Positions 1 through 64,000 of a DNA stretch of 64,000 nt are shown in pieces. Under the pieces are notes generated by a model, which was given only the letters and a program-made list of their open reading frames with translations, did no database searches and was not told where the DNA came from. The DNA lies in NCBI GenBank assembly GCA_041742075.1, contig JBGSJJ010000015.1, positions 65,132 to 129,131 of the forward strand, in the 5' to 3' direction. This DNA is from Minisyncoccia bacterium (lineage in GTDB: Bacteria; Patescibacteriota; Minisyncoccia; Phycocordibacterales; UBA918). The position numbers were made by a program, and so were the translations under genes. The stretch's first letter is position 1, and each line of letters begins with the position of its first letter.

Positions 1-1217
1 CATGAGCCCGCTAAAGCCATGTTAGTACCGGTTGCAACTCCATTAACAAATAGACGTACGCTGTTATCTTCCACTTCTCCCGTAGCGCCACTATTTCTTT
101 GTTTATCGACAAAAGCTTGCACGCCTACAATGGTTGCATTTTCAGGTATATCAAATTGCAATCCATCAACTACTAAATAATTAGACGCTGTAGTACCGGT
201 TGTAGTGACGTTCGGAGTTGAACTGTCATTCGTAGTTCCATTTTGATAGCCAGACCAAGCAATACTTCCATACGAAGTATTGTTGGTACTCGAAAGAGCT
301 TGGGAAACCTGAGCCTTAAGTGAACCGACTGACGGTGTATGGGCTGACGGAATAGCAATCGTATGTGAAACCCAGTTTTCTGTTGCACTCGTATACGTAC
401 CCGGGTCTTCAGAAGAAGCGGTAGCAAACTTTTGCGCAACATTCGTTGAAGCGCCGGCAGCAGTGTTTGCCGCAATAGAGTTGAGATTACTGTAGCCCGA
501 AGGAAGAGCAGAGGCAACCACCTGCGCATCACCACTTCGAGTTGCCAAGAAAAGATAAGGTCGGACTGCGTCCATAGTAATAAGAGGCGGGTCAGTATTT
601 GTGGACGAATTGTTCGTTACCGTAGCAAAAGGCGCGCCGGCGTTTTGGATACGGTAGGCAATATATGACGCCTCTTCAGCAAACGGTATAGTGACTGTAG
701 CTGTGTCTACACCTGTCGCAAATTTCCAGAACACCGCTCCTGTAGCCTGTACCCCATCTTTTTCGTCACCAAGCTTGCCCCAACCATTACTATCTATATT
801 TAGTTCCCTTCTTCCATCCATTGAAAATACAACCAGGAGCAAATCCCCCGCAGTAACACCAGAAGGTAGTGTAATTGCGTGATCAGTGAGGTCACCTGTA
901 GACCGCCCAGAAGAAGTCGACATGATAGTTGGGTAACTATCATCTATACCGACCCCATGCCAGGTACTTTCTGTAGACTTTTTAAACTGAAGTGACGGCC
1001 TGGTGGTGGTGCCAGTACCGGTGACGTCTATCAAACCTCGAAAACGGAGTGTCTCATCTAGACCCCACACGATGTTTGCGTCTTGGGGAGCTAGCCAGGT
1101 TGCGCCAGATTCTGATCCATCATCAAAGCGGAAACGGAAACCTTCTTGGGCGACTTGCGCATCTGCCAAAGATACAAACAACCCGAAGAAAAGTACGGTA
1201 AAAGCCACGATACTCAT
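1..1217 (-). CDS. Secreted protein of unknown function, 5' part only (C-terminus lies beyond window start). Not in the supplied ORF track because no stop codon falls in the window.
   Basis: Manual translation of the reverse strand from ATG (complement of 1215-1217) gives an uninterrupted frame to position 1: MSIVAFTVLFFGLFVSLADAQVAQEGFRFRFDDGSESGATWLAPQDANIVWGLDETLRFRGLIDVTGTGTTTRPSLQFKK... It has an N-terminal signal-peptide-like hydrophobic segment, is Ser/Thr/Gly-rich, and sits 95 nt downstream of the giant gene on the same strand. Confidence 0.55.
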   Translation of the reverse strand, partial: MSIVAFTVLFFGLFVSLADAQVAQEGFRFRFDDGSESGATWLAPQDANIVWGLDETLRFRGLIDVTGTGTTTRPSLQFKKSTESTWHGVGIDDSYPTIMSTSSGRSTGDLTDHAITLPSGVTAGDLLLVVFSMDGRRELNIDSNGWGKLGDEKDGVQATGAVFWKFATGVDTATVTIPFAEEASYIAYRIQNAGAPFATVTNNSSTNTDPPLITMDAVRPYLFLATRSGDAQVVASALPSGYSNLNSIAANTAAGASTNVAQKFATASSEDPGTYTSATENWVSHTIAIPSAHTPSVGSLKAQVSQALSSTNNTSYGSIAWSGYQNGTTNDSSTPNVTTTGTTASNYLVVDGLQFDIPENATIVGVQAFVDKQRNSGATGEVEDNSVRLFVNGVATGTNMALAGS

Positions 1218-1312
1218 GAGTTTCGCTGTACTTAACCGGTGTACTACTTGACCGATTATGGTGCTTTTATTCGGCTGTGGTGATGTCTGATACATATATA
1301 TGTGTATGTGGG

Positions 1313-4300
1313 CTAGCTGGTCGGTTCTACTGCTTCTGATTCTGGTGACGCTTCAGGCTCTGGTTCGACTGGTTCAGGCTTCTCTACTACTGGTTCCGGT
1401 TCTGGAGTGGGTGGGGGCGTTTCTTCTACGACTGGATCTTCTGGTATATCTTCCGTCCCGCTACCTCCGCTTCCTCTCGACCCTCCTTCCCCACCACCTT
1501 CGCTTACTTCTGGCTCTGGTGCTGGAGCTGGTGGTGGCGTGCTTGGGCCGGTACCCGAACCGTTGCCATTAAGGAGTCGGCGCAAATCGTCAGCGGTCAC
1601 ACACACGTCTTCGATACAGAGTTGTTCGGTTTCCACAATCTCCGTCTTGATACCCGTCACGGTAAGGACCCCATCAACAAAGTTTTGGGCGAGCGTCTTT
1701 AGGCGATCCCAGAGTGACTCACCTGCTCCACCAAAGACGATGTCGGTTGAGGTTGAAGTGAGTTCACGCATTATAGTCGCAGTCCGCGCGTCATCGAAGC
1801 GACCAAGCTTTACAAACATGAGCACAGTACCAACCTGTACTTGCTGTCCGTTAACCGTAACTGACTTGGCTCTCACATTTTGGAGCACTTCGATATCTTC
1901 TAGAGTTTCTTCAGCTTCTTCTTCAAGCTCTTCGGCGATTTCAGTGTCCGGCACAACTGGCTCAGTATTCTTCACGCAGTTCGTAGCGCCAGCAGAACCA
2001 ACTGCACCACCACCACCATAGCTACAGCCATCTTGAGCTTTCGGGTCAACTGGTGTCTCAGGAATATCTGGCAAACGAATATCGTCACCAAACTGATTCA
2101 CGAACCCTTCTGAGTAGGCATACTCACCCGTAAAGTCTTCAAGCGCTGAACCAACCACCACATCGCCTGGTTCAGCTTTTTTGCCCACGCCTGGAATACT
2201 GGAAAGCGCGATTTTGTCACCCACCTTGATAGCACCATTTTCGGTTGAAAGCTTAATTGGCACACGACCGGTAAGCGCAATCGGGTAGCCCGACTCGCGT
2301 GAGCGGAGTGAGGTGTCGTCAAACCCAAGGGTCATACCTGGCTTAGTTGAAACCACACCAATGATTTTTTCAGTTGTCTCTGTTGAAGCGCGACCGACAC
2401 TAATACCACCATCTGCATACACAATCTCGCCAGGTTCGAGGTTCTCACGACTGAAGTACATTTCAGCTAAGTCAGAGTTACCAACCGTAGCGGAAACCGA
2501 AGTGATTCGTCCCGTTGTCGACGCGTTACAACTTCCGTCATTATCGACACAGAGTCCTCCGCGACCAATCTGGAGACCTGCCATAGTGGTGCCGTTACCA
2601 ATGGTGGTTGTACCGTAACTGCTGACCGTGAAGACGCCTGAACCAACGTTCTGAAGATTAATGAAGTTACCTGCGTATGAGCCCGTATCGTTACCAAAGT
2701 TCATCAAGAGACCAGAGCCAGTGAAGGTTGAGTCTTCTTGGTAGAGTGCCATGAGGGCCGCACTCGTGATAGTGCGTGAGTAGCCTCGAATCGCGTTACC
2801 TTGAATGGTACCTTCGGTTTCTGCATACACACCAGCTGGCTCATAGAGGTCGCCAGCGTCTCCCCGAGTGGTAGCGCGGAGTCCAAAGGTCCGTCCGAAG
2901 CCGGAGAGCGCCGTGCTTTCTCCAAGGGTATTGGTACCTCTATCCACCTGCACTTCAAGACCACGAATGACGTTTCCTCTACTAGTACTGTCAGCCAAAC
3001 GCAGGAGATTACCCACAATAGTGGTCGTCGCACTACCGGTGTGCACGATTTCTGTCTGGTTACCAAACTGCACGCCACCACCACTGCTGTTTGCGAGACC
3101 GAGGTACTGCATAATGCCTGCTGTTGTGGTACCAGTGACGCCAGTCGCTTGAATTGAAAGCTTACTATTTGGCGTGGTAGTTCCGATACCCATGTTACCC
3201 GCTGCAGTCACGGTAAGAAGTCTGGCGTTTGTAGACGAAGCCAGCGCAAAGATGTCAGTTGTGCCAGCAGTACCAGTTACGGTAAGTTTCGCGGTTGGAG
3301 TTGTTGATCCAATACCAAGATTGCCGAGATAATCAAGTCGCATCCGTTCTGCTGGCACTGCATTATTTGCCGTAGAGAAAACTAATGCACCTTTGTATGC
3401 GCCATTTGTGATGTCAGTAATTATTCCAGATAAACCAGCCACGTTAGTCATGCCACCAGTCGTGCGGTTTGCACCGAAAAGAAGTTGAGTTCCGTTATTA
3501 TTTGTAGCTACTTCGTCATTTTGTAGTCGAGCCAAATCAAGTGTACCAACAGCACTGTTTATAATATCTAGCTTATACGCAGGGGCAGCTGTTGAATCTA
3601 GAAAACTACCAATTCCAAGATTTCCAGTATCACGCTCAACACGAAGTAATGGCAAAGAACTCGCCTGACTAAGTATTTCAAAGCCATTTCTAGTACCATC
3701 AAACCTACTGTTATAGCGAAGAATAATACCATCGCCTCCAGTCTCCTCTAAAACTACCTGTGCGCTTCCATTACTTGATGTATTTGAAAGTCTCAATTCA
3801 ACTGGATTAGACGTGCCATTTGCCGCAGAGAGATGTAATAACGCAGTTGAGTCCGGGTTAGCTGTACCAATACCAACTGCACCTGAACTTTTTACAGTAA
3901 GCAGTCGAGAGTTGGTTGACGAAGCTATTGCAAAGATATCGCCAGCCCCAGCAGCTCCAGTAATAGCTAATCGAGCCGTCGGCGTACTAGTACCAATACC
4001 TAGATTAGTCCCAGTGAATACAAAATCTGTACTGTCAGTAAGTGCTGTCGCACCACTGTTCGTATACATAATACGGTTAGCTGTGAAGGAAGAAGGTGTG
4101 TCGGTAAGCCCAAGGAACGTACCATTACCGAGACCAAGCGTACTCGTCGCCACCCAACGAGTACTGGTACCAGTAGTTTGAAGCACCATACCTAATGTAC
4201 CGGTGGCGTTGTTGTTGTCACGAAGTGCCCCTTGGAGGTAGGTGGTGCCAGAAAGCGTGAAGCCGAGGGTAGAAGAAGCGTTCACGAGGGTGGTGTTGGT

Positions 4301-7300
4301 GAGCATTGAGGAAGACGCGCGGACAAAGCCACCACTGGTTCCTTGTTCGTCACTAAGGAGGGCGGCTAGACCATTGGAATCGGTGAAGGCTGCTGAGGTG
4401 CCGAGGGTTGAGGTAGCCACCCACCTCGTACTCGTGCCGGTGGTCTGAAGCACCATACCTAATGTACCGGTGGCGTTCACTCCGTCACGGAAGCCGCCGG
4501 TGAGACGGAAGTCGCCGGCTACTGATAGTTTGCTGGCTGGGGAGCTGGTGCCGATGCCGATGTTGCCACTACTTAAGGTGGTGCCGGTACCGTCGACACC
4601 AGTACCAAAGATGAGGTTACCGATGTTGAGTACGTCGTCTTGAGTGGTGGAGAAGGCATCGATATCGTAACCAAGGAAGATACCTCGATCTACCCCTGTG
4701 GCGTTATCAGCAACACGATATCCAATCGCGATAGTACCAGTACCGTTGTTTACTGAAAGAGCATCCCTGCCAAGTGCAATATTTCTCAAACCAGTTGAGT
4801 TTGTAAACAAGGTGTAGCTACCGATACCGATGTTGTCTATACCAGTAGTGTTAGCAGCCAAAGATTGAATACCAAGCGCTGTATTATTTGAGCCGGTAGT
4901 GTTTTGTGTAAGTGTTAGTTCACCGAGCGCGATGTTATAAGAACCACTTGTGTTTTCATCAAGAGCAAATGGTCCTATGGCCACATTATTGAGGCCACTC
5001 ATGAGTGCGGTTGAAGAGCCAAATAACGCATTTTGTCCGATGGCAGTATTATTCGTACCGGTTCCTAAGAAACGAAGTGCCCCATCACCAATCGCGTAAT
5101 TGTAGGTACCGGTGGTAATAGAGGTAGATGACGCGCCGGCGAAGAAGAAGTTATTGCGTGTTGTCGAGCCGGTTAGCACTGGAGTAGTACCCATGAAGTA
5201 ACCAGCTGAGGCGGTGCTTGAGCCATTAATTGCAAGTGTGCCGAAAACAGTTGGCGCAGTAAGGATTGACGACGATGCGCGGACGAAGCCACCACTAGTT
5301 CCCTGTTCGTCACTAAGGAGGGCGGCGAGGCCGTTTGAATCACTGAAAGCGGCTGAAGCGCCGAGGGTTGAAGTAGCGACCCAGCGGGTTGAGGTGCCAG
5401 TCGTTTGGAGAATCATCCCCAGCGTACCCCTGCTACCAGAGTTATCACGAAGACCACCGGTTAGGGTGAGGTCGGTGAGGGTTGAAGTGCCGGTCACAGC
5501 AAGGGTGCCGGTTGCGGTTAAGTTGCCGCCGAAGTAGCCACTGCCAGCGACGGTGAGTTTGCTGCTTGGAGTGGTGGTACCAATACCAACCGCACCATCA
5601 TTAGCAATCACAAATGGGCTCGTGTCACCGAGTACATCATTTACCTGAAAGCTTATATCACTCGTTTCGTTAAGAACGAACAAAGCTGCGCCAGCAGTGA
5701 TTGAACTCGTACCCACAGCGACATCTCCATTAGCTTCAACCGCAAATGATGCTTGCCACGTCGCTCCAGAGTCGTTGCTTCTTCCGATACCAAATACAGA
5801 CTCACTACCTGAAGCATCACCAAACTGAAGAGCGTGACGATTTCCACCTTCTAACGTAGCCAGAGTGAAGCGTCGAGCAGAATTAGCATCGGTTTCCATA
5901 CCGAGCGCGTACGGGTCGTTATTTTCCGCTACGCTATTGTTAAATGTCATAAGCAAATTCTGATTTCCTACCGTCAGTAGGTACGGTGGTGTGCTGGTGC
6001 CAATCCCCACATTGCCATTACCATTAATTCGTATCCGTTCCGTGTTATTAGTGCCAAGAATAAGAGCGTTATTGTTTACGTTTCCGACTACCAGTGGAAA
6101 GTCTCGACCGGCATCTTGTGCAATAAGAGCGGCTGTGCCAGAGCTAAAACCAAAGAGTGTTCCGCCTGTCTGCCCAATATAAATATCGGCCGTGTTGCCA
6201 AAGTTTCGTATGTATTGAAAACCACTCGTGGTACCATCGCCCACCTGCAATTGGTAAGCAGGATTTGCAGTACCAATACCAACATTTCCTGTCGCACTAT
6301 CGACAAACAGCGTCGGTGTTGTCCCTGTCCCCACCCTGAAGTTCCCCCACACATCAAGCTTACTCGCTGGCGTCGTAGTACCAATACCTACATCACCACC
6401 ACTGGTGACAGTAAATAGACGTGCATTTGTGGACGAAGCTACCGCAAAGATGTCACTCGTGCCAGCAGTGCCTGTTATGGCGAGCTTGGCTGATGGGGTT
6501 GATGAGCCGATGCCGATGTTGCCAAATCGATTTATAGTCATTCGCTGTTCCTCAGCACCAGTCCAGAACTGAATCGATCCTTCTGGGTCACTTGGACCAC
6601 TTGGATTACCAGCCACAAAAAGAATATTTCCTCGCTGGTCCGATAATTCATTAAAATCATTACCCCGAGCGAGGAAATAGGCACCCTGGCTAGAATTATT
6701 TGAACCTCTACCAGCGGCAAAAAAGCCGATACTAGCATTGACTGTCCCAGAATTTTCTGATGAGAGGTAGAACAGATTGTCAGTCGCCTGAGAGCCTCCA
6801 TTTAATAAAATATTATTGGTAAATTCAGTTAAACCATTAAAAGTAGTTTTGCTCGTAGAAACATCTGTAAAGAGTGCTGGCACCGTACCAGTCCCCACGC
6901 GGAAGTTCCCCCACACATCGAGCTTTGCATTGCTGTGAGCAGTAGTTGAGCCGATAGCTAAGCTATCACTGAGTGACGTGAGGTATGAAGTAGCGCCACC
7001 ATCAGTGAAGAGTGACCCGCTTCCAAACCCAAGCGTTGAGGTAGCTACCCACCTCGTACTCGTGCCGGTAGTCTGGAGCACCATACCAAGGGTACCCGTC
7101 GCGTTGTTGTTGTCTCGGAGGGCCCCTTGGAGGTAGGTGGTGCCAGAGAGGGTGAAGCCAAGAGTAGAGGAGGCGTTGATGAGCGTAGTGTTGGTGAGCA
7201 TGGAAGAAGACGCGCGGACGAAGCCACCACTCGTGCCTTGTTCATCAGACAGAAGCGCAGCGAGTTCTGATGAGTTAATGAACTGAGCTGAAAGACCGAG

Positions 7301-9619
7301 GGATGAAGTCGCAATTTGATTCCAGGTATTGCCTGCTCCACCAATGAGGAGTTGGTTCACGCCAGTGGTTGAGGTACCGGTGCCTCCACGGGTTGGGGCT
7401 AAGATACCGATGGTATCTGAAAGCGCGATGCCGAGTGTACTGGTAGCAATCCACCGTGTAGAGGTACCGGTAGTTTGCAGCACCATACCTAAAGTACCAG
7501 TGGCGTTGTTGTTATCTCGGAGGGCACCGTTTAGGTACGTCACTCCAGCCAAGGTGAGGTTGGTTGATGAGGCGTTGAAGAGTGTTGGGGCGGTGAGGAA
7601 AGAGGAGGAAGCGCGGACGAAGCCACCTGAGGTGCCTTGTTCGTCGGTAAGAGCAAGAGCGAAGTTGTCTGATGATGGTGTTGCGAGGAAGGTCGCAACG
7701 TTGGTACCAAGACCTGAGACACCAGTACTAATCGGGAGACCAGTGGCGTTCGTGAGCACACCAGAGATTGGGGTGCCAAGAGCTGGAGCGATTAAGGTTG
7801 GACTGGTGAGGGTAGAGGAAGACGCACGAACGAAGCCACCTGAGGTACCGTTCTCATCAGAGAGGAGGGCGGCGAGTTGGTCGGAGTTGGTGAAGGCTAG
7901 TGAGGTTCCTAACGTTGAAGTAGCCACCCACTGAGTACTGGTGCCGGTGGTTTGGAGGATCATCCCGAGGGTACCACCTGAGTTAGAGGCGTCACGGAAG
8001 CGACCGGTAAGGGTGAGGTCAGAGAGAGTACTCGTGCCAGTAATTGATAGGGTGCCGGTTGCAATCACGTTACCAGCGACAGTAAGCAGAGCTGACGGTG
8101 AAGTGGTACCGATACCGACGTTGCCATTTGTCATCACGGTCATGCGCGACACACCGTTCGTGAACAGACGTAAGTCGTGGTTACTAATCGTGCCAATGAA
8201 ACCTTGCGAGGTGTCTGAACGTAATTCGGTAACTACATTGTTGGTAGTATTGATAGTCCTCAGTCCAGCTTCAGCAGAAGTTCCTTCTAGATGCAGAAGG
8301 CGTGCTGGTGAAGTCGTACCGATACCGAGTCTCGTCCCGGTAAATACAAACGTGTCACTATCAGTGAGTCCAGTTGCACCACTGTTTGTAAACGGAATCC
8401 GGTTGGCGTTGTACGCACTTGGTGTATCACTCAATCCCAAAAAGGTGTTGTTGCCAAAGCCAAGGGTAGAGGTACTCGTCCAGGTAGGCTGACCGCCCGA
8501 GACAGCAAGCACCTGACCAGCTGTACCAATACTAAGCGCAGCCGGTGTGTCAATTGCCGACGCGTAAAAGAGTGAACCACTCGGCATCGACGGCATGTCC
8601 GCTAAGTCAAACAAAGACGATCCCGAGAGGTCAGACAAGTAGGCATTGTCGAGAGCACAAATAGTACCGTTACAAGAAAAATCACCGAAGTCTAAGTTTG
8701 CCAGGTTGGTTGGTCCAATTGCATTTGCCGTTATTTCTTGTCCGGTGAGTGACAGGTAATCTTCTCCGGCTAAAGTGACAGCATCATGCCCAGCTGAAAA
8801 CCCAAGTGAGCTGGTCGCTACCCACTGGGTGCTTGTACCAGTTGTGAGAAGCACCATCCCAAGCGTACCGCGACTGCTGGCGTTGTCTCTAAGGCCACCC
8901 GTAAGCGTGAGGTCGGAGAGCGTGGTAGTACCCGTGACAGCCAAGGTACCCGTTGCGGATACGCTACCCCCGAAGTAGCTGTTTCCACTGACGGTGAGTC
9001 TCGCTGACGGAGTACTTGAGCCGATACCGACGTTGCCCGAGTTAGTTATCGTAAACAAATTGGTCACTCCTGAAAATAGTTCAAGTAAGTTACCGGCTCC
9101 ATTTTGAATCAAGGTGAGAAGTGCATTTGAACTTGTGGTAGCGAGTGTACCAGCCTGGTCACTGCGTAAGAAACTGGTCGTAGCTAAGCCTCCAAACTGC
9201 TCAGCGTTTTGCGCCTCAAACGCGGCTGGTACCGTTCCGAGAATCTTTCGTGGCGACATTTCGGCATCGGCCTCGATACTCACACCAAGGTAAAGAGTTT
9301 GCGTAAAGTCGACTCCTGCGCTCGCAAAAGAGGTGGTACTGCCGAGCATAACTGAGAAGAGTCCATTTGTAACCGTCACTTCGTTTGTACCATCGAGCGT
9401 CTCTGTCCAAATAGGTGAACCAGTTGAGGCAACGGTGTAGAGTGAGAATTCCATCTCATAGGTGCCGTTTGGAACCGCCACACCAGCGTTTGTGGTGAGC
9501 TTTCCTTGGTAGTTGATAGTCGGACTTTGCGCCAGTACTTGGGTCGATACAAACAGACCACAGGCAAAAACAATCAGGGTAGCGATCGTAAGTTGCAGTT
9601 GTAGCCGGAAGTGAATCAT
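1313..9619 (-). CDS. Giant (2768 aa) secreted/surface repeat protein with a signal peptide, an N-VGIGTTxP-x-KL-type beta-helical (tail-fibre-like) motif array, seven near-identical ~33-aa repeats, and a Pro/Glu-rich C-terminal tail.
   Basis: Single uninterrupted 8.3-kb ORF. N-terminus MIHFRLQLQLTIATLIVFACGLFVSTQVLAQ is signal-peptide like. The motif GxLRDNxxxxGTLGMVLQTTGTSTRWVATSTLG occurs 7 times and AALLSDEQGTSGGFVRASSS about 6 times. GNVGIGTTSPSxKLxV motifs recur. C-terminus is ...STPPPAPAPEPEVSEGGGEGG...EPEPVVEKPEPVEPEPE. Composition is dominated by T, S, G, A, N. Confidence 0.8.
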   Translation of the reverse strand: MIHFRLQLQLTIATLIVFACGLFVSTQVLAQSPTINYQGKLTTNAGVAVPNGTYEMEFSLYTVASTGSPIWTETLDGTNEVTVTNGLFSVMLGSTTSFASAGVDFTQTLYLGVSIEADAEMSPRKILGTVPAAFEAQNAEQFGGLATTSFLRSDQAGTLATTSSNALLTLIQNGAGNLLELFSGVTNLFTITNSGNVGIGSSTPSARLTVSGNSYFGGSVSATGTLAVTGTTTLSDLTLTGGLRDNASSRGTLGMVLLTTGTSTQWVATSSLGFSAGHDAVTLAGEDYLSLTGQEITANAIGPTNLANLDFGDFSCNGTICALDNAYLSDLSGSSLFDLADMPSMPSGSLFYASAIDTPAALSIGTAGQVLAVSGGQPTWTSTSTLGFGNNTFLGLSDTPSAYNANRIPFTNSGATGLTDSDTFVFTGTRLGIGTTSPARLLHLEGTSAEAGLRTINTTNNVVTELRSDTSQGFIGTISNHDLRLFTNGVSRMTVMTNGNVGIGTTSPSALLTVAGNVIATGTLSITGTSTLSDLTLTGRFRDASNSGGTLGMILQTTGTSTQWVATSTLGTSLAFTNSDQLAALLSDENGTSGGFVRASSSTLTSPTLIAPALGTPISGVLTNATGLPISTGVSGLGTNVATFLATPSSDNFALALTDEQGTSGGFVRASSSFLTAPTLFNASSTNLTLAGVTYLNGALRDNNNATGTLGMVLQTTGTSTRWIATSTLGIALSDTIGILAPTRGGTGTSTTGVNQLLIGGAGNTWNQIATSSLGLSAQFINSSELAALLSDEQGTSGGFVRASSSMLTNTTLINASSTLGFTLSGTTYLQGALRDNNNATGTLGMVLQTTGTSTRWVATSTLGFGSGSLFTDGGATSYLTSLSDSLAIGSTTAHSNAKLDVWGNFRVGTGTVPALFTDVSTSKTTFNGLTEFTNNILLNGGSQATDNLFYLSSENSGTVNASIGFFAAGRGSNNSSQGAYFLARGNDFNELSDQRGNILFVAGNPSGPSDPEGSIQFWTGAEEQRMTINRFGNIGIGSSTPSAKLAITGTAGTSDIFAVASSTNARLFTVTSGGDVGIGTTTPASKLDVWGNFRVGTGTTPTLFVDSATGNVGIGTANPAYQLQVGDGTTSGFQYIRNFGNTADIYIGQTGGTLFGFSSGTAALIAQDAGRDFPLVVGNVNNNALILGTNNTERIRINGNGNVGIGTSTPPYLLTVGNQNLLMTFNNSVAENNDPYALGMETDANSARRFTLATLEGGNRHALQFGDASGSESVFGIGRSNDSGATWQASFAVEANGDVAVGTSSITAGAALFVLNETSDISFQVNDVLGDTSPFVIANDGAVGIGTTTPSSKLTVAGSGYFGGNLTATGTLAVTGTSTLTDLTLTGGLRDNSGSRGTLGMILQTTGTSTRWVATSTLGASAAFSDSNGLAALLSDEQGTSGGFVRASSSILTAPTVFGTLAINGSSTASAGYFMGTTPVLTGSTTRNNFFFAGASSTSITTGTYNYAIGDGALRFLGTGTNNTAIGQNALFGSSTALMSGLNNVAIGPFALDENTSGSYNIALGELTLTQNTTGSNNTALGIQSLAANTTGIDNIGIGSYTLFTNSTGLRNIALGRDALSVNNGTGTIAIGYRVADNATGVDRGIFLGYDIDAFSTTQDDVLNIGNLIFGTGVDGTGTTLSSGNIGIGTSSPASKLSVAGDFRLTGGFRDGVNATGTLGMVLQTTGTSTRWVATSTLGTSAAFTDSNGLAALLSDEQGTSGGFVRASSSMLTNTTLVNASSTLGFTLSGTTYLQGALRDNNNATGTLGMVLQTTGTSTRWVATSTLGLGNGTFLGLTDTPSSFTANRIMYTNSGATALTDSTDFVFTGTNLGIGTSTPTARLAITGAAGAGDIFAIASSTNSRLLTVKSSGAVGIGTANPDSTALLHLSAANGTSNPVELRLSNTSSNGSAQVVLEETGGDGIILRYNSRFDGTRNGFEILSQASSLPLLRVERDTGNLGIGSFLDSTAAPAYKLDIINSAVGTLDLARLQNDEVATNNNGTQLLFGANRTTGGMTNVAGLSGIITDITNGAYKGALVFSTANNAVPAERMRLDYLGNLGIGSTTPTAKLTVTGTAGTTDIFALASSTNARLLTVTAAGNMGIGTTTPNSKLSIQATGVTGTTTAGIMQYLGLANSSGGGVQFGNQTEIVHTGSATTTIVGNLLRLADSTSRGNVIRGLEVQVDRGTNTLGESTALSGFGRTFGLRATTRGDAGDLYEPAGVYAETEGTIQGNAIRGYSRTITSAALMALYQEDSTFTGSGLLMNFGNDTGSYAGNFINLQNVGSGVFTVSSYGTTTIGNGTTMAGLQIGRGGLCVDNDGSCNASTTGRITSVSATVGNSDLAEMYFSRENLEPGEIVYADGGISVGRASTETTEKIIGVVSTKPGMTLGFDDTSLRSRESGYPIALTGRVPIKLSTENGAIKVGDKIALSSIPGVGKKAEPGDVVVGSALEDFTGEYAYSEGFVNQFGDDIRLPDIPETPVDPKAQDGCSYGGGGAVGSAGATNCVKNTEPVVPDTEIAEELEEEAEETLEDIEVLQNVRAKSVTVNGQQVQVGTVLMFVKLGRFDDARTATIMRELTSTSTDIVFGGAGESLWDRLKTLAQNFVDGVLTVTGIKTEIVETEQLCIEDVCVTADDLRRLLNGNGSGTGPSTPPPAPAPEPEVSEGGGEGGSRGSGGSGTEDIPEDPVVEETPPPTPEPEPVVEKPEPVEPEPEASPESEAVEPTS
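4150..8900 (-). repeat. Intragenic long direct DNA repeats within the giant gene (units of ~100-300 bp, several segments of 30 nt or more identical).
   Basis: For example, gaagcaccatacctaatgtaccggtggcgtt is identical at 4185-4215 and 4449-4479. Related copies lie near 5395, 7060, 7450, 7925 and 8810. gacgcgcggacgaagccaccac-type copies lie near 4310, 5270, 7200, 7610 and 7810. The repeats also produce the repeated antisense ORF translations in the track (ARTKPP(L/E)VPCSS...). Confidence 0.8.
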
Positions 9620-9624
9620 ACCGG

Positions 9625-10407
9625 TTATTCGTTTGCGCTCTTAACTGGTACCAACAAAAAACGGTAGTTCTCATCGCTTTTGTTTTTGAAGATTGGCGTG
9701 ATGATGCCACTACTGTCATCTTCAAACCGAACCGTTACCGGGTCAGAAAACTGACTGCGAACCGCCTCGACTTGACTGGCCGTAGTTCCCCCGTCCAGCA
9801 AAACCAGACCTTGCTCAGATTGTTCTGCTGGGGCCATTAAGACACCATTATCGCTCGCTACTTTCTCTGGAGCTTGTTCTTGAAGCGGGATTGGCTCTGG
9901 GGACCAGAACGATTTAAACCAGCCTAAAAAGGCTACCTGCGAATTTGGCTGTACTGCTTCAGAGCCGGGAAAAACGTGGAGCAAATCAACTCCGACCACT
10001 TCGACTCCTTGCTCGATATCGGCAAAGGATAGTCGTTCTTCAATCGCAACGAATGAAAACGTCCCCATGAAAAACAGTACCGCAAAAATAGCGACACTTT
10101 GAGCGAGAGCATGTGTGGGCTTTGGGATGGTTGGTGCGGTTAGCCCGACATGAGTGCTCATGACAGCTCGTTCAATTTTTCGTTCCGTCCGCAATACTTC
10201 TTGCCTGACTGACTTCTGCTTAGCAACCTGCTCTAGAAATTCTGAGAGAGAATTTCGGTCGACGTACCACTGCCTGCCCACCAACGTTCCGAGCACTTTT
10301 CCCTCTCGCGCCAGCTTGCTCACGTAGTCACTCGTGTAGCCAAAATTTCCTGCCACCGCAGAACTTGGTTCGTACATTTTTCCATTGATTTCAAGTTGCT
10401 TGGCCAT
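9625..10407 (-). CDS. Membrane-anchored protein with an N-terminal excisionase/MerR-like HTH (HTH_17-like) domain, one TM helix and a C-terminal extracytoplasmic region. Paralog of 10951..11940.
   Basis: N-terminus ...GYTSDYVSKLAREGKVLGTLVGRQWYVD fits the HTH_17 pattern (..L.R.GK.....GR.WY.). Hydrophobic segment LAQSVAIFAVLFFMGTFSFVAI. The stop codon is 5 nt upstream of the giant gene's ATG (translational coupling). Confidence 0.6.
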   Translation of the reverse strand: MAKQLEINGKMYEPSSAVAGNFGYTSDYVSKLAREGKVLGTLVGRQWYVDRNSLSEFLEQVAKQKSVRQEVLRTERKIERAVMSTHVGLTAPTIPKPTHALAQSVAIFAVLFFMGTFSFVAIEERLSFADIEQGVEVVGVDLLHVFPGSEAVQPNSQVAFLGWFKSFWSPEPIPLQEQAPEKVASDNGVLMAPAEQSEQGLVLLDGGTTASQVEAVRSQFSDPVTVRFEDDSSGIITPIFKNKSDENYRFLLVPVKSANE

Positions 10408-10950
10408 ATACGATATTGCTAATAATTATATAATCATTCTGGTCAAAAAAGCCTGAAAAAACGGCCAAATCTGGGGACAAAAAAGTACCACTTTTTGAAA
10501 AAATTTTTACCTCTTTAATCCGGAGTACGTGAAGGTGCCGAGCATAAAAAAATCACCCCCTCAGTAGCTAACCGAATTGGTGGAAACCTCAACTTGAGAA
10601 CCAACCAGGCTCAGAGGGATTTACTGCCAGAACTCACCCCAGACAACAGTTCATCCTTCCAAGTCTACCCGGGTCTTCTCTTTCATTTTTCACTCCCTGC
10701 ACACACTCTGGGGCCACACAGAGAGAGTAAAAAATCGCATTATCGTCCAGGTACATCACATGCGCCCCAAAGGGCGCAGAAGATACCCAAACTATGAGGA
10801 TTAGGCCGGTGTAGCTAAGCAAACCAGACTAATTTTCTATACACTACTCAAGAGAAACAAGACTTCCGACCGACCACATAACCAAGCGGGACCAGCACCG
10901 CCTCCTTCTAACAATTATCTCTTCTTACACCGTACGTAGTTAATACTCGT

Positions 10951-11940
10951 TTACCCGAGATATGTTGATAAATAAGCTCTTATTAGGTCAATTCCGGTCT
11001 CGAGATTTAGTATATACCCGTTTTGAATCGTGAGTGAGTCCACAAAAATCCGATGTGAAATCGAGAGTAGACAGACCGCAAGTACGCACCCAGCAATTAA
11101 AGCACTCATTAAAATAAGCAAACGAACCCCACCTGACCAACCTCGATACTCAATTACCTGGCTCGCTGCAGGATGAACTTCAACGATTGAGTCGACAGAC
11201 TCAGGGGTCTCAAGTACCTCGAGATGTTCTACTGCTCCAGGATGCTTCCATCTTTTCTTTGAACGTTTCCCTAGTGGCGCTACTGTTACTTTTGGTTCAG
11301 TAACCGCCACAGCATCGACGGACTCGCCCTCGGCTACTTCTACGGGACTATCTTGAACTACCGTCTCTCCCGACGCCTCAACCTCCGCTACCTCGTCCTC
11401 AGCCGACTTAACACCAACCTTACCTTTAAACTTTATCTCGGACCGCTTTGAGGCTGTGAAGACGGTCTTTACCTTGTCACCGCTTACAGCTATATTTTCA
11501 GCTCCGGCAAGTTTAACCGATAGGTAGCCAGTTTTAGCCTGTTCTGGGGCTGTTTTTTCTTTAACGAGGGGAATTAGCTCGGCTTCATCAGCGCCATAAC
11601 GAGGCGTAATGATAGTGGCTCCCCGGTGACCCTCGTACCGAGGCTTATGGATCGCTACTTCGTGGAGGGCTTTATCAACGACTTTTTCTGATTCTTCAGC
11701 AACTGACTGTTGAAGGAACTTCTGAGTTACCGCCTTAGTACTGCGATAGCGAGTTTGCTTGTGCGAACGAATTGACTTCTCTTCCACGTACCAGGTTCGT
11801 CCGACGAGCTGAGCTTCTACCTTACCAGCTCGGCAAAGCTGACCGATGTAATCTGCCGTGTAGCCGAGTTCTCGGGCGATTTTATTCGCCTTAATAAAGG
11901 TTTTCTCGTTTAGGGTTAAATACTCCATACCTAGGCTCAA
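10951..11940 (-). CDS. Membrane-anchored HTH (HTH_17-like) protein, paralog of 9625..10407, with the TM helix near the C-terminus.
   Basis: N-terminus ...GYTADYIGQLCRAGKVEAQLVGRTWYVEEKS is homologous to the N-terminus of the neighbouring gene. Acidic/Lys-rich middle region. TM segment VRLLILMSALIAGCVLAVCLLSI. Confidence 0.6.
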   Translation of the reverse strand: MSLGMEYLTLNEKTFIKANKIARELGYTADYIGQLCRAGKVEAQLVGRTWYVEEKSIRSHKQTRYRSTKAVTQKFLQQSVAEESEKVVDKALHEVAIHKPRYEGHRGATIITPRYGADEAELIPLVKEKTAPEQAKTGYLSVKLAGAENIAVSGDKVKTVFTASKRSEIKFKGKVGVKSAEDEVAEVEASGETVVQDSPVEVAEGESVDAVAVTEPKVTVAPLGKRSKKRWKHPGAVEHLEVLETPESVDSIVEVHPAASQVIEYRGWSGGVRLLILMSALIAGCVLAVCLLSISHRIFVDSLTIQNGYILNLETGIDLIRAYLSTYLG

Positions 11941-12014
11941 GTATATACGGAAGAACAGAAAAAGACTCCTTACGGAGTCCCTAACCTGTGTACAAGCGAT
12001 AGCTCAACTCAAAA

Positions 12015-13439
12015 TTATTTGATGTTTTTCTTAAGCAACTCGAGAAGGAGGCTCGGGTTAGCTGATCCCTTGCTCGCTTTCATTCCCTGTCCGACCAAAA
12101 ACTGGAGAGCAGATTCTTTACCTCCTTTGTACTCCTCTACCACAGACTGATGAGTAGCAATCAGTTCAAGCACCATCGGTTCTAAAGAATCAGCTGAATT
12201 CTGTTGTAGTAAGCCACGTTCTTTGGCTATAGTCATCGGATCTAGTCCAGCAAAGAGTACTTCACTGAGTAGGTCTTTCGCCACCCTGGACGTAACAGTA
12301 CCGTCGGTAGCAAGCTTAAGGAGAGTTAGAAAAGGTACCACATGAGCAGTTGCTAGGGTCTGGTTTCCGCTCAGTAAACTCACTACGTCACTCAAGAAAT
12401 AGTTTGCTACGAAGCGTGGTTCTAGCCCAGTCGGTAGAGCGCTAAGGCATGCCTCAAAGAAATTAAAGTACTCTGGACTTCCGATAATTATTTCTATCTG
12501 ATCGCTCGTTAATCCGAGATTAGCATAATATAGCCTTATTTTACTTGGCGTCTGAAGCGAGTTCTCGTCTACACGAGTATTAAAAGTAGACACCTCGGAC
12601 AACATAAACTTCGGGATATCAGGGTCAGGAAAGTAACGGTAGTCGTCGGCCGTCTCTTTAACACGCTGACTAAACGTACGGCTCTTCTCCTCGTCCCAGC
12701 CGCGCGTCTCTTGCACAACAGTCTTACCAGCTTCGAGCAATTCAATCTGTCTCGCGGTCTCATACGTGATGGCTGACTCGACTGACTTAAAGGAGTTTAG
12801 GTTTTTAACTTCAACTTTGGTACCGAGTTCATGGGTGTTGCTAACTGAGATGTTGGCTTCAACCCGCATCTCTCCCCGCTCCATGTTTGCCTCAGATGCA
12901 CCAAGCACCCGAAGTAGTAACTGCAACTCTTTTGCAAAAAGAGCAGCCTCCTTCCCACTATGAATTACTGGCTCTGTTACCAGTTCCATGAGAGGTACCC
13001 CGGCTCGGTTGAAGTCAACTAGACTCTCGTCACCTTGATCATGCAAACTTCTCGCGGTATCTTCCTCTAGGTGAATGCGCGTAATTGAAACTCCCGCTAA
13101 CTCTCCGCCACGTACAAACGGAAATTGATACTGACTGATCTGATACGCTTTTGGAATATCTGGGTAGAAATAATTCTTTCTATCAAACTCACTGAAGTCG
13201 GCGATTGTTCCACCTATCGCAGAACCGACCTTCAGTACGAGTGCTACCGCTTCTTGGTTTACTACTGGCAGTGTCCCGGGGTGGGCCATACATACCGGAC
13301 AGACGTGTGCGTTTGGTTCCCCTTCGTGCGGATTATTTGTACAACCGCAAAACATTTTACTTTTAGTTTTTAATTCGACATGAACTTCAATGCCGACCGT
13401 TGTTTTGTATGTACTCATACCAACAATACTAACCTCCAC
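12015..13439 (-). CDS. gatB: Aspartyl/glutamyl-tRNA(Asn/Gln) amidotransferase subunit B
   Basis: MEVSIVGMSTYKTTVGIEVHVELKTKSKMFCGCTNNPHEGEPNAHVCPVCMAHPGTLPVVN... is the canonical GatB N-terminus. Full length is 474 aa. Confidence 0.92.
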   Translation of the reverse strand: MEVSIVGMSTYKTTVGIEVHVELKTKSKMFCGCTNNPHEGEPNAHVCPVCMAHPGTLPVVNQEAVALVLKVGSAIGGTIADFSEFDRKNYFYPDIPKAYQISQYQFPFVRGGELAGVSITRIHLEEDTARSLHDQGDESLVDFNRAGVPLMELVTEPVIHSGKEAALFAKELQLLLRVLGASEANMERGEMRVEANISVSNTHELGTKVEVKNLNSFKSVESAITYETARQIELLEAGKTVVQETRGWDEEKSRTFSQRVKETADDYRYFPDPDIPKFMLSEVSTFNTRVDENSLQTPSKIRLYYANLGLTSDQIEIIIGSPEYFNFFEACLSALPTGLEPRFVANYFLSDVVSLLSGNQTLATAHVVPFLTLLKLATDGTVTSRVAKDLLSEVLFAGLDPMTIAKERGLLQQNSADSLEPMVLELIATHQSVVEEYKGGKESALQFLVGQGMKASKGSANPSLLLELLKKNIK

Positions 13440-14397
13440 GCAGTCGCTCTACAAGTGCATCGCGCAGTTCTTTCACTCCTTCCCCTGTTTCTACAGACAC
13501 AACAAACACACGATTCTTAATATTGTCAATAGACTTGAGTTGCGCGTCTAAAATATCCTTATTTATAAGGTCGCTTTTAGTTAAAATAATCCACTCTTCC
13601 TTGGTGATAATCTCTGTAGAAAAGAGCTGAAGCTCGTTTCGAACTGTCGCGTAGGCTGTTTTTACGTCTTCATTTTCAAGCGAAACTAAGTGCAGGAGCA
13701 TTTTGGTACGAGAAACATGACGTAAAAATTTGTGACCTAGTCCCTTTCCTGAGGCAGCACCTTCAATCAGACCAGGAATGTCGGCTATGGTGTACTCATA
13801 GAGAGCACCTAAGTGCGGTTCAACGGTCGTGAACGCGTACGCACCAACTGGAGAAGAGGCATTTGTGAAAGCGTTTAAGAGTGTCGACTTACCAGCGTTT
13901 GGTAACCCAATGAGTCCCACGTCTACCACGAGAGAAAGGTCGATTTGAAAATCTCCTTCTTCACCAAAACCACCTTTGGTTGTTTCTACCGGTGACCTGT
14001 TTACAGACGACTTGAAGTGTTCGTTACCGAGGCCTCCATTTCCACCTTTAAGAATTTTTTCTACGGCACCTGCCGAGAAGAGTTCGTACACTCTATTTCG
14101 ACTTATGTCAGTTACGACTGACCCGATAGGTACGTCGATATAGAGATCAGCCCCAGCGTGACCCCACTGACTTTGCTCACGGCCATGCTCGCCACTGCCT
14201 GCAGTAAACTTTTTGTTGCCGGTGTACTTAGCTAAGCGGTTGAGGTCAGGTACAGCCCGAAGGTACACGTCACCCCCGCGACCACCATTGCCACCAGCCG
14301 GTCCGCCTCTCGGGCGAAACTTCTCTTGAATCCAGCGGACAACGCCATTACCACCGTTTCCGGCTTTGGCATAAATTGTTAGTTCATCGACAAACAT
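13429..14397 (-). CDS. obg: GTPase Obg/CgtA (Obg fold N-domain plus GTPase domain; no C-terminal extension)
   Basis: MFVDELTIYAKAGNGGNGVVRWIQEKFRPRGGPAGGNGGRGGDVYL is the Gly-rich Obg fold. GLIGLPNAGKSTLL is Walker A. DIPGLIEGA is present. Overlaps the gatB start by 11 nt. Confidence 0.92.
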   Translation of the reverse strand: MFVDELTIYAKAGNGGNGVVRWIQEKFRPRGGPAGGNGGRGGDVYLRAVPDLNRLAKYTGNKKFTAGSGEHGREQSQWGHAGADLYIDVPIGSVVTDISRNRVYELFSAGAVEKILKGGNGGLGNEHFKSSVNRSPVETTKGGFGEEGDFQIDLSLVVDVGLIGLPNAGKSTLLNAFTNASSPVGAYAFTTVEPHLGALYEYTIADIPGLIEGAASGKGLGHKFLRHVSRTKMLLHLVSLENEDVKTAYATVRNELQLFSTEIITKEEWIILTKSDLINKDILDAQLKSIDNIKNRVFVVSVETGEGVKELRDALVERLRGG

Positions 14398-14628
14398 AAG
14401 TCATAGACAATACCACAAAAAAGTTATCCTGTATATAAGGTCATTGAGAGTACTTTTCCTGCAACGTGCCTTCCCTTCTTCTCTATACCAAGAGATGTCT
14501 ACCCTACTTAGAAACTTACCTGTGTTACTACTACGAAATGGCTATAAAAATATAGCTATTTCGCACAGAACTACGCTACTTTTTTACTAGCCCGTCCAGA
14601 ATGCCCCACCAGCTGGCGGCGAGGTGGT

Positions 14629-14967
14629 TTACTTTATAAATCTGTTTCCGATAGCACTTATCACTGAGACAATGACTGAGACGAAGAGCGCTGTCCAAAA
14701 ACCTACGATAGAGAACCCGTCGACGAAGGAGGCCACAAACCAGAGCAAACCGGCATTTATAACAAATATAAACAAACCGAGTGTCAGAATAGAAATCGGA
14801 AGCGTGAGAATAATCAGGAGTGGTTTTGCGGTCACGTTGAGAAGTCCGAGTATTAAAGACGCAATGAGAGCCGGGTAAAGACCGTCTATGGTTACCCCCG
14901 GTAAAAACTCGGCTACAAGTAATAGACCAAGAGCGGTAATAAGGATTTTTGCTAGTATTTTCATCAC
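14629..14967 (-). CDS. Small 4-TM membrane protein, PF04020 (phage holin 4_2 / DUF360)-like
   Basis: 112 aa with four hydrophobic helices. The pattern LLLVAEFLPGV...KPLLIILTLPISILTLGLFIFVINAGLLW is typical of this family. Confidence 0.5.
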   Translation of the reverse strand: MMKILAKILITALGLLLVAEFLPGVTIDGLYPALIASLILGLLNVTAKPLLIILTLPISILTLGLFIFVINAGLLWFVASFVDGFSIVGFWTALFVSVIVSVISAIGNRFIK

Positions 14968-15038
14968 CTTAGAGTACGGTTTAAAGCCTACTCAGTCAAC
15001 TTTTGTTCAGCCTTTAATCTGTCTATATACACCGGCAC

Positions 15039-15071
15039 AAAACAGCCCCCAAAAGATTCGGGGGCTGTTTT
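15039..15071 (-). terminator. Rho-independent terminator downstream of secA (perfect 12-bp stem, 9-nt loop, A/T tracts on both sides; potentially bidirectional)
   Basis: aaaacagccccc aaaagattc gggggctgtttt. On the minus strand the stem is followed by TTTTGTGCC. Confidence 0.55.
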
Positions 15072-15117
15072 GGTGTCTTTGGAGCTCGATTGTAACGTAC
15101 ACTCTTCCTTTTCAAGA

Positions 15118-17640
15118 CTACGTGAGAATCTTCCAGGTTCCGGTCGCGAGGAGTGGTTCAGCCTTTTTAAATTTGAGTTCCTTTGTTTCGGTGCCGTTAG
15201 TTATTTGTACCGTTTCGTTGCGACCAATCGTTGGCTGGTTCACTTTCGGTACTGACTGTGGTCGAACTTGGCTCGCCTTCTCCCCGCCAGCGTGTTCGGC
15301 AAACTCGCGAGCTTTCTTGAGTTCTGCTTCTTCTTTCTCTAGTGCTTGGGGGGCGAGCTGTGGAATGATTTCGGCAACCCGGTACAAGAATACTTCCTCC
15401 ATTTCTTTGAAAAGGCGGATTCCCTCTTTTCGGTATTCAATCAAGGGGTCGCGTTGACCATAGGCACGCAGGTTCACACTACTCCTGGTGTACTGCATCA
15501 CCTCGAGGTGCTCTACCCAGAGGATGTCGGTCATCTGAAGCGCGAGGCGTCTAAATAATTCTTTCCAGACGTCTTCACCAAACTCTGACTTCTTTTTTTG
15601 AACTGCCTCTGTGACGTCTGGCACCTTGGTTACCACTTCAGTCAGTACTGCGTCTATCGCGCCAGCCTCCCCTTTGAGGAGAGCATTGCGCTTTTTATAG
15701 ACAACAGTCCGTTGTGCATTGAGCACATTGTCATAGGCTAAAACTTGCTTACGGGCGTCAAAGTGGAAACCTTCGATTCGTGATTGAGCGGTCTCGAGTT
15801 GGCGAGAAATCATCTTGTTTTCAACCGGCATGTCTTCCGGGATACCAAAGGTGCCCATGAGTGATTTAATCCGGTCTCCACCAAACACACGCATGAGCTG
15901 GTCTTCCATAGACACGAAGAATTGGGTGGCGCCTGGGTCTCCCTGCCGTCCGGCTCGCCCGCGAAGCTGGTTGTCAATCCGCCTTGCTTCATGACGCTCA
16001 GTACCGAGTACAAAGAGACCGCCAAGCGCGAGAACTTCTGCTTCAGCTTCCTTACTAGCATCGATACCTCCCAGCTTAATGTCGACTCCTCGACCGGCCA
16101 TGTTGGTAGCTAAGGTGACCATACCCCTGCGTCCCGCATTGGCGATGATTTCACCTTCCCGTTCATGGTTTTTGGCGTTTAACACCTCATGAACTACATT
16201 GGCTTTTGTGAGTTCAAGGGAAAGCATTTGGTTCGTTTCAATTGAAGCAGTACCGATGAGTACTGGTTGACCTTTTTCACTCAGCTCTCTTACCTTCTGT
16301 ATGACAGCTTGGTACTTTCCGGCTGTTGTTTGGTAGATAAGGTCATTGTGGTCAAGTCGCGCGACTTGTTTGTTGGTAGGCACGGGAACTACTTCAAGTC
16401 CATAGACGGTATAGAACTCTTCGGCTGAGGTGAGCGCGGTACCAGTCATACCGGCTAGTTTTTTGTACTGCTTAAAGTAATTCTGGTACGTTATTGAAGC
16501 GTAGGTTTTTGTCTCTTTTTGAATCACTACCCCTTCTTTGGCTTCAACCGCTTGATGTAGGCCATCTGACCACCTACGGCCTGGCTGTAACCGACCAGTA
16601 AACTCGTCGACTATCACTACCTCATTGTCACGTATGACGTACTCCTTATCACGCGTATAGAGCGCTTTGGCTTTTACCGCTGTCTCCAAGTGGTGTACGT
16701 ATTTGATACCTTTATCAGTATAAATATTTTCAATCCCGAGCATATCTTGGGTCGCCTCAATACCGGCATCGGTCAAAGTAGCGCTCCGCATTTTTTCATC
16801 AAGTTCATAGTGGTCACCTACTTTGAGGCGCTCGGCAATCCGGGCAAAGTTTTCATAGAGCTTCTCGCCCTCTGGTGCAGGTGCCGAAATAATGAGCGGT
16901 GTTCGCGCTTCGTCAATCAAGATGGAGTCGATTTCGTCGACAATAGCAAAGGCATGTTCGCGTTGCCGAAGTCGGGTAATTTCAAACTCGATGTTGTCGC
17001 GCAAATAATCAAAACCGTATTCGTTGTTCGTACCGTAGGTAATATCAGCCGCATACGCCTCAGTGCGGGTACAAGGCCTCAGGTACTCGTAGAAGACTTT
17101 AAATGAACCTTGAGCGTCTCTGGCGCTATCAACGTCGGTATGCCCGGTATCATAAATATATGAACTCTCATGATTGATCACACCAACCGATAAACCAAGC
17201 GCCGAATAAATCTGCCCCATCCAAACGGCATCGCGTCGTGCGAGGTAATCGTTTACCGTCACCACGTGCACACCTTCGCCCGAGAGAGCATTGAGAGCGG
17301 CGGGAAGAGTACCTACCAAGGTCTTCCCTTCACCCGTGCGCATTTCAGTTATCTTTCCACGATGGAGAAGAAGCCCACCAATCAACTGCACGTCGTAGTG
17401 CCTAAGACCAAGCGTCCGCAAAGACGCTTCACGCGTAAGGGCAAACATTTCAGGCAGGACACTATCGAGTGTTGCGCCGAGCGCTACCTCACTCCTTAGT
17501 TCTTTAACGCGTTCGATAAGCCCAGCATCAGTTCGCTCCTTACACGACGCCTCAAGGGCGTTAATGGTATTGATAAGTGGTTGAATATATTTGAGCTCTT
17601 TCGCGTACGATGGCCCAAAAAAACGGTCTAAAAATGACAT
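15118..17640 (-). CDS. secA: Preprotein translocase ATPase SecA. True start is probably the internal Met at 17640 (MSFLDRFFG...), not the track's 17706.
   Basis: MSFLDRFFGPSYAKELKYIQPLINTINALEASCKERTDAGL... plus DEAD-like motor motifs (MRTGEGKTLV, DEIDSILIDEARTPLIIS). The track's N-terminal extension overlaps a terminator hairpin. Confidence 0.9.
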   Translation of the reverse strand: MSFLDRFFGPSYAKELKYIQPLINTINALEASCKERTDAGLIERVKELRSEVALGATLDSVLPEMFALTREASLRTLGLRHYDVQLIGGLLLHRGKITEMRTGEGKTLVGTLPAALNALSGEGVHVVTVNDYLARRDAVWMGQIYSALGLSVGVINHESSYIYDTGHTDVDSARDAQGSFKVFYEYLRPCTRTEAYAADITYGTNNEYGFDYLRDNIEFEITRLRQREHAFAIVDEIDSILIDEARTPLIISAPAPEGEKLYENFARIAERLKVGDHYELDEKMRSATLTDAGIEATQDMLGIENIYTDKGIKYVHHLETAVKAKALYTRDKEYVIRDNEVVIVDEFTGRLQPGRRWSDGLHQAVEAKEGVVIQKETKTYASITYQNYFKQYKKLAGMTGTALTSAEEFYTVYGLEVVPVPTNKQVARLDHNDLIYQTTAGKYQAVIQKVRELSEKGQPVLIGTASIETNQMLSLELTKANVVHEVLNAKNHEREGEIIANAGRRGMVTLATNMAGRGVDIKLGGIDASKEAEAEVLALGGLFVLGTERHEARRIDNQLRGRAGRQGDPGATQFFVSMEDQLMRVFGGDRIKSLMGTFGIPEDMPVENKMISRQLETAQSRIEGFHFDARKQVLAYDNVLNAQRTVVYKKRNALLKGEAGAIDAVLTEVVTKVPDVTEAVQKKKSEFGEDVWKELFRRLALQMTDILWVEHLEVMQYTRSSVNLRAYGQRDPLIEYRKEGIRLFKEMEEVFLYRVAEIIPQLAPQALEKEEAELKKAREFAEHAGGEKASQVRPQSVPKVNQPTIGRNETVQITNGTETKELKFKKAEPLLATGTWKILT

Positions 17641-17697
17641 AACGGCCTTAGCATAGCATGAATAGTGGACGTCTTCTACGCAGTCACCTAAAACGAT

Positions 17698-17724
17698 AAA
17701 AACCACCGTGGAGGGGTGGTTTTT
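17698..17724 (-). terminator. Terminator hairpin for the small Lys-rich gene, upstream of secA
   Basis: aaaaaccacc gtggagg ggtggttttt. The minus-strand reading is followed by TTTTTATCGTTTT. Confidence 0.45.
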
Positions 17725-17754
17725 ATCTAATTAACGTCACCTTGAGGTGTCGAA

Positions 17755-17922
17755 TTATTTCTTCTTCTTTGGAGCTGCCTTCTTTTTTGGGGCTGCCTTT
17801 TTTGTAGCTTTTTTTGCTACTTTCTTTGCAACCTTCTTCTTTGGAGCAGCCTTCTTTACAGCTTTCTTAGCTGCAACTCGCTTGGCTGGCTTCTTCGCTA
17901 CAGCTTTCTTTTTTGTTGCCAT
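17755..17922 (-). CDS. Unannotated 55-aa Lys/Ala-rich histone-H1-like nucleoid-associated protein (below the ORF-track size cut-off)
   Basis: Reverse-strand ATG (complement of 17920-17922) to TAA (complement of 17755-17757): MATKKKAVAKKPAKRVAAKKAVKKAAPKKKVAKKVAKKATKKAAPKKKAAPKKKK. Clean AAG/AAA/GCx codon periodicity, 213-bp extremely AT-rich upstream region, terminator downstream. The + strand F-rich ORF 17747..17929 is its antisense shadow. Confidence 0.55.
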   Translation of the reverse strand: MATKKKAVAKKPAKRVAAKKAVKKAAPKKKVAKKVAKKATKKAAPKKKAAPKKKK

Positions 17923-18135
17923 ATTGTGATGAGAGTATTAGTGAATAACTATTCGACCGCTGACTTCTCATTTGTGAAAGAACAAACTGAAGAGAATGTC
18001 TGCTTACTACTATTATCACTGTGAAAAAAAACTAATACAACAAAAAATAAAATAAATGTGTGGATAAAATATTTTAGTTAAAAATATTTTTTAAAAAAAT
18101 AAATTTATTTTTTAAATTTTCTCTCACGACTTTTT
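17923..18135 (-). promoter_or_regulatory. AT-rich (>80% A+T) intergenic region with A/T tracts and palindromes. Presumed strong promoter/UP-element region for the Lys-rich gene, and 3' end region of murB.
   Basis: aaaaatattttttaaaaaaataaatttattttttaaatttt. No ORF. Confidence 0.35.
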
Positions 18136-19167
18136 TTAAAGACACGTCACTTCACGTTCGAGTACGATGCCGGTCGCTTCAAAAGTTCGCTCGGCAAGCG
18201 TATTTGAAAACGCGAGGACCTCTTTTGCAGTCGCACCTTCATACGCTACCAACACCAGTGCTTGCCCCTCAAACGTACCAACAGAGCCAATTCTTTCACC
18301 CTTTGCGTTTAGTATCTTGTCAAAAATATAGCCAACGGGAACTTTTATTTGTGTGGCCGAAAGCGGATACATCGGTAGTTCAGGATACTTTCTCTCCAGC
18401 ATAAGCGCTTCGGTACTTGAAATAATTGCGTTCTTAAAAAACGAACCAGCCGTACCTACCACGGTCCAGTCAGGAAACTTCTTTGAACGTATTTCAATTA
18501 CGGCTTCACGAATCGCGAGCAGACTTGGCTCTTTGGTATCTTTAAAATATTCTTCTAAATCTTTGTACGTTAGTTTCCTCTCTGGAATTTTTGATAGTTC
18601 AAAAGTTACTTCGGTCACAATATATCTTCCAGGCTCTTGTTTAAAAACTGAATCACGGTAACCGAAATTACATTCCTCCACTACTAAGAGTCGGTAACAC
18701 TCTTCTAGCGTATCAAAAACCCGTACCTGGGAAATGAGGCTTTGTATTTCGACCCCATATGCACCAACGTTTTGCACCGGGGTCGCTCCCACACTTCCAG
18801 GTATATGCGATAAATTCTCAAGTCCCCACCACCCTTCCTCAACACATCTTTTGATAAACTCATCAAACACTTCGCCAGCACCGACCACTACCTTAATAAC
18901 CTCCTCTGTTGTACCTACTACCTCTACCCCTTTGATAGCTATGTGGATGAGTAAACCACCAACACCCTCGTCAGAGACGAGGGTGTTTGAGCCCCCACCG
19001 AGGATTCGTATCGGTAGGTTGTTTTTTTTCGCATAGGTACGAGCACTCGTGAGTTCAGCTTCCGTTGTAACCCGCACGTAGTGTTCTGCCTTTCCTCCCA
19101 CCTTGAGCGTAGTAAGAGGAGCTAAGGGGACGTTCTGTTCGATCGTAATGTGCATTATGGAGTACAC
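18136..19167 (-). CDS. murB: UDP-N-acetylenolpyruvoylglucosamine reductase MurB
   Basis: ...LAPLTTLKVGGKAEHYVRVTTEAELTSARTYAKKNNLPIRILGGGSNTLVSDEGVGGLLIHI... is the FAD-binding MurB signature. C-terminal domain present. Confidence 0.88.
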   Translation of the reverse strand: MYSIMHITIEQNVPLAPLTTLKVGGKAEHYVRVTTEAELTSARTYAKKNNLPIRILGGGSNTLVSDEGVGGLLIHIAIKGVEVVGTTEEVIKVVVGAGEVFDEFIKRCVEEGWWGLENLSHIPGSVGATPVQNVGAYGVEIQSLISQVRVFDTLEECYRLLVVEECNFGYRDSVFKQEPGRYIVTEVTFELSKIPERKLTYKDLEEYFKDTKEPSLLAIREAVIEIRSKKFPDWTVVGTAGSFFKNAIISSTEALMLERKYPELPMYPLSATQIKVPVGYIFDKILNAKGERIGSVGTFEGQALVLVAYEGATAKEVLAFSNTLAERTFEATGIVLEREVTCL

Positions 19168-21341
19168 GGCGTGTCAGGCGCCTTACCAGTTTCAATGTTC
19201 GAGATAATACACTTCGCGTTTGGTGCAAGTCCTGGTGCAGCGATACTACCTTCTTTGAGTACTTCGATAGCGCGATCATTATTCTTAAGTTCATAGTAGA
19301 TGAACGCAAGACTTGCCCAATTTTGTGCGTCTGCTGGCAGAGCCTTCACGCGCAACTCATACAATTCAGCCAACCAACCTAAGTCACCTTTTTGCTGAAC
19401 GGTACCGACAGCAAAGTCATTCTGAGCAAAAGCTAATCGTTCTTCTTCAGTCGTGAGCAGGGCTTTTGCCTTCGGTACATCTTCGAGATTGGCTACCATC
19501 GCCGCATACAACACTCTCGCCTGTACATACCCCGGCACTCGGTCATGCGCTTCTTTGAAGAACGCGAGCGCGCCAGCCGGGTTGTTCATTTGAAGTTCAA
19601 CCACTCCTTGCTCAATCATCATGGCAGGCTTATCAGGTGAAAGCCCTCGCGCGATTGCGGCCTGCTCCTTGGCTTGCGGAAGCGCACCAATGTTTCGGTA
19701 GTAGTTCGAGAGGAAGATATGAAGCCGAGCATCGCCTGGTTTTTCGTCAATCATGCGCAACAACTCCAGTTCGGCTCGCATCACAAACGGATCTTTTTCT
19801 TCGGCTGGCACGCTGGGGTCACGCGCTATGTTCATGGCCATCTGGGCCAACTGCTCGACTATTTCTTGATCTCCAAAGCCTTTACGTCCAATCGCTCGAT
19901 CAAACGCTTCGAGACGTTCAATCACCGTTGGAGCGCGGAGTGCTTCAATAATGTCTCCCGCGGCCAGGTAGGAAGGGATGTTTACAAAATACACACCGGC
20001 TACACAGAGTACCAGCACCACCGGTGTTGCGACCTGCAGTACCAGAGTTTGGCTAACTTTAAACTTCTCTACCTTAGGGAGGGTTCGCGCGACCCGTGCA
20101 TGGACTAGACCAAGGAGAGTTCCATAAAAGATGTAACTAATAATGTTGTCAAACACCACTACGTTGTGCAAAAGGTAACCTGTCAGAAGCCCGAGAATAA
20201 TTGCTCGTTCAAGTACATTGAAGTCAGTGTCGACTTCCTTTCGGCGGAGCGGTATCCAAAACAGGTAATACAGAATTGCTCCCATAATACTAAAGTAGGA
20301 TAGGAAGCCCACGACTCCGCCAGCAATCAGCCAGTCAAGGAAAATATTGTGTGTTCTATCGAACCACTGCTCTTGGTTGTAGAGTTCAGCTTTGTAGTTT
20401 TGGTTAAACACAAAGTTAAAGTTGCCGTGTCCCCAACCGAGCACCGGTCGCTCTTTGACGCCATCAAGCGCCATCCCCCAGATAGTTCCGCGCACCACGA
20501 GGTCTGACTTAAGGTCTATGTTTGCAATACGAGCGAGTGAACCGTTACTTTGGATAAAATCTGCTTCCCGAACTGAGTAGAGTGTCCCAGCTAAAACCAC
20601 CAGCGCAATAATCCCGCCAATTGCGAGCTTTCGAAACTGTGGAAAGCGAGCCCCGAAAATCGCAACATACGCCACACTGACGACTGCTCCACCAGCCAGA
20701 CCCAAGAACGTACCGCGGGTACCAGTCTGGAGTAGTGTGGCCAAAAAGAGTAGCGAAATCAATATGTACGCCCCGCGGTACCACCAGTCTTTTGCTCGAA
20801 CATAGAGTAAAGCGGTGAAGAAGATATGGAAAAGCATGTATACCGCCATGTACGCTGAGTTACCAAGCGTACTGTCAATACGGGCAATACCGCTATTTTG
20901 CATCTGTATATATCCCTTTACGGCGACAAAGGCTGCCACCGCAATAGTAGTATGAAGAAAGATAGACCAGGTCCGAGCGGTAAACGCCATACTCCCGAGC
21001 ACCACAAAGTACATCCACAAGTGAATAATAGTGACAATACCATCCATTCGCTCGTAGTTACTCCAGAAACTAGTGGCTGGACTCTTCCCGAGAACAGCTG
21101 ACAGTGAAATCAAGGCGATAAAAACGGTAAAGGTTACCAGTATCCAAGAAAATTTTGGCCGGTAGCGGGCATCGATGAGAGCAAGGAGAATCCAAGCCGA
21201 AAACACAATCTCAACTATGATGCGGAAAAAGAAGTTTTTTCCGGTTATAAATGGAAAAAAGAGACTATCGGTAACTAAAAGTGGTAAAAAAAGTACGAGG
21301 AACAAACCACCGTACACAAGGCCTTGTAACATATCTTTCAT
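19155..21341 (-). CDS. Polytopic membrane protein with a Wzy_C (O-antigen ligase / PglL-like) domain fused to C-terminal TPR repeats. Likely start is the Met at 21341; the track extends to 21434.
   Basis: About 12 TM helices in the N-terminal 430 aa (…GTRGTFLGLAGGAVVSVAYVAIFG… region typical of Wzy_C) followed by a soluble TPR-like region (LAFIYYELKNNDRAIEVLKEG...). Overlaps murB by 13 nt. Confidence 0.7.
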   Translation of the reverse strand: MKDMLQGLVYGGLFLVLFLPLLVTDSLFFPFITGKNFFFRIIVEIVFSAWILLALIDARYRPKFSWILVTFTVFIALISLSAVLGKSPATSFWSNYERMDGIVTIIHLWMYFVVLGSMAFTARTWSIFLHTTIAVAAFVAVKGYIQMQNSGIARIDSTLGNSAYMAVYMLFHIFFTALLYVRAKDWWYRGAYILISLLFLATLLQTGTRGTFLGLAGGAVVSVAYVAIFGARFPQFRKLAIGGIIALVVLAGTLYSVREADFIQSNGSLARIANIDLKSDLVVRGTIWGMALDGVKERPVLGWGHGNFNFVFNQNYKAELYNQEQWFDRTHNIFLDWLIAGGVVGFLSYFSIMGAILYYLFWIPLRRKEVDTDFNVLERAIILGLLTGYLLHNVVVFDNIISYIFYGTLLGLVHARVARTLPKVEKFKVSQTLVLQVATPVVLVLCVAGVYFVNIPSYLAAGDIIEALRAPTVIERLEAFDRAIGRKGFGDQEIVEQLAQMAMNIARDPSVPAEEKDPFVMRAELELLRMIDEKPGDARLHIFLSNYYRNIGALPQAKEQAAIARGLSPDKPAMMIEQGVVELQMNNPAGALAFFKEAHDRVPGYVQARVLYAAMVANLEDVPKAKALLTTEEERLAFAQNDFAVGTVQQKGDLGWLAELYELRVKALPADAQNWASLAFIYYELKNNDRAIEVLKEGSIAAPGLAPNAKCIISNIETGKAPDTPCTP

Positions 21342-21482
21342 AATGCTGAAAACTATACCATACCGAACGGACGCTCGGCGACGTTGACGAGAGGAGTGAA
21401 GAGCGTTGCAATATATAGCGTCTTGAGTCGGCATATGTAGAGTACAAAAACAGGCCCCAAGGTGGGGCCTGTCAAAATGTAC

Positions 21483-22034
21483 TTATCTATAATTACGGAG
21501 GTATACGATCTTTGCGCCTGGCCGATACCGACGATGCCAAGTATGCGTGCCAAACTGGCGAGCAAACTGCCTTTCTTGAAGCAAACTCTTAACCGGCGCG
21601 TCCACGTCACCCGAGAACTCTACTGTGAACAAAGCCTCACCTGTATGAGCTGACAACCCAGACTCAATTTGAATCAACATACTAGTCACAATCAAACCTA
21701 CAACCAAAGACGAACGTTCATTATGACTCGGCAGGATGCAGGTAGTTTGACGTACGTTCCAAAGATAGTGGCCATTTTTGAAACACAGGCACGCGAGTGC
21801 CACTATGTGCTCTGTCTCAGCACACTTCTGTTCAACCAGAAAACAACTGTGCCTGTCTTCAAGCTGATTGCAATTCTCAATCCGCCTGAGCAAATCAGGT
21901 CCAGCGTGTTGCCGAACCTGCCCAACAAACGCTAACCACCGTTCCATCAGGTGATGGTTGGACTCAAGTGCAGACTCCATGTAGTCGCTACTGAATGTCC
22001 ACACACTCATGTCGTCGTTTTCTAAAACCGTCAT
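21483..22034 (-). CDS. Hypothetical protein (183 aa, Cys/His-containing), no recognisable family
   Basis: ORF with GGAG about 12 nt upstream of ATG. Directly downstream (74 nt) of the hypothetical 22109..22621 on the same strand. Confidence 0.4.
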   Translation of the reverse strand: MTVLENDDMSVWTFSSDYMESALESNHHLMERWLAFVGQVRQHAGPDLLRRIENCNQLEDRHSCFLVEQKCAETEHIVALACLCFKNGHYLWNVRQTTCILPSHNERSSLVVGLIVTSMLIQIESGLSAHTGEALFTVEFSGDVDAPVKSLLQERQFARQFGTHTWHRRYRPGAKIVYLRNYR

Positions 22035-22108
22035 GCTTGGTGCTCCACTTTAGGTAGACATTGGTCACAGTTGGGCACGAGCTTCGCTCGCGCCCAACTC
22101 AGCTCACC

Positions 22109-22621
22109 TCAAAACAGACGTGTCACATTCCCCTCAAATGGCCAGGTAGGTCTTTTTGTGACAAGGTCGAGTTCCCACTTGGTAAGTTGTCGACCAAACA
22201 AATCTCTGAAGTCGCCAATAATCGGAGTAAAGGCAAACTCATCACTTGGTACAATCATGCTCGCTTCTGGCACCGCTGTGACAAACAGTTTCTTAAGGTG
22301 GAAATCCTCGGCCATGCGCTTTAAGGAACGAAGCAATATTTGTAGCTCACATGCGACCACAGAATCCTGACGCATCAGGTCAACCATGAGTCTGACCGTA
22401 AGTGCACTATCGATTAGGTGTACTATACCTACGATTACGACATGTCCCGACCTTGGATTAAAGACGAGCCAGGTGTTTTCAGGGTCAAGTAACGGACGCT
22501 GACTCGACACTTGTAGCCGGAGTAGGAACGCTTCGTAGGCACAGAGCGCATTTGGGTTGTCACGCTTCACGTCTTTCAAGTTCAACACGACTGGAAGTTG
22601 GTTAGTTGATACTAGTTTCAT
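22109..22621 (-). CDS. Hypothetical protein (170 aa), no recognisable family
   Basis: ORF with GGGAAG-like SD. First gene of a two-gene unknown module. Confidence 0.4.
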   Translation of the reverse strand: MKLVSTNQLPVVLNLKDVKRDNPNALCAYEAFLLRLQVSSQRPLLDPENTWLVFNPRSGHVVIVGIVHLIDSALTVRLMVDLMRQDSVVACELQILLRSLKRMAEDFHLKKLFVTAVPEASMIVPSDEFAFTPIIGDFRDLFGRQLTKWELDLVTKRPTWPFEGNVTRLF

Positions 22622-22720
22622 TGTTAAAGAACTTCCCTAGTTGGGGCGAAAGCGCCACCTTTCCAGTTGGAATTAGAGCACAAAAAAAACCTTTCCTCAA
22701 GCCTATGACCCTATGCTTTT

Positions 22721-23446
22721 TTAGTGAAGGTGGATTTTTTTGGCGCGCTCAGAGTGGAACTCTTCAGCGGTCTCAGATATCTTTTCGATATCTTCCTCTT
22801 CTGATTCCCCTATCTGGACCTCCAAGATGTCGAGGTCGGTGTTTAGTGGAGCAGTGGGTGCGTGCCATACACCAGGTAGGTTAATGTGCACTTCCCCATT
22901 TGGCATAAAGAAGAACTCACTCCGCTTATTGTGGCGCTGAAGAGAAAGTGTCTTCCCCGCTTCGATATGGAGCATTTTTACCTTAAGCTTCGGGAGATCA
23001 AGGACGACGTCATAAAAACCCCAGCGGGTTGGTACTCTCTGGCGTCCGTTAATAGCTGAACTCGAACTATACTTTCCGCCCCCCACCTCGAACACTGGTT
23101 CAATACCAAGCTCCGCGCAGACATCAAGCTCAGGTGTGTTGTCTTTCTTGCGGTCGCCTCCGTTTCCAAAGTAATCAGGCTTAATCCGCCGCAAAGCCTC
23201 ACAGACAGTGCCATCACTATCGTCTACCTCATAGACATACGGCGTATAGGCTTCGAGGATTTTTTTTCGGTCGGTAAATGGTTGGAAAAAGAAACCTTTC
23301 TTTCTAATGAGCCAGTCGTCACTGTTTACCACAATATGTACGTCACCGTACTTCTGCGCATCTTCAATCATGGCAATGTGTCCAGGATGAATCGGGTCAA
23401 AACCGCCTGAAATAACGATGGACTTCTTTTTTGGTTCGGTACTCAT
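22721..23446 (-). CDS. Bidomain protein: cytidylyltransferase-like nucleotidyltransferase (HxGH motif) plus C-terminal cupin. Start is probably the Met at 23446.
   Basis: SIVISGGFDPIHPGHIAMIED is the (T/H)xGH motif of the RfaE-domain-II/glycerol-3-P cytidylyltransferase class. C-terminal KTLSLQRHNKRSEFFFMPNGEVHINLPG is cupin-like. Confidence 0.6.
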   Translation of the reverse strand: MSTEPKKKSIVISGGFDPIHPGHIAMIEDAQKYGDVHIVVNSDDWLIRKKGFFFQPFTDRKKILEAYTPYVYEVDDSDGTVCEALRRIKPDYFGNGGDRKKDNTPELDVCAELGIEPVFEVGGGKYSSSSAINGRQRVPTRWGFYDVVLDLPKLKVKMLHIEAGKTLSLQRHNKRSEFFFMPNGEVHINLPGVWHAPTAPLNTDLDILEVQIGESEEEDIEKISETAEEFHSERAKKIHLH

Positions 23447-23571
23447 ATATATGTATAGTGAATTAACTAATAGCGACAAAGGTATTACTGATTGTAACCT
23501 CCCGACCTCATTCTGGGTTACAACTAAGGTCAATATAAGCGACCGCTGGAATTAATAAGTAACTGTGATAG

Positions 23572-24675
<1,104 letters not shown>

Positions 24676-24762
24676 CAACTACCTAGGTAATACTGCAGTA
24701 ATGACAAAGACAGCCCGGCAACGAAGTTGCCGGGCTGTCTTTGTCACAAGCTTAGTTTAAGA

Positions 24763-25020
24763 CTACTCATACAGTTCGCTATGAGACCCTATCTCAAGAA
24801 AAATGACGGACTGATTATCATAGATAAAAATCGCACGATAGTCAGCACTAACGTTTAAACTGAGGCAGGGGTACCTAACTCCTTGAAGCGTATGAATATG
24901 GAGTAAAGGATGGTTTGGATACTCAAGAAAAATTGCCAACCGGTCTGTAAATTGCTTTTGCACTTTTTTTGGTAGCTTCTTATACTGCTTTTTAAAGTGC
25001 CGATGAAACGAAACTTCCAT
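24763..25020 (-). CDS. Type II toxin, RelE/ParE (YoeB-like) family
   Basis: 85 aa. FKKQYKKLPKKVQKQFTDRL...LHIHTLQGVRYPCLSLNVSADYRAIF matches the RelE/ParE fold pattern. Stop lies 4 nt after the upstream antitoxin gene. Confidence 0.7.
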   Translation of the reverse strand: MEVSFHRHFKKQYKKLPKKVQKQFTDRLAIFLEYPNHPLLHIHTLQGVRYPCLSLNVSADYRAIFIYDNQSVIFLEIGSHSELYE

Positions 25021-25023
25021 GAA

Positions 25024-25296
25024 TTATTTTGCGAGCCAAGCCTCAGCTTGAGCTTTTGAAGAAAAACCTTTTGAGACATGCTTTCCTGCTCGCGCTTCGG
25101 CGATATGCTTTTCGAGCTTTGCCAACACAGCCGGTTTGAGTTGTGGCTCACGCGCCAAGGTAAAGGCACCTGAACGCACAAACTCATGTAAGTAGGCATT
25201 GACCACAGTTGAGAGTGGTACTCCTAAGTATTCAGCGAGCGCTTGCGCTTGCTCCTTAACTAGCTTATCGGTCTTTATGTTTAAGACAGTTTTCAT
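25024..25296 (-). CDS. Type II antitoxin, RelB/DinJ family
   Basis: 90 aa. MKTVLNIKTDKLVKEQAQALAEYLGVPLSTVVNAYLHEFV is a RHH/DinJ-like N-terminus. Immediately upstream of the RelE-like gene. Confidence 0.62.
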   Translation of the reverse strand: MKTVLNIKTDKLVKEQAQALAEYLGVPLSTVVNAYLHEFVRSGAFTLAREPQLKPAVLAKLEKHIAEARAGKHVSKGFSSKAQAEAWLAK

Positions 25297-25357
25297 AATC
25301 TAACCATTGTATACACAACGGTTATTTTGTCAATCATGTAATGTATATAAAATTCAA

Positions 25358-25380
25358 CCCCATCCGCGTAGCGGATGGGG
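25358..25380 (-). terminator. Terminator hairpin downstream of the HD-like gene. Member of a repeated hairpin family (see 26221..26247).
   Basis: ccccatccgc gta gcggatgggg. Minus-strand reading is followed by TTGAATTTTAT. Confidence 0.5.
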
Positions 25381-25430
25381 TCTTGGTTTGAGTGGAAGCG
25401 TTTTGTTTCCTTGGCTTCGGCTAGAAAAAT

Positions 25431-26195
25431 TTAATTGTACATCTCATAATACTCGCCGAGAGCTTGCTTGATATCGTCCTCAGACTCGTTTAGAACATTG
25501 TGTCGACGAGCAATCTCGGCTCCAAAAGCTCGCACGAAGGATAGATATGCTCGCATGTCCTTCTCATCGATAAGGCCACGAGCAGTATCCGAAGGCAACA
25601 TACCTACCCACTCAATCATTCGAAACAGGTTCTGGTAGACGGTCTTCATCTGCCCTTCAACCGTCGTACCGTAGCCAAACGGATTAGCCGGGTCGTACAG
25701 AGGCATCGAGGCACTATGTGCTACACCAGAGACGATTCCGAGCGGACCGAGGCGGTCAAGCTTGTCGGCAATACGCAGTGCGGTAAGCAGAGGTGTATCG
25801 TTCGGCTCATCGTCTTTCTTGCTGTGCTGAAGAACCGCATCAATGATTCTCGCCCGCGCCATATAGTCAAACCGGCTTTCTTTAAGCAGATACTCGAGCA
25901 AATGGTTAAGGGGTATGAGTTTTTCAACCCCTCTCACCATACTCAAACGGTCGAGATTGTGGAGCCAGACCGCCGCCTGGTATTCACCCTGATCAAACGA
26001 AAGCTGAGTCGCTCGCCTGATACGCTCTCCAAGCGCGACCATACGATGCACATGCTCCACATCGTGCCCACCAGGAGCGTTCGGCATCGTATAGAGTGGC
26101 CCGAGTTTAGCTTCAAGCTCTTTAAGAAAACCACGCACTTTTTTCTCCTCATAGAGCACGACCACCGCGCTTTTCCAAGTACTCTTATACAACAT
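25431..26195 (-). CDS. Hypothetical protein, possibly an HD-superfamily-like hydrolase (weak)
   Basis: 254 aa. H..H (HDVEHVHRM), LHNLD and ADKLDRLG spacing loosely resembles HD motifs. Not conclusive. Confidence 0.4.
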   Translation of the reverse strand: MLYKSTWKSAVVVLYEEKKVRGFLKELEAKLGPLYTMPNAPGGHDVEHVHRMVALGERIRRATQLSFDQGEYQAAVWLHNLDRLSMVRGVEKLIPLNHLLEYLLKESRFDYMARARIIDAVLQHSKKDDEPNDTPLLTALRIADKLDRLGPLGIVSGVAHSASMPLYDPANPFGYGTTVEGQMKTVYQNLFRMIEWVGMLPSDTARGLIDEKDMRAYLSFVRAFGAEIARRHNVLNESEDDIKQALGEYYEMYN

Positions 26196-26220
26196 TATAC
26201 ATAAAAATCAACCCCACCCG

Positions 26221-26247
26221 CGAAACTTGCGGATGGGGTCTTGATGT
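26221..26247 (-). terminator. Terminator hairpin downstream of the Dabb-like gene. Near-identical to the 25358..25380 hairpin.
   Basis: ccccacccgc gaaactt gcggatgggg. Minus-strand reading is followed by TTGATTTTTAT. Shares the flanking caacccca...ggggtcttg with the other copy. Confidence 0.5.
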
Positions 26248-26272
26248 GTTCGCTTGAAGCGGACGGGGCGCG

Positions 26273-26752
26273 TCAGCGGATTTTAATTCTTAGACTTTGA
26301 CTTGGTGAATAGACCCCTTTATCGCCTTCCTCAAGCGAAAGTTCGGTGTTTCGGGTGTAGGCCTCCAGATAAGAGCCTTCACCGAGCGGGTTAATGGCTA
26401 CATCGGAGACCACCCAATGTTCGGCCAACCCGGCAATTTTCTGGCCGAAGGCGACGTGGTCGGGATGGGCGTGGAAGTTGATGAAGGCTTCTGGGCCTGC
26501 AAACAGCCCCACCTCGACCCAGCCATACCCCTTACGCTGGTCGATGTTCGGCCGGACAGAGAAAGACTTGATGCCCGCCTTAGCTCCTCCGCACAGCTTG
26601 TGGAGCGCGGCGCACTCTGCCATCACTGCTATCTGCTCCTCCTCGGTGACATCCGCTTTGAACTTGAACGTCACAATGTGAAGCAGGTCGGCATCACTCG
26701 GGACACCATCTCGGATAAAAGTGTAAAGTGGGTTTTCAGTTACTTGCGTCAC
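26273..26752 (-). CDS. Stress-responsive alpha/beta-barrel (Dabb)-like protein (weak)
   Basis: LHIVTFKFKADVTEEEQIAVMAECAALHKL is reminiscent of the Dabb domain. 159 aa. Confidence 0.4.
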   Translation of the reverse strand: MTQVTENPLYTFIRDGVPSDADLLHIVTFKFKADVTEEEQIAVMAECAALHKLCGGAKAGIKSFSVRPNIDQRKGYGWVEVGLFAGPEAFINFHAHPDHVAFGQKIAGLAEHWVVSDVAINPLGEGSYLEAYTRNTELSLEEGDKGVYSPSQSLRIKIR

Positions 26753-26862
26753 GGCGTTTCTCCTTTGGCTGACGTACCGGTACTTTCCACATTACAGCAC
26801 AACCTAAGCCAAAAAGCCATACCTGTCACCAAATGCCGACAGATAGTGTTATAATCGTCATC

Positions 26863-27792
26863 ATGGAAAAAACCGCTAAAATCTATGTCGCTGGCCATAG
26901 AGGTCTCGTTGGCTCAGCGCTTATTCGCTCACTTCAAAAGAACGGCTACACCAACCTCATTACCAAAACTCGAGCTGAACTCGATTTGCTCGACGCACAA
27001 GCGGTGGCCAACTTCTTCGCTACCGAAAAACCGGAGTATGTTTTTCTGGCCGCCGCTAAGGTTGGTGGCATAATGGCCAACAAAACCTACCCCGCTGACT
27101 TTATCTTTGAAAACCTCAGTATTCAAAACAACGTCATCCATAGTGCGTATGTATCGGGTGTTAAAAAGTTACTCTTTCTCGGCAGTTCTTGTATCTATCC
27201 AAAACTAGCCCCGCAACCGATTAAAGAAGAGTACTTACTTACTGGTCCACTAGAACCAAGCAACGACGCGTATGCCATAGCAAAAATTGCGGGCATTATG
27301 ATGTGTCAAAGCTACAAGCGCCAATACGGTAGCAACTTCATCAGCGTGATGCCCACCAACCTCTACGGAGAAAATGATAACTTTGACTTAGAAACGAGTC
27401 ACGTCCTCCCCGCTCTCATTCGTCGCTTCCATGAAGCCAAGGAAAATAGTGTGCCGAGTGTTACCCTCTGGGGTTCGGGCACCCCGATGCGTGAGTTTAT
27501 CCATGTAGACGATATGGCTCTAGCTTGCCTCCATCTAATGGAAACCTATAACGAAAGTGAGATTGTGAATATCGGCACAGGCGAAGACGTCACTATCAAG
27601 GAACTAGCCGAGACCGTGGCAAAGGTAGTCGGTTACCAAGGAGAGCTCTTGTGGGATACGAGCAAGCCTGACGGCACTCCTCGCAAGCTTCTTGATGTAT
27701 CCAAACTACACGGACTTGGCTTCAAGCATACGATTCAGCTTGAAGACGGCATCCGTGATACATATGAATACTACAAAAAAGTTACTGTTTGA
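26863..27792 (+). CDS. fcl: GDP-L-fucose synthase (GDP-4-keto-6-deoxymannose 3,5-epimerase/4-reductase). ATG at 26863; the track's 26833 start is an upstream in-frame extension.
   Basis: [33 protein letters not shown]...[19 protein letters not shown]...YAIAKIAG is canonical Fcl/WcaG. Confidence 0.92.
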
Positions 27793-27794
27793 GT

Positions 27795-28973
27795 ATGATT
27801 CTCTATTTTGATACTTTCATAACTGAAACTCCGCTTCACAAAAAAGCTCCACCTAAAGATGACGTGCGAGATAAGCACGATATCTATCGGATGCCAAGTA
27901 AAATTGAAATAGCTAAATATTCCTTAGCGAGTTATTCAATATTTTCGTGGTCAAATGTATATATCAAATACGAACTAGAAGATACTAGTCTTACTCTTGA
28001 ATTTGATAATTTTATAAAAGAACTTTTTCCTGAAGTAATTATTGAACATGAAAGAAGTGACTCACAATCTGATTACCAAAATTCTTTAGCAACGCTTAAG
28101 AAATTAAACGACCCGTGGATATTTTACTCTCCTAATAATGATCACCCGTTATTGATTAGTCAAAAAACAGATACCGAATACATCAAACGTTTGGTTGATA
28201 AAGCTGAACAATGGCGAGCTCTTTTTCCGTTTGTTTCTATTATTTATTCCCATTTTGAAGAATACATTAATGCTCCATACCCAAATAGTGCTAATCACCG
28301 CTTCTTTGGTAAAGACATGGTTCTCTTACATGAAGATGACGAGGTCATAATTTGTCTCAAAAAACACGGGGACTTTAATTCAGTTCAAATTGTACACATT
28401 GACTTGTTTTCACATTGGTTTACTTCAAGTGATTTATCCGCTTCAGTCGTTAGGCGGGCGGAAGATTTACATCAAGTGGAAGTAAAAAATCATATCCTGA
28501 TTATACCGAAAAAAAGACTATGCGCGCATTTTGATGGGTATGAGCATATGCAAGGTACCGCAAATGAAATCCTGCAGGATACAAGCCCAGTCCTTTTTAT
28601 CCCACCTGGTTTTTTTGATAAAAAAATTAAAATTGCTTATGGGTATAGTCAGCGGAAAAATGGTTACACAAATATTAATCCAGGAACAAAAAAATATAGT
28701 TTCAGAAATTCAACAACCGGGACTGATCTGAAATTAAGCTTAGCTGAAATACCTTTATTTTGGAAAGACAGAATTAAAGAAATAGATATTAACCCTCACG
28801 CAAACCATCAATTGCTGAACAAAATGGCTAGAGTACATTTTGCAAAACAAAAATATCCTTGGAGTGTTTTTAGTAGAGGACTAAATGGTAAAAATTTTAT
28901 CTTTCAAATTAAGCGGGGTCTAAGGTTTATTAGAGATGAATTTATTACAAAGCAAGGAATACTTCAGAAATAA
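27795..28973 (+). CDS. Hypothetical protein (393 aa), first gene of the AT-rich block, function unknown
   Basis: Long ORF immediately after the fcl stop (track start 27789 is TTG; ATG at 27795). No family recognised. Confidence 0.5.
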   Translation: MILYFDTFITETPLHKKAPPKDDVRDKHDIYRMPSKIEIAKYSLASYSIFSWSNVYIKYELEDTSLTLEFDNFIKELFPEVIIEHERSDSQSDYQNSLATLKKLNDPWIFYSPNNDHPLLISQKTDTEYIKRLVDKAEQWRALFPFVSIIYSHFEEYINAPYPNSANHRFFGKDMVLLHEDDEVIICLKKHGDFNSVQIVHIDLFSHWFTSSDLSASVVRRAEDLHQVEVKNHILIIPKKRLCAHFDGYEHMQGTANEILQDTSPVLFIPPGFFDKKIKIAYGYSQRKNGYTNINPGTKKYSFRNSTTGTDLKLSLAEIPLFWKDRIKEIDINPHANHQLLNKMARVHFAKQKYPWSVFSRGLNGKNFIFQIKRGLRFIRDEFITKQGILQK

Positions 28974-29111
28974 CTTTTCTTTACTAAATTTTTTCTAAAA
29001 CACCGTATATACCCACTTAATAGAATTAAAAAGTCATTTAATTTAGAGCACATATTTAAATAATTTCAATGTGTTTTGAATTATTATTTGGGGTATTCTT
29101 TCAATTTAAGT

Positions 29112-30746
29112 ATGAAAACAAAGGGGTCCACAATAGCCGTAATCCCCGCCGCTGGTATACCTACCAACAAGCTAAACATCCACTCCAACACACCCGATAC
29201 GATGTTGCCCATAAATGGTAAGCCAGTTATTGGTCATATTCTTGATGACCTACTCGCGCGAAAAATTTATCGAGCAGTCATTGTTCTAAACGAACACGAC
29301 CTACACACAGAAAAATATGTCAATCGTAAATATTCTTCCAAACTTAAACTTTCAATTGTACGAAACGCTCTTTATGGTCGGGGTCTCGGGTACTCAATTT
29401 ATCTGGGTTGTCGAGAAATAAGCGACCTTGAATCCTACGATGGAATACTAGTTTATTTAGGAGACACAATTTACAAAGGTGACTTAGACTTTAGTAAAGA
29501 TTTCGTAATTATCAACTCAAATCTAGTGAACAGTCAAAGGTGGTGTTATGTTGAAGAATCCCCTACTGGCCTTACCTATATAAATAAACCCTCCGAATAC
29601 GTTGGCGCTGGAAACCCTTTGGCCGGAATCTATTATTTTTCAAATCCTGAAAAATTAAATAGTGTTGTGAGTAGTGTGGTAAAACGAGAAGCTATTGTTG
29701 AACTTCATTTTATCCTGAGTATATACAATCAACACTTCGCATTAAAGCAAGCTGAACAACACTATGATTGTGGCAATATTGAAAACTATTATCAGGCACG
29801 AATAGACTTTTTACGTACCCGGAGTTTTAATACACTTGAATACAACGATCTGTTTGGAACTATTACAAAATCAGGCACGAATCGAGATAAAATTGAGGAT
29901 GAAATTAACTGGTTTAAGAATGTCCCTCATGAGCTACAAATCTTTACACCCAGATTAATCGATTACACTATTAGTGAATCCAAAGTTTCATATTCTCTAG
30001 AATACTATGGGTATCAGTCTTTAGCGGACTATTTTGTTTTAAATCAATTTGATGAAAAGGTTTGGCAAGTTCTTATTGACCGTCTTTTTACTATACTTAG
30101 TCTGTTTAAAAATTACTCGACACCACTTCCGCACCGAGCGTTTTATGAAATGTATGTAGAAAAAGTAGAAGCTCGAATCAAATTACTAGAGCAAGACGCA
30201 ACCTGGAAAGAACTTCTTTCTAAAGAAACACTTACGATCAATTCGGGTACATACCTTGGCTGGCCCACATATGCTTCTAAAATTTCAAGCTTTGCTGATT
30301 ACCTCTATGATTCCTCAACAGCCAGTTTTATTCACGGAGATTTATGTTTAAGCAACATTCTGTTTGATCCTCATACGTTACTGATAAAACTAATCGATCC
30401 ACGTGGCAAGTTTGGAGACTACACTGTCTATGGCGATCATAACTACGACCTAGCCAAGTTACGACATAGCTTTGTGGGGCTGTATGATTTTATTGTGAGT
30501 GATTTATTTATACTCGATGAGCATGAGAATACATTTCAATACCAAGTACTTTGCGACAAGGACCATGTCGAAATTGGTGAATTATTTGACGCTACTTTAC
30601 AAAAAAGAGGCTATAATACCACTGCGGTTATGTTAATCGAAGCTCTTCTTTTTCTGTCTATGATTCCACTCCATAGTGAGGCCCCAGTTCGACAAAAGGC
30701 AATGTTCTTAACTGGAATTCAACTCTTAAATAAAATTGAACTATGA
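29112..30746 (+). CDS. Bifunctional fusion: N-terminal sugar-phosphate nucleotidyltransferase domain plus C-terminal APH/choline-kinase-fold kinase domain
   Basis: N-terminus STIAVIPAAGIPTNKL...LPINGKPVIGHILDDL is NTP_transferase-like. C-terminus FIHGDLCLSNILFD...IDPRG is the Brenner motif HGDLxxxNIL of APH/choline/hexosamine-1-kinases. Stop overlaps the next gene's ATG (ATGA). Confidence 0.6.
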   Translation: MKTKGSTIAVIPAAGIPTNKLNIHSNTPDTMLPINGKPVIGHILDDLLARKIYRAVIVLNEHDLHTEKYVNRKYSSKLKLSIVRNALYGRGLGYSIYLGCREISDLESYDGILVYLGDTIYKGDLDFSKDFVIINSNLVNSQRWCYVEESPTGLTYINKPSEYVGAGNPLAGIYYFSNPEKLNSVVSSVVKREAIVELHFILSIYNQHFALKQAEQHYDCGNIENYYQARIDFLRTRSFNTLEYNDLFGTITKSGTNRDKIEDEINWFKNVPHELQIFTPRLIDYTISESKVSYSLEYYGYQSLADYFVLNQFDEKVWQVLIDRLFTILSLFKNYSTPLPHRAFYEMYVEKVEARIKLLEQDATWKELLSKETLTINSGTYLGWPTYASKISSFADYLYDSSTASFIHGDLCLSNILFDPHTLLIKLIDPRGKFGDYTVYGDHNYDLAKLRHSFVGLYDFIVSDLFILDEHENTFQYQVLCDKDHVEIGELFDATLQKRGYNTTAVMLIEALLFLSMIPLHSEAPVRQKAMFLTGIQLLNKIEL

Positions 30747-31816
30747 GAATAGTTATCGACCTTGATGGCACCATAGCGTCACTACGAAAGCATAACCAAG
30801 ACTACAGTGAGGTTACACCTTTACCCGGAGTAGTTGAGAAGTTAACTACTTTAAAGGAAGACGGTCACTACCTCATTATCTATAGTGCACGTCACATGAA
30901 GACATGTCAGGGGGACGTTACATTAGTAGAGCAGAAAATCGGCAAGAAAACGAGGGAGTGGCTTAGCACATACAAGATTCCCTACGATGAGCTTATTTTT
31001 GGTAAACCATACGGACATGTCTATATTGATGACCTGGCTATACCATTTCGTGGCTGGGAAAACATTCAATCCACTGAGCTTGATACTGATGTCATCAATG
31101 TGGTAATACCTATGGCTGGTTTAGGAAGTCGCTTTACAAAAGCTGGATTTACTACCCCAAAACCACTCATTGATGTACTTGGCCAACCAATGGTTAAGTG
31201 GGCAGTTGATTCTCTTTCTTTTTTACCTAAACAACCAGTCCAACTTATTTTTATTATTTTACGTGAGCACGAAGTACAATATGAACTTTCAAAGCAACTG
31301 CGCTTGTTGTTTGGTAGCCATATTAAAGTCATTCAAGCTGAGAAATTAACATTAGGACAGGCTGATACAGTCTACCTCGCTAAAGATTTTATAAATAATT
31401 TTAGTAAATTATTTATTTTTAACTGTGACACGTTCAGCCAAACACCGGATTTATGGGAACATATTACTGAGATTGACCCAGACTGTACCTTAGCTTGTTT
31501 TACGTCCACCGACGCACGCTATAGCTACGCAAAACAAGATTCGTACGGCTACGTTGAAGAAACAGCTGAGAAAAAGGTTATTTCTAACAACGCCTCTACT
31601 GGTCTGTATTACTTCAAACATGGCTTCTACTTTATCGATGAAGTAGAAAAAGCGCTTCAGTCATACCAACCAGACCAAGGTGAAATTTACATCGCTCCAC
31701 TGTATAATAATCTGATAAAACTGGGAAAAAAGGTGACTATTTCAGAGGCTAGTGAAAACTGGATACTTGGGACACCTGAAGAACTGGATTATTTTAAAAC
31801 CCACTACCGAAAGTAA
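30743..31816 (+). CDS. Bifunctional fusion: N-terminal HAD-superfamily phosphatase (DxDGT) plus nucleotidyltransferase domain
   Basis: MRIVIDLDGTIA (HAD motif I), IYSAR (motif II), GKPYGHVYIDD (motifs III/IV). Then VVIPMAGLGSRFTKAGFTTPKPLIDVLGQPMV is an NTP_transferase G-loop. Confidence 0.6.
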   Translation: MRIVIDLDGTIASLRKHNQDYSEVTPLPGVVEKLTTLKEDGHYLIIYSARHMKTCQGDVTLVEQKIGKKTREWLSTYKIPYDELIFGKPYGHVYIDDLAIPFRGWENIQSTELDTDVINVVIPMAGLGSRFTKAGFTTPKPLIDVLGQPMVKWAVDSLSFLPKQPVQLIFIILREHEVQYELSKQLRLLFGSHIKVIQAEKLTLGQADTVYLAKDFINNFSKLFIFNCDTFSQTPDLWEHITEIDPDCTLACFTSTDARYSYAKQDSYGYVEETAEKKVISNNASTGLYYFKHGFYFIDEVEKALQSYQPDQGEIYIAPLYNNLIKLGKKVTISEASENWILGTPEELDYFKTHYRK

Positions 31817-31860
31817 GAATGGGCCTAAAAGAATGTGTGCAATCTTAATAAACGAACCAT

Positions 31861-32520
31861 ATGCAATTTATATCTAAAACAAAATACAAAATAAAACTCT
31901 TATTTACAGATCCGGTGAAATTAGCTGGCATACTAAAAAATATGCTAAAAATGGCCTTTGTAAGTAAGGTTGATACTGGCCCTGAAGGGATACGGTGGAC
32001 TACTGAAATTGAAAAAAACCTCTTACAAAAATATGCTAAAAGTGCCCAGATTGGAATCGTAGAAATTGGTGTACTTGATGGAAAGACTACCAAGGAAATG
32101 GCCCTCGTTGCCAATGTGCCACTTTATGGAATCGACCCTCTGATACCAGACAGTATGAATAGAAGATTAATCGGTACGGAAGAAAAAGTTTTATCAAACT
32201 TAGCCTTTTATGAAAAATTTTATTTTATAAAAGACTTTAGCTACAACGTGGCCAAAAACTGGAGTAAACCTTTTGATTTTATCTTTATAGATGGTGACCA
32301 CACCTATGAAGCCGTAAAAAAAGATTTTGAAGACTGGTACAACCTCATCTCTCCTCAAGGATTCATTGCATTTCATGACTCTCACGCAATCACCGTTGAT
32401 GGGAAAGAAGTATTTGCCGGCTGGGCTGGTTGCGTACAATTTGTTTCAGAGTTAAAAGATGACCCTCGAGTTAACTTTGTAGAAGTGCAAGATTCGATTA
32501 CTGTTTTTCAAAAAAAATAA
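31861..32520 (+). CDS. Class I SAM-dependent methyltransferase (CmcI / Methyltransf_24-like)
   Basis: IVEIGVLDGKTT...FDFIFIDGDHTYEAVKKDFEDW...GFIAFHD. Confidence 0.65.
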   Translation: MQFISKTKYKIKLLFTDPVKLAGILKNMLKMAFVSKVDTGPEGIRWTTEIEKNLLQKYAKSAQIGIVEIGVLDGKTTKEMALVANVPLYGIDPLIPDSMNRRLIGTEEKVLSNLAFYEKFYFIKDFSYNVAKNWSKPFDFIFIDGDHTYEAVKKDFEDWYNLISPQGFIAFHDSHAITVDGKEVFAGWAGCVQFVSELKDDPRVNFVEVQDSITVFQKK

Positions 32521-32526
32521 TCTATT

Positions 32527-33825
32527 GTGCCGAAATCTCTTCTCCGAAAACTAGCGACCAGAAACAATTTTTCGCGAGACGGAATCATTCGCTACGCGCA
32601 GAATACTGGGTGGGTCTTTTTTGGCAAGTTTAGCAACCTCGCGATTAGTTTTTTTGCCACCTTATACATCGCTCGCTCACTTGGTCCCGGCAACTACGGT
32701 GAACTGAGCTATGCGCTTAGTTTCATTGGTCTCTTTTCGTTCATCTCTTCTTTAGGAATTGATTCGGTGCTCTACCGAGAAATCATAAAATACCCCGAGC
32801 AAAAAAATGCTCTCCTTGGTACCGCATTTCGCATTAAACTCATCGCTGGGAGCATCACCGCTGTTCTTACTATTGCTACCGCCTTGTTTCTCTCTCCACC
32901 AGACGTTTCATTTCTTATTATTGTTATTCTATCGAGTACCTTTATCGTCCATACGTTTTCAATCATTTCGTATGAATTTGGCGCCGCGGTAAACAATAAA
33001 CCTGTTTCCATACTGTCTTTTTTTGTTACAGCTCTAGTAAATGTACTGAAGATTATTGTCATCTTCTTCGGTAACGGCGTCCTCTACCTAGCACTCATCA
33101 TTGTCGCTGAAACTCTCTTTTATGCGCTTGGGTATATCTATATTCGCTTCCGTGCGTTTGGTAGCGTCTTTAATTGGACCTATAACCACACTACCGCCAA
33201 GAGACTCCTCCTTGATTCTTGGCCATTTATTTTTACCAGCGCTTTTTCTGTTATTTATACTCGCATTGATCAGGTATTGCTCAAAAACATGATTGACGCC
33301 ACAACTGTCGGTGTTTACGACGCGGCGGTGCGTTTAAGTGAACTCTGGCACTTCTTTCCAGCCGTACTGGTCGGAACGCTCTTCCCGGCGATTATTAATG
33401 CCAAAAAGTCAGCTCACGCTCAGTACAGACAGCGCATTGTGTCTCTTATAATACTTCTACTATCGCTCTCGGTCTTTGTCGCGATTGCAGTGACGTTCTT
33501 AGCCAAACCAATTGTGCTCCTGGTATATGGTGCTGAGTTTGCTCCCGCAATTCCTATCTTACAAATCTACATCTGGGCCTTTGTGCCCGCCACCCTTGGC
33601 GTGATAGCTCAGCACTATCTCTTAGCTGAAAACGCGCGTGTCGCACTTTTCCTCATGACCCTAGTTGGGATGGTAGTCAATGTAGTTGGTAACCTCGTCC
33701 TTATTCCTGAATATGGTGCAATCGGGGCCGCTGTTGCTACCTTAATCTCGAGTACGAGTATCATTATGGTCGTCATACTCATCTATTTTTTAAAGCGCTT
33801 TACTCGTATACTACGTACACGTTAA
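32527..33825 (+). CDS. wzx: Wzx-type polysaccharide/oligosaccharide flippase (polysaccharide biosynthesis protein family, ~12 TM). GTG start.
   Basis: 432 aa polytopic membrane protein with the typical Wzx N-terminus (…YAQNTGWVFFGKFSNLAISFFATLYIARSLGPGNYGELS…). Confidence 0.72.
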   Translation: MPKSLLRKLATRNNFSRDGIIRYAQNTGWVFFGKFSNLAISFFATLYIARSLGPGNYGELSYALSFIGLFSFISSLGIDSVLYREIIKYPEQKNALLGTAFRIKLIAGSITAVLTIATALFLSPPDVSFLIIVILSSTFIVHTFSIISYEFGAAVNNKPVSILSFFVTALVNVLKIIVIFFGNGVLYLALIIVAETLFYALGYIYIRFRAFGSVFNWTYNHTTAKRLLLDSWPFIFTSAFSVIYTRIDQVLLKNMIDATTVGVYDAAVRLSELWHFFPAVLVGTLFPAIINAKKSAHAQYRQRIVSLIILLLSLSVFVAIAVTFLAKPIVLLVYGAEFAPAIPILQIYIWAFVPATLGVIAQHYLLAENARVALFLMTLVGMVVNVVGNLVLIPEYGAIGAAVATLISSTSIIMVVILIYFLKRFTRILRTR

Positions 33826-33829
33826 ATCT

Positions 33830-34693
33830 ATGAAATCAAAAGCCCTCATCACCGCCTGTTCAAACAAATTCTTTCCGTCGGTTATAAACCTCCTGACCTC
33901 AATTAAGGTTAATTACCCGGACCACCCAGTCATTTACGTCTATGACTTAGGTCTTTTCTACACCTTTAGGAAAGAGCTGGAGATGATTGATGGTGTAACC
34001 GTACTTCCCATGCCTCATTTTTGCTCTCACTGGAGATCTTGTTACACCTGGAAAACATATATTTTTGCGCACCCCATCGCTGACCTCAACTTCTATCTCG
34101 ATGCAGGCTGTCACGTACTGAAACCCCTTGATGCCGATTTTGCTATCATTGAAAAAGACGACGTACTCTTGATTGACCAAGAGCAAACCTTTGCAGACAT
34201 CGTGCCAAAAAGTTACAAAGAGATGTTTGCTATAGGAGACGAGTTTGACACACTGACCATCATGCACGCCGGTATCATTGGTTTCAGCAACAGCGAAGAA
34301 GCCGGTCAGATTTTTGCAAAAATCTATTCCGCTGGTATTGCTGGTCTAGCGCTTGGGTTTTCTCCAGGTGATAGTTGGCGAAATAAAGGCCCCGATAAAT
34401 CTGTATTTGTGCGTGATTGTCGCCTATTCCGGCACGACTTAACCTTAGTAAATATCTTTTTCAGAAAGTACTGGCCTCATATAAGCATTCAGTCCCTAGA
34501 GACCTACCACGGCGGGCTACTCAACTCACCCACCCAGCGTATATGGCACCTTCGGCTCAATTGGAAACGGTTGCCATACATGTCAATTAAGAAAATTCAT
34601 CCCAAAGTAAGCTTTTTCCCTTTTATAAATCGTATAATTATTGTAAAAATGGTTTATTTAAGAAAGATATTTCATTACCTGAAAGGTATTTAA
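33830..34693 (+). CDS. Hypothetical protein, possibly a nucleotide-diphospho-sugar (GT-A-like) transferase
   Basis: 287 aa. Start LITACSNKFFPSVINLLTSIKVN and YLDAG resemble GT-A capsule transferases. Weak. Confidence 0.4.
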   Translation: MKSKALITACSNKFFPSVINLLTSIKVNYPDHPVIYVYDLGLFYTFRKELEMIDGVTVLPMPHFCSHWRSCYTWKTYIFAHPIADLNFYLDAGCHVLKPLDADFAIIEKDDVLLIDQEQTFADIVPKSYKEMFAIGDEFDTLTIMHAGIIGFSNSEEAGQIFAKIYSAGIAGLALGFSPGDSWRNKGPDKSVFVRDCRLFRHDLTLVNIFFRKYWPHISIQSLETYHGGLLNSPTQRIWHLRLNWKRLPYMSIKKIHPKVSFFPFINRIIIVKMVYLRKIFHYLKGI

Positions 34694-34707
34694 ACTTAAT
34701 TTTCAAA

Positions 34708-35661
34708 CTATTTTTCAATTAATTTCGATAGCTCTAAACAAATTCCCTCAACTGACGTGTACTCTGGAGTATACCCAACACTCTCTGCTTGATAGTTTTT
34801 TGAATAATAGATATTTTTCGAAAATTTATTGCCACCTCGAATTGGGTCAGATGAAATTTCATATCGTAAATCAAACTTTTCTTGAAGCTCATTAAGCAAA
34901 TCGAGCTTGGCTACCGGAGCCTTGCTGTAAACATCTAAGGCCGTGTTGCTTGGTGACCGCATAACACATTGAATGAGTTGATGGAGGTCAGTAGGCGAAA
35001 TATAGTCCCGAATGATATCGGTGTCGTTGGTTTTAAATACCTTATTGGAAATAAGGCAATCAGCAATCTCTGACATCAAAAATTCAGCTTCCGTATCGAC
35101 AAACTTACTAAAAAACGCAAATACGCGCAAATCGATGATGGTATAGTTTGCTAGTGCACGATGTCTCGCTTCAGCATGTAACTTAGCAATCGAGTAGTAC
35201 TCCGATACCTTGAACTCATTAACAGAGAAGGTGGCTTTGGTTTCTTCTGTTATAGGGGCACTAAAATTATCTCCATACACCGCCCCACTACTCAGGTTGA
35301 TGTACACTGCTTCGGGATTTTTTCTTAAGTAAGAAAGAATGAGTGTGTCAACAGATTCAGTAAGGGTAAAAATACTTGCCGGCTCGTCACCCAATACTTT
35401 TGTATTTCCGATTCCTGTCGCGTTAATGATCACATCAAAGCTCCCGTATTGAAACTCTGATATGTCGCAAAGTCTAATTAAACGCCCTTTTTCAATATCT
35501 TTAAAATCTAAAATAGTTTTCTCTAATTTTGAAATGTCTCGCGAATAAAGGTAGAGCTCAGTGTCAGAGTTATTTACTAAAAACTCTGCGAGTAGTGATT
35601 TCCCGATATAGCCGGTCGCTCCCAAAAGCGCCAGTTTTCTAACATTAAGATTACTTGTCAT
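34708..35661 (-). CDS. NAD(P)-dependent epimerase/dehydratase-family (extended SDR) protein
   Basis: LALLGATGYIGKSL is a Rossmann motif. YSIAK is YxxxK. 317 aa. Confidence 0.7.
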   Translation of the reverse strand: MTSNLNVRKLALLGATGYIGKSLLAEFLVNNSDTELYLYSRDISKLEKTILDFKDIEKGRLIRLCDISEFQYGSFDVIINATGIGNTKVLGDEPASIFTLTESVDTLILSYLRKNPEAVYINLSSGAVYGDNFSAPITEETKATFSVNEFKVSEYYSIAKLHAEARHRALANYTIIDLRVFAFFSKFVDTEAEFLMSEIADCLISNKVFKTNDTDIIRDYISPTDLHQLIQCVMRSPSNTALDVYSKAPVAKLDLLNELQEKFDLRYEISSDPIRGGNKFSKNIYYSKNYQAESVGYTPEYTSVEGICLELSKLIEK

Positions 35662-36286
35662 TCGATTGTATGAATTTTAGTACATCCTGAAACTTGTTTG
35701 CTGTTACAGAAGGTTGTGCATTAGCTAATACTTTTGGAGTATGAAAACCCCAAGTTACAGCGATGGTGACAACACTAGGTACCCTGCTGGCTTCCAGCAA
35801 ATCCCCAACTGTATCGGTAACAAAAAACACTCTATCTATATTAGGTGACGTAACAGCTTTCTCCAAAAAATAACTTTTTTGCTTTTTACTGTGTCCTATT
35901 ATTTTAGTAAAAAAATTCTGGAGCTGGTTAGCCTTGAGAATTTTTTTAATATGAATTTCAGGCGCTGTACTCAGTATCCATAACTCCCCTTGTCTACTTA
36001 TACTCTCAAGTAAAGAGGTGGCTTCTGGAAAAAGTTTAACCCTATCTGCATTATAGAAGTCTGCAAAAATTTTATGTTTTAATTTTATAAAATTCTCCAG
36101 TTCTGTTTCACTTAAGTTAAAAATTGCGCCAAGATTTTTATTTAAAGGGCCATAAAATGCTTTTCTGTATTGTGATTTTGAAAGATGATACCCCATTGCC
36201 AAACCAGCAGACATGTTGATTTGATACAGATTATCAAATGAATCTGCTAAAACTCCATCAAAATCAAAAACAATTATCTGCTTCAA
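35651..36286 (-). CDS. HAD-family hydrolase (phosphoglycolate-phosphatase-like)
   Basis: MKQIIVFDFDGVLADS is motif I. 211 aa. Overlaps the downstream SDR gene by 11 nt. Confidence 0.7.
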   Translation of the reverse strand: MKQIIVFDFDGVLADSFDNLYQINMSAGLAMGYHLSKSQYRKAFYGPLNKNLGAIFNLSETELENFIKLKHKIFADFYNADRVKLFPEATSLLESISRQGELWILSTAPEIHIKKILKANQLQNFFTKIIGHSKKQKSYFLEKAVTSPNIDRVFFVTDTVGDLLEASRVPSVVTIAVTWGFHTPKVLANAQPSVTANKFQDVLKFIQSNDK

Positions 36287-36296
36287 ATTTGTAAAA

Positions 36297-36839
36297 TTAA
36301 AAACGAGCTATTAAAGCTTTCATGAATACTCCAATATCTCTTGGGTGACGTGAAGTAATAATGTTACCATCTTCGACTACTGGTTCATCAATATATGTTG
36401 CTCCCGAATTAACGATATCGTCCTTAATACCCACATAGCCAGTTGCCTTTTTCCCTTTCAATAGTCCAGCAGAAATTAAGACCCACGGCCCATGACAAAA
36501 AGCGGCTACTAATTTATTTTCGTTTGCCATCGCATTTACGAATTCAAGAACTTCAGGTATCTGACGGACTCGATCTGGAGCTTCAAAGCCTCCCGGAATA
36601 AGGACCATGTCATAGTCTGAAGTACTCAATTTTTTGGCATCTACTAATTTCCCATAGTATCTAACCATCAACTCCAAAGGGAAATTTAATCGTCCTACTA
36701 CAAGCTTTGCATCTTTCGTGGCAATATCAACTTCAAAACCTTCTTCATGAAGCCTCATTATTGGATACATAACCTCTTCATCCTCAAACGCCTCAGCAGT
36801 GATAATGACAACTCGGTTTGTTTCTCTATTTATTTTCAT
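36297..36839 (-). CDS. DJ-1/PfpI-family protein (class I glutamine-amidotransferase-like; deglycase/protease family)
   Basis: VLIPGGFEAP...KLVAAFCHGPWVLISAGLL has the nucleophile-elbow Cys in the AFCHGP context. Confidence 0.8.
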   Translation of the reverse strand: MKINRETNRVVIITAEAFEDEEVMYPIMRLHEEGFEVDIATKDAKLVVGRLNFPLELMVRYYGKLVDAKKLSTSDYDMVLIPGGFEAPDRVRQIPEVLEFVNAMANENKLVAAFCHGPWVLISAGLLKGKKATGYVGIKDDIVNSGATYIDEPVVEDGNIITSRHPRDIGVFMKALIARF

Positions 36840-36878
36840 ACTTTGTGAGTTATTGGCCTTTAAATTTTGATATTATAA

Positions 36879-38687
36879 TTAATTAGAAAAAGTAATGTCA
36901 TCTGCCATATTTTTTTCAAATTCTTCTCTTTCCAAAAAAGGAAACATGTCTTCAAGTGGCTTACTTACCATTGTGCCGTCAGCCAATTTTTCTGAATACA
37001 CTTTAGGCCATAGTGGTTGAGTAGGTGACATCTTTATGTTGCAGAGCACCGGTCCAGGATAACTTAAAGTCTCTTCTATTATTTGTTTTATATTGGAATG
37101 ATCATTTATCTCTAAGTAACCAATACCAAATGTCTTTGCAACATCCTTAAAATCTGGAAAGCTAACACCACTTTCTTCATCCACCGCTACTAAATTACCT
37201 CCAAAAAAGGAATTCTGGGTATTTTTAATGGCCAAATATCCATTATTGTTAATAAGAAATATTTTTAAAGGTATTTTGTAGTGCTTAATAGTTTGGAGTT
37301 CTTGCAAATTCATCATAATACTACCGTCTCCAGTCAATAATGTAATTCTATCTTTACCTGTCGCAAACCAACCTCCTATAGCTGAAGGCAAATCGTACCC
37401 CATAGAAGCACAACCTACACTGCTGAATAAACGTTGATCTTTCTGTACCTTAAATGACTGGAGAGTGCCCGTGAATGAAGTTCCAACTCCGGTCATAATG
37501 ATGTCACCTTCAGTCAAACAATCTGAAAGTACTTCAGTAAAATAGTAAGAATTGACGTATTCTTTTTCATCTTTATACGACGGTAAAATTACCGGATATT
37601 TCTCCTTCCAGTCAATCACACGAGTAATCCAAGCGTCAATATCTGTTTTCTTTTCAGCACTGGTTAATAATTCAGTAATAAAAAGCTTTGCGTCACAATG
37701 TATAGCTACATCAGGGACAACAGTTTTTTTATTTAATTCATTTATGTCGATTTCAACAACTACTTTTGTAGCATTTCGAGCAAACTCCTTGTAGTTGTAG
37801 CCTACATTCCATAAGTGATGACGTGCTCCAATACTGATAAGCAAATCAGCGTTTTGAATAGCGAAGTTACCTGCACGGTCTCCAAATACACCTGGTCTAC
37901 CAGCAAACAGTCTATGATTTGTAGGAATGAGATCATGGGCTGCCATTGCAGTAAGTATCGGAACGTTCAGTTTTTCTGCCAGCTCTAGAAATTCTTTATG
38001 AGCTCCTGATAAACGAATCCCGTACCCAGCAAAGATTAATGGTTTCCGAGCATTTTTAATGAGCGATAACACATGAGTCATCTGATCCTTAAACTCAGGC
38101 GATACTGGAACCAGTAAATTCTCCTTTTCAGGATCAAAAGACTTAATTGCATCTAGATCAACCTCACACGTCTGAATATCAGAGGGAATATCTAATAAAA
38201 CAGGGCCAGGACGCCCTGATTTTGCCAGAAATACTGCCTTTTCTAAATGATATCGAATATCATTTGGATCATCCACAATTTCACAATACTTTGTGATAGG
38301 TTTAGCTATATCAACAATATTTATTTCTTGTACTCCCAACTGACGTAAGTCTGTATTTGTCATCATAACTTCTCGTTTGACTTGTCCAGACAAATATAGA
38401 GTAGCGATTGAATCAGTCCAAGCCCCCATAATGCCAGTTAGAGTGTTAGTAGCAGCCGGGCCGACAGTGGTCACACATACACCAATGTTTCCCCCTACTC
38501 GACCATAGGCTTCAGCAGCCATTGCACAGGCTTGTTCATGGTGGTTAGAAATATTCAATAAATCTTTATGTTTACTGATGGCATCAATCATGCTGACATT
38601 ACCGCCACCAGGAATTAAAAAAACATGTTTCACCCCCAGAGAAGCAATATAATTGGCAATATAATCAGAAACTTTTATTTTTCTCAT
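36879..38687 (-). CDS. Thiamine-diphosphate-dependent enzyme of the acetolactate-synthase/YerE-like family
   Basis: 602 aa. N-terminal Pyr domain (YIANYIASLGVKHVFLIPGGGN), central domain, C-terminal PP domain with GDGSIMMNLQEL (the TPP-binding GDG-x24-NN motif). Confidence 0.8.
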   Translation of the reverse strand: MRKIKVSDYIANYIASLGVKHVFLIPGGGNVSMIDAISKHKDLLNISNHHEQACAMAAEAYGRVGGNIGVCVTTVGPAATNTLTGIMGAWTDSIATLYLSGQVKREVMMTNTDLRQLGVQEINIVDIAKPITKYCEIVDDPNDIRYHLEKAVFLAKSGRPGPVLLDIPSDIQTCEVDLDAIKSFDPEKENLLVPVSPEFKDQMTHVLSLIKNARKPLIFAGYGIRLSGAHKEFLELAEKLNVPILTAMAAHDLIPTNHRLFAGRPGVFGDRAGNFAIQNADLLISIGARHHLWNVGYNYKEFARNATKVVVEIDINELNKKTVVPDVAIHCDAKLFITELLTSAEKKTDIDAWITRVIDWKEKYPVILPSYKDEKEYVNSYYFTEVLSDCLTEGDIIMTGVGTSFTGTLQSFKVQKDQRLFSSVGCASMGYDLPSAIGGWFATGKDRITLLTGDGSIMMNLQELQTIKHYKIPLKIFLINNNGYLAIKNTQNSFFGGNLVAVDEESGVSFPDFKDVAKTFGIGYLEINDHSNIKQIIEETLSYPGPVLCNIKMSPTQPLWPKVYSEKLADGTMVSKPLEDMFPFLEREEFEKNMADDITFSN

Positions 38688-38691
38688 ACAT

Positions 38692-39459
38692 TCAGTGAAT
38701 AGTTAACACAGTAAATATATCATTTGTTGGTTTTAAATTCTCATAGTGTTCCAAAAACCACTCTCCTGAGCAAATATCACCGACAGACAACACGACTTCC
38801 CCGCTATTATCTAAAACATCTGTATCAAGAAAACTAATAGTACAAAAATGCTTTTGTTTCACTTCTTCATAAAAACTCCCCCAATCTTCTCGATTATGGA
38901 GCACAACATTACTATTCTTTATTACTTTTTGAATTATCTTACGCTCTTCATAAATATCATTATGAAAATCATGATACTCATAATCTTGTGTATTAACTGA
39001 TAACTCCTTGCCAGCCTCATATCCCTTATTTTCTCTACCGTATTTATCTTGCAATCTCACTAAATCGGTTTTTTCTGGCGGACTTTCAATTTCCATTATA
39101 AATGCCCCATCCTCACAGTCTGACGCAGTAGAGTGAAAGGTGGCTTTATCAATCATAATGCAATCTCGACAGGTGAGACTGTGAATATCGCACAAAGACG
39201 ATGTTTTTACTGATCCATCCAAAACATAGAGCGAGGTCTTCTTTTTTGGATGACAGTGCATTGATGTCTGAGATCCCCCTTTTAAAAATAAAATCCAGAT
39301 TGCGACATGATCATTTTCAAATAACAAATACTCATACCCCCAAGGTTTATTTACTACAATACCTTTATAGTCAAATTTCTCTGGTGCAGATATCTGACCT
39401 GTCTCCCTTAAAGATAATTCGTTTACATCTGTTTGGTTTTGGGCAATTTTTTTAATCAT
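38692..39459 (-). CDS. Cupin-domain protein, putative NDP-sugar isomerase/epimerase
   Basis: NKPWGYEYLLFENDHVAIWILFLKGGSQTSMHCHPKKKTSLYVLDG is the cupin His/Glu metal motif. 255 aa. Confidence 0.55.
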   Translation of the reverse strand: MIKKIAQNQTDVNELSLRETGQISAPEKFDYKGIVVNKPWGYEYLLFENDHVAIWILFLKGGSQTSMHCHPKKKTSLYVLDGSVKTSSLCDIHSLTCRDCIMIDKATFHSTASDCEDGAFIMEIESPPEKTDLVRLQDKYGRENKGYEAGKELSVNTQDYEYHDFHNDIYEERKIIQKVIKNSNVVLHNREDWGSFYEEVKQKHFCTISFLDTDVLDNSGEVVLSVGDICSGEWFLEHYENLKPTNDIFTVLTIH

Positions 39460-39511
39460 CGTTATCTAAATACTAAACTTCAATTTCCTAAAGCAAAATA
39501 ATAAAAATAAA

Positions 39512-40282
39512 CTATTTCCACAACCTCCATGGAGCTTGATTGTTCTTCCACATCTCTTCGAGTTTGTTTTTGTCGTTTAAGCTATCCATCGGCTTCCAAA
39601 AACCGTCATGATTGAATGCTTTAAGCTCACCTAAAGTAGCAAGTTTTTCCAGCGGATCCTTTTCAAAAATTGTTTCGTCATTTTCAAGATACTTAAACAC
39701 CTCTGGTTGAAGTACAAAGAACCCCCCATTGACACGATTTTTGTTGTCAGTCTTTTCACTAAAAGAAGTCACTGACGATTTGTCATTAATAGACAGTACA
39801 CCAAACTTACCTTCTGGCACTACTGCTGTGACTGTGGCAAGCTTTTTGTGTGCTTTGTGCGCTTCTACGAGAGCTTTAATGTCTACATTTGAGACACCAT
39901 CACCATAGGTAAGCATAAAGGTCTCGTTACCTATGTACTCTTCTACACGTTTGACCCTGCCACCGGTCATAGTATGTTCCCCGGTATCAACAAGAGTAAC
40001 TTTCCATTTTTCACTTCGGTTTTTGTGAAAAGTCGTTGTGTTGTGCTCCAAGTCAATCGTCGCATCGTTGGTATGTAAATAGTAGTTATTGAACCACTCT
40101 TTTATGTAGTAGCCCTTGTAACCAAGACAAATCACAAAGTCATTAAAGCCGTAATGGGAATAGATTTTCATGATGTGCCAAAGAATTGGCTTACCACCAA
40201 TTTCAACCATCGGTTTCGGGCGCAAATGCGTCTCTTCGCTAATTCGCGTTCCGTATCCTCCAGCTAAAATAACAACTTTCAT
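39512..40282 (-). CDS. rfbF: Glucose-1-phosphate cytidylyltransferase
   Basis: MKVVILAGGYGTRISEETHLRPKPMVEIGGKPILWHIMKIYSHYGFNDF is near-identical in pattern to RfbF/DdhA. Confidence 0.88.
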   Translation of the reverse strand: MKVVILAGGYGTRISEETHLRPKPMVEIGGKPILWHIMKIYSHYGFNDFVICLGYKGYYIKEWFNNYYLHTNDATIDLEHNTTTFHKNRSEKWKVTLVDTGEHTMTGGRVKRVEEYIGNETFMLTYGDGVSNVDIKALVEAHKAHKKLATVTAVVPEGKFGVLSINDKSSVTSFSEKTDNKNRVNGGFFVLQPEVFKYLENDETIFEKDPLEKLATLGELKAFNHDGFWKPMDSLNDKNKLEEMWKNNQAPWRLWK

Positions 40283-41349
40283 GAAATATTAAAAAAAGAT
40301 TTAATTTGACTACTCGTAATGGCTTTTACATCCCCTCGTTCGTAATACTCTTTATACCACAAAGCAGTGTCATTAATGGTTTGTTTATAGGTTAACGTAG
40401 GTTGCCACCCAAGCTCAGTGATTGCTTTTGATACATCGAGCCGTAAAAGGTGCGTTTCGTGTAAGTCTGGTTGGGGTTCAATTAAAACAGATCCTCGACC
40501 GATGTGTTCCAACATGGTCCGAGTTACCGACTCAACACTCTCAAAACTCTCTGATAGTGGACCGAAGTTCCAAGCTTCAGCACATCTTGTTTGACCTGCA
40601 AACAACCGCTGGCCGAGCAGGAGATAACCTGAGAGTGGCTCAAGCACATGCTCCCACGGTCGTACCGCTTTAGGGTACCTCAGTAAGACCGGTACGCTTT
40701 TCTCATAAACCGATCGCATAATTTCTGGTATCAGTCGGTCGACTGACCAATCCCCACCTCCAATAACGTTACCAGCTCGAGCAATAGCCACAAGCGTGTC
40801 ATGTTTAATCTTGTAATCTTTCGGATTAAAAAATGACTGCATGTATGACTGAGCGATAATGTCTGCTGCTGCCTTACTCGCACTATACGGGTCGTACCCA
40901 CCAAGCATATCTATTTCACGATACGGATATACCCAATCCTGATCTTTATATACTTTGTCAGTCGTAACTACGACCACTGCTTTTACTGTATTCACCTGCT
41001 TAATGGCATCAAGCACACTTGCAGTACCTGTAGCGTTAGTTGAAAACGTCAAAAGTGGTTCATCATAACTGCGTCTAACTAAGGGCTGAGCGGCTAAATG
41101 AAAAACAATTTCGGGTTGTTCTTGAATAAGTATTTGCTTGAAATTAGCTGTATCACGAATATCACAAAAATAACTGGCGATTTTACGTTGGTGCCCAAGG
41201 AGGGTAAAAAGATTTGGATTAGCGGCTGGGGCCAAAGCTACCCCGACTACCTCCGCCTCCCACTGTAAAAGTATCTCAGTCAGCCATGACCCCTTAAAAC
41301 CCGTATGGCCGGTAATCAGCACCCTTTTCCCGCGGTAAAAATCCTTCAT
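40279..41349 (-). CDS. rfbG: CDP-glucose 4,6-dehydratase. Start is probably the Met at 41349; the track's is 41412.
   Basis: FYRGKRVLITGHTGFKGSWLTEILLQWEAEVVG, YSASKAAAD (YxxxK). Overlaps rfbF by 4 nt. Confidence 0.85.
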   Translation of the reverse strand: MKDFYRGKRVLITGHTGFKGSWLTEILLQWEAEVVGVALAPAANPNLFTLLGHQRKIASYFCDIRDTANFKQILIQEQPEIVFHLAAQPLVRRSYDEPLLTFSTNATGTASVLDAIKQVNTVKAVVVVTTDKVYKDQDWVYPYREIDMLGGYDPYSASKAAADIIAQSYMQSFFNPKDYKIKHDTLVAIARAGNVIGGGDWSVDRLIPEIMRSVYEKSVPVLLRYPKAVRPWEHVLEPLSGYLLLGQRLFAGQTRCAEAWNFGPLSESFESVESVTRTMLEHIGRGSVLIEPQPDLHETHLLRLDVSKAITELGWQPTLTYKQTINDTALWYKEYYERGDVKAITSSQIKSFFNIS

Positions 41350-41453
41350 ATATTGTATAACCCCAAAAGTAGCTTGAAGTATACAGATAGAGTGTATATC
41401 TGCAACCTGCACGAACCAAATCGGATATTGATGTACATTTGAGCCAAAAAGAA

Positions 41454-41476
41454 CCCCACGAGTATAAATCGTGGGG
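41454..41476 (-). terminator. Terminator hairpin downstream of the 41533..42210 gene
   Basis: ccccacga gtataaa tcgtgggg. Minus-strand reading is followed by TTCTTTTTGG. Confidence 0.45.
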
Positions 41477-41532
41477 AAATGAGTTTATGTGGTTGTGGTA
41501 AGTGGTTACGTCCCGCTCTGATTCTGGTTTAG

Positions 41533-42210
41533 CTACAACGAGTCACGCGTGCGGAAATACTCAATGAGCTCTTCCAGGGTGGCGTGCGGGGTGAACGTCG
41601 CACTATCCCTGTCAGCGTACCTAATCACGCGGTCAAACTCTTCGCGCATGTGAACGTCGATGAGTGTACCTGAGAATGGAGTTCCATTGAGGACACCCTT
41701 CGTCGCAATCATCTGCCAATTGATGGTCGCAAGAGTCCTGGTGTAAACCTTCAATTTTGAACTGGCCCGCTCCAAGCAGAACACCATTTGGAGCATACAT
41801 CGCAGAATGTGATGCGGATAACTCATGATAGTCAAACTTTCCCAGCCATTCTCTTCTGCCAGTTTAATCAGGTTGGCGCTCTCTGTCGCCGTATACTTCG
41901 ACGGCTGGATCATGAGAAAATCTTCGCAACCCAAATCATAGAGTACTCTACCCCATGTACCAGAGCCTGGATACGCTAAACGCTGGCCGTTTGGCCAACA
42001 CTCCGCGTCCGAAAGACCATTAATTACGACACAACCTGTTTCACCTACACGGGACATTTGAACTGCTGTACGCAGAAGTTCGGTGTCAATTTCATCGTTC
42101 GCTGCCGGTGAGCCATGAACGAACACGGCGTCGGTTTTTTCACGCCTATCAAGGAGCACGAGAAGTTGCGCTCGAGCGTAGTTGAGCGGATCAATTGAGT
42201 AAACGGTCAT
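41533..42210 (-). CDS. Hypothetical protein, possibly DUF218/YdcF-like
   Basis: 225 aa. Higher-GC than its neighbours. Loose resemblance to the DUF218 core (AVFVHGSPAANDE). Confidence 0.4.
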   Translation of the reverse strand: MTVYSIDPLNYARAQLLVLLDRREKTDAVFVHGSPAANDEIDTELLRTAVQMSRVGETGCVVINGLSDAECWPNGQRLAYPGSGTWGRVLYDLGCEDFLMIQPSKYTATESANLIKLAEENGWESLTIMSYPHHILRCMLQMVFCLERASSKLKVYTRTLATINWQMIATKGVLNGTPFSGTLIDVHMREEFDRVIRYADRDSATFTPHATLEELIEYFRTRDSL

Positions 42211-42494
42211 CCATTAACCTTTCGTGTTAGTGAACTTCAAGATGGATATCTTTCTCTCTTGATTCATAACACAATATATCAATATAGTCAATTCCTAGTC
42301 ACTACCTACCCAATTCTTAAGAAAGAATTTCTACCTCAAGAATCTGCAACTTTTTAAGTGTCTCGACGATTATAAAAGAGGTGAATCAAAATGATTGCTA
42401 TGTGAGGCTTTCAGTTCGGTACAATATTTGTGTAAACTCTCTTTTCTGTTACAATTTTGATGCAAAAAGTATATTAAAAACTCTAAAATAACCT

Positions 42495-43733
42495 ATGGCA
42501 ACAAAAAAAACTCCACCTGCAAAAAATAAACTACGTGTGCCCTATGGTTTCTCTGTCCATGGCCAAGAAGAAATCGATGCAGTTGTTGAAGTTCTCAAAG
42601 GTAACACCGCACTTGGTGAAAAAACTCAAGTTTTTGAAGAACGAATTGCCAAGATGTTTGGTAAAAAATACGGTGTAATGGTGAACTCTGGTTCGTCAGC
42701 TAACTTGCTCGCTTTTGAACTACTGCAATTACCACCTGGCTCTGAAGTCATTACCCCTATCTTAAGTTTTGCCACGGTGGTTGGTCCGATTGTTCAAAAA
42801 GGACTGACTCCGGTCTTTGTTGATGTTGATCCAGACACCTATAACGTAAATGTAGACGCAGTTGAGAAAGCTATCAGTAAAAAAACTAAGGCGCTCATGA
42901 TTCCTTCACTCATGGGTAACATTCCTGACCTGCCAAGACTCCACACCTTAGCGAAAAAGCACAAACTCGTTTTGATTGAAGACTCTTGCGATACGCTTGG
43001 TGGCACCATCAACAAAAAGCCAACTGGTATGTTTTCGGATATATCTATCACAAGCTTCTATGGTTCTCACATCATCAATGGAGCTGGTGGCGGAGGTATC
43101 ATCATGGTCAACAACCCAGAGTGGGCCAATCGTCTTAAGGTACTTCGTGGTTGGGGGCGCCAGTCTTCCCTGTTTGGTGAAAAGGGTAATTCTGAATTAC
43201 TTAAGAATCGCTTCAATACAAAACTAAATGGCATAGCGTATGATGCCAAGTTTATTTTTAGTTCAATCGGCTACAACTTTTTACCGCTCGAGATTTCTTC
43301 AGCCTTTGCTTTAGCACAACTAAAAAGATTGCCTGGCTTTCTCGCGTTACGCCTGAAGCACTACAATCGACTCTACGAATTCTTTAGTGGTCACCAAGAC
43401 TTCTTTATCCTGCCACGCCAAACCCCGGCTACAACAACTGCTTGGCTGGCGTTCCCACTCATCATCAAACCAAAAGCTCCCTTCACTCGACTAGAATTAG
43501 TTACATTTTTAGAAGAGCAAAACATTCAAACCCGTCCTGTCTTTACCGGCAACATCCTCAAGCAACCAGGTTTTAAGAGGATAGCCCACCGAAAAGCGAC
43601 ACCAACTTTCCCAAACACCGAACTCGTTATGAGAAATGCTTTTGTGGTTGGTTGCCACCAAGGACTCACGGAGGAACAGATTACGTATATGCAAAATTGC
43701 TTTGAAACGTTTTTAGCGAAATACAAAAAGTAA
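42495..43733 (+). CDS. rfbH: DegT/DnrJ/EryC1-family PLP/PMP enzyme with the hallmark of CDP-4-keto-6-deoxy-D-glucose-3-dehydrase (E1, RfbH/DdhC): His in place of the Schiff-base Lys
   Basis: Aspartate-aminotransferase-fold motifs (VNSGSSANLLA, IEDSCDTLGG) are present. The catalytic position reads SITSFYGSHIINGAGGGG, where canonical aminotransferases have SF(H/Y)xxK. Encoded next to ddhA/ddhB. Confidence 0.65.
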   Translation: MATKKTPPAKNKLRVPYGFSVHGQEEIDAVVEVLKGNTALGEKTQVFEERIAKMFGKKYGVMVNSGSSANLLAFELLQLPPGSEVITPILSFATVVGPIVQKGLTPVFVDVDPDTYNVNVDAVEKAISKKTKALMIPSLMGNIPDLPRLHTLAKKHKLVLIEDSCDTLGGTINKKPTGMFSDISITSFYGSHIINGAGGGGIIMVNNPEWANRLKVLRGWGRQSSLFGEKGNSELLKNRFNTKLNGIAYDAKFIFSSIGYNFLPLEISSAFALAQLKRLPGFLALRLKHYNRLYEFFSGHQDFFILPRQTPATTTAWLAFPLIIKPKAPFTRLELVTFLEEQNIQTRPVFTGNILKQPGFKRIAHRKATPTFPNTELVMRNAFVVGCHQGLTEEQITYMQNCFETFLAKYKK

Positions 43734-43743
43734 CATCGCTTCT

Positions 43744-44727
43744 ATGAGCTCTCCAGTTTTAAGTATCTGTATACCGACCTATAATCGGTCCCATTACCTC
43801 AAGCGATGTCTCGATAACATTGTTGAGCATTTTAAACAAAACCCCGAACTTAAAAACATGGTAGAAGTGGTCGTTTCTGATAACTGCAGTACCGATGAGA
43901 CAGGAGTAATTGTCCACTCATTCGCAGAAAAAATACCTCTTTTGGTCTACACGCGAAACCAGGAGAATATTGGGTTTGACCGCAACATCAAAGAAGTTGT
44001 TACTAAAGCCAGTGGCCGGTATTGCTGGTACTTAGGTGACGATGACCTAATTATTCCTGGCGCTTTAAAAGTTGTCTTCGATAAATTTGCTACCAACAAG
44101 TACGATCTCATCACGATGAACTCTCTTCCTTTATGGGATGTGAGTGGTATTATTCCGCCACAAAGCTACACAGAAGAAAGTTTTGTTGAACTTCAAGATC
44201 ATAACGAATTCTATTTTCGTGTCTACTGCCAGGGGGGTGTCAGTGTCCTCGCTTTCTCTCGAGAGCTTTGGCTTCAGCTCGTAACAATGGAAAATTATTT
44301 GGAGCATTGGCTCTACTATGAAAATGTGCTGAAAATTCTTGCGAACTCCAACAAACCAAAAGTATTTGTTGCTACTCCCGTTATTGCCACTGGGCAAGAT
44401 TGTCGCTGGGCTGAGAATGGTACGGAATTATTTACTTTTGTGAACTCTATAGTTTTGTTACAAAGAATGACTAGCTATGGATTTGATAAGGGGCGTATTC
44501 AAAATGATGTAGCTCGAAATAGTAAGTTCCTGATTATTATGGTACTAAGAGCTAAAGGGCATGGACTTGCGTGCAATCGGAAAAATTTTAAGTATATGTA
44601 CACACATATGAAAAAGCTTGTTCCAATTCGGTTACTCATAGCTTCAGCCATTTTTTTTATTCCAAACAAACTCATTGTTTTAGTTCGAGACCTGAGAAAA
44701 ACTCTTTTTAATCTAAAGAAAGCTTAA
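43744..44727 (+). CDS. Glycosyltransferase family 2
   Basis: LSICIPTYNRSHYLKRCLDNI...VVVSDNCSTDETG...YLGDDD (DxD). Confidence 0.8.
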   Translation: MSSPVLSICIPTYNRSHYLKRCLDNIVEHFKQNPELKNMVEVVVSDNCSTDETGVIVHSFAEKIPLLVYTRNQENIGFDRNIKEVVTKASGRYCWYLGDDDLIIPGALKVVFDKFATNKYDLITMNSLPLWDVSGIIPPQSYTEESFVELQDHNEFYFRVYCQGGVSVLAFSRELWLQLVTMENYLEHWLYYENVLKILANSNKPKVFVATPVIATGQDCRWAENGTELFTFVNSIVLLQRMTSYGFDKGRIQNDVARNSKFLIIMVLRAKGHGLACNRKNFKYMYTHMKKLVPIRLLIASAIFFIPNKLIVLVRDLRKTLFNLKKA

Positions 44728-44880
44728 TGGCTAAATATCATTCAGAAGTTTTGTGTATCGAGGGATCTGGCTGGATATAGGCTTTTAAAGCAGTCTGGAT
44801 ATAGATAGGTATTTTGGGATAACTTAAAGAGCTACTATAAACTTACGAAAAACTTTACTAGACCGGCAAGAAAAAAACAT

Positions 44881-45921
44881 ATGCAAAAATTCAACAAAAT
44901 TGTCGTGATGCCAGTACGAAATGAAGAGTGGATACTTGAGAAGACCCTCTCGGTCTTGTCATTATTTGCTGACTACATCATTGTGGCCGATCATAATTCT
45001 ACCGACAGAACAGCCGAAATCTGTAGTAAATTTCCCAAGGTAAGGGTTATAAAAAACGACGCAAAATTTCAGTCGAGCCATATTAGAGGGACGTTACTTG
45101 AAAAAGCGCGAGAGATTGAGGGTAACAACGTCATATTTAGTATCGATGCCGATGAGGTTCCGACAGCAGATATACTAAATGACGAGTTCTGGAAAGAGAT
45201 AGAAAAGATGCCACCTGGTACTGCCATTGAGATGCAGTGGATCAATCTTTGGCGATCATTTACAGAATACCGAGACGACAATTCAGTCTGGGCAAACAGC
45301 TATAAAGTTTTTGGGTTTGTTGATGACCGCCAGTCAAACTTTGTAAGTAAAGCTGGAGACTATGACCATGTATCGAGGGTACCTATTGATGTACTCAAGA
45401 ATATAAAGCGACTTGAAAGTCCTAAGGTCATTCATTTTCAATTTATTGACTGGGAAAAAGTACTCGTGAAGCAGGCTCACTATCGAGTGATTGAATACCT
45501 ACAGAGAAAAAAGGGTTTCATGAATGCTTTTAAAATAAACGTGCGCTATTACTCCTACCGGGAAGACAAAGATGTGAAAACTTCTCCCGTTCCCACTTCC
45601 TGGCTTCATGAGTACGAGCAAAAAGGGCTCGACCTGTGGCATTTCCCAAAAAATAAACTTTCTTGGCTTGATGTTGACACCCTCAAGTTTTTTAAAGAGC
45701 ACAGCCCTCAGCATTTTAGATGGCTTGACGTTTGGGACATAGACTGGGAAACAAAACGACTCCTCGCACTACACGAGGGTATCGATAGTGTCCCTACGGG
45801 TCCTATTATCGATCCTCGGTCATGGTACATACGATACTATCACTCATATGTCCAACAATTTTTTAGTTATAATAGTGTATTGTACAGAGCTTATCGGTAT
45901 AGTATAAAATTTGTTAAATAA
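44881..45921 (+). CDS. Glycosyltransferase family 2-like (Glyco_tranf_2_4-type)
   Basis: IVVMPVRNEEWILEKTLSVL...IIVADHNSTDRT...SIDADE. Confidence 0.55.
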   Translation: MQKFNKIVVMPVRNEEWILEKTLSVLSLFADYIIVADHNSTDRTAEICSKFPKVRVIKNDAKFQSSHIRGTLLEKAREIEGNNVIFSIDADEVPTADILNDEFWKEIEKMPPGTAIEMQWINLWRSFTEYRDDNSVWANSYKVFGFVDDRQSNFVSKAGDYDHVSRVPIDVLKNIKRLESPKVIHFQFIDWEKVLVKQAHYRVIEYLQRKKGFMNAFKINVRYYSYREDKDVKTSPVPTSWLHEYEQKGLDLWHFPKNKLSWLDVDTLKFFKEHSPQHFRWLDVWDIDWETKRLLALHEGIDSVPTGPIIDPRSWYIRYYHSYVQQFFSYNSVLYRAYRYSIKFVK

Positions 45922-45950
45922 TAAGCCTCCAATTAGGCAAGAAACATCAT

Positions 45951-47066
45951 ATGGAAAAAACTAAAAGCTATTGGTTTGGCAAAAGAGTGCTTGTTACAGG
46001 AGGAGACGGTTTCCTGGCAACACACTTAACAAAAACACTCTTAAAAGAAGGTGCGATGGTTACTATTACCGTTCGCCATAAGCGACCATTTACTACGGCT
46101 GAACTACTAACAGACACCGAGGAAAATGTTGGTACTCCCGATATTGAACATTTTGACATTCTTGACTTGACTGCTCTGCGAAGAGTTTGTGAGCGGCACC
46201 AGATAGACACCATATTTCACTTAGCTGCATCCGCTATTGTTTCAGACGCAGCCAATTCCCCATTTTCAACAATGGAAAACAATGTAGTTGGTACACTCAA
46301 TATTCTTGAAGTAGCCCGCATCAATAAAATACCAAGAGTCCTGATTGCCTCTTCAGACAAGTCCTATGGAGACCACTATAAAGATGACAAGGAAGGATTG
46401 CCGTACAGAGAAAGCTATGCGCTTCGAGGACTCGATGTCTATAGTTCTTCTAAGGTGTGTACTGACATGATTACTCAGACTTATTCCTACCAATTTAAAA
46501 TACCCGCGATTATTACCAGAGCCTGCAATATGTATGGCCCAGGAGATTTAAACTTTTCACGTCTCATTCCAAAAACGTCGATGTGCCTTCTTGCTAGCAA
46601 GCCGCCCATGATTAATGAAGGGAGTGCAAACGTTTTGCGAGAATACATTTATGTAGATGATGTAGTTAACGCATACATGTTTCTTATGGAGAATGTTGCT
46701 GACTATTACGGAGAGAATAACGTAAACATGCCTCGGGATGGCAAAACAACGTATGGTTGGGCAGCCTTTAATGTGGGGAGTTATGGAGCTGAAGAAATTA
46801 AGTCTGTTGAAAAATGCGCAAACATAAAGAGTGTTACTGACGTGATAAATCTCCTTCGAACTAAAATCGCAGACGTTGAGCCAACAGTCCAGGGTCGCCC
46901 CGATAATTTTATCGAAATTCCTGATCAATTTCTTGATTCTTCAAAGCTGATTAATTTCGGCTTCAAGACCAAAACCTCGTTTGAAGAGGGTCTCGGTAAA
47001 ACAGTAGACTGGTACGCAAAAAATTATGCAGTGCTCGAGAATATGGCTTTCAAGTATACCAAATAA
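45951..47066 (+). CDS. NAD-dependent epimerase/dehydratase (extended SDR), putative NDP-4-keto-sugar reductase/epimerase
   Basis: FGKRVLVTGGDGFLATHL, YSSSKVCTD (YxxxK). Confidence 0.7.
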   Translation: MEKTKSYWFGKRVLVTGGDGFLATHLTKTLLKEGAMVTITVRHKRPFTTAELLTDTEENVGTPDIEHFDILDLTALRRVCERHQIDTIFHLAASAIVSDAANSPFSTMENNVVGTLNILEVARINKIPRVLIASSDKSYGDHYKDDKEGLPYRESYALRGLDVYSSSKVCTDMITQTYSYQFKIPAIITRACNMYGPGDLNFSRLIPKTSMCLLASKPPMINEGSANVLREYIYVDDVVNAYMFLMENVADYYGENNVNMPRDGKTTYGWAAFNVGSYGAEEIKSVEKCANIKSVTDVINLLRTKIADVEPTVQGRPDNFIEIPDQFLDSSKLINFGFKTKTSFEEGLGKTVDWYAKNYAVLENMAFKYTK

Positions 47067-47099
47067 TATTGCAGACGTTAACTATAGTGTAAAAAACTC

Positions 47100-48002
47100 A
47101 TGAAAATTATTATTACTAGTCTCATTAGTCTAACCAATAAATTTTTAAAGAATAAAAAAATATTTCTTTATACTCCAAACAAGCATAATGGTTTTGGAAA
47201 GACTGCTGTTAAAACAAAATTTGGTTTTTGGTATGTAGGAGATATCCTCGATCAAAGAGATATCGCTTGTGGTATTTTACGATATGGTGAAATCGAACCC
47301 GAAGAGACTGCACTCACTATAAAGATTTTTAAGTACCTAAATCAAAAAGCTAACCCAGTTATCTATGACATCGGAGCCAATACTGGGTACTACGGATTAT
47401 TGGCTGCTCATTTTTTTGAGAAACAAGTTTCAGTGTATTCTTTTGAGCCAGTCAAAGAGTTTGCCGACTGTATCGACGAAACAGCAAAGATAAATGGTTT
47501 CAGTGACTGCATTCATGTCTGCAATTTTGCACTCAGTGACAAGAATGGAACTGGTGAAATATATGTATGGGGAACCTGTTCAAGTCTCGATAAAGACTTT
47601 AATAATAAAGACCTGCCGACACAAACTATCGAACTTAAAAGGCTTGACGGTTTTGCAGAAAGTGTTTCTCCAGACTTTATAAAAATAGACACGGAAGGCC
47701 ATGAACTACTTACACTCGAAGGGGCTATTGAAACTATTTCAAAAAGTAAGCCTCTGCTATTTGTTGAAATCATAGAAAGACTCAAAATGAGAAATTTTGT
47801 CAATCAAGATTACTCGAAAACAATTCAGCTTTTACTAAACATTGGGTACGAAGCCTATCTTTTCAAAAACGGTAAACTAGAGAAGACCGATGGTAGCCTA
47901 ACAATTGAAGGCGTGTATATGTACTTATTCATACATAAAGACAAGCATAAAGATTTTCTGAAATACTTAAATGTGTCTGACGAGAAAATATCTTCTAACT
48001 AA
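47100..48002 (+). CDS. FkbM-family methyltransferase
   Basis: IYDIGANTGYYGL...YSFEP...IKIDTEGHELLTLEGA. Confidence 0.7.
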   Translation: MKIIITSLISLTNKFLKNKKIFLYTPNKHNGFGKTAVKTKFGFWYVGDILDQRDIACGILRYGEIEPEETALTIKIFKYLNQKANPVIYDIGANTGYYGLLAAHFFEKQVSVYSFEPVKEFADCIDETAKINGFSDCIHVCNFALSDKNGTGEIYVWGTCSSLDKDFNNKDLPTQTIELKRLDGFAESVSPDFIKIDTEGHELLTLEGAIETISKSKPLLFVEIIERLKMRNFVNQDYSKTIQLLLNIGYEAYLFKNGKLEKTDGSLTIEGVYMYLFIHKDKHKDFLKYLNVSDEKISSN

Positions 48003-48013
48003 ATTTTAAATGT

Positions 48014-48949
48014 ATGACCTCTGAACTACTACACAAAAACATCAAGCTAGTTCGTGCGGTAATACCTTTATCACTTCGTCGCTTAGTAGGACCATATATT
48101 GCGTATAGTGCATATATATGGAGAGTGTATATAACCAAAAATAAAAATGCCCCAAAAATTCTTTCACTTGAAGAAACAATTGACATTATTATAGCTAATG
48201 AACTTTCAGCAATTCGTTTTGGTGATGGTGAAATGTCCCTTATTGAAAATGAACAACTTAATTTTCAGCAAACAAACAGTCAATTGTCTTACAAACTAAG
48301 AGCAATCCTGCAGATACATACACCCGCGTTACTCATCTGCATTCCCGGCATTTGGGGAAAGTTAAACGGTTACACCAAAGTTTCGTACTGGTTTATTTTG
48401 CATCACCTATTCCGCCACGGTCATGTTTGGAGAGGTCTGTTATCAAGTAACCAAACCTATGGTGACGCTTATATCACAAGACCATATCTAGGTTATAAAG
48501 ATAAATCGCATAGTGGTAGTATTTTTAAAAAGTTGTTCTCAATATGGGCAGGAAAAAAAGTTGTCCTCATTGAAGGTAAAAAAAGTCGGCTCGGTGTAGG
48601 TAATGATATGTTTAACAATGTGCAAAGTCTGAAACGAATCCTCTGTCCAGCGGAAAATGCCTATACAAAATATGCTGAAATAATGACGGAAGCCTTGAAG
48701 ATACCGAAGGATTCATTAGTGTTACTTTCGGTAGGTCCGACTGCAAAAGTATTAGCCTATGACTTGTTCATGGCCGGATACAGAGTGATTGATATTGGGC
48801 ACATCGACATGGAATACGAAATGTTCTTGCGGTCTTCCTCCACCCTTGTTAAAGTGCCGTATAAGTATTTTAATGAAATAAATGAACTCAATCCGCAAGA
48901 CTGTCTTGATGATACCTACCTGTCCCAGATTATTGCAAAAGTAGTATAA
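48014..48949 (+). CDS. Putative GT-D-fold glycosyltransferase (DUF1792-like)
   Basis: SAIRFGDGEMSLIE motif and ~310 aa size. Confidence 0.45.
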   Translation: MTSELLHKNIKLVRAVIPLSLRRLVGPYIAYSAYIWRVYITKNKNAPKILSLEETIDIIIANELSAIRFGDGEMSLIENEQLNFQQTNSQLSYKLRAILQIHTPALLICIPGIWGKLNGYTKVSYWFILHHLFRHGHVWRGLLSSNQTYGDAYITRPYLGYKDKSHSGSIFKKLFSIWAGKKVVLIEGKKSRLGVGNDMFNNVQSLKRILCPAENAYTKYAEIMTEALKIPKDSLVLLSVGPTAKVLAYDLFMAGYRVIDIGHIDMEYEMFLRSSSTLVKVPYKYFNEINELNPQDCLDDTYLSQIIAKVV

Positions 48950-48962
48950 TACGAGTCTGACC

Positions 48963-50018
48963 GTGAAAAAAATCCGCGTAAAATTTTTAAAGTTTGGCAG
49001 TGCTGACCATACGACACCAGGATCATATGCTAATCTTTTTTATTCTCTCCTTCAAAAAAAGTACGAAGTCGAGATATCAGAAACGCCTGATTATATTTTC
49101 TACCATGAATCATCTGATGAACACTTGAACTATAATTGCGTAAAAATTTTCTATACCGGTGAAAATGTCTCACCAAATTTTAACTTTTGTGATTACGCCA
49201 TTGGTTTTGATTGGCTTGATTTTAGTGACCGTTACTATCGTTTTCCAATCTATCTAAATGCTATCTACTATCGACCAGAAGAAATAACTCAATCCGCAAA
49301 TATAGACTGGACAAAACCTGCCAACCTTACTCGTGCTGATATGGAAGCAAAAACGGAATTTTGTAGCTTTGTCTACTCTAACTATCGTGGCGAACTGGCC
49401 CGTCAGTCTTTATTTGATGCACTTAGTGTTTACAAAAAAGTGAACGCCGGCGGTGCGTATCTCAATAACGTTGGTGGGCGCGTAGAGAACAAACTGGCTT
49501 TTGAAGCTAAACATAAGTTTTCGATTGCTTGTGAAAATTCATCACGCTCAGGCTATACAACTGAAAAAATCATTGGTTCTTTTTTAGCTAAAACTATCCC
49601 TATCTATTGGGGCGACCCAGACGTCGCCAAGCAGTTTAACCCAAAGCGGTTTATTAATTGTCATGACTTTAAAAGTTTTGACGAGGTACGTACCCGAGTA
49701 GCCGAAATAGATGAAGATGATGACCTCTACCTGAGTATGGTAAATGAACCAATAACGATCCCTGAGTACAACTTTACAAAAGTTCATGAGGGCCTTGAAG
49801 CTTTTCTTCAACATATTTTTGACCAGCCTGTTACAGACGCTAAGCGAGCGACCATTAACCCAAATCGACTCGCAGAAATGGAAAAACGAGAACATGTGGC
49901 CAGTTGGTATACCGGCGCTCAATTAAAACTCATCCAAGTCAGTGCTAAAATCTACCAACCTCTTAAAAAGTTTCCTTGGTTTGAGAAACTAAAACATACA
50001 CTTTTTCAAAGTAAGTAG
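48963..50018 (+). CDS. Alpha-1,3(/4)-fucosyltransferase, glycosyltransferase family 10. GTG start.
   Basis: KFSIACENSSRSGYTTEKIIGSFLAKTIPIYWG matches the GT10 signature motif (FxxxFENSxxxxYxTEK). The GDP-fucose genes are in the same locus. Confidence 0.7.
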   Translation: MKKIRVKFLKFGSADHTTPGSYANLFYSLLQKKYEVEISETPDYIFYHESSDEHLNYNCVKIFYTGENVSPNFNFCDYAIGFDWLDFSDRYYRFPIYLNAIYYRPEEITQSANIDWTKPANLTRADMEAKTEFCSFVYSNYRGELARQSLFDALSVYKKVNAGGAYLNNVGGRVENKLAFEAKHKFSIACENSSRSGYTTEKIIGSFLAKTIPIYWGDPDVAKQFNPKRFINCHDFKSFDEVRTRVAEIDEDDDLYLSMVNEPITIPEYNFTKVHEGLEAFLQHIFDQPVTDAKRATINPNRLAEMEKREHVASWYTGAQLKLIQVSAKIYQPLKKFPWFEKLKHTLFQSK

Positions 50019-50025
50019 GGTTACT

Positions 50026-51039
50026 ATGCTCAACATCATCTCTCGCTCTATAGTCTCTCGCCACACTCGTGGGCCACGAAAAGTGGTACTGAATCTAATC
50101 AAAGGCCTTGATGAACTTAACGTGCCCTATGTCGTGAACGCCTCACTTGATGCCACCAGTGAGCTCTGGATACACGATGACCCCTTAGCCCTTAAAGCCT
50201 CTCTTACCTTACCTCCTACTACGAGCATTATTGCCGGACCGAATATTTACACTCTCCCCTCAGAGATTCCACCTGAAATGAATTTAAGTCGACTACTCTG
50301 GCTCTATCCCGCGCCCTGGGTAGAAAAGTTTTGGCACGCATTTGGAGGAAGTCATATCCCTAGTGCGGTGTGGCCGGTTGGTATCGATACCGCGAAGTTT
50401 TCTCCAAGCACGCGCGAGAAGAGGCTTGTCTTAGTCTATAACAAACAGCGCTCTTTAAAAGACACTCTAGCCGTCACCACCCTACTTGAAACACTCGGGC
50501 AAACGTATCACGTCATCACCTACGGCAACTACCAAGAGCGTGAGTACCAGACTCTCCTCAGTGAGGCAAAGGCTGTTATTTGGATTGGTCGTTCAGAGAG
50601 TCAGGGAGTTGGCTTACTTGAAGCCCTCGCCATGAACGTCCCGATGCTCGTCTGGGGCGTCACCCGCTTTGGTGACTGGGTTGGCTCAGGGCATGACCAC
50701 TTCACCCCAAGCCAACTCGCGTACACGCCAGTTATGACCGCACCGTATTTTAATGAACGGTGTGGAGTCTGTATCTCAAGTAACGAAGAGCTACCAAATG
50801 CTCTACCTCCCTTCCTGAGCAATTTAGCGCAATATACGCCACGTGCGTACGTGGAGGCAGAGCTTAGCCTCAAGCGAGGAGCGGAGACATTTTTAGCTCT
50901 CTATACCAACCATTTTGGTGTCCTACCCGAAACAATGCGGACCAAGCACCTCATAAACACCAAAAAGTGGCACAACGCCACCCTCCGTTTCCAACTCAAA
51001 AGCCAGATAAAAGATGCGTTGCGACGGATAATACGTTAA
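50026..51039 (+). CDS. GT-B-fold glycosyltransferase (GT4/GT1-like)
   Basis: RSESQGVGLLEALAMNVPMLVWG matches the E-x7-E nucleotide-sugar-binding region. Confidence 0.55.
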   Translation: MLNIISRSIVSRHTRGPRKVVLNLIKGLDELNVPYVVNASLDATSELWIHDDPLALKASLTLPPTTSIIAGPNIYTLPSEIPPEMNLSRLLWLYPAPWVEKFWHAFGGSHIPSAVWPVGIDTAKFSPSTREKRLVLVYNKQRSLKDTLAVTTLLETLGQTYHVITYGNYQEREYQTLLSEAKAVIWIGRSESQGVGLLEALAMNVPMLVWGVTRFGDWVGSGHDHFTPSQLAYTPVMTAPYFNERCGVCISSNEELPNALPPFLSNLAQYTPRAYVEAELSLKRGAETFLALYTNHFGVLPETMRTKHLINTKKWHNATLRFQLKSQIKDALRRIIR

Positions 51040-51040
51040 A

Positions 51041-51958
51041 ATGTTCGCTATGAATCGGGCAGAGCTCATCGCTACTATATGGAATGCTACGCCTGATATC
51101 GACATGGCTATTGGTCGCAATGCCCGCTTTAAGAAGCACCCTCTTAAAGCGCTCTACTTCTATACCCTGGTTGCCCTCAACCGCTTTACGCCACTCCTCC
51201 TCCCTATCAAAGCCCGCACTCTCTGGGGACACCGTCTCTTTGCCTACGAAACCTCAGCGATTGGCTCGATGTCCTTCCTAGGCTTTTATGACCGCGAGAT
51301 TACCCTCTTTCTCTTAAAACACTTTAATGAACCGGGCGACATCCTAGACGTCGGCGCCAACATCGGCGTCTACACCAGTTTGTTTACGCAAATTGCCCAT
51401 CAGGATGCTAAAATTATCGCCTTTGAACCGACCCCTAGTACCTACTCTGTCCTCTTTAAGAACGTTGGCACCTTACCCCAGGTAGAGACTAAGCAACTCG
51501 CTTTAAGTGACCACGCCGGTACCATCACCTTCTTTGACTATGGGTTGCGTCACGGCGTCTTTAATTCCACTACCGACCAGCCGCTCGATTTTTTACACGG
51601 GCAGGGTAAAAAAATCGATGTGCCAACTACCACGCTGGACTCTTGGTGCATGGAAAATAATATCCACCCGAGTCTCTTAAAGCTCGATACCGAAGGGACT
51701 GAAGCGAGTATCTTAGCTCACAGTAGTCAGGTTCTTTCGGCTGACAAACCCGTCATTCTCTTAGAAGTGGGTGGTGGTGACGCCTGGAGTAAGAACAACA
51801 ATGACAGTCTCGATATCCTTACCTCGTACCAGTACCAGTTCTTTACAGTGAGTGATGCTGGTGAGCTCGTCGTGCATGCACGTCAAGCCAGTTACCAGTA
51901 CACCAACCTTGTCTGTATCCCCGCTAGCAAAGTGAGTTTGTATGTTCAGTCTACTTAA
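51041..51958 (+). CDS. FkbM-family methyltransferase (second copy)
   Basis: ILDVGANIGVYTSLF...IAFEPTP...LKLDTEGTEASIL. Confidence 0.7.
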   Translation: MFAMNRAELIATIWNATPDIDMAIGRNARFKKHPLKALYFYTLVALNRFTPLLLPIKARTLWGHRLFAYETSAIGSMSFLGFYDREITLFLLKHFNEPGDILDVGANIGVYTSLFTQIAHQDAKIIAFEPTPSTYSVLFKNVGTLPQVETKQLALSDHAGTITFFDYGLRHGVFNSTTDQPLDFLHGQGKKIDVPTTTLDSWCMENNIHPSLLKLDTEGTEASILAHSSQVLSADKPVILLEVGGGDAWSKNNNDSLDILTSYQYQFFTVSDAGELVVHARQASYQYTNLVCIPASKVSLYVQST

Positions 51959-52694
51959 AAAAATTCGGCGAGTGCTCTTAACGGCGCTTTATAGTCCGTT
52001 TATTCTAAAGGATTACTTGGCTTTTATACGCCAGGATAACAATCCTCGGTTTACCTACTCCTGGCGGACCTTCTACCCGCAGATTTTTGATAAAACCAAA
52101 CTAACTGGTTTTGATCGACACTATGTCTATCACACCGCTTGGGCAGCCCGCGTGGTAAAAGAAATCAACCCACCGCTTCATACTGACATCGCTTCAAGCT
52201 TATACTTTCCCGCCCTCGTCTCCGCGTTTGTACCCGTCGCTTTTTATGACTATCGCCCGGCCGAACTTGGGTTATCTAACCTCACGAGTAACCATGCTGA
52301 CCTCACGAAGCTCCAGTTTGAGACGGGGAGCGTTACTTCCCTGTCTTGCCTTCACACGATTGAACACGTCGGACTCGGTCGCTATGGCGACCCGGTTGAT
52401 CCAAGTGGCGACGTCAAAGCTTGTAGTGAACTCGCGCGTGTCCTCGCTCCCGGTGGGTCACTCTTGTTTGTGACACCGGTTGGGAAAACGGCCCAGATTA
52501 TGTTTAATGCTCATCGTATTTATACGTATGAACTCGTGCTTTCGCTCTTCCCTGACTTGATCCTTCATGAGTTCTCACTCATTCCCGAGCAGGCCGAGCA
52601 TGGTGGCTTGATTCGAAATGCCGACCCAATACTGATAGAAAATGAAGTGTATGGGTGCGGATGTTTTTGGTTTAAGAAACCAGCCTCAGTATGA
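51942..52694 (+). CDS. Putative SAM-dependent methyltransferase (DUF268-like)
   Basis: LSCLHTIEHVGLGRYGDPVDPSGD...LAPGGSLLFVTP. Confidence 0.4.
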   Translation: MFSLLKKIRRVLLTALYSPFILKDYLAFIRQDNNPRFTYSWRTFYPQIFDKTKLTGFDRHYVYHTAWAARVVKEINPPLHTDIASSLYFPALVSAFVPVAFYDYRPAELGLSNLTSNHADLTKLQFETGSVTSLSCLHTIEHVGLGRYGDPVDPSGDVKACSELARVLAPGGSLLFVTPVGKTAQIMFNAHRIYTYELVLSLFPDLILHEFSLIPEQAEHGGLIRNADPILIENEVYGCGCFWFKKPASV

Positions 52695-53560
52695 TTATCG
52701 TAAACCTCAAAGGAGGCTTAGGAAACCAGATGTTTCAATACGCGCTTGGTCGCACGTTGGCACTTAAACATAACGACACACTTAAGCTCGATATCAGTAC
52801 ACTCTCCCGCGCTCATGAACTTGGGGTGGTGTATCGTCCCTTTAGCCTACAGTCTTTCAATGTCATACAGAACATCGCTACCAGAGATGAAATCAATCAC
52901 CTTGCCTATCCGTACGGCCTACTTTCAAAACTTACTCGGACAATTTCTGCTCGCGTTTTAAAACGTACCCACGTTTGTTTTGAACCCACCATTCTCAACC
53001 TGACTGGGGACCAGTACCTTGATGGGTATTGGCAAAGCCCACGTTTTTTTGAAGACATCCGCGGCACTCTGATAACTGAGTTTACGCTACGGACGCCCCT
53101 GCCTGAGACAGGTGAATTCTACAAGCAAGCTTTGACACAAGATGGGTCAGTCAGTCTGCACGTACGCCGTGGTGACTACGCCACTAACCCCAAAACAACT
53201 GGGGAGATGGGGGTATGCTCACTTGAGTATTACAAAATAGCTATTGAGCACATACGTACAGTGGTCGATACGCCCCGCTTTTTTGTTTTTTCAGACGATA
53301 TCGCCTGGGCCAGAGAACATCTCCTCCTTGAAGAGTCCGAGGTTATCTTTGTATCTGATGCGTCGCTCACTGACGCTATGGAACTAGCACTGATGAGCTT
53401 GGCCAAGCACAATATAATAGCCAATAGTAGCTTTAGCTGGTGGTCAGCCTGGCTTAACCAAAACCCAAGCAAAGTTGTGATAGCGCCTACTCCTTGGTTT
53501 AATACAGTACGGTTCGATACTCACCTACTACCAGAATCATGGATACAACTACCCAAGTAA
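52691..53560 (+). CDS. Alpha-1,2-fucosyltransferase, glycosyltransferase family 11
   Basis: MIIVNLKGGLGNQMFQYALGRTLA is the hallmark GT11 N-terminus (GGLGNQ[ML]FQYA). ...HVRRGDY is motif I. Confidence 0.8.
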   Translation: MIIVNLKGGLGNQMFQYALGRTLALKHNDTLKLDISTLSRAHELGVVYRPFSLQSFNVIQNIATRDEINHLAYPYGLLSKLTRTISARVLKRTHVCFEPTILNLTGDQYLDGYWQSPRFFEDIRGTLITEFTLRTPLPETGEFYKQALTQDGSVSLHVRRGDYATNPKTTGEMGVCSLEYYKIAIEHIRTVVDTPRFFVFSDDIAWAREHLLLEESEVIFVSDASLTDAMELALMSLAKHNIIANSSFSWWSAWLNQNPSKVVIAPTPWFNTVRFDTHLLPESWIQLPK

Positions 53561-54315
53561 CAAGTGCTCCTAAAGTAAGCATCCTCATGCTTACCTATAA
53601 CCGTGCTTCGTATATAAAAGAGGCGATACAAAGTGTGCTTAAGCAAACCTACCCAGACTTCGAACTCCACATCATCGATGATGGCTCGACAGACGCGACT
53701 GCGGAGCTCGTAGTAAAGTTCACGGACTCGCGCGTAAAGTACCACAGAAGTAGCACTAATAAAGGTCTGATTGAAAGACGTAAAGAAAGTCTCACCTACG
53801 CCAACGGCATGTACATTGCCATACTCGATAGCGACGACGCTTGGAATGACCCGGGCAAGCTCCAGGCTCAAGTGGCGTATATGGAAGCCAATCCAGATTG
53901 TGCGGTCGTTGGTACCTTCATCAACCGTATTAACCAGGCGGGTGAAACAATTGGCACCGACAAGTATGCTGAAAGTGACAGCACTATCCGTAAAACCATT
54001 CTGGTCCGGAATCAATTCGCCCATTCAAGCGTGCTACTGCGCACAGCTTTTGTAGAAAAAACTGCTGGCTACCGTGACACTACCCTCGCTGAAGACCTTG
54101 ATTTGTTTTTACAACTTGGACAGGTCGGCACATTCGCCAATCTACCAGTCTACACAACCAACTATCGCATCCACGGCGAGAGTTTTGGCTCTAAGCGCGT
54201 ACTGATGGCAAAAGCTATCTTGCATATTATCAAGAACTACCGAGATACCTACCCCAATGCCTGGAAAGGATTGCTCGTTGGCTACCTAAGACTCCTTCTA
54301 TCGTATGTACGTTAA
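53539..54315 (+). CDS. Glycosyltransferase family 2
   Basis: VSILMLTYNRASYIKEAIQSVLKQTYPDFELHIIDDGSTD...ILDSDD. Confidence 0.8.
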   Translation: MDTTTQVTSAPKVSILMLTYNRASYIKEAIQSVLKQTYPDFELHIIDDGSTDATAELVVKFTDSRVKYHRSSTNKGLIERRKESLTYANGMYIAILDSDDAWNDPGKLQAQVAYMEANPDCAVVGTFINRINQAGETIGTDKYAESDSTIRKTILVRNQFAHSSVLLRTAFVEKTAGYRDTTLAEDLDLFLQLGQVGTFANLPVYTTNYRIHGESFGSKRVLMAKAILHIIKNYRDTYPNAWKGLLVGYLRLLLSYVR

Positions 54316-54324
54316 GGTATAAAA

Positions 54325-54350
54325 GAACGCCCACTCAAGAGTGGGCGTTC
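54325..54350. terminator. Bidirectional terminator hairpin (11-12-bp perfect stem) between convergent genes
   Basis: gaacgcccactc aa gagtgggcgttc. Lies after the last gene of the 12-gene + strand operon and after the minus-strand small gene. Confidence 0.5.
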
Positions 54351-54371
54351 ACGATACTACTTAAAATTACT

Positions 54372-54761
54372 TTAAATCCATTCGATTCTCTGTGTTATTC
54401 CTTGGCCACACGAGAGTATGACGTACGGGTCAACATAGGTGACGTTTGGTACAAGGTGCGTGCGGTGCATCATTTTCCAAATTCCAGTACTCACAGACTC
54501 CCTCTGCAGACTAACACCTCCATTCCTGCAGACAACCCGAAGGACAGCCGGCTTACCTCCTTCCAGATACGCAGTAAGGACAGCTCGCCTGAAAGGTCCT
54601 GGAACGACAACGTGCCCAGCAATTTCTTTTATTTTAAGTCCTTCTTCTCTAAGACTACATTGTATTATGGAGTCTAATTCTTCATGACTGAGTGGCTGAA
54701 ACACTGGTACTTTTTGTGCTCTTTTTTTCTTTAGTTTGCGAACTATGCTGTCTGTTTGCAT
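54372..54761 (-). CDS. Hypothetical small protein (129 aa from the internal Met preceded by a GAGGAAA SD)
   Basis: gcGAGGAAAcaATGcaaaca. No family recognised. Divergent from 54892..55254. Confidence 0.4.
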   Translation of the reverse strand: MQTDSIVRKLKKKRAQKVPVFQPLSHEELDSIIQCSLREEGLKIKEIAGHVVVPGPFRRAVLTAYLEGGKPAVLRVVCRNGGVSLQRESVSTGIWKMMHRTHLVPNVTYVDPYVILSCGQGITQRIEWI

Positions 54762-54891
54762 TGTTTCCTCGCTGTGTTTCAATCGGGAGACTTTTCTGCT
54801 TGGTAATGTAACGCGCAAACTTCGAGCGGTCAAGGTTTACTGATTAAAACGAACCACTGTAAAAAATAGGTAAACCATGCTCTAATACAAC

Positions 54892-55254
54892 GTGGAGGTA
54901 CCCAGCATGTCAGACAAAAAGAACCAGTCCATTCCTTTTATTCTCACTCAGCGTTCTTTTATGCAAGCATTGTTAGGCGACCAATATAAAAAAATCGTTT
55001 CTGCACCATACCTACTAGACCAAATTCTCCCACACACACCAAAGCTTTGTGGGATTACGTTGGAAGAATTCTGTGCCACAATGAAGCAAATTGCCCCTTC
55101 GCTCACCTGCCCTGAAGTGCACTACACGCGACCGCTTGAAGTGACCTACGGCTTACTAAACAGCCACATAAACGCAATTGAGCCTCTCCCGAAAAGAAGA
55201 ACTTCGGTCTATACCGAAACAGTTATCCTCGCCTTTAGGCGACCAGATGGGTAA
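54892..55254 (+). CDS. Hypothetical small protein (120 aa)
   Basis: GGAGGT SD 7 nt upstream of ATG. Followed by a strong terminator. Confidence 0.45.
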   Translation: MEVPSMSDKKNQSIPFILTQRSFMQALLGDQYKKIVSAPYLLDQILPHTPKLCGITLEEFCATMKQIAPSLTCPEVHYTRPLEVTYGLLNSHINAIEPLPKRRTSVYTETVILAFRRPDG

Positions 55255-55286
55255 AACGACCAGTCCGTAAGGACTGATCGTTTTTT
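55255..55286. terminator. Rho-independent, bidirectional terminator (13-bp stem with one mismatch, then T-run)
   Basis: aacgaccagtcc gtaa ggactgatcgtt tttt, between the + small gene and galE (minus). Confidence 0.55.
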
Positions 55287-55297
55287 CTGTATAGTTT

Positions 55298-56245
55298 TTA
55301 TAAACCGTATACTGCTACCGTGCTTTCCACCATGTCGGTCAAAGTCCGTTTTGGTTCCCAACCAAGAATTTCTTTTGCTCTCTCAGCGTTCGCTACAACA
55401 GTGGCCACATCACCGGCCCGACGAGGTACTACCGTTATCTCAATTTTTCTACCGATAGCTTTTTCAAAGGCTGCCACGAGTTCAAAGACTGAATAGCCTA
55501 CCCCAGTACCAAGATTAATCGTACACGCACCTTCGGTGTTTGTTGCCTGCCCGTGAGCTTCTGCTAAGTCAGACAGGTGGATATAGTCTCGTACCCCACT
55601 ACCGTCTTTTGTCTCATAATCATCTCCAAAGACCTGAAAACTTTTACCGCCCTTGATTGAGCGAGCAATCAGTGGGAATACGTTCTGGGCGGACTCTTCT
55701 TTGTACCCAAGCCCACTATCACCAGCTACGTTAAAGTAACGCAAGATAGCATGGGACGAAATCTTACCAGTTCGGGTAAATTCACGAATCAACGTTTCAG
55801 ACATAAGCTTAGACTGTCCGTACACATTTTTTGGGTCAACTGGAGATGTTTCAGTTGCCTGCCCCTCTATAGGTGCATACACTGAGGCGGTTGAAGAGAA
55901 AATAATCTGCGGTACCGTATAGCGCGCCATAGCCGATAAGACATTCAGTGTGCCCAGGACATTATTTTTGAAGTAGAGAGCCGGTTCTTGCTCACTTTCG
56001 CCGACGGCTTTTTTTGCCGCTAAGTGGATAACGGTGTCAAATTGGTACTGACTGAAAACCTCGTCAACGGCTGTTTCGTTAGTCACGTCACCAACTATAA
56101 GGGACGCGCCACGAGTGACCTTATCTTCCTGTCCAGCGGTTAAGTCATCAAACACGACAACCGTGTTCCCTGCTTCGACGAGAGTTTTTACACATGCCGA
56201 ACCAATATACCCGGCTCCGCCCGTTACCAATATTTTTTTAGACAT
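55298..56245 (-). CDS. galE: UDP-glucose 4-epimerase
   Basis: MSKKILVTGGAGYIGSACVKTLVEAGNTVVVFDDL, YGQSKLMSE (YxxxK). Confidence 0.85.
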   Translation of the reverse strand: MSKKILVTGGAGYIGSACVKTLVEAGNTVVVFDDLTAGQEDKVTRGASLIVGDVTNETAVDEVFSQYQFDTVIHLAAKKAVGESEQEPALYFKNNVLGTLNVLSAMARYTVPQIIFSSTASVYAPIEGQATETSPVDPKNVYGQSKLMSETLIREFTRTGKISSHAILRYFNVAGDSGLGYKEESAQNVFPLIARSIKGGKSFQVFGDDYETKDGSGVRDYIHLSDLAEAHGQATNTEGACTINLGTGVGYSVFELVAAFEKAIGRKIEITVVPRRAGDVATVVANAERAKEILGWEPKRTLTDMVESTVAVYGL

Positions 56246-56310
56246 ACACCCTATAGTACCAAACCTAGCTATGATTGGTTACCTTGACGAAAACCGCCAA
56301 CATACGATTG

Positions 56311-57648
56311 TTATGAGGCTTTAAGGGGTGCCAAACTAAGGGCACTTTCAATGGCATCTCGATACGCCACCTTAAACACTTCTGGGTCTTCATGAAGACG
56401 ATCTTTTATCGTCGTGCGAGCGTTGTGGGCAAACTGCACCCGGGTACCATTATTATTTAGAAACTTGGAGAGTTTCTGTGAAAATTCAATCGTGTCGTCT
56501 TTATCGCATAAAAACGCATTTTCTTCATCTGTAAAAACGTCATTTCGAAGGTCAGTCCGCGCCGCCAAAATAGGCAGACCAACCGCAGCTGCCTTAATCA
56601 CAATTTCTTCACTTTCTGGAGTTACGTCGGTACAGACAAGTAAATTGGCCGAGCGCATATACGAGATCACATCTACACTAGCCGGTTCAAAAATAAGCTG
56701 TTCGTTTATTCCAAAAATATTAGCCCGATTTTGGAACTCTTTTTTCATCGGTCCATCACCGATGACTACAAGTGCAATGGCTGGTGAGCGTAGTATAGTC
56801 CGTGAGGCGTCAATCGCTCTGAAAAGAGTACTGTCATGGTTAAGTGTCCCGACAAAGAGCGCAATGAATTTAAAGCGCGCTAACTTTGCTGGCTTAACTG
56901 TTTGCTCTCTGGTTTCTGAAAGAATCGCTTTAATGTTGTAGTACCGTGGCAGTAGCAACGGTTCTTTTAAGTGAGCAAAATTTTTCTTCACTTTCTCTTT
57001 AATACTTTGCGAAGTAACACAAATACTCTCCGTTTGCTTAAGTACATGTCGTGACAACCGTAAGAGCATTTTGGCATGGGGTCGAGAGTACAAAAATGAC
57101 TCGGAAAATATATCTTCTAACAGATGCACTTGAAACGGTCGCTGATACTTCTCTGATAACTTTAAGCCGATGTACCCAGCCTCAAAAGGATCAAGTGCCA
57201 CAATAATGTCCGGACGGAACCCATCAGTGAACTCGAGTTGTTTTTTCATCAGCTCTTCCGCAACGGTGAGCATTTGCCACCAATGACTGGCGGTTGCGCC
57301 ATAGACAAAGACTCGATCAGCAATTTTATCGGTTAAAAAACGAGGTTTCCCCGCGCACTCTATCACCGCTATGTGTATCTCTTCAAACACGGCGTTAAGG
57401 GAGGCTAGTTTCTCTAAAAGCTCAGTTTGCGGGGCGAGCAAATTAACGTCAGTGGAAATAAACAAGACTCTTGATTTTGTTCGTCCAGTAGTTAAAGGTA
57501 GTGCTGGCCCTTGGCCCACTTGGGCAGTGTTAGTCAGCCCACTACGCAAGGTCTCGAGGGTACTATCCTCATTTAACACGTACTCCAAAATGTTTTCAGA
57601 TCGCGGAGCCGGACTAAATGTCTCTGGTTCACGCATAACATTGACCAT
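56311..57648 (-). CDS. GT-B-fold glycosyltransferase (GT4-like)
   Basis: C-terminal ...LLVCTDVTPESEEIVIKAAAVGLPILAA... is an EX7E-type region. 445 aa. Confidence 0.55.
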   Translation of the reverse strand: MVNVMREPETFSPAPRSENILEYVLNEDSTLETLRSGLTNTAQVGQGPALPLTTGRTKSRVLFISTDVNLLAPQTELLEKLASLNAVFEEIHIAVIECAGKPRFLTDKIADRVFVYGATASHWWQMLTVAEELMKKQLEFTDGFRPDIIVALDPFEAGYIGLKLSEKYQRPFQVHLLEDIFSESFLYSRPHAKMLLRLSRHVLKQTESICVTSQSIKEKVKKNFAHLKEPLLLPRYYNIKAILSETREQTVKPAKLARFKFIALFVGTLNHDSTLFRAIDASRTILRSPAIALVVIGDGPMKKEFQNRANIFGINEQLIFEPASVDVISYMRSANLLVCTDVTPESEEIVIKAAAVGLPILAARTDLRNDVFTDEENAFLCDKDDTIEFSQKLSKFLNNNGTRVQFAHNARTTIKDRLHEDPEVFKVAYRDAIESALSLAPLKAS

Positions 57649-57724
57649 ATACAGTTAAGTATAGCGTATATGCTCGTTAAACAGTGATACTATCTCACGC
57701 CCGCCTGTGTATGAAAGAGTTGCC

Positions 57725-58768
57725 CTACGCTCCACCCTGCACGATGTTCATAATAAACGCCGCCAGTTTGTTTGAGTCATGGCGAAGCAAGCTCCGTTTT
57801 AACTGATCACTGGGACCAGAGACTGTCACCACATCAGACAATAAGTCTCCGGTTAAAACTGGCACCGGTAAAACCGCTGTATCGTCAATTAGGGGTGTGT
57901 CCCCTTCTTCAAGATAGTGTTCGAGTATATCGGCTCGAAGTGGAGCACTATTTTTGAGCACCACATCAGGCATGCGAGTTGTATAGCGAGCGATTTCCCG
58001 CACGTGATCATTAATAGTCATGCCTCGGGTTTGTCCTGGTCTCGTCATAAGGTTGGCGACATAGACAATTTTTGCTTTTGATTGAGCAAAGGCCTCTGGC
58101 ACTCCCTGAATAACGCAATTAGCTAAGATACTTGAATACAAGTCTCCCGGTCCCAATACAATACAATCGGCCTCAACAATAGCTTCAAAAGCCTCGTCGT
58201 TGATTATTCCTACCGGACTCGTAAAGAGTGACGTAATCCGTCTATGCGCATACGCTGGCGGTGGAGCATCAATATTTGTCTCACCAATGACGGTAGTACG
58301 ATCATCGTACTCGGCCACCAGGTTTAGATTGTCCGCAGTAACGGGTATTACTGACCCTCGAATATTTAAAATATGGGATGCAACTTTTGTCGCTTCAATT
58401 TCGCTCCCTAAAATATCTGTCAGCGCCGTTAAAAATAAGTTTCCAAAATTATGCCCCGACAAACCTTCACCTTTGGCAAAGCGGTACATAAAAAGTTGGC
58501 GGACGATTTCTTCGTGATCGTCGTCATCACTGGCGAGCGCCACCAGAGCCATCCGCACGTCACCCACGGGCAAATACCCAAACTCATCTCGCAGTCGTCC
58601 GGTTGACCCGCCTGAGTCGGCCATGGTGACGACCGCTTTTATATCGAGACTACTGTGAAATTGCTTGAGTCCACGCAAAACAGTGTGGGTACCTGTCCCG
58701 CCTCCAATTACCACTATTTTCTTTTTTGTGGGCTTACGTAAGCGTTTCGTAGCCGTATGTTCATCCAT
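57725..58768 (-). CDS. YvcK/CofD-family protein (UPF0052; gluconeogenesis-factor / cell-envelope homeostasis family)
   Basis: KIVVIGGGTGTHTVLRGLK...AVVTMADSGGSTGRLRDEFGYLPVGDVRMAL. Confidence 0.8.
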   Translation of the reverse strand: MDEHTATKRLRKPTKKKIVVIGGGTGTHTVLRGLKQFHSSLDIKAVVTMADSGGSTGRLRDEFGYLPVGDVRMALVALASDDDDHEEIVRQLFMYRFAKGEGLSGHNFGNLFLTALTDILGSEIEATKVASHILNIRGSVIPVTADNLNLVAEYDDRTTVIGETNIDAPPPAYAHRRITSLFTSPVGIINDEAFEAIVEADCIVLGPGDLYSSILANCVIQGVPEAFAQSKAKIVYVANLMTRPGQTRGMTINDHVREIARYTTRMPDVVLKNSAPLRADILEHYLEEGDTPLIDDTAVLPVPVLTGDLLSDVVTVSGPSDQLKRSLLRHDSNKLAAFIMNIVQGGA

Positions 58769-58828
58769 CTGGTAACTCTAGTACAAGTACCTCATACAAA
58801 ACAACTAGACAAATTAAAAAAGTATCCC

Positions 58829-60277
58829 TCAAGCGTGATTTTTTACCTCTGTTGGTGATTTGGTGAGGAAAATAGCTCCTAAAACCAGCAAAACAAACAG
58901 TCCAAATACGATGAGTGGCGTTGTCTCGCGAGGGGCGGGTTCCTTAGTTACTGGCCTAGCAGAGCTCTCTTGAGGCGACTCAGCCTCGACTGTTGCTTCA
59001 ATTAGACTAGGCTGACTATCCGCACCATACACCGCGTCAGCATCTTTATGGGGTACGTACACTGGTTCAGTAGACGCTTCAGCTCTCGGCGTAAACGTAA
59101 AAAAGTCAGTTGCTTCTGCTTCTTGTTCTATACTAAGCAGTACTTCTTCGGGAACCACCTCAGTAGATACTTTGGCAGTATTATTTGTAGTAGCCACCAA
59201 CTGTCCTTCAGAGTCGTACAAAGCGACACTATCACCATAGGATGCCTGCAAACGATTTTTTGAGACCGTGATAGTACCCCTCGGCAGAAGCATGGTTCTG
59301 GGCGGGAAAATTACTGACTCAACTCCACGTAATCTAAAGCCTGAGAGTGGTACTTCGTACGGAGAATTATTATGCACCTGTACATCGCCAGCTGTATTTT
59401 GAGTCAAAGAAACCGTGACTGGTAGTACGGTAATTGTGACTCGCGCTATCTGTTCATGGCGCGCGTACGAAGCATAGACATTGACCGCGTATTCACCCGG
59501 ATAAAGAAACTGGTGCGTAACTTCTTTACCACTCTCACTATACCCATCACCAAAGTTCCAATTATATAAAAGCGAATGCAATATCGTATCGTTTGGCCCG
59601 GCCGGGGTTACTACAAACGGTATCTCTTGTCCCACATATGCAATCTCTGGGGCATCTATCACAAGTGCAAGTTCAGTATTTGCTCGTTCTAGTTTGAGCG
59701 TCTTCTTAGGTGGACGTAAAAGTACCCCTCCGCCAGATCGCACCAGAGGAGCTGTGGTGACTTCTTCTTCATCACTAGGTGTTGTCTCACTACCAACAGT
59801 TTTATTAGCACTGCCGGGTGTCGCTTCTGCCGTAATCCACTTCGTGCCACTATACTGAGCAGTTTCTTTGGTCGTATTATTGCCACCTATATTTTCCCAA
59901 TCGGTGCCACCAACCACTTGGTCAACAATGGTTTCATCGCCTGTACGCAAAGTAATCGTTGCGCCCGTATTTACAAGCGCACCCGTATAGGTGACAAACG
60001 GCGGGTTAGCAAGGTATACCCCGTCGCCGCGATTTCGCTCAAGTAGTACGTAGTCACCGGCCGGTATTTCACCAGCCAGCGCTATCGTAACACTCTCACC
60101 AACGGTAAGTTTCCAGCCAGCTAAAGAAACAGCGCTCGCATCGCTATTGTAAAGCTCAATCCACTCGTGATTCACGGACTCCACACTCCCCATCCACGCT
60201 ACCTCACTGACACTTACACCAGCATACGTAAGCGAGGGTAGTCCGAGAAACAGAGTGAGGAGGAGTAAGGCACGCAT
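58829..60277 (-). CDS. Surface protein: signal peptide, lamin-tail domain (LTD), PKD domain, C-terminal TM anchor
   Basis: MRALLLLTLFLGLPSLTYA is the signal peptide. VSEVAWMGSVESVNHEWIELYN...GWKL is LTD. NWNFGDGYSESGKEVTHQFLYPGEYAVNV is PKD. C-terminal PLIVFGLFVLLVLGAIFL. Confidence 0.7.
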   Translation of the reverse strand: MRALLLLTLFLGLPSLTYAGVSVSEVAWMGSVESVNHEWIELYNSDASAVSLAGWKLTVGESVTIALAGEIPAGDYVLLERNRGDGVYLANPPFVTYTGALVNTGATITLRTGDETIVDQVVGGTDWENIGGNNTTKETAQYSGTKWITAEATPGSANKTVGSETTPSDEEEVTTAPLVRSGGGVLLRPPKKTLKLERANTELALVIDAPEIAYVGQEIPFVVTPAGPNDTILHSLLYNWNFGDGYSESGKEVTHQFLYPGEYAVNVYASYARHEQIARVTITVLPVTVSLTQNTAGDVQVHNNSPYEVPLSGFRLRGVESVIFPPRTMLLPRGTITVSKNRLQASYGDSVALYDSEGQLVATTNNTAKVSTEVVPEEVLLSIEQEAEATDFFTFTPRAEASTEPVYVPHKDADAVYGADSQPSLIEATVEAESPQESSARPVTKEPAPRETTPLIVFGLFVLLVLGAIFLTKSPTEVKNHA

Positions 60278-60289
60278 ACTAGAGAATAC

Positions 60290-62332
60290 TTACAGCAGTG
60301 GTGGTCTATCGTTCCCGGTTACACGCATCATTCGTTCTAGTTTTTTTGGTGACAAAGGATCATCGGCTATTTCGGAAGTTCGCTCATCACTTTTTGGTTC
60401 TATGGGTGGAGGCGGTACCAGCCTGTCTTCTACGACACTTGATTCTTCCGTCGGTGCTACTGGGGTTGGTTTTGTGGCGTCGCCAATTGCTTTAGCTAGA
60501 GCGTCTTTAAGACCAGTATCTGGTTTTACTGAATTTTTTTCTGCCCCCTCTGTCTCAGATGCAGTACTTTTGTGTACATTCGCTTTCTCGTTGGTAGCGG
60601 AATTATTTTGTGAGGTAATCGATTTTAAAATAGCGCGTAAGTCATCGACGCTCGTTTGCTTAGGTGGTTGCGTTACGTCCCGCTGTCGTTCTCCCTGCGG
60701 TGGTCTTGGAGTAGTTACGGAAGGAGTCGGCCTTCGGTCTGTGTCTCGAGCACTTTCTACTCGAGCCGGTCGTGCTACTTCTGGCGATAAAACTGGCTTA
60801 GTATCTTGGCCCTGTGGTCGCACTACTAAAGGAGTGCGCGACGTGTCTCCTTTTTCTCTCCCCTCTCCCGCTTTATTTCGGTTATCAGTAGCTTCTCCTC
60901 TCACTGCTCGACGATCGTGATTTTGAGTAGATTCTTCATACTTCCGGGCCGGCGTTTCTGGTCTTTCTAACCTCACTTCTCTTGGGGGTTGAACACTACC
61001 ATCTCCTGTAGGTGGCTTGCGTTCAACCACCGGTTTTGGCGTCGGTTTATGAAATTCCAAAATAAGCTCTTCCACTTCTGCCCGTGGCCGAGCAAACTGT
61101 TTTCGACTCTCGGCCACAATCATATCCCGGCACGACACACTGGCGCGTGGGATTGGTGGAAGCGTAGTGGCGGAAAATGGTGTTGAACCGATACCGTCAA
61201 TCATAAGCGTCAGGTAGACCTGCGCGAACCCAAGGTTCACAATGTCTGGTGCCAAAAACTTTGGCGTAAATATAGTCTCGAGTACCTCCGCGTCAAACGG
61301 ACCAACCCGAAACGCAATAATCGTTCCGACGTTACCAAACACGGCATTGCGCACCTCTTCTTCCATTTGCTCGATATACTGGTGAGCAATCGTTAGATTG
61401 AGTTTGTACTTTCTGGCTTCTGACAAAATGTCTGCAAAGGTAGCGTTTGCAAATGACTGAAACTCGTCAACGTAAAAGTAAAAGTTTGGCGCTGAGTCCA
61501 TTTGAGTTGGCGTCAGGTCGGCCCGACTCATGGCCGCGAGATAAATACGGGTCGTGAGCATTGAACCCAAAAGATTGGCATTACTCTCTCCCACCAAACC
61601 TTTAGAAAGATTCATGATAAGAATCTTTTTGTTATCCATGATGTCACGAATGTCAAAACTAGAATGGGGTTGCCCAACAATATTTCGGATAAGTGGGTTC
61701 GAGGTAAACTGCCCAATCTTGTTTTTAATCGCATCACCCGCCTCCTGCATGTAGCGCTCGTTGTACTTTAAAAACTCATCAACCCAAAAAGACTTTACTG
61801 AAGGGTCTTTAATGTTGTCTATGACCGCCTTACGATAATCCTTATCGGAGAGCATGCGATTCACGCCAAGCAGGGTCGAATTTGGATACTCGAGAAGTGC
61901 CAAAAGCGTATTTGAAAGAATATACTCCATACGGGCTGACCAGGCGTCTATCCAGATTTTTTTGAACACAGACATGAGGCCCGACACCACCAAGTGGCGC
62001 CGGTCTGGACCGACGTCTTCCATGACATTAAAAGAAACCGGGCAATCCGTGTCAAACGGAGCAAAATAAAGCACATCCTTCTTGCGCTCTTCCGGAATGT
62101 AGTTAAGCAGGGTTTCCGCTGTCTGTCCGTGCGGGTCGATAAACGCGAGACCATTACCATTTCGGATATCCTGGACAGCCATATTCTCAAGGAGCGTGGA
62201 CTTACCCATACCAGTCTTCCCGATGACATACACATGCCGAGTCCTATCTTTCGCCTTAATACCAAAAGGCACATTGTTACCACGCGAATCGGTCTTGGCA
62301 AAAAAAGTAATCTGTTCAGGGTCGTATAGCAT
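60290..62332 (-). CDS. Soluble VirD4/TraD/TraG-like (type IV coupling protein-like, AAA_10/TrwB-type) P-loop ATPase with a ~260-aa disordered Pro/Thr/Arg/Glu-rich C-terminal tail
   Basis: HVYVIGKTGMGKSTLLENMAVQD is Walker A. FYFYVDEFQSFA is Walker B. No N-terminal TM segments. The tail is low-complexity. Confidence 0.6.
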   Translation of the reverse strand: MLYDPEQITFFAKTDSRGNNVPFGIKAKDRTRHVYVIGKTGMGKSTLLENMAVQDIRNGNGLAFIDPHGQTAETLLNYIPEERKKDVLYFAPFDTDCPVSFNVMEDVGPDRRHLVVSGLMSVFKKIWIDAWSARMEYILSNTLLALLEYPNSTLLGVNRMLSDKDYRKAVIDNIKDPSVKSFWVDEFLKYNERYMQEAGDAIKNKIGQFTSNPLIRNIVGQPHSSFDIRDIMDNKKILIMNLSKGLVGESNANLLGSMLTTRIYLAAMSRADLTPTQMDSAPNFYFYVDEFQSFANATFADILSEARKYKLNLTIAHQYIEQMEEEVRNAVFGNVGTIIAFRVGPFDAEVLETIFTPKFLAPDIVNLGFAQVYLTLMIDGIGSTPFSATTLPPIPRASVSCRDMIVAESRKQFARPRAEVEELILEFHKPTPKPVVERKPPTGDGSVQPPREVRLERPETPARKYEESTQNHDRRAVRGEATDNRNKAGEGREKGDTSRTPLVVRPQGQDTKPVLSPEVARPARVESARDTDRRPTPSVTTPRPPQGERQRDVTQPPKQTSVDDLRAILKSITSQNNSATNEKANVHKSTASETEGAEKNSVKPDTGLKDALAKAIGDATKPTPVAPTEESSVVEDRLVPPPPIEPKSDERTSEIADDPLSPKKLERMMRVTGNDRPPLL

Positions 62333-62745
62333 CTTGTTCAGTATACCAAACCCTTACTCACAACACTGCACTATTACGTATGAGGTGCTAACAAGTAAAA
62401 ATTTTGTAGGTTTGCGTGTAGAAAGATTAATTTCGAGTTGGTGTGAATAATACTTTGCTGGAACTAACAAAACCCTTAATCGTATGCCTCATTTTTTGGA
62501 AAAATTTTTTGTTGTATAGTTTGTAGTTACCAGTTCAGTTATTACTCCGCGTACATTAGCTGCTCTAAAGAGCTGGGTGCGGTCGTCACCGAAGAGACTA
62601 GGGACAAAGACGGCTATGGTATGTGTTTGGTGACACATATACAAGTTCAGAGTCTTTATATGTGCTGGAGATGCGGGCATCGAGATATTGTATCGAATAT
62701 TTGGGTATCGGGGGGGGTAGGGATCACTTTACCACCACCGCTACA

Positions 62746-64000
62746 CTAATATGTCCCGTTACTTGGAAATGGCCTAGGCATCCTTGACCAGTGACTATCA
62801 GCACGAACTGTACCAGGGGCTGGAAGAACGAAAACACCACCACCGCTACAGGTATAGACATCACCAGTGGTTGGATGGACAGCCATCTCTCGATTTGCTG
62901 CCGTAACTGGTGAGTTACCAGTAATGTCTTCCCATGTTATAGCCGTGAAGGTGGCATTAAACGTTCCCCGCCAGACCATTGACTTACCAAATGCCCGCGC
63001 GTAGAAGTAAAATCGACGCGGCTCCAGCGTACACCATGCACCACTTGCTGCAAGAATCGGGAGCACATTGTTCCATCCACTACTCGCGTATGCGTTTGCA
63101 AGTCGTAACTCTAATTTTATAGACGCACTCGCTTCGCCTTGTAGCAACACTAAATCACCGCTATTACTAGTTGTGATAGCATAATTATCATTATGAGGAG
63201 AAACCCAGAAAAAAGGTTTGTCTTTTCCGCCTCGGTTTGGTGGATTGCCGGTGTACCACGTTGTCCAACTTACACCACCATCAGTTGAGCGATCAAACTT
63301 TTCATAGTTAGACGTAGCCCAAGTAACACTTCCCCGTTGACCAGACACACCACAGGCGGTACGACCACCACCCATTAACGACCAGCTGTCGCCAGCATTA
63401 TTCGATCGGAAGAGACCAGCGTACACTTGATTTGAGTTTGCTGGAGACACATACACAGTTGGAGTAGGATTTGCACTCGGCATACGAACAACCCAACTAG
63501 GTGCTAAATCTCCATTAGCAGCTCTATCACGTGTCAAAATAATTTGTCTAGAACCATAGTCACCAATTGCCAAAATGGCGCGACCGCGCTTTGCAACTGG
63601 AACTTCGGTTGCATTCTGAGGAATCAAACCAACCGCAACTCCGCTAAACGTCCCTCCGACAACTGAATTAAATTGATTTTTAATTGAATCACTGAGTTTC
63701 GCCTCAAGTAGTGTGTCTGGCAAATTATTTGTGTGTGCACACTGAACATCGTTTAGAGCCATAAGCATTCGGTTTGGACTGCTTCTATCAAAAGCTACGC
63801 CGAGTGAGAACATCCCTCCAAAGCCAGCTCCACTGACAAACCAGTCAGCACCGCGATTATTTGTAATCCACATTTGTCCATAACCAAAGGCTGAGGCTGT
63901 TTGAACGTTCGTTTGACTAGCTCGAAATTGTGACTGCCCTTTTCCTGTAAAGCTCACCCAGTGCTGATTGTAGTCAAGACCACTTGCTGGTGGATTAATA
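62746..64000 (-). CDS. BNR/Asp-box repeat protein (sialidase-like beta-propeller). 5' end lies beyond the window; the track's GTG at 63957 is not the true start.
   Basis: Asp-box-like SxDxGxSW motifs (SNNAGDSW, STDGGVSW). The reading frame stays open to position 64000 (…INPPASGLDYNQHWVSFTGKG…). Confidence 0.6.
   Translation of the reverse strand, partial: INPPASGLDYNQHWVSFTGKGQSQFRASQTNVQTASAFGYGQMWITNNRGADWFVSGAGFGGMFSLGVAFDRSSPNRMLMALNDVQCAHTNNLPDTLLEAKLSDSIKNQFNSVVGGTFSGVAVGLIPQNATEVPVAKRGRAILAIGDYGSRQIILTRDRAANGDLAPSWVVRMPSANPTPTVYVSPANSNQVYAGLFRSNNAGDSWSLMGGGRTACGVSGQRGSVTWATSNYEKFDRSTDGGVSWTTWYTGNPPNRGGKDKPFFWVSPHNDNYAITTSNSGDLVLLQGEASASIKLELRLANAYASSGWNNVLPILAASGAWCTLEPRRFYFYARAFGKSMVWRGTFNATFTAITWEDITGNSPVTAANREMAVHPTTGDVYTCSGGGVFVLPAPGTVRADSHWSRMPRPFPSNGTY

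Follow-up and report, generated by a model that had tools for sequence, protein, structure and literature searches.

Does a locus that encodes two families of fucosyltransferase and several methyltransferases make a di-fucosylated, methylated glycan resembling the Lewis antigens? The question was raised by an original prediction on a 64,000-nucleotide stretch of a Minisyncoccia bacterium contig (the window). Families were assigned with Pfam and NCBIfam profiles, using matches above curated cutoffs; the E-values of the family matches, 1e-13 to 1e-31, are far past chance, and the ORFs are uninterrupted and span 98-100% of their homologs. Results showed that the predicted fucosyltransferase and methyltransferase genes at 47100-53560 fall within the last eight genes (the 3' two-thirds) of a 12-gene co-directional operon, inside a Wzx-type glycan locus:

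42495..54315 (+), the operon, in the order RfbH-like PLP enzyme, GT2, GT2, SDR dehydratase, FkbM1, GT-D, GT10, GT4-like, FkbM2, DUF268, GT11, GT2
47100..48002 (+), FkbM-family methyltransferase 1, in the low-GC block (PF05050 61.5 bits; TIGR01444 86.8 vs cutoff 37.7)
48014..48949 (+), GT-D (DUF1792/SP_1767) glycosyltransferase, partner of GT10 (PF08759 279.7 bits; TIGR03728 306 vs cutoff 290.75)
48963..50018 (+), GT10 fucosyltransferase of the alpha-1,3 or alpha-1,3/4 type (PF18025 102.9 bits; PF00852 65.2 bits)
50026..51039 (+), divergent GT4-like (retaining GT-B) glycosyltransferase, the first gene of normal GC (weak Pfam match to Glycos_transf_1)
51041..51958 (+), FkbM-family methyltransferase 2 (PF05050 60.3 bits; TIGR01444 100.9 vs cutoff 37.7)
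51942..52694 (+), DUF268-family class-I SAM methyltransferase (PF03269 51.5 bits vs cutoff 25, plus Methyltransf_11)
52691..53560 (+), GT11 alpha-1,2-fucosyltransferase (PF01531 110.1 bits vs cutoff 23.9)
53539..54315 (+), GT2 glycosyltransferase, conserved partner 3' of GT11 (PF00535 110.7 bits)
54325..54350 (no strand), terminator-like hairpin with a perfect 11-bp stem, just past the operon and between convergent genes (GAACGCCCACTCTTGAGTGGGCGTTC)

The GT-D, the GT4-like enzyme and the last GT2 were absent from the original prediction. Intergenic gaps in the operon run from -22 to +33 bp with a single exception of 153 bp, and no strong internal terminator was found on the + strand within 42495-54315. 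From sequence, the operon is intact and looks functional for a fucosylated, methylated cell-surface sugar chain in a small-genome, Paceibacteria-like member of the Patescibacteria (CPR) represented by a MAG, and the locus is of an already known kind.

Both fucosyltransferase families were present as predicted, with Pfam matches and the quoted peptides FSIACENSSRSGYTTEKI and GGLGNQMFQYA, and alignment revealed no loss of catalytic residues in either. GT10 matched the H. pylori FucT structure 2NZW over both domains (E 7e-49), with 44% identity across 220 aligned residues. Six HpFucT residues that we take to be catalytic or donor-binding (E95, R195, N240, Y246, E249 and K250) are all identical in GT10 (E67, R147, N192, Y198, E201 and K202), and these positions are invariant or conservatively replaced in the family alignment. 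Glu95 has been treated as an active-site residue of HpFucT (PMC6785251). In GT11, the motifs GGxGNQ (8-13), HxRRGDY (157-163), SDD (201-203) and NSSFSWW (245-251) vary little or not at all across the family alignment (A3). Both enzymes thus look catalytically competent. For the divergent GT4-like protein, a family profile (A4) gave a match to BshA (2JJM/3MBO, E 5e-4) that covers the EX7E region; E191 and E199 show no variation. Clear transmembrane segments are missing from all the glycosyltransferases, as expected for assembly in the cytoplasm.

Sugar supply and export were assigned to genes on both sides of the operon. The surface-glycan locus extends over some 34 kb, from gmd (23.6 kb) to a GT4 gene (57.6 kb), and the Wzy_C gene lies near it:

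19155..21434 (-), membrane protein with Wzy_C and TPR repeats, candidate polymerase, ligase or O-oligosaccharyltransferase (PF04932 68.4 vs 31.7; 11 hydrophobic segments)
23584..24675 (+), gmd, GDP-mannose 4,6-dehydratase, first step to GDP-L-fucose (TIGR01472 equivalog 580 bits vs cutoff 415; PF16363 504 bits)
26833..27792 (+), fcl, GDP-L-fucose synthase, last normal-GC gene before the low-GC block (NF047922 equivalog 505.9 vs 500; GC3 0.51)
31861..32520 (+), Methyltransf_24 class-I SAM methyltransferase (PF13578 58.3 bits)
32527..33825 (+), Wzx-type flippase for lipid-linked oligosaccharide (PF01943 100.5 bits; at least 9 hydrophobic segments)
55298..56245 (-), GalE, UDP-glucose 4-epimerase supplying UDP-Gal, one gene of the conserved right-flank anchor (TIGR01179 327.5 bits vs 262.3; synteny kept in L001 and L167)
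56311..57648 (-), GT4 glycosyltransferase in the conserved anchor (PF00534 72 bits); next come CofD, an LTD/PKD protein and a TrwB-like ATPase

The GDP-fucose genes therefore do lie upstream in the same locus, gmd and fcl being 21-25 kb 5' of GT10, and the predicted interleaving of methyltransferases with glycosyltransferases holds by Pfam and NCBIfam (two FkbM proteins, Methyltransf_24 and DUF268). The modular operon would most plausibly make one fucosylated, O-methylated lipid-linked oligosaccharide that involves both fucosyltransferases and is exported by Wzx, a reading to which we give a probability of roughly 0.55. Gmd and Fcl would provide GDP-L-fucose and GalE would provide UDP-Gal. Two GT2 enzymes, GT-D, GT10, the GT4-like enzyme, GT11 and the last GT2, all soluble and cytoplasmic, would then assemble the oligosaccharide on a lipid carrier, with GT10 adding alpha-1,3- or alpha-1,4-fucose to a sugar context made by its fixed partner GT-D, and GT11 adding alpha-1,2-fucose to a residue, probably beta-Gal, placed by its fixed partner GT2. 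The DUF268 and FkbM enzymes may O-methylate the product, the DUF268 target most likely being the GT11-added fucose or its neighbour. Wzx would flip the unit, and the Wzy_C/TPR protein would polymerise it or ligate it to a surface acceptor. Membership of one operon suggests that both fucoses sit on a single glycan, which probably serves in cell-cell or phage recognition. Scans of the window ORFs turned up neither an initiating phosphoglycosyl transferase nor a chain-length regulator, and the papers searched gave no experimental glycan data for this lineage.

The donor was considered separately. One or both fucosyltransferases might use another GDP-sugar, such as a 3,6-dideoxyhexose or a different 6-deoxyhexose, or GT10 might fucosylate protein as do human FUT10/FUT11, in which case the product would not be di-fucosylated; we regard this as highly improbable. 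Certain GT11 homologs may transfer colitose, and further uncommon deoxy sugars are made by the locus. The Fcl match barely passes its cutoff, so a related GDP-6-deoxyhexose donor may apply. Within GT10, FUT10 and FUT11 are reported to O-fucosylate proteins (PMC11949838). However, the second deoxy-sugar pathway of the window runs through CDP-linked and not GDP-linked sugars, and gmd and fcl adjoin GT10 or GT11 in many relatives (GT10, or DUF268-GT11, in several). The HpFucT residues that we take to bind the donor are also identical in GT10.

The GT-D bears on the route of assembly. It matched the characterised structure 5V4A strongly (E 2e-55), with the FGDGEM stretch kept, and lies immediately 5' of GT10 in 35/44 CPR loci; neither GT-D nor DUF268 was found in 36 Bacteroidales/Clostridia GT10 loci, where GT11 was represented by one weak match only. 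All characterised GT-D enzymes extend protein-linked O-glycans of serine-rich-repeat (SRR) adhesins (PMC5063993), in contrast to the lipid-linked units proposed here for the window GT-D. If a secreted Ser/Thr-rich protein were O-glycosylated directly in the cytoplasm, like the streptococcal SRR adhesins, this would replace the lipid-linked Wzx route and would also agree with the failure to find an initiating phosphoglycosyl transferase; a possible target is the giant secreted 2768-aa Thr/Gly/Ser-rich protein encoded at 1313-9619. We consider this quite unlikely, since a Wzx gene sits inside the locus and is repeatedly found 5' of GT-D and GT10 in relatives (28/46 CPR GT10 loci have one on the same strand), a Wzy_C protein is close by, neither a GtfA/GtfB-type initiating pair nor an accessory Sec system could be identified, and the giant protein gene is at least 33 kb from the operon.

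The original prediction placed GT10 in an AT-rich block and GT11 in a block of normal GC, and GC3 values bear this out:

27789..50018 (no strand), low-GC variable block of 22 kb and 21 genes, holding Wzx, a CDP-sugar branch, two GT2 genes, FkbM1, GT-D and GT10

Gene GC3 is mostly 0.26-0.43 in this block (FkbM1 0.31, GT-D 0.35, GT10 0.34) versus 0.47-0.57 in the flanks, with an abrupt change at each edge that coincides with a gene junction; the block showed no repeats, no tRNA genes and no scars of mobile elements. At its right edge GC3 steps from 0.34 to 0.53 across a 7-bp gap (50018 to 50026), the five genes after GT10 having values of 0.53, 0.57, 0.50, 0.47 and 0.51. The step is also present in the nearest relatives and is not general over CPR loci (mean dGC3 +0.02, p 0.14).

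Comparison of about 165 related loci resolved two modules, GT-D then GT10, and methyltransferase, GT11 then GT2, the second being anchored by conserved chromosomal genes. The anchor order GT4, CofD, LTD/PKD protein, TrwB-like ATPase is the same in L001, L004, L165, L166 and L167, and L001, L003 and L004 share the gene order of the window. The order GT-D, GT10, GT4-like, optional FkbM, DUF268, GT11, GT2 occurs in no fewer than 16 further species-level genomes, and GT11 is downstream of GT10 on the same strand in 23/36 CPR loci. The pairing is thus not peculiar to this genome: it is a recurrent configuration and not a one-off double acquisition. The claim that the two fucosylation steps were acquired independently stands in part. 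Separate GC blocks, the position of GT11 by the conserved CofD anchor, and uncorrelated pairwise-identity matrices of GT10 and GT11 (rho 0.12, p 0.18) favour it, but the joint order in other genomes and the shared GC step do not. The locus is modular, with an anchored inner methyltransferase-GT11-GT2 module and an exchangeable low-GC outer block (GT-D, GT10, nucleotide-sugar pathways), which implies strain-specific glycans.

Such modularity could also mean two products, in which the anchor genes (GT4, GT2, GT11 and methyltransferases) make a lineage-wide methyl-fucose glycoconjugate, a separate strain-specific polymer comes from the low-GC block (Wzx, GT2s, GT-D, GT10 and CDP-sugar genes), and the fucoses never meet on one molecule. 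The modules are separable, loci seeded with GT11 or DUF268 mostly lack GT-D and GT10 (GT10 in only 4/31 DUF268-seeded loci), and both the composition step and the uncorrelated matrices agree with this account. It nevertheless seems rather unlikely, as only 7 bp and no terminator separate GT10 from the next gene, the window has a single Wzx, and the joint order is stable across those genomes.

The same evidence bears on the Lewis question. GT10 and GT11 could both act on one Gal-GlcNAc (LacNAc) to give a methylated Lewis b/y-like mimicry epitope, as in H. pylori; both enzymes are intact in one operon, GT10 resembles HpFucT at the identity given above, GalE supplies UDP-Gal, and the GT2 family includes beta-Gal and beta-GlcNAc transferases. 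However, no LacNAc synthase could be identified, the three GT2 enzymes, GT-D and the GT4-like enzyme being of unassignable specificity from sequence, and no window ORF scanned gave a Glyco_transf_25 (GT25) Pfam match. That GT10 and GT11 lie in separable modules, each with a fixed partner (GT-D and GT2), suggests two different acceptor contexts. Neither heptad repeats nor homopolymer (poly-C) phase-variation tracts, both hallmarks of H. pylori, are present here. To our knowledge CPR bacteria have no LPS, no animal host is apparent that they could mimic, and methylation would destroy Lewis epitopes. Lewis-like mimicry is therefore very unlikely, and that part of the original prediction was not upheld.

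The closest ortholog of FkbM1 is in L003 (71%). The coupling of DUF268 to GT11 is the most useful lead from this analysis, and a testable one for an uncharacterised orphan methyltransferase family. The Pfam match is confined to about 60 core residues and recurs in 34/34 aligned homologs; an AF2 model (pLDDT 88) has a Rossmann methyltransferase fold, with generic PDB neighbours (TM about 0.5). The DUF268 stop overlaps the GT11 start (ATGA). GT11 is present in 25/26 DUF268-seeded loci and is the immediately next gene in 35/59. GT2 adjoins GT11 in 18/36 GT10-seeded loci, is no more than 3 kb away in 25/38 DUF268-seeded loci, and is present in 3/3 GT11-seeded loci. Three loci seeded with GT11 have a methyltransferase gene that runs into the GT11 start, and after it comes the right-flank anchor seen in the window.

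The open reading frames of the original prediction were all found uninterrupted at the positions below; three genes of the run, encoding the GT-D, GT4-like and GT2 proteins, had been missed.

Genes of the fucosyltransferase and methyltransferase run, with a separate methyltransferase gene of the locus (profile score against cutoff)
47100-48002, + strand, FkbM methyltransferase FkbM1 (TIGR01444 86.8 vs 37.7; PF05050 61.5 vs 22.7)
48014-48949, + strand, GT-D protein, DUF1792/SP_1767 (PF08759 279.7 bits; TIGR03728 306 vs 290.75)
48963-50018, + strand, predicted two-domain GT10 fucosyltransferase (PF18025 102.9 bits vs 27.2; PF00852 65.2 vs 23.9)
50026-51039, + strand, divergent GT4-like protein
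51041-51958, + strand, FkbM methyltransferase FkbM2 (TIGR01444 100.9 vs 37.7; PF05050 60.3 vs 22.7)
51942-52694, + strand, DUF268/Methyltransf_11 protein (PF03269 51.5 bits vs 25)
52691-53560, + strand, GT11 protein (PF01531, Glyco_transf_11, 110.1 bits vs 23.9)
53539-54315, + strand, GT2 protein
31861-32520, Methyltransf_24 protein

The suggested interleaving of methyltransferase and glycosyltransferase genes was borne out, with two FkbM genes and the DUF268 gene lying among the run, all above curated cutoffs. The run belongs to a co-directional operon of 12 genes (42495-54315) with gaps of -22 to +33 bp and one exception of 153 bp. A perfect hairpin (54325-54350; 11-bp stem, 4-nt loop; GAACGCCCACTC TTGA GTGGGCGTTC) begins 10 bp past the final stop codon of the operon; it lies between convergent genes and is probably a bidirectional terminator.

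Both fucosyltransferases retained their family motifs. GT10 matched the H. pylori FucT structure 2NZW over both domains in two stretches (E 6.9e-49), with 44% identity across 220 aligned residues. Motif-level comparison with the H. pylori enzyme showed that the catalytic Glu and the donor-binding residues are kept, E95, R195, N240, Y246, E249 and K250 corresponding to identical residues E67, R147, N192, Y198, E201 and K202 (six of six); of these, R195, N240, Y246, E249 and K250 reportedly bind GDP-fucose in the 2NZW structure. In 31 homologs the six positions were invariant or conservatively replaced, with E67 and R147 invariant and E201 and K202 changing only to D and R. Glu95 has been treated as an active-site residue of the H. 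pylori enzyme (PMC6785251). On this alignment, GT10 is a predicted alpha-1,3/4-fucosyltransferase of the H. pylori FucT type. GT11 retained GGxGNQ, HxRRGDY, SDD and NSSFSWW, invariant or nearly so among 27 homologs: G8-G9-x-G11-N12-Q13, H157, R159, R160, D162, Y163, N245, S246, F248, W250 and W251 were invariant, and G161 and S249 were kept in at least 90%. These motifs are presumably functional; NCBI names close homologs alpha-1,2-fucosyltransferase, and a PDB sequence search with GT11 matched no solved structure. GT-D matched the DUF1792 structures 5V4A and 4PHR over its full length (E 2e-55), its FGDGEM aligning with the corresponding stretch of 5V4A; DXE is the metal-binding motif of this family. 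For the GT4-like protein a single-sequence AlphaFold model reached a pLDDT of only 38, and a profile of 30 orthologs was used instead; it matched the GT4 enzyme BshA (2JJM, E 5e-4) in the EX7E region, with E191 and E199 invariant.

The wider locus encodes sugar supply and export. Gmd (580 vs 415 bits), Fcl (505.9 vs 500) and GalE, the UDP-glucose 4-epimerase (327.5 vs 262.3), passed their NCBIfam equivalog cutoffs, and therefore GDP-L-fucose and UDP-Gal supply is encoded; the GDP-fucose genes lie, as anticipated, upstream in the same locus, 21-25 kb from GT10. The right flank carries a GT4 gene and galE, and further GT2 glycosyltransferase genes occur elsewhere in the locus.

Export and CDP-sugar genes of the locus
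19155-21434, - strand, Wzy_C/TPR membrane protein (759 aa; PF04932 68.4 vs 31.7; about 11 hydrophobic segments; C-terminal TPR repeats)
32527-33825, Wzx flippase (PF01943 100.5 bits; at least 9 hydrophobic segments)
34708-43733, both strands, CDP-sugar branch, comprising the next four genes and also DJ-1/PfpI, HAD phosphatase and SDR genes
36879-38687, - strand, acetolactate-synthase-like TPP enzyme
39512-40282, - strand, nucleotidyltransferase
40279-41412, - strand, CDP-glucose 4,6-dehydratase (TIGR02622 445 vs 278)
42495-43733, + strand, RfbH/E1-like PLP enzyme (353 vs cutoff 423)

The Wzy_C/TPR protein, encoded 21 kb upstream of the operon, could be a polymerase, ligase or O-oligosaccharyltransferase for the glycan. 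No initiating phosphoglycosyl transferase (Bac_transf or Glycos_transf_4) was found among ORFs of at least 150 aa in the 64-kb window, and one may lie elsewhere in the genome. The TPP enzyme beside a 3,6-dideoxyhexose pathway resembles the YerE-type branched-sugar (yersiniose) route.

From this gene content we infer a lipid-linked, Wzx-flipped, methylated and fucosylated glycan, a model that we hold to be somewhat favoured (probability about 0.55). Gmd and Fcl would supply GDP-fucose, and seven soluble glycosyltransferases would build the oligosaccharide on a lipid carrier in the cytoplasm. The GT-D product would be the context that GT10 fucosylates; in characterised cases, GT-D enzymes transfer glucose to a Glc-GlcNAc glycan (PMC5063993). 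GT11 would add fucose to the residue that the downstream GT2 provides, the product would be methylated by DUF268 and the FkbM proteins, and Wzx would flip the unit for polymerisation or ligation by the Wzy_C-type protein. O-antigen and capsule Wzx/Wzy loci are among the closest known systems: the window likewise holds a low-GC variable block between conserved flanking genes, with nucleotide-sugar genes, Wzx, glycosyltransferases and an alpha-1,2-fucosyltransferase beside a GT2. In E. coli O86 and O128, H-antigen-like O-units are made from Wzx/Wzy loci with GT11 and GT2 pairs. Unlike such loci, the window has no WecA/WbaP-type initiator and no Wzz, its sole Wzy candidate is the Wzy_C/TPR protein, its methyltransferase content is unusually heavy, and the organism is a reduced-genome Patescibacteria (CPR) bacterium. 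Direct protein glycosylation of the SRRP type would draw on the full-length similarity of the window GT-D to the GT-D glucosyltransferases of streptococcal SRR adhesins (dGT1, GalT1; PDB 4PHR, 5V4A), but the window enzyme stands alone, fixed upstream of GT10 in a Wzx locus rather than an accessory-Sec/SRRP locus, and we regard this route as improbable. The window also encodes a giant surface protein of 2768 aa (1313-9619, - strand), which carries a hydrophobic segment at its N terminus, matches no Pfam family and is rich in Thr (14%), Gly (13.5%) and Ser (10%); it is conceivable as a glycosylation target.

The original prediction drew a parallel with H. pylori, which combines FutA/FutB with FutC in Lewis synthesis on the LPS O-chain, and proposed a di-fucosylated Lewis-antigen-like glycan. 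The parallel stands at family level, GT10 and GT11 being the CAZy families in common and GDP-fucose the likely donor; the Lewis-like reading is not supported. The H. pylori fut genes are scattered, vary in phase through poly-C tracts and encode C-terminal heptad repeats, and the LacNAc backbone is made there by a GT25 beta-1,4-GalT and a beta-1,3-GlcNAcT. In the window, by contrast, GT10 and GT11 sit in one operon, each with a fixed partner glycosyltransferase (GT-D or GT2), among interleaved methyltransferases and with no recognisable LacNAc synthase. No scanned window ORF matched GT25 (PF01755); the three GT2 enzymes, GT-D and the GT4-like enzyme might or might not substitute, and no LacNAc-forming enzyme could be identified. 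GT10 and GT11 contained no tandem repeats, and the operon had no C or G run of at least 7, so that neither heptad repeats nor poly-C tracts are present. Lewis epitopes would be masked by methylation, and no animal host that a CPR bacterium might mimic is evident; CPR bacteria are not known to make LPS. A true Lewis-like epitope is thus very improbable and Lewis-antigen mimicry is not supported; as such the finding would be ordinary. That the enzymes use donors or acceptors other than those proposed is the alternative to which we give the least credence.

Gene order was compared across relatives. Best homologs of GT10, GT11 and DUF268 came nearly all from Paceibacteria-like Patescibacteria MAGs, and by these matches the host is a CPR bacterium, probably Paceibacteria-like. 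Three contigs with GT10 homologs (58-69% identical) showed the order GT-D, GT10, GT4-like, optional FkbM, DUF268, GT11, GT2. A GT10 scan of GTDB species-representative genomes gave 80 loci (best GT10 match 69%); 46 CPR loci were compared. GT-D lay directly upstream of GT10 in 35 of 44 CPR loci. GT11 lay downstream in the same orientation in 23 of 36 and DUF268 downstream in 18 of 36; GT2 came next after GT11 in 18 of 36, and 28 of 46 had a Wzx homolog upstream. The 36 Bacteroidales and Clostridia GT10 loci had no GT-D, no DUF268 and one weak GT11 match only. One cassette-bearing genome is a complete 984-kb Wolfebacteria chromosome (L007). The literature searched did not contain the GT-D/GT10 pairing.

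Three GT11-seeded loci (L165-L167), drawn from the closest GT11 relatives of the window, carried neither GT-D nor GT10. In all three a methyltransferase gene (FkbM or DUF268) overlapped the GT11 start, and the right flank was as in the window: GT2, an epimerase (two of three), a 285-290-aa protein, GT4, CofD, a PKD-domain protein (with LTD in two of three) and a TrwB-like ATPase. Comparisons seeded on GT10, DUF268 and GT11 therefore show that the locus consists of two modules, a chromosomally anchored, conserved methyltransferase-GT11-GT2 module and a GT-D-GT10 module in the variable part. Two separate products from the operon, one for each module, would be compatible with this division; the joint order recurs across CPR loci, and we consider two products unlikely and keep to a single methylated, fucosylated glycan. 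The anchor in the window (57725-62332, - strand) comprises CofD-like (57725-58768), LTD/PKD-domain (58829-60277) and TrwB/VirD4-like ATPase (60290-62332) genes; the same order in five related genomes marks it as a conserved chromosomal anchor on the right side of the glycan locus. The conserved 285-290-aa gene in the right flank of relatives has no Pfam match and lies by GT4 in L166 (9631-10503), L165 (10703-11560), L167 (10591-11448) and the near relatives L001 (16677-17549) and L004 (11762-12634). Tblastn found no remnant of it in the window, where two orphan ORFs (54372-54833, - strand; 54892-55254, + strand) take its place between GT2 and GalE (54316-55297). Left of GT11, L165, L166 and L167 hold 3-5 methyltransferases per 8 kb (FkbM, Methyltransf_11/23/25), and their variable regions also hold genes for a carbamoyltransferase, a polysaccharide deacetylase and an Asn-synthase-like protein. 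It appears that these CPR glycans are in general heavily decorated with non-carbohydrate groups.

Base composition bore on the claim that GT10 lies in a low-GC and GT11 in a normal-GC block, and a sharp step in third-position GC (GC3) was confirmed. GC3 was 0.31, 0.35 and 0.34 for FkbM1, GT-D and GT10, and the five genes that follow had values of 0.53, 0.57, 0.50, 0.47 and 0.51; the 7-bp intergenic gap after GT10 marks the change. The variable part of the window is a 22-kb low-GC block (27789-50018) with edges at clean gene junctions, and its boundaries showed no repeats, tRNA genes or mobile-element scars. At the GT10/GT4-like junction GC3 rose from 0.30 to 0.36 in L001, from 0.30 to 0.43 in L004 and from 0.32 to 0.39 in L003. 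The idea that CPR loci in general carry a GC step between GT10 and GT11 was rejected (mean dGC3 +0.02, Wilcoxon p 0.14); only the window and its nearest relatives show it.

Pairwise identity matrices of 17 genomes carrying the full cassette were correlated for GT-D and GT10 (rho 0.47, p 0.004), GT10 and DUF268 (rho 0.41) and DUF268 and GT11 (rho 0.33), but those of GT10 and GT11 were uncorrelated (rho 0.12, p 0.18). FkbM1 and GT-D were nearest to L003 (71% and 67%), whereas GT10 was nearest to L001 and L004 (69% and 67%), and these affinities place a breakpoint inside the module. Identity of the left block to L001 (73-84%) was judged weak evidence of recent lateral exchange, and that reading was dropped because the families differ in baseline identity and L001 and L004 are closest for nearly every gene; only GT-D and FkbM1 were clearly discordant in closest relative. 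The proposal that the two fucosylation steps were acquired independently thus holds in part: the uncorrelated matrices, the GC step and the breakpoint lend support to separate histories, but the joint configuration is recurrent and ordered. Recombination within a shared operon frame, known from O-antigen and capsule loci, fits better than two separate insertions in this genome.

The most interesting by-product of the locus is the coupling of DUF268 and GT11. The PF03269 match on the window DUF268 is restricted to profile positions 68-126 of 176 (some 60 core residues); all 34 homologs (34/34) match PF03269. An AlphaFold (AF2) model (pLDDT 88) showed a class-I SAM-methyltransferase (Rossmann) fold; its PDB neighbours are generic (TM about 0.5, 11-17% identity), and the top ones include the sugar O-methyltransferases RebM and AtmM and the Nod-factor N-methyltransferase NodS. 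The DUF268 stop and the GT11 start overlap as ATGA. Because the earlier loci had been seeded on GT10, 80 DUF268-seeded metagenome loci were collected for comparison. GT11 was found in 25 of the 26 with adequate flanks and was the immediate next gene in 35 of 59; GT2 lay downstream within 3 kb in 25 of 38, and GT10 upstream in only 4 of 31. FkbM-type methylation of fucose would have a precedent in the fucose 2-O-methyltransferase NoeI, for which our literature search gave no support, and that search found no characterised DUF268, bacterial or nematode. In C. elegans, DUF268 genes share glyco-gene clusters with GT11 fut-2 homologs and methyltransferases, and the fucose-modifying methyltransferase "remains to be identified" (PMC7614267). 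The Caenorhabditis cluster proteins have PF03269 in common with the bacterial DUF268, but the match spans only about 60 core residues of the bacterial protein, and the nematode proteins are reportedly Golgi type-II membrane proteins. We tentatively propose, as a possibility with the odds against it, that DUF268 proteins are glycan O-methyltransferases and obligate partners of GT11, acting on the fucose just added by GT11 or on its galactose acceptor. If so, the methyltransferase-GT11-GT2 triad would make a conserved "methyl-fucose cap" on CPR surfaces, and the nematode DUF268 genes near fut-2 homologs would by homology be the long-missing fucose-modifying methyltransferases of C. elegans glycans. 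The linkage in bacteria makes the proposal that DUF268 is a fucose-associated glycan O-methyltransferase directly testable.

The window genes are new members of known families, and NCBI automatic annotation labels close homologs GT10, alpha-1,2-fucosyltransferase and "DUF268 domain-containing protein". CPR bacteria are abundant, mostly uncultured episymbionts with a little-described surface chemistry; our literature search found no paper on CPR fucosyltransferases or fucosylation. A recent paper on Saccharibacteria calls CPR glycosylation "unexplored" (PMC11623550). A lineage with relatives as small as a 984-kb complete genome thus maintains an extensive, modular glycan pathway with heavy methylation and fucosylation; given its O-antigen/capsule-like architecture, a conserved anchor with an exchangeable low-GC block, the locus could plausibly determine host attachment and phage susceptibility. 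Two enzyme pairings in the locus can be tested, GT-D/GT10 and DUF268/GT11; the second is a route to DUF268 function and bears on the nematode fucose methyltransferase.

Five ORFs of 225-394 aa inside the glycan locus (25431-26195, - strand; 27789-28973, + strand; 33830-34693, + strand; 38692-39459, - strand; 41533-42210, - strand) matched no Pfam family and lacked transmembrane segments. The longest of them, of 394 aa (27789-28973), has a 4-nt overlap with the fcl stop and, at 0.26, the lowest GC3 of the locus, and ORF 41533-42210 has a GC3 of 0.55, anomalously high for the low-GC block.

Follow-up and report, generated by a model that had tools for sequence, protein, structure and literature searches.

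A soluble coupling-protein-like ATPase and a surface-anchored lamin-tail-domain protein: a candidate DNA-handling gene pair in Patescibacteria

Introduction

What does a soluble ATPase with the fold of a conjugation coupling protein do when its gene is followed, almost without a gap, by one for a surface-anchored protein? The question is raised by a 64,000-nucleotide stretch of DNA from Minisyncoccia bacterium (GCA_041742075.1 JBGSJJ010000015.1:65132-129131), called the window here, in which two genes transcribed from the minus strand occupy positions 58829 to 62332. An initial annotation made from the sequence proposed that they form a surface module for DNA uptake or transfer. Both open reading frames lie where it had placed them, and all features below are on the minus strand.

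The ATPase

The upstream gene (60290..62332; ORF and Pfam) encodes a 680-residue, soluble, T4CP-like ATPase of the TrwB/VirD4 fold. Its ATPase domain (residues 1–428; 61049..62332) was delimited on an AF2 model of the monomer with a pLDDT of 96.7 and comprises a nucleotide-binding domain with an inserted all-α domain. The Walker A motif GKTGMGKS (residues 38–45; 62198..62221) is invariant in an alignment of relatives (A1), as are D289, E290 and F291 of the Walker B motif FYFYVDEF (residues 284–291; 61460..61483). The modelled helices H112–H233 sit between strands E87–90 and E237–241; this insertion (61634..61999), whose boundaries at about residues 112 and 233 are approximate, may be read as the all-α domain of coupling proteins.

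Four Pfam families match the protein, all above their gathering cut-offs: TrwB_AAD_bind (1.9e-8), DUF87 (8.8e-7, weaker than TrwB_AAD_bind), TraG-D_C (1.4e-5) and T4SS-DNA_transf (2.1e-5); FtsK_SpoIIIE gave no Pfam match. A profile search against the PDB returned TrwB (1.9e-8), DotL (2.4e-5) and HerA (4.8e-4), and FtsK was absent from its matches. Foldseek TM-scores for the model were 0.60–0.63 with TrwB, over a structural alignment of about 420–450 columns, 0.63 with Cagβ, 0.56 with DotL and 0.52 with HerA. With its weaker profile and lower TM-score for HerA and no match to FtsK, a HerA or FtsK identity was rejected. The NCBIfam model CedD gave a weak local match (3.5e-6), far under its cut-off. 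Motifs, profiles and the predicted fold thus support the coupling-protein class assigned initially rather than HerA/FtsK; the hexamer is presumed.

The Kyte-Doolittle maximum in 19-residue windows is 1.39, inside the domain and below the threshold of 1.6, and the protein therefore has no N-terminal transmembrane segment, as had been stated. It starts about 37 residues ahead of Walker A, and an identical protein is present in two Logan assemblies.

The domain is followed by a low-complexity, presumably disordered tail (residues 429–680; 60293..61048), identified by composition, pLDDT and alignment. The Pro/Thr/Arg/Glu richness noted at the outset is borne out (P33, R26, T24 and E23 in 250 residues), and its length is about 250 residues, not 260. 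Outside three short helices the pLDDT is below 50, and the tails of relatives cannot be aligned in A1 except at three motifs. Motif 1, DDLRAILKSI (residues 563–572; 60617..60646), falls in a predicted helix (562–575) and has L565 and L569 invariant; motif 2, LKDALAKAI (residues 608–616; 60485..60511), overlaps a predicted helix (609–616) and has L608 and A613 nearly invariant. The third, a C-terminal docking-type motif, DDPLSPKKLERMMRVTGNDRPPLL (residues 655–680; 60293..60370), was recognised by its conservation. Its LExMMRV element occurs in 114 of 120 close relatives, and in 57 of 77 GTDB loci, where shuffled tails would give 0.5, the protein ends in a family-wide equivalent, (K/F)E(V/I)PE(D/E)xL(R/K)xxL. 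This conserved short helix may tether the motor to a membrane partner.

The surface-anchored partner

The partner gene (58829..60277; ORF and Pfam, orthologues aligned in A4 and A5) lies immediately downstream and encodes 482 residues. The spacer from the ATPase stop to its start codon, TAA-gtattctctagt-ATG, measures 12 nt (60278..60289) and not the 13 nt first reported. The 12-nt gap is the one feature suggesting that the two genes may be co-transcribed; no terminator-like site was found between them on the minus strand, in a scan whose overall yield was at chance level.

Pfam identifies two LTD stretches (LTD, 3.8e-18) and a PKD domain (3.1e-9) in the partner, giving an LTD-PKD-LTD architecture. 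The protein opens with a signal-peptide-like segment, MRALLLLTLFLGLPSLTYA (residues 1–19; 60221..60277), which includes a hydrophobic window at residues 3–23 and has a putative cleavage site; A19 is nearly invariant ahead of the first domain in A4. The N-terminal lamin-tail domain spans residues ~18–155 (59813..60226; Pfam LTD at 18–121). The PKD domain (residues ~205–287; 59417..59665; Pfam PKD and PKD_4) carries a WNFGDG motif and A4-invariant G243 and Y263, and matches the PKD domain of collagenase ColH at 4e-9 in the PDB profile search. A second LTD-like β-sandwich (residues ~288–375; 59153..59416) corresponds to the second Pfam stretch, with N303 invariant and P325 and L353 nearly invariant in A4. 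The PADLOC model 'SNc+LTD' fits the LTD part of the protein alone (residues 283–362). A transmembrane anchor (residues ~449–472; 58862..58933) precedes a cytoplasmic end of about 10 residues; its Kyte-Doolittle maximum is 2.71 at residues 453–471, and a hydrophobic C-terminal segment is common to all A4 members. The signal-like N-terminus and single C-terminal transmembrane segment predict a membrane-anchored, extracellularly exposed protein, so that the secreted, C-terminally anchored LTD and PKD protein of the initial annotation holds up. Pfam, which finds LTD and PKD only, detects no nuclease domain (EEP or OB/YhcR), and an HMM search found no HHH_3 domain in it.

Elsewhere in the window, the sole other classical Walker A motif belongs to a 322-residue ORF, and the large ORFs encode SecA, GatB, a Wzy_C/TPR protein and glycan enzymes. 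The window contains no com gene. Consistent with the earlier statement, VirB4-like and relaxase-like genes were not seen among the ORFs scanned, for which Pfam coverage is incomplete below about 350 residues.

Conservation of the locus

The ATPase gene is a chromosomal core gene, vertically conserved, and not a mobile-element remnant. Its relatives number in the thousands, and across Paceibacteria relatives the ATPase domain is roughly 72–88% identical, as judged from local matches. No other gene of the syntenic neighbourhood is as well conserved: median pairwise identity is 68% for the ATPase, and 53%, 49%, 45% and 30% respectively for RsmI, DUF4015, MurC and the partner. The conserved order is MurC-RsmI-x-DUF4015-ATPase followed by a glycosyltransferase cluster: DUF4015 flanks the ATPase in 46 loci, GT4, epimerase and YvcK genes lie downstream, and a type IV pilin gene stands at −1 in five loci. 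VirB4-like and relaxase-like families are absent among the recurring neighbours of 80 related loci.

In Patescibacteria at large, 5,713 T4CP homologues occur in 2,918 of 3,035 genomes, 148 of them near virB4 (PMC12102498). VirB4 of the Patescibacteria clade is present in 2,407 of the 3,035 genomes (PMC12102498, PMC10633639), and relaxases, with 109 in the same set, are nearly absent from the phylum (PMC12102498). The detached VirD4-like genes found in nearly all Patescibacteria have been described as 'exapted for other functions' (PMC12102498). The initial remark that orphan VirD4-like ATPases are common and of unknown role agrees with this work (PMC12102498), but 'orphan' understates a highly conserved core chromosomal gene. 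For S. epibionticum, t4cp (the candidate counterpart of the window ATPase), comEC, comF and dprA are reported as non-essential and the T4SS genes as essential (PMC12102498, PMC10633639).

The pairing itself is conserved across relatives but not universal. Of 78 GTDB loci, taken at species level, 31 have a member of the LTD-PKD or HHH_3-PKD family at +1, with a median spacer of about 6 nt and several overlapping pairs; the +1 gene differs in the other 47, where a GT4 glycosyltransferase accounts for 19. The LTD genes that BLAST with the window protein detected in the related stretches examined were all at +1 or +2. In the reciprocal test, the ATPase gene immediately precedes LTD genes at least 36% identical to the partner, in the same orientation, in 22 loci; eight further loci in this band had too little upstream DNA to judge, and eight exceptions resemble LTD-domain-only matches to unrelated architectures, mostly over about 140 aligned residues. 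Farther out, of 27 distant LTD homologues of full length, 18 do not adjoin the ATPase, and distant LTD-PKD-LTD homologues stand in pilB-ruvB-X-yebC-ruvC clusters in eight loci. A signal-peptide-LTD gene overlaps the stop codon of the most divergent short-form ATPase examined, which is 45% identical in a family that usually exceeds 65%. The initial annotation had named two findings that would count against it, a closer fit of the ATPase to HerA or FtsK and a pair that is not conserved together; TrwB fits better, FtsK gave no match and the gene pair is conserved, so that neither finding was made. Since synteny with envelope genes extends over the entire neighbourhood, adjacency alone is weak evidence and may be inherited rather than functional.

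What adds to adjacency is a domain exchange. Among 80 loci, HHH_3 (ComEA-type) matches occur in seven (L028, L037, L041, L051, L054, L061 and L063), all in the +1 gene. Alignment A4 and the HMM place HHH_3 where the window partner has its N-terminal LTD, and five of the seven proteins share the PKD-LTD-TM body of the partner. This swap gives the DNA-receptor reading of the partner its first comparative support here and strengthens the proposal of a DNA-handling surface module. With an LTD at the position of the ComEA-type HHH domain of sister-lineage orthologues, the partner can be read as a ComEA-like extracellular receptor that would use its LTD instead, and a counterpart of this kind in sister lineages suggests a role of the pair in handling DNA at the envelope.

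Comparison with known systems

The ATPase shares with T4CPs (TrwB of R388, VirD4, TraD, DotL and Cagβ) a P-loop nucleotide-binding domain with an inserted all-α domain. It resembles F-plasmid TraD in a C-terminal extension ending in a short conserved peptide, and its match to TraG-D_C, described in Pfam as 'TraM recognition site', likens it further to this class. It differs in lacking their N-terminal transmembrane domain, in its tail of about 250 low-complexity residues, in an identity to TrwB of only about 15%, and in having no VirB4, T4SS or relaxase linkage in the window or the related loci examined. HerA and FtsK-SpoIIIE fit it less well than coupling proteins do (HerA 4.8e-4 versus TrwB 1.9e-8). 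Closer relatives are the DUF8128-T4CP proteins of Berkelbacteria and other Patescibacteria, 45–55% identical in the ATPase domain, and a pLS20-type protein of Bacillus plasmids, about 30% identical. These carry a 300–460-residue N-terminal extension (PF26449) that often starts hydrophobic, whereas the window ATPase begins just ahead of Walker A. A DUF8128-type paralogue ends in a C-terminal S1 nucleic-acid-binding domain.

ComEA is, like the partner, membrane-anchored and extracellular, and the HHH_3 counterparts occupy the same gene position in sister lineages; the partner, however, has an LTD and no helix-hairpin-helix domain, and adds a signal peptide with a C-terminal transmembrane anchor, a PKD domain and a second LTD that ComEA lacks. 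ExeM of Shewanella and Xds of Vibrio share its signal peptide, N-terminal LTD and C-terminal hydrophobic anchor. They act on extracellular DNA, and since the partner has only LTD and PKD domains detected, an ExeM/Xds-type nuclease identity was rejected. By analogy, ComFA of Firmicutes and crenarchaeal Ced, in which a cytoplasmic ATPase powers DNA import through a membrane channel, illustrate the role that might be proposed for the window ATPase. Ced import uses a VirB4/HerA-class ATPase. ComFA is a DEAD-box-type helicase, not homologous to the window protein, for which an uptake role is conjectural.

Alternative explanations

It is quite unlikely, in our judgement, that the ATPase serves as the true coupling protein of a chromosomal Patescibacteria T4SS encoded elsewhere near the replication origin, feeding DNA or proteins to VirB4/VirB6 beside an unrelated LTD neighbour. 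Such a role would account for TrwB, DotL and Cagβ as its best sequence and fold matches and for the TraG-D_C match; the Firmicute plasmid relatives (30% identity) adjoin TcpD/TcpE conjugation genes, the clade-specific VirB4 occurs in 79% of Patescibacteria assemblies with t4cp often distant from virB4, and the tethered C-terminal peptide may recall TraD binding TraM. It is opposed by the missing membrane anchor, by the small share of homologues near virB4 (148 of 5,713) and a spread among genomes that exceeds that of VirB4 by about 500, by S. epibionticum, which can spare t4cp but not its T4SS genes, and by the scarcity of relaxases in the 3,035 genomes. The conserved +1 ComEA/LTD gene and the tight spacing would also be left unexplained.

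Inherited synteny as the only ground of the pairing is a rather unlikely alternative: the ATPase would be a core housekeeping translocase of nucleic acid or protein, for example in chromosome handling or repair, and the LTD-PKD protein an adhesin or glycan-binding protein of an envelope-polysaccharide locus. The near-universal, very strong conservation of the ATPase, the conserved envelope-gene flanks (DUF4015, MurC and RsmI; GT4, epimerase and YvcK downstream) and the 19 loci with GT4 at +1 favour it, as does the frequency of PKD and LTD in adhesins and glycan-associated secreted proteins (Mans et al. 2004, cited in PMC6085458). Yet the same-position HHH_3 swap argues for DNA rather than glycan binding, the pair persists, its reading frames overlapping, where ATPase identity has fallen to 45%, independent LTD homologues stand in pilB/ruvB/ruvC clusters, and the ATPase lacks FtsK-type features. 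Highly improbable is a role in anti-phage defence, as a MADS Mad8-like or HerA-like component. PADLOC scores mad8 at 6.3e-14 (50 bits, 262 of 314 profile positions) and HerA matches are weak; against this, the two neighbours tested with PADLOC scored for no other MADS or defence gene, and the ATPase is near-universal in the phylum within a conserved housekeeping neighbourhood, where defence islands are patchy. Mad8 membership was rejected on these grounds.

A model for DNA handling at the envelope

Tentatively, and at somewhat less than an even chance, we prefer to read the pair as a two-gene envelope module of Kaiserbacteria-like Paceibacteria (Patescibacteria), in which a DNA receptor and a cytoplasmic DNA motor would cooperate in uptake. 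The ATPase, with its T4CP fold, would work in the cytoplasm, its membrane anchor lost or never present. The partner would be a type I membrane protein (signal peptide, LTD, PKD, LTD, TM) capturing DNA at the surface, presumably through LTD binding. DNA would then cross a channel encoded elsewhere, most obviously ComEC. Docked through its tail helix, the ATPase, a presumed hexamer with DNA as its substrate, would pull or thread the strand inward in the manner of Firmicute ComFA. Besides the domain exchange, the pilB-ruvB-X-yebC-ruvC clusters around distant homologues, the five pilin genes at −1 and the S1 domain of the DUF8128-type paralogue favour a link to DNA. A bolder version, which we regard as doubtful, is that a coupling-protein motor has been exapted in Patescibacteria for DNA import and is recruited by the helix in place of an anchor, and that the LTD is a hitherto unrecognised extracellular receptor module for DNA, standing in for ComEA in those CPR genomes, roughly two thirds, that have none annotated.

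Some observations run counter to uptake, among them the different +1 gene in 47 loci, the 18 distant LTD homologues set apart from the ATPase and the lack of a com gene in the window. LTDs accompany extracellular nucleases, and deletion of the ExeM LTD slows DNA degradation in vitro, yet this LTD is dispensable in vivo (PMC6085458); no LTD is known to bind DNA. A competence factor that the cell can spare would be expected to be less conserved than the ATPase domain is. The motor lies in the cytosol and the receptor offers only about 10 cytoplasmic residues, with no contact evident.

Patescibacteria lack nucleotide synthesis, and scavenged nucleic acids are believed to sustain them. The pairing links two gaps in the literature and supplies a concrete candidate for each: a surface protein of the LTD type, exchanged for ComEA-type proteins at a single conserved locus, and a soluble motor of the coupling-protein kind with its docking helix on a tether. 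The uptake reading, if true, would give a function to an uncharacterised gene that ranks among the best conserved in the phylum, define a DNA-binding role for bacterial lamin-tail domains, and show a conjugation-type motor running a non-conjugative DNA pathway.

ATPase architecture and conservation

Both genes of the pair lie on the minus strand where the initial annotation had placed them: the ATPase gene at 60290–62332 (680 aa) and its LTD/PKD partner gene at 58829–60277 (482 aa), separated by a 12-nt spacer (TAA-gtattctctagt-ATG). The clear Walker motifs, missing N-terminal transmembrane anchor, and long Pro/Thr/Arg/Glu tail first read from the sequence are borne out: Walker A (aa 38–45) and Walker B (aa 284–291) are both intact, no hydrophobic segment occurs over the full length of the protein, and Pro, Arg, Thr, and Glu predominate at aa ~429–680. 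Pfam assigns the ATPase to TrwB_AAD_bind (1.9e-8), with additional matches to DUF87, TraG-D_C, and T4SS-DNA_transf. An AlphaFold model of residues 1–430, generated from 150 diverse relatives, has a pLDDT of 96.7 and aligns almost end to end with several PDB entries in Foldseek, with TM-scores of 0.60–0.63 to TrwB, 0.63 to Cagβ, 0.56 to DotL, and 0.52 to HerA. The helical block inserted between core strands at aa ~112–233 corresponds to the all-alpha domain found in coupling proteins. A search of PDB sequences with the family profile retrieved TrwB (1.9e-8), DotL (2.4e-5), and HerA (4.8e-4) and gave no match to FtsK. Because TrwB ranks above HerA and FtsK is absent from this search, neither housekeeping family fits better and the coupling-protein class is upheld; Pfam, Foldseek, and the PDB profile ranking together rule out a HerA/FtsK assignment. 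The ATPase lacks the membrane anchor that defines canonical coupling proteins and is therefore a protein of coupling-protein fold rather than a canonical member. Several close relatives of the product of 60293–62332 (minus strand) are named 'energy-coupling factor transporter ATP-binding protein EcfA2' by JGI, a name that neither the domain matches nor the fold comparison supports.

The family is large, with more than 8,000 word-sharing matches (58–100% identity among the matches listed) and 5,850 clusters at 50% identity below 1e-30. At least 576 species-level GTDB genomes encode it, and named sources include Kaiser-, Zambryski-, Yonath-, Taylor-, Nomura-, and Adlerbacteria as well as other Paceibacteria/Parcubacteria. 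No gene of the neighborhood is better conserved across 80 loci than the ATPase, whose median pairwise identity is 68%; RsmI reaches 53%, DUF4015 49%, MurC 45%, and the partner 30%. The tail is alignable between relatives at short helices only, and it ends in a family-wide motif, (K/F)E(V/I)PE(D/E)xL(R/K)xxL, found in 57 of 77 loci versus 0.5 expected from shuffled tails; the version in the window's subclade is LSPKKLERMMRVTGNDKPPL. By analogy, a long flexible linker with a conserved end peptide has the layout of a tethered docking motif. Such peptides are known elsewhere, in TraD, which binds TraM, and at the C-terminus of FtsZ. The conserved tail helix may stand in for the absent membrane anchor. 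Published work counts this family without dissecting it, and the papers searched contain no description of a soluble architecture with a disordered tail and conserved end helix, or of the exceptional conservation of the ATPase.

Other Patescibacteria, including Berkelbacteria, encode a long form in which a 300–460-aa N-terminal extension (DUF8128, PF26449), opening in many of the proteins with a hydrophobic segment, is fused to the same ATPase. Long paralogues with this module are found at L163:3851-9988 (Berkelbacteria CP011213) and L164:7001-10159; in one complete genome two stand in tandem, 654 nt apart, with a 171-aa gene between them. One long-form paralogue ends in an S1 domain, which binds nucleic acids. 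Outside the phylum, the closest relatives share 30–38% identity with the ATPase, among them a 913-aa protein (L169:4948-7689) of the 65-kb Bacillus subtilis plasmid CP120602, whose gene neighbors the conjugation genes TcpD/TcpE. Bacillus plasmids and jumbo Bacillus phages (Bacillus phage G gp156) carry non-CPR relatives of the ATPase domain at 28–30% identity. The plasmid records matching the ATPase are mostly typed as non-mobilizable (524 of 713). A mobile-element origin was rejected on the low identity of plasmid (at most 38%) and phage (at most 28%) matches and on the conserved chromosomal synteny.

Genomic setting

The remainder of the window is chromosomal in character: it encodes SecA, GatB, MurB, and a Wzy_C/TPR protein and includes an island of low GC content devoted to glycan biosynthesis. 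Scanning the window for tRNA genes and Rfam families returned no element, hence no integration-site signature, and a promoter/terminator scan of 55–64 kb gave counts comparable with those of shuffled sequence, which carry no information on operon structure. The low-GC block (~28000–50000; GC 0.34–0.42 versus 0.46–0.51 elsewhere) encodes a Polysacc_synt flippase, a DegT aminotransferase, a TPP enzyme, a GDP-mannose-dehydratase-like protein, and an NTP transferase; it is probably an island of surface-polysaccharide genes acquired by horizontal transfer. A 2768-aa ORF at 1313–9619 (minus strand), with no Pfam match at 1e-4, is a giant uncharacterized protein of the sort frequent in CPR genomes. 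The gene upstream of the ATPase (62746–64000, minus strand, continuing at L001:1-2451) encodes a product longer than 816 aa in which BNR/Sortilin-Vps10 (beta-propeller) signals are weak; most relatives have a DUF4015 glycosyl-hydrolase-like gene in this slot.

Conservation of the pairing

The partner has a signal-like N-terminus, a Pfam LTD in two stretches (3.8e-18), a PKD domain (3.1e-9), and one C-terminal transmembrane segment followed by ~10 residues, in agreement with the secreted, C-terminally anchored protein first described. We called genes and classified neighbors in 80 GTDB loci, and the gene immediately downstream of the ATPase was classified in 78. It belongs to the signal peptide-LTD-PKD-LTD-TM family, or to a variant with an HHH_3 domain, in 31 loci and encodes a GT4 glycosyltransferase in 19; the rest have assorted other genes. 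Spacers between the ATPase and LTD-type genes are short (median ~6 nt), and several pairs overlap.

The reciprocal search, started from the eight closest partner sequences, retrieved 80 metagenome loci. At 36% identity or more, the ATPase lies directly upstream on the same strand in 22 loci, and in eight further loci the upstream DNA is too short for a verdict; the eight exceptions in this band, mostly with ~140 aligned residues, look like matches of the LTD domain alone to other architectures. For distant partner homologues (27–33% identity), the ATPase is the adjacent upstream gene in nine cases and is not in 18. The most divergent ATPase found without the N-terminal extension, P0248 (45% identity), keeps the order MurC-RsmI-x-DUF4015-ATPase, and a signal-peptide-LTD gene overlaps its stop codon; a search seeded with P0248 mostly returned the same general family. 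From the 31 of 78 loci, the reciprocal search, and the P0248 locus, it follows that the pairing is old and maintained in close relatives but not universal. The papers searched gave no account of such a pairing, in which LTD-type and ComEA-type proteins alternate as the conserved partner.

Domain exchange in the partner

In seven of the 80 loci, the protein encoded directly downstream of the ATPase contains an HHH_3 domain of the ComEA type (Pfam 1e-19 to 1e-23), and an HMM of this domain matched nowhere else in any of the 80. In five loci (L028, L041, L054, L061, and L063), HHH_3 directly follows the signal peptide, and the PKD-LTD-linker-TM body after it is shared with the window's partner, as seen in a 23-sequence partner alignment. 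Because this body is common to both, the two modules, an N-terminal LTD in one and the DNA-binding domain of ComEA in the other, are interchangeable at one orthologous position. The literature searched offered nothing relevant that joins lamin tail domains to ComEA or ComEC. LTDs are found with extracellular nucleases, and deletion of the ExeM LTD slows DNA degradation in vitro (PMC6085458). In six of the aligned loci (L017, L019, L046, L061, L074, and L078), the partner carries an acidic end motif (such as FEIE, FDIE, or IELD; columns ~700–746) after the transmembrane segment; it is missing from the window's partner and could be a cytoplasmic contact site.

Away from the ATPase, distant LTD-PKD-LTD homologues lie between pilB/ruvB and yebC/ruvC in eight loci; in another CPR lineage, an LTD-PKD-LTD surface protein interrupts a pilB (T2SSE)-ruvB-X-yebC-ruvC cluster (L129:1414-6989; also L131, L134, L159, and L161). 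A type IV pilin-like gene (GFTLIELLVVIAIIGIL) directly precedes the ATPase in L021, L025, L038, L044, and L053, loci in which the downstream gene encodes a GT4 glycosyltransferase. The pilB/ruvB/ruvC context, this upstream pilin, and the S1 fusion of the long-form paralogue are three further, independent links to DNA or competence.

Possible mechanism and alternatives

We tentatively prefer a reading, somewhat short of an even chance, in which a surface receptor captures DNA and a coupling-type ATPase translocates it. The analysis shows the genes and their domains, the fold, the conservation, the adjacency, and the domain swap, whereas we infer what the ATPase transports, in which direction, and that the two proteins cooperate. 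The partner's LTD would capture DNA, as ComEA does with its helix-hairpin-helix; the DNA would pass the membrane through a channel encoded elsewhere; and the soluble ATPase, kept at the membrane by its tail helix, would translocate the strand. Against DNA uptake stand the opposite membrane sides of ATPase and partner, the different downstream gene in 60% of loci, the conservation of the ATPase above that expected for a dispensable function, and the synteny of the entire neighborhood with envelope genes: 46 loci have DUF4015 one or two genes upstream, and the downstream side holds glycosyltransferases, a GalE-like epimerase, and YvcK. The genes may be syntenic without functional coupling; the ATPase would then serve the cell in some other core process, and the LTD protein would bind glycans or mediate adhesion. 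We regard this as unlikely, at perhaps one chance in a few.

Slightly less probable is that the ATPase is a detached coupling protein of a chromosomal T4SS. Quinonero-Coronel et al. counted 5,713 VirD4-type homologues, spread over 2,918 of the 3,035 Patescibacteria genomes surveyed, with only 148 near virB4, a clade-specific VirB4 in 2,407 assemblies, and only 109 relaxases in the genome set (PMC12102498). No second P-loop protein of VirB4 size is encoded in the window, in line with the reported absence of VirB4. In S. epibionticum, the t4cp homologue, comEC, comF, and dprA are non-essential and the T4SS genes essential (PMC12102498, PMC10633639), a pattern more consistent with a part in competence than with one in the T4SS if the Saccharibacteria t4cp is orthologous to the form without the extension. 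A role in defense, suggested by a weak PADLOC match to mad8, is highly improbable, and a defense system of the mad8 or HerA kind was rejected because the neighbors tested gave no partner genes.

Exaptation of t4cp 'cannot be ruled out' according to Quinonero-Coronel et al. (PMC12102498). Annotations of ComEA cover just 31% of CPR genomes, and the authors of that count suggest an alternative DNA-binding mechanism (PMC6744442). The interest of the pairing lies in its turning two stated open questions into direct experiments.
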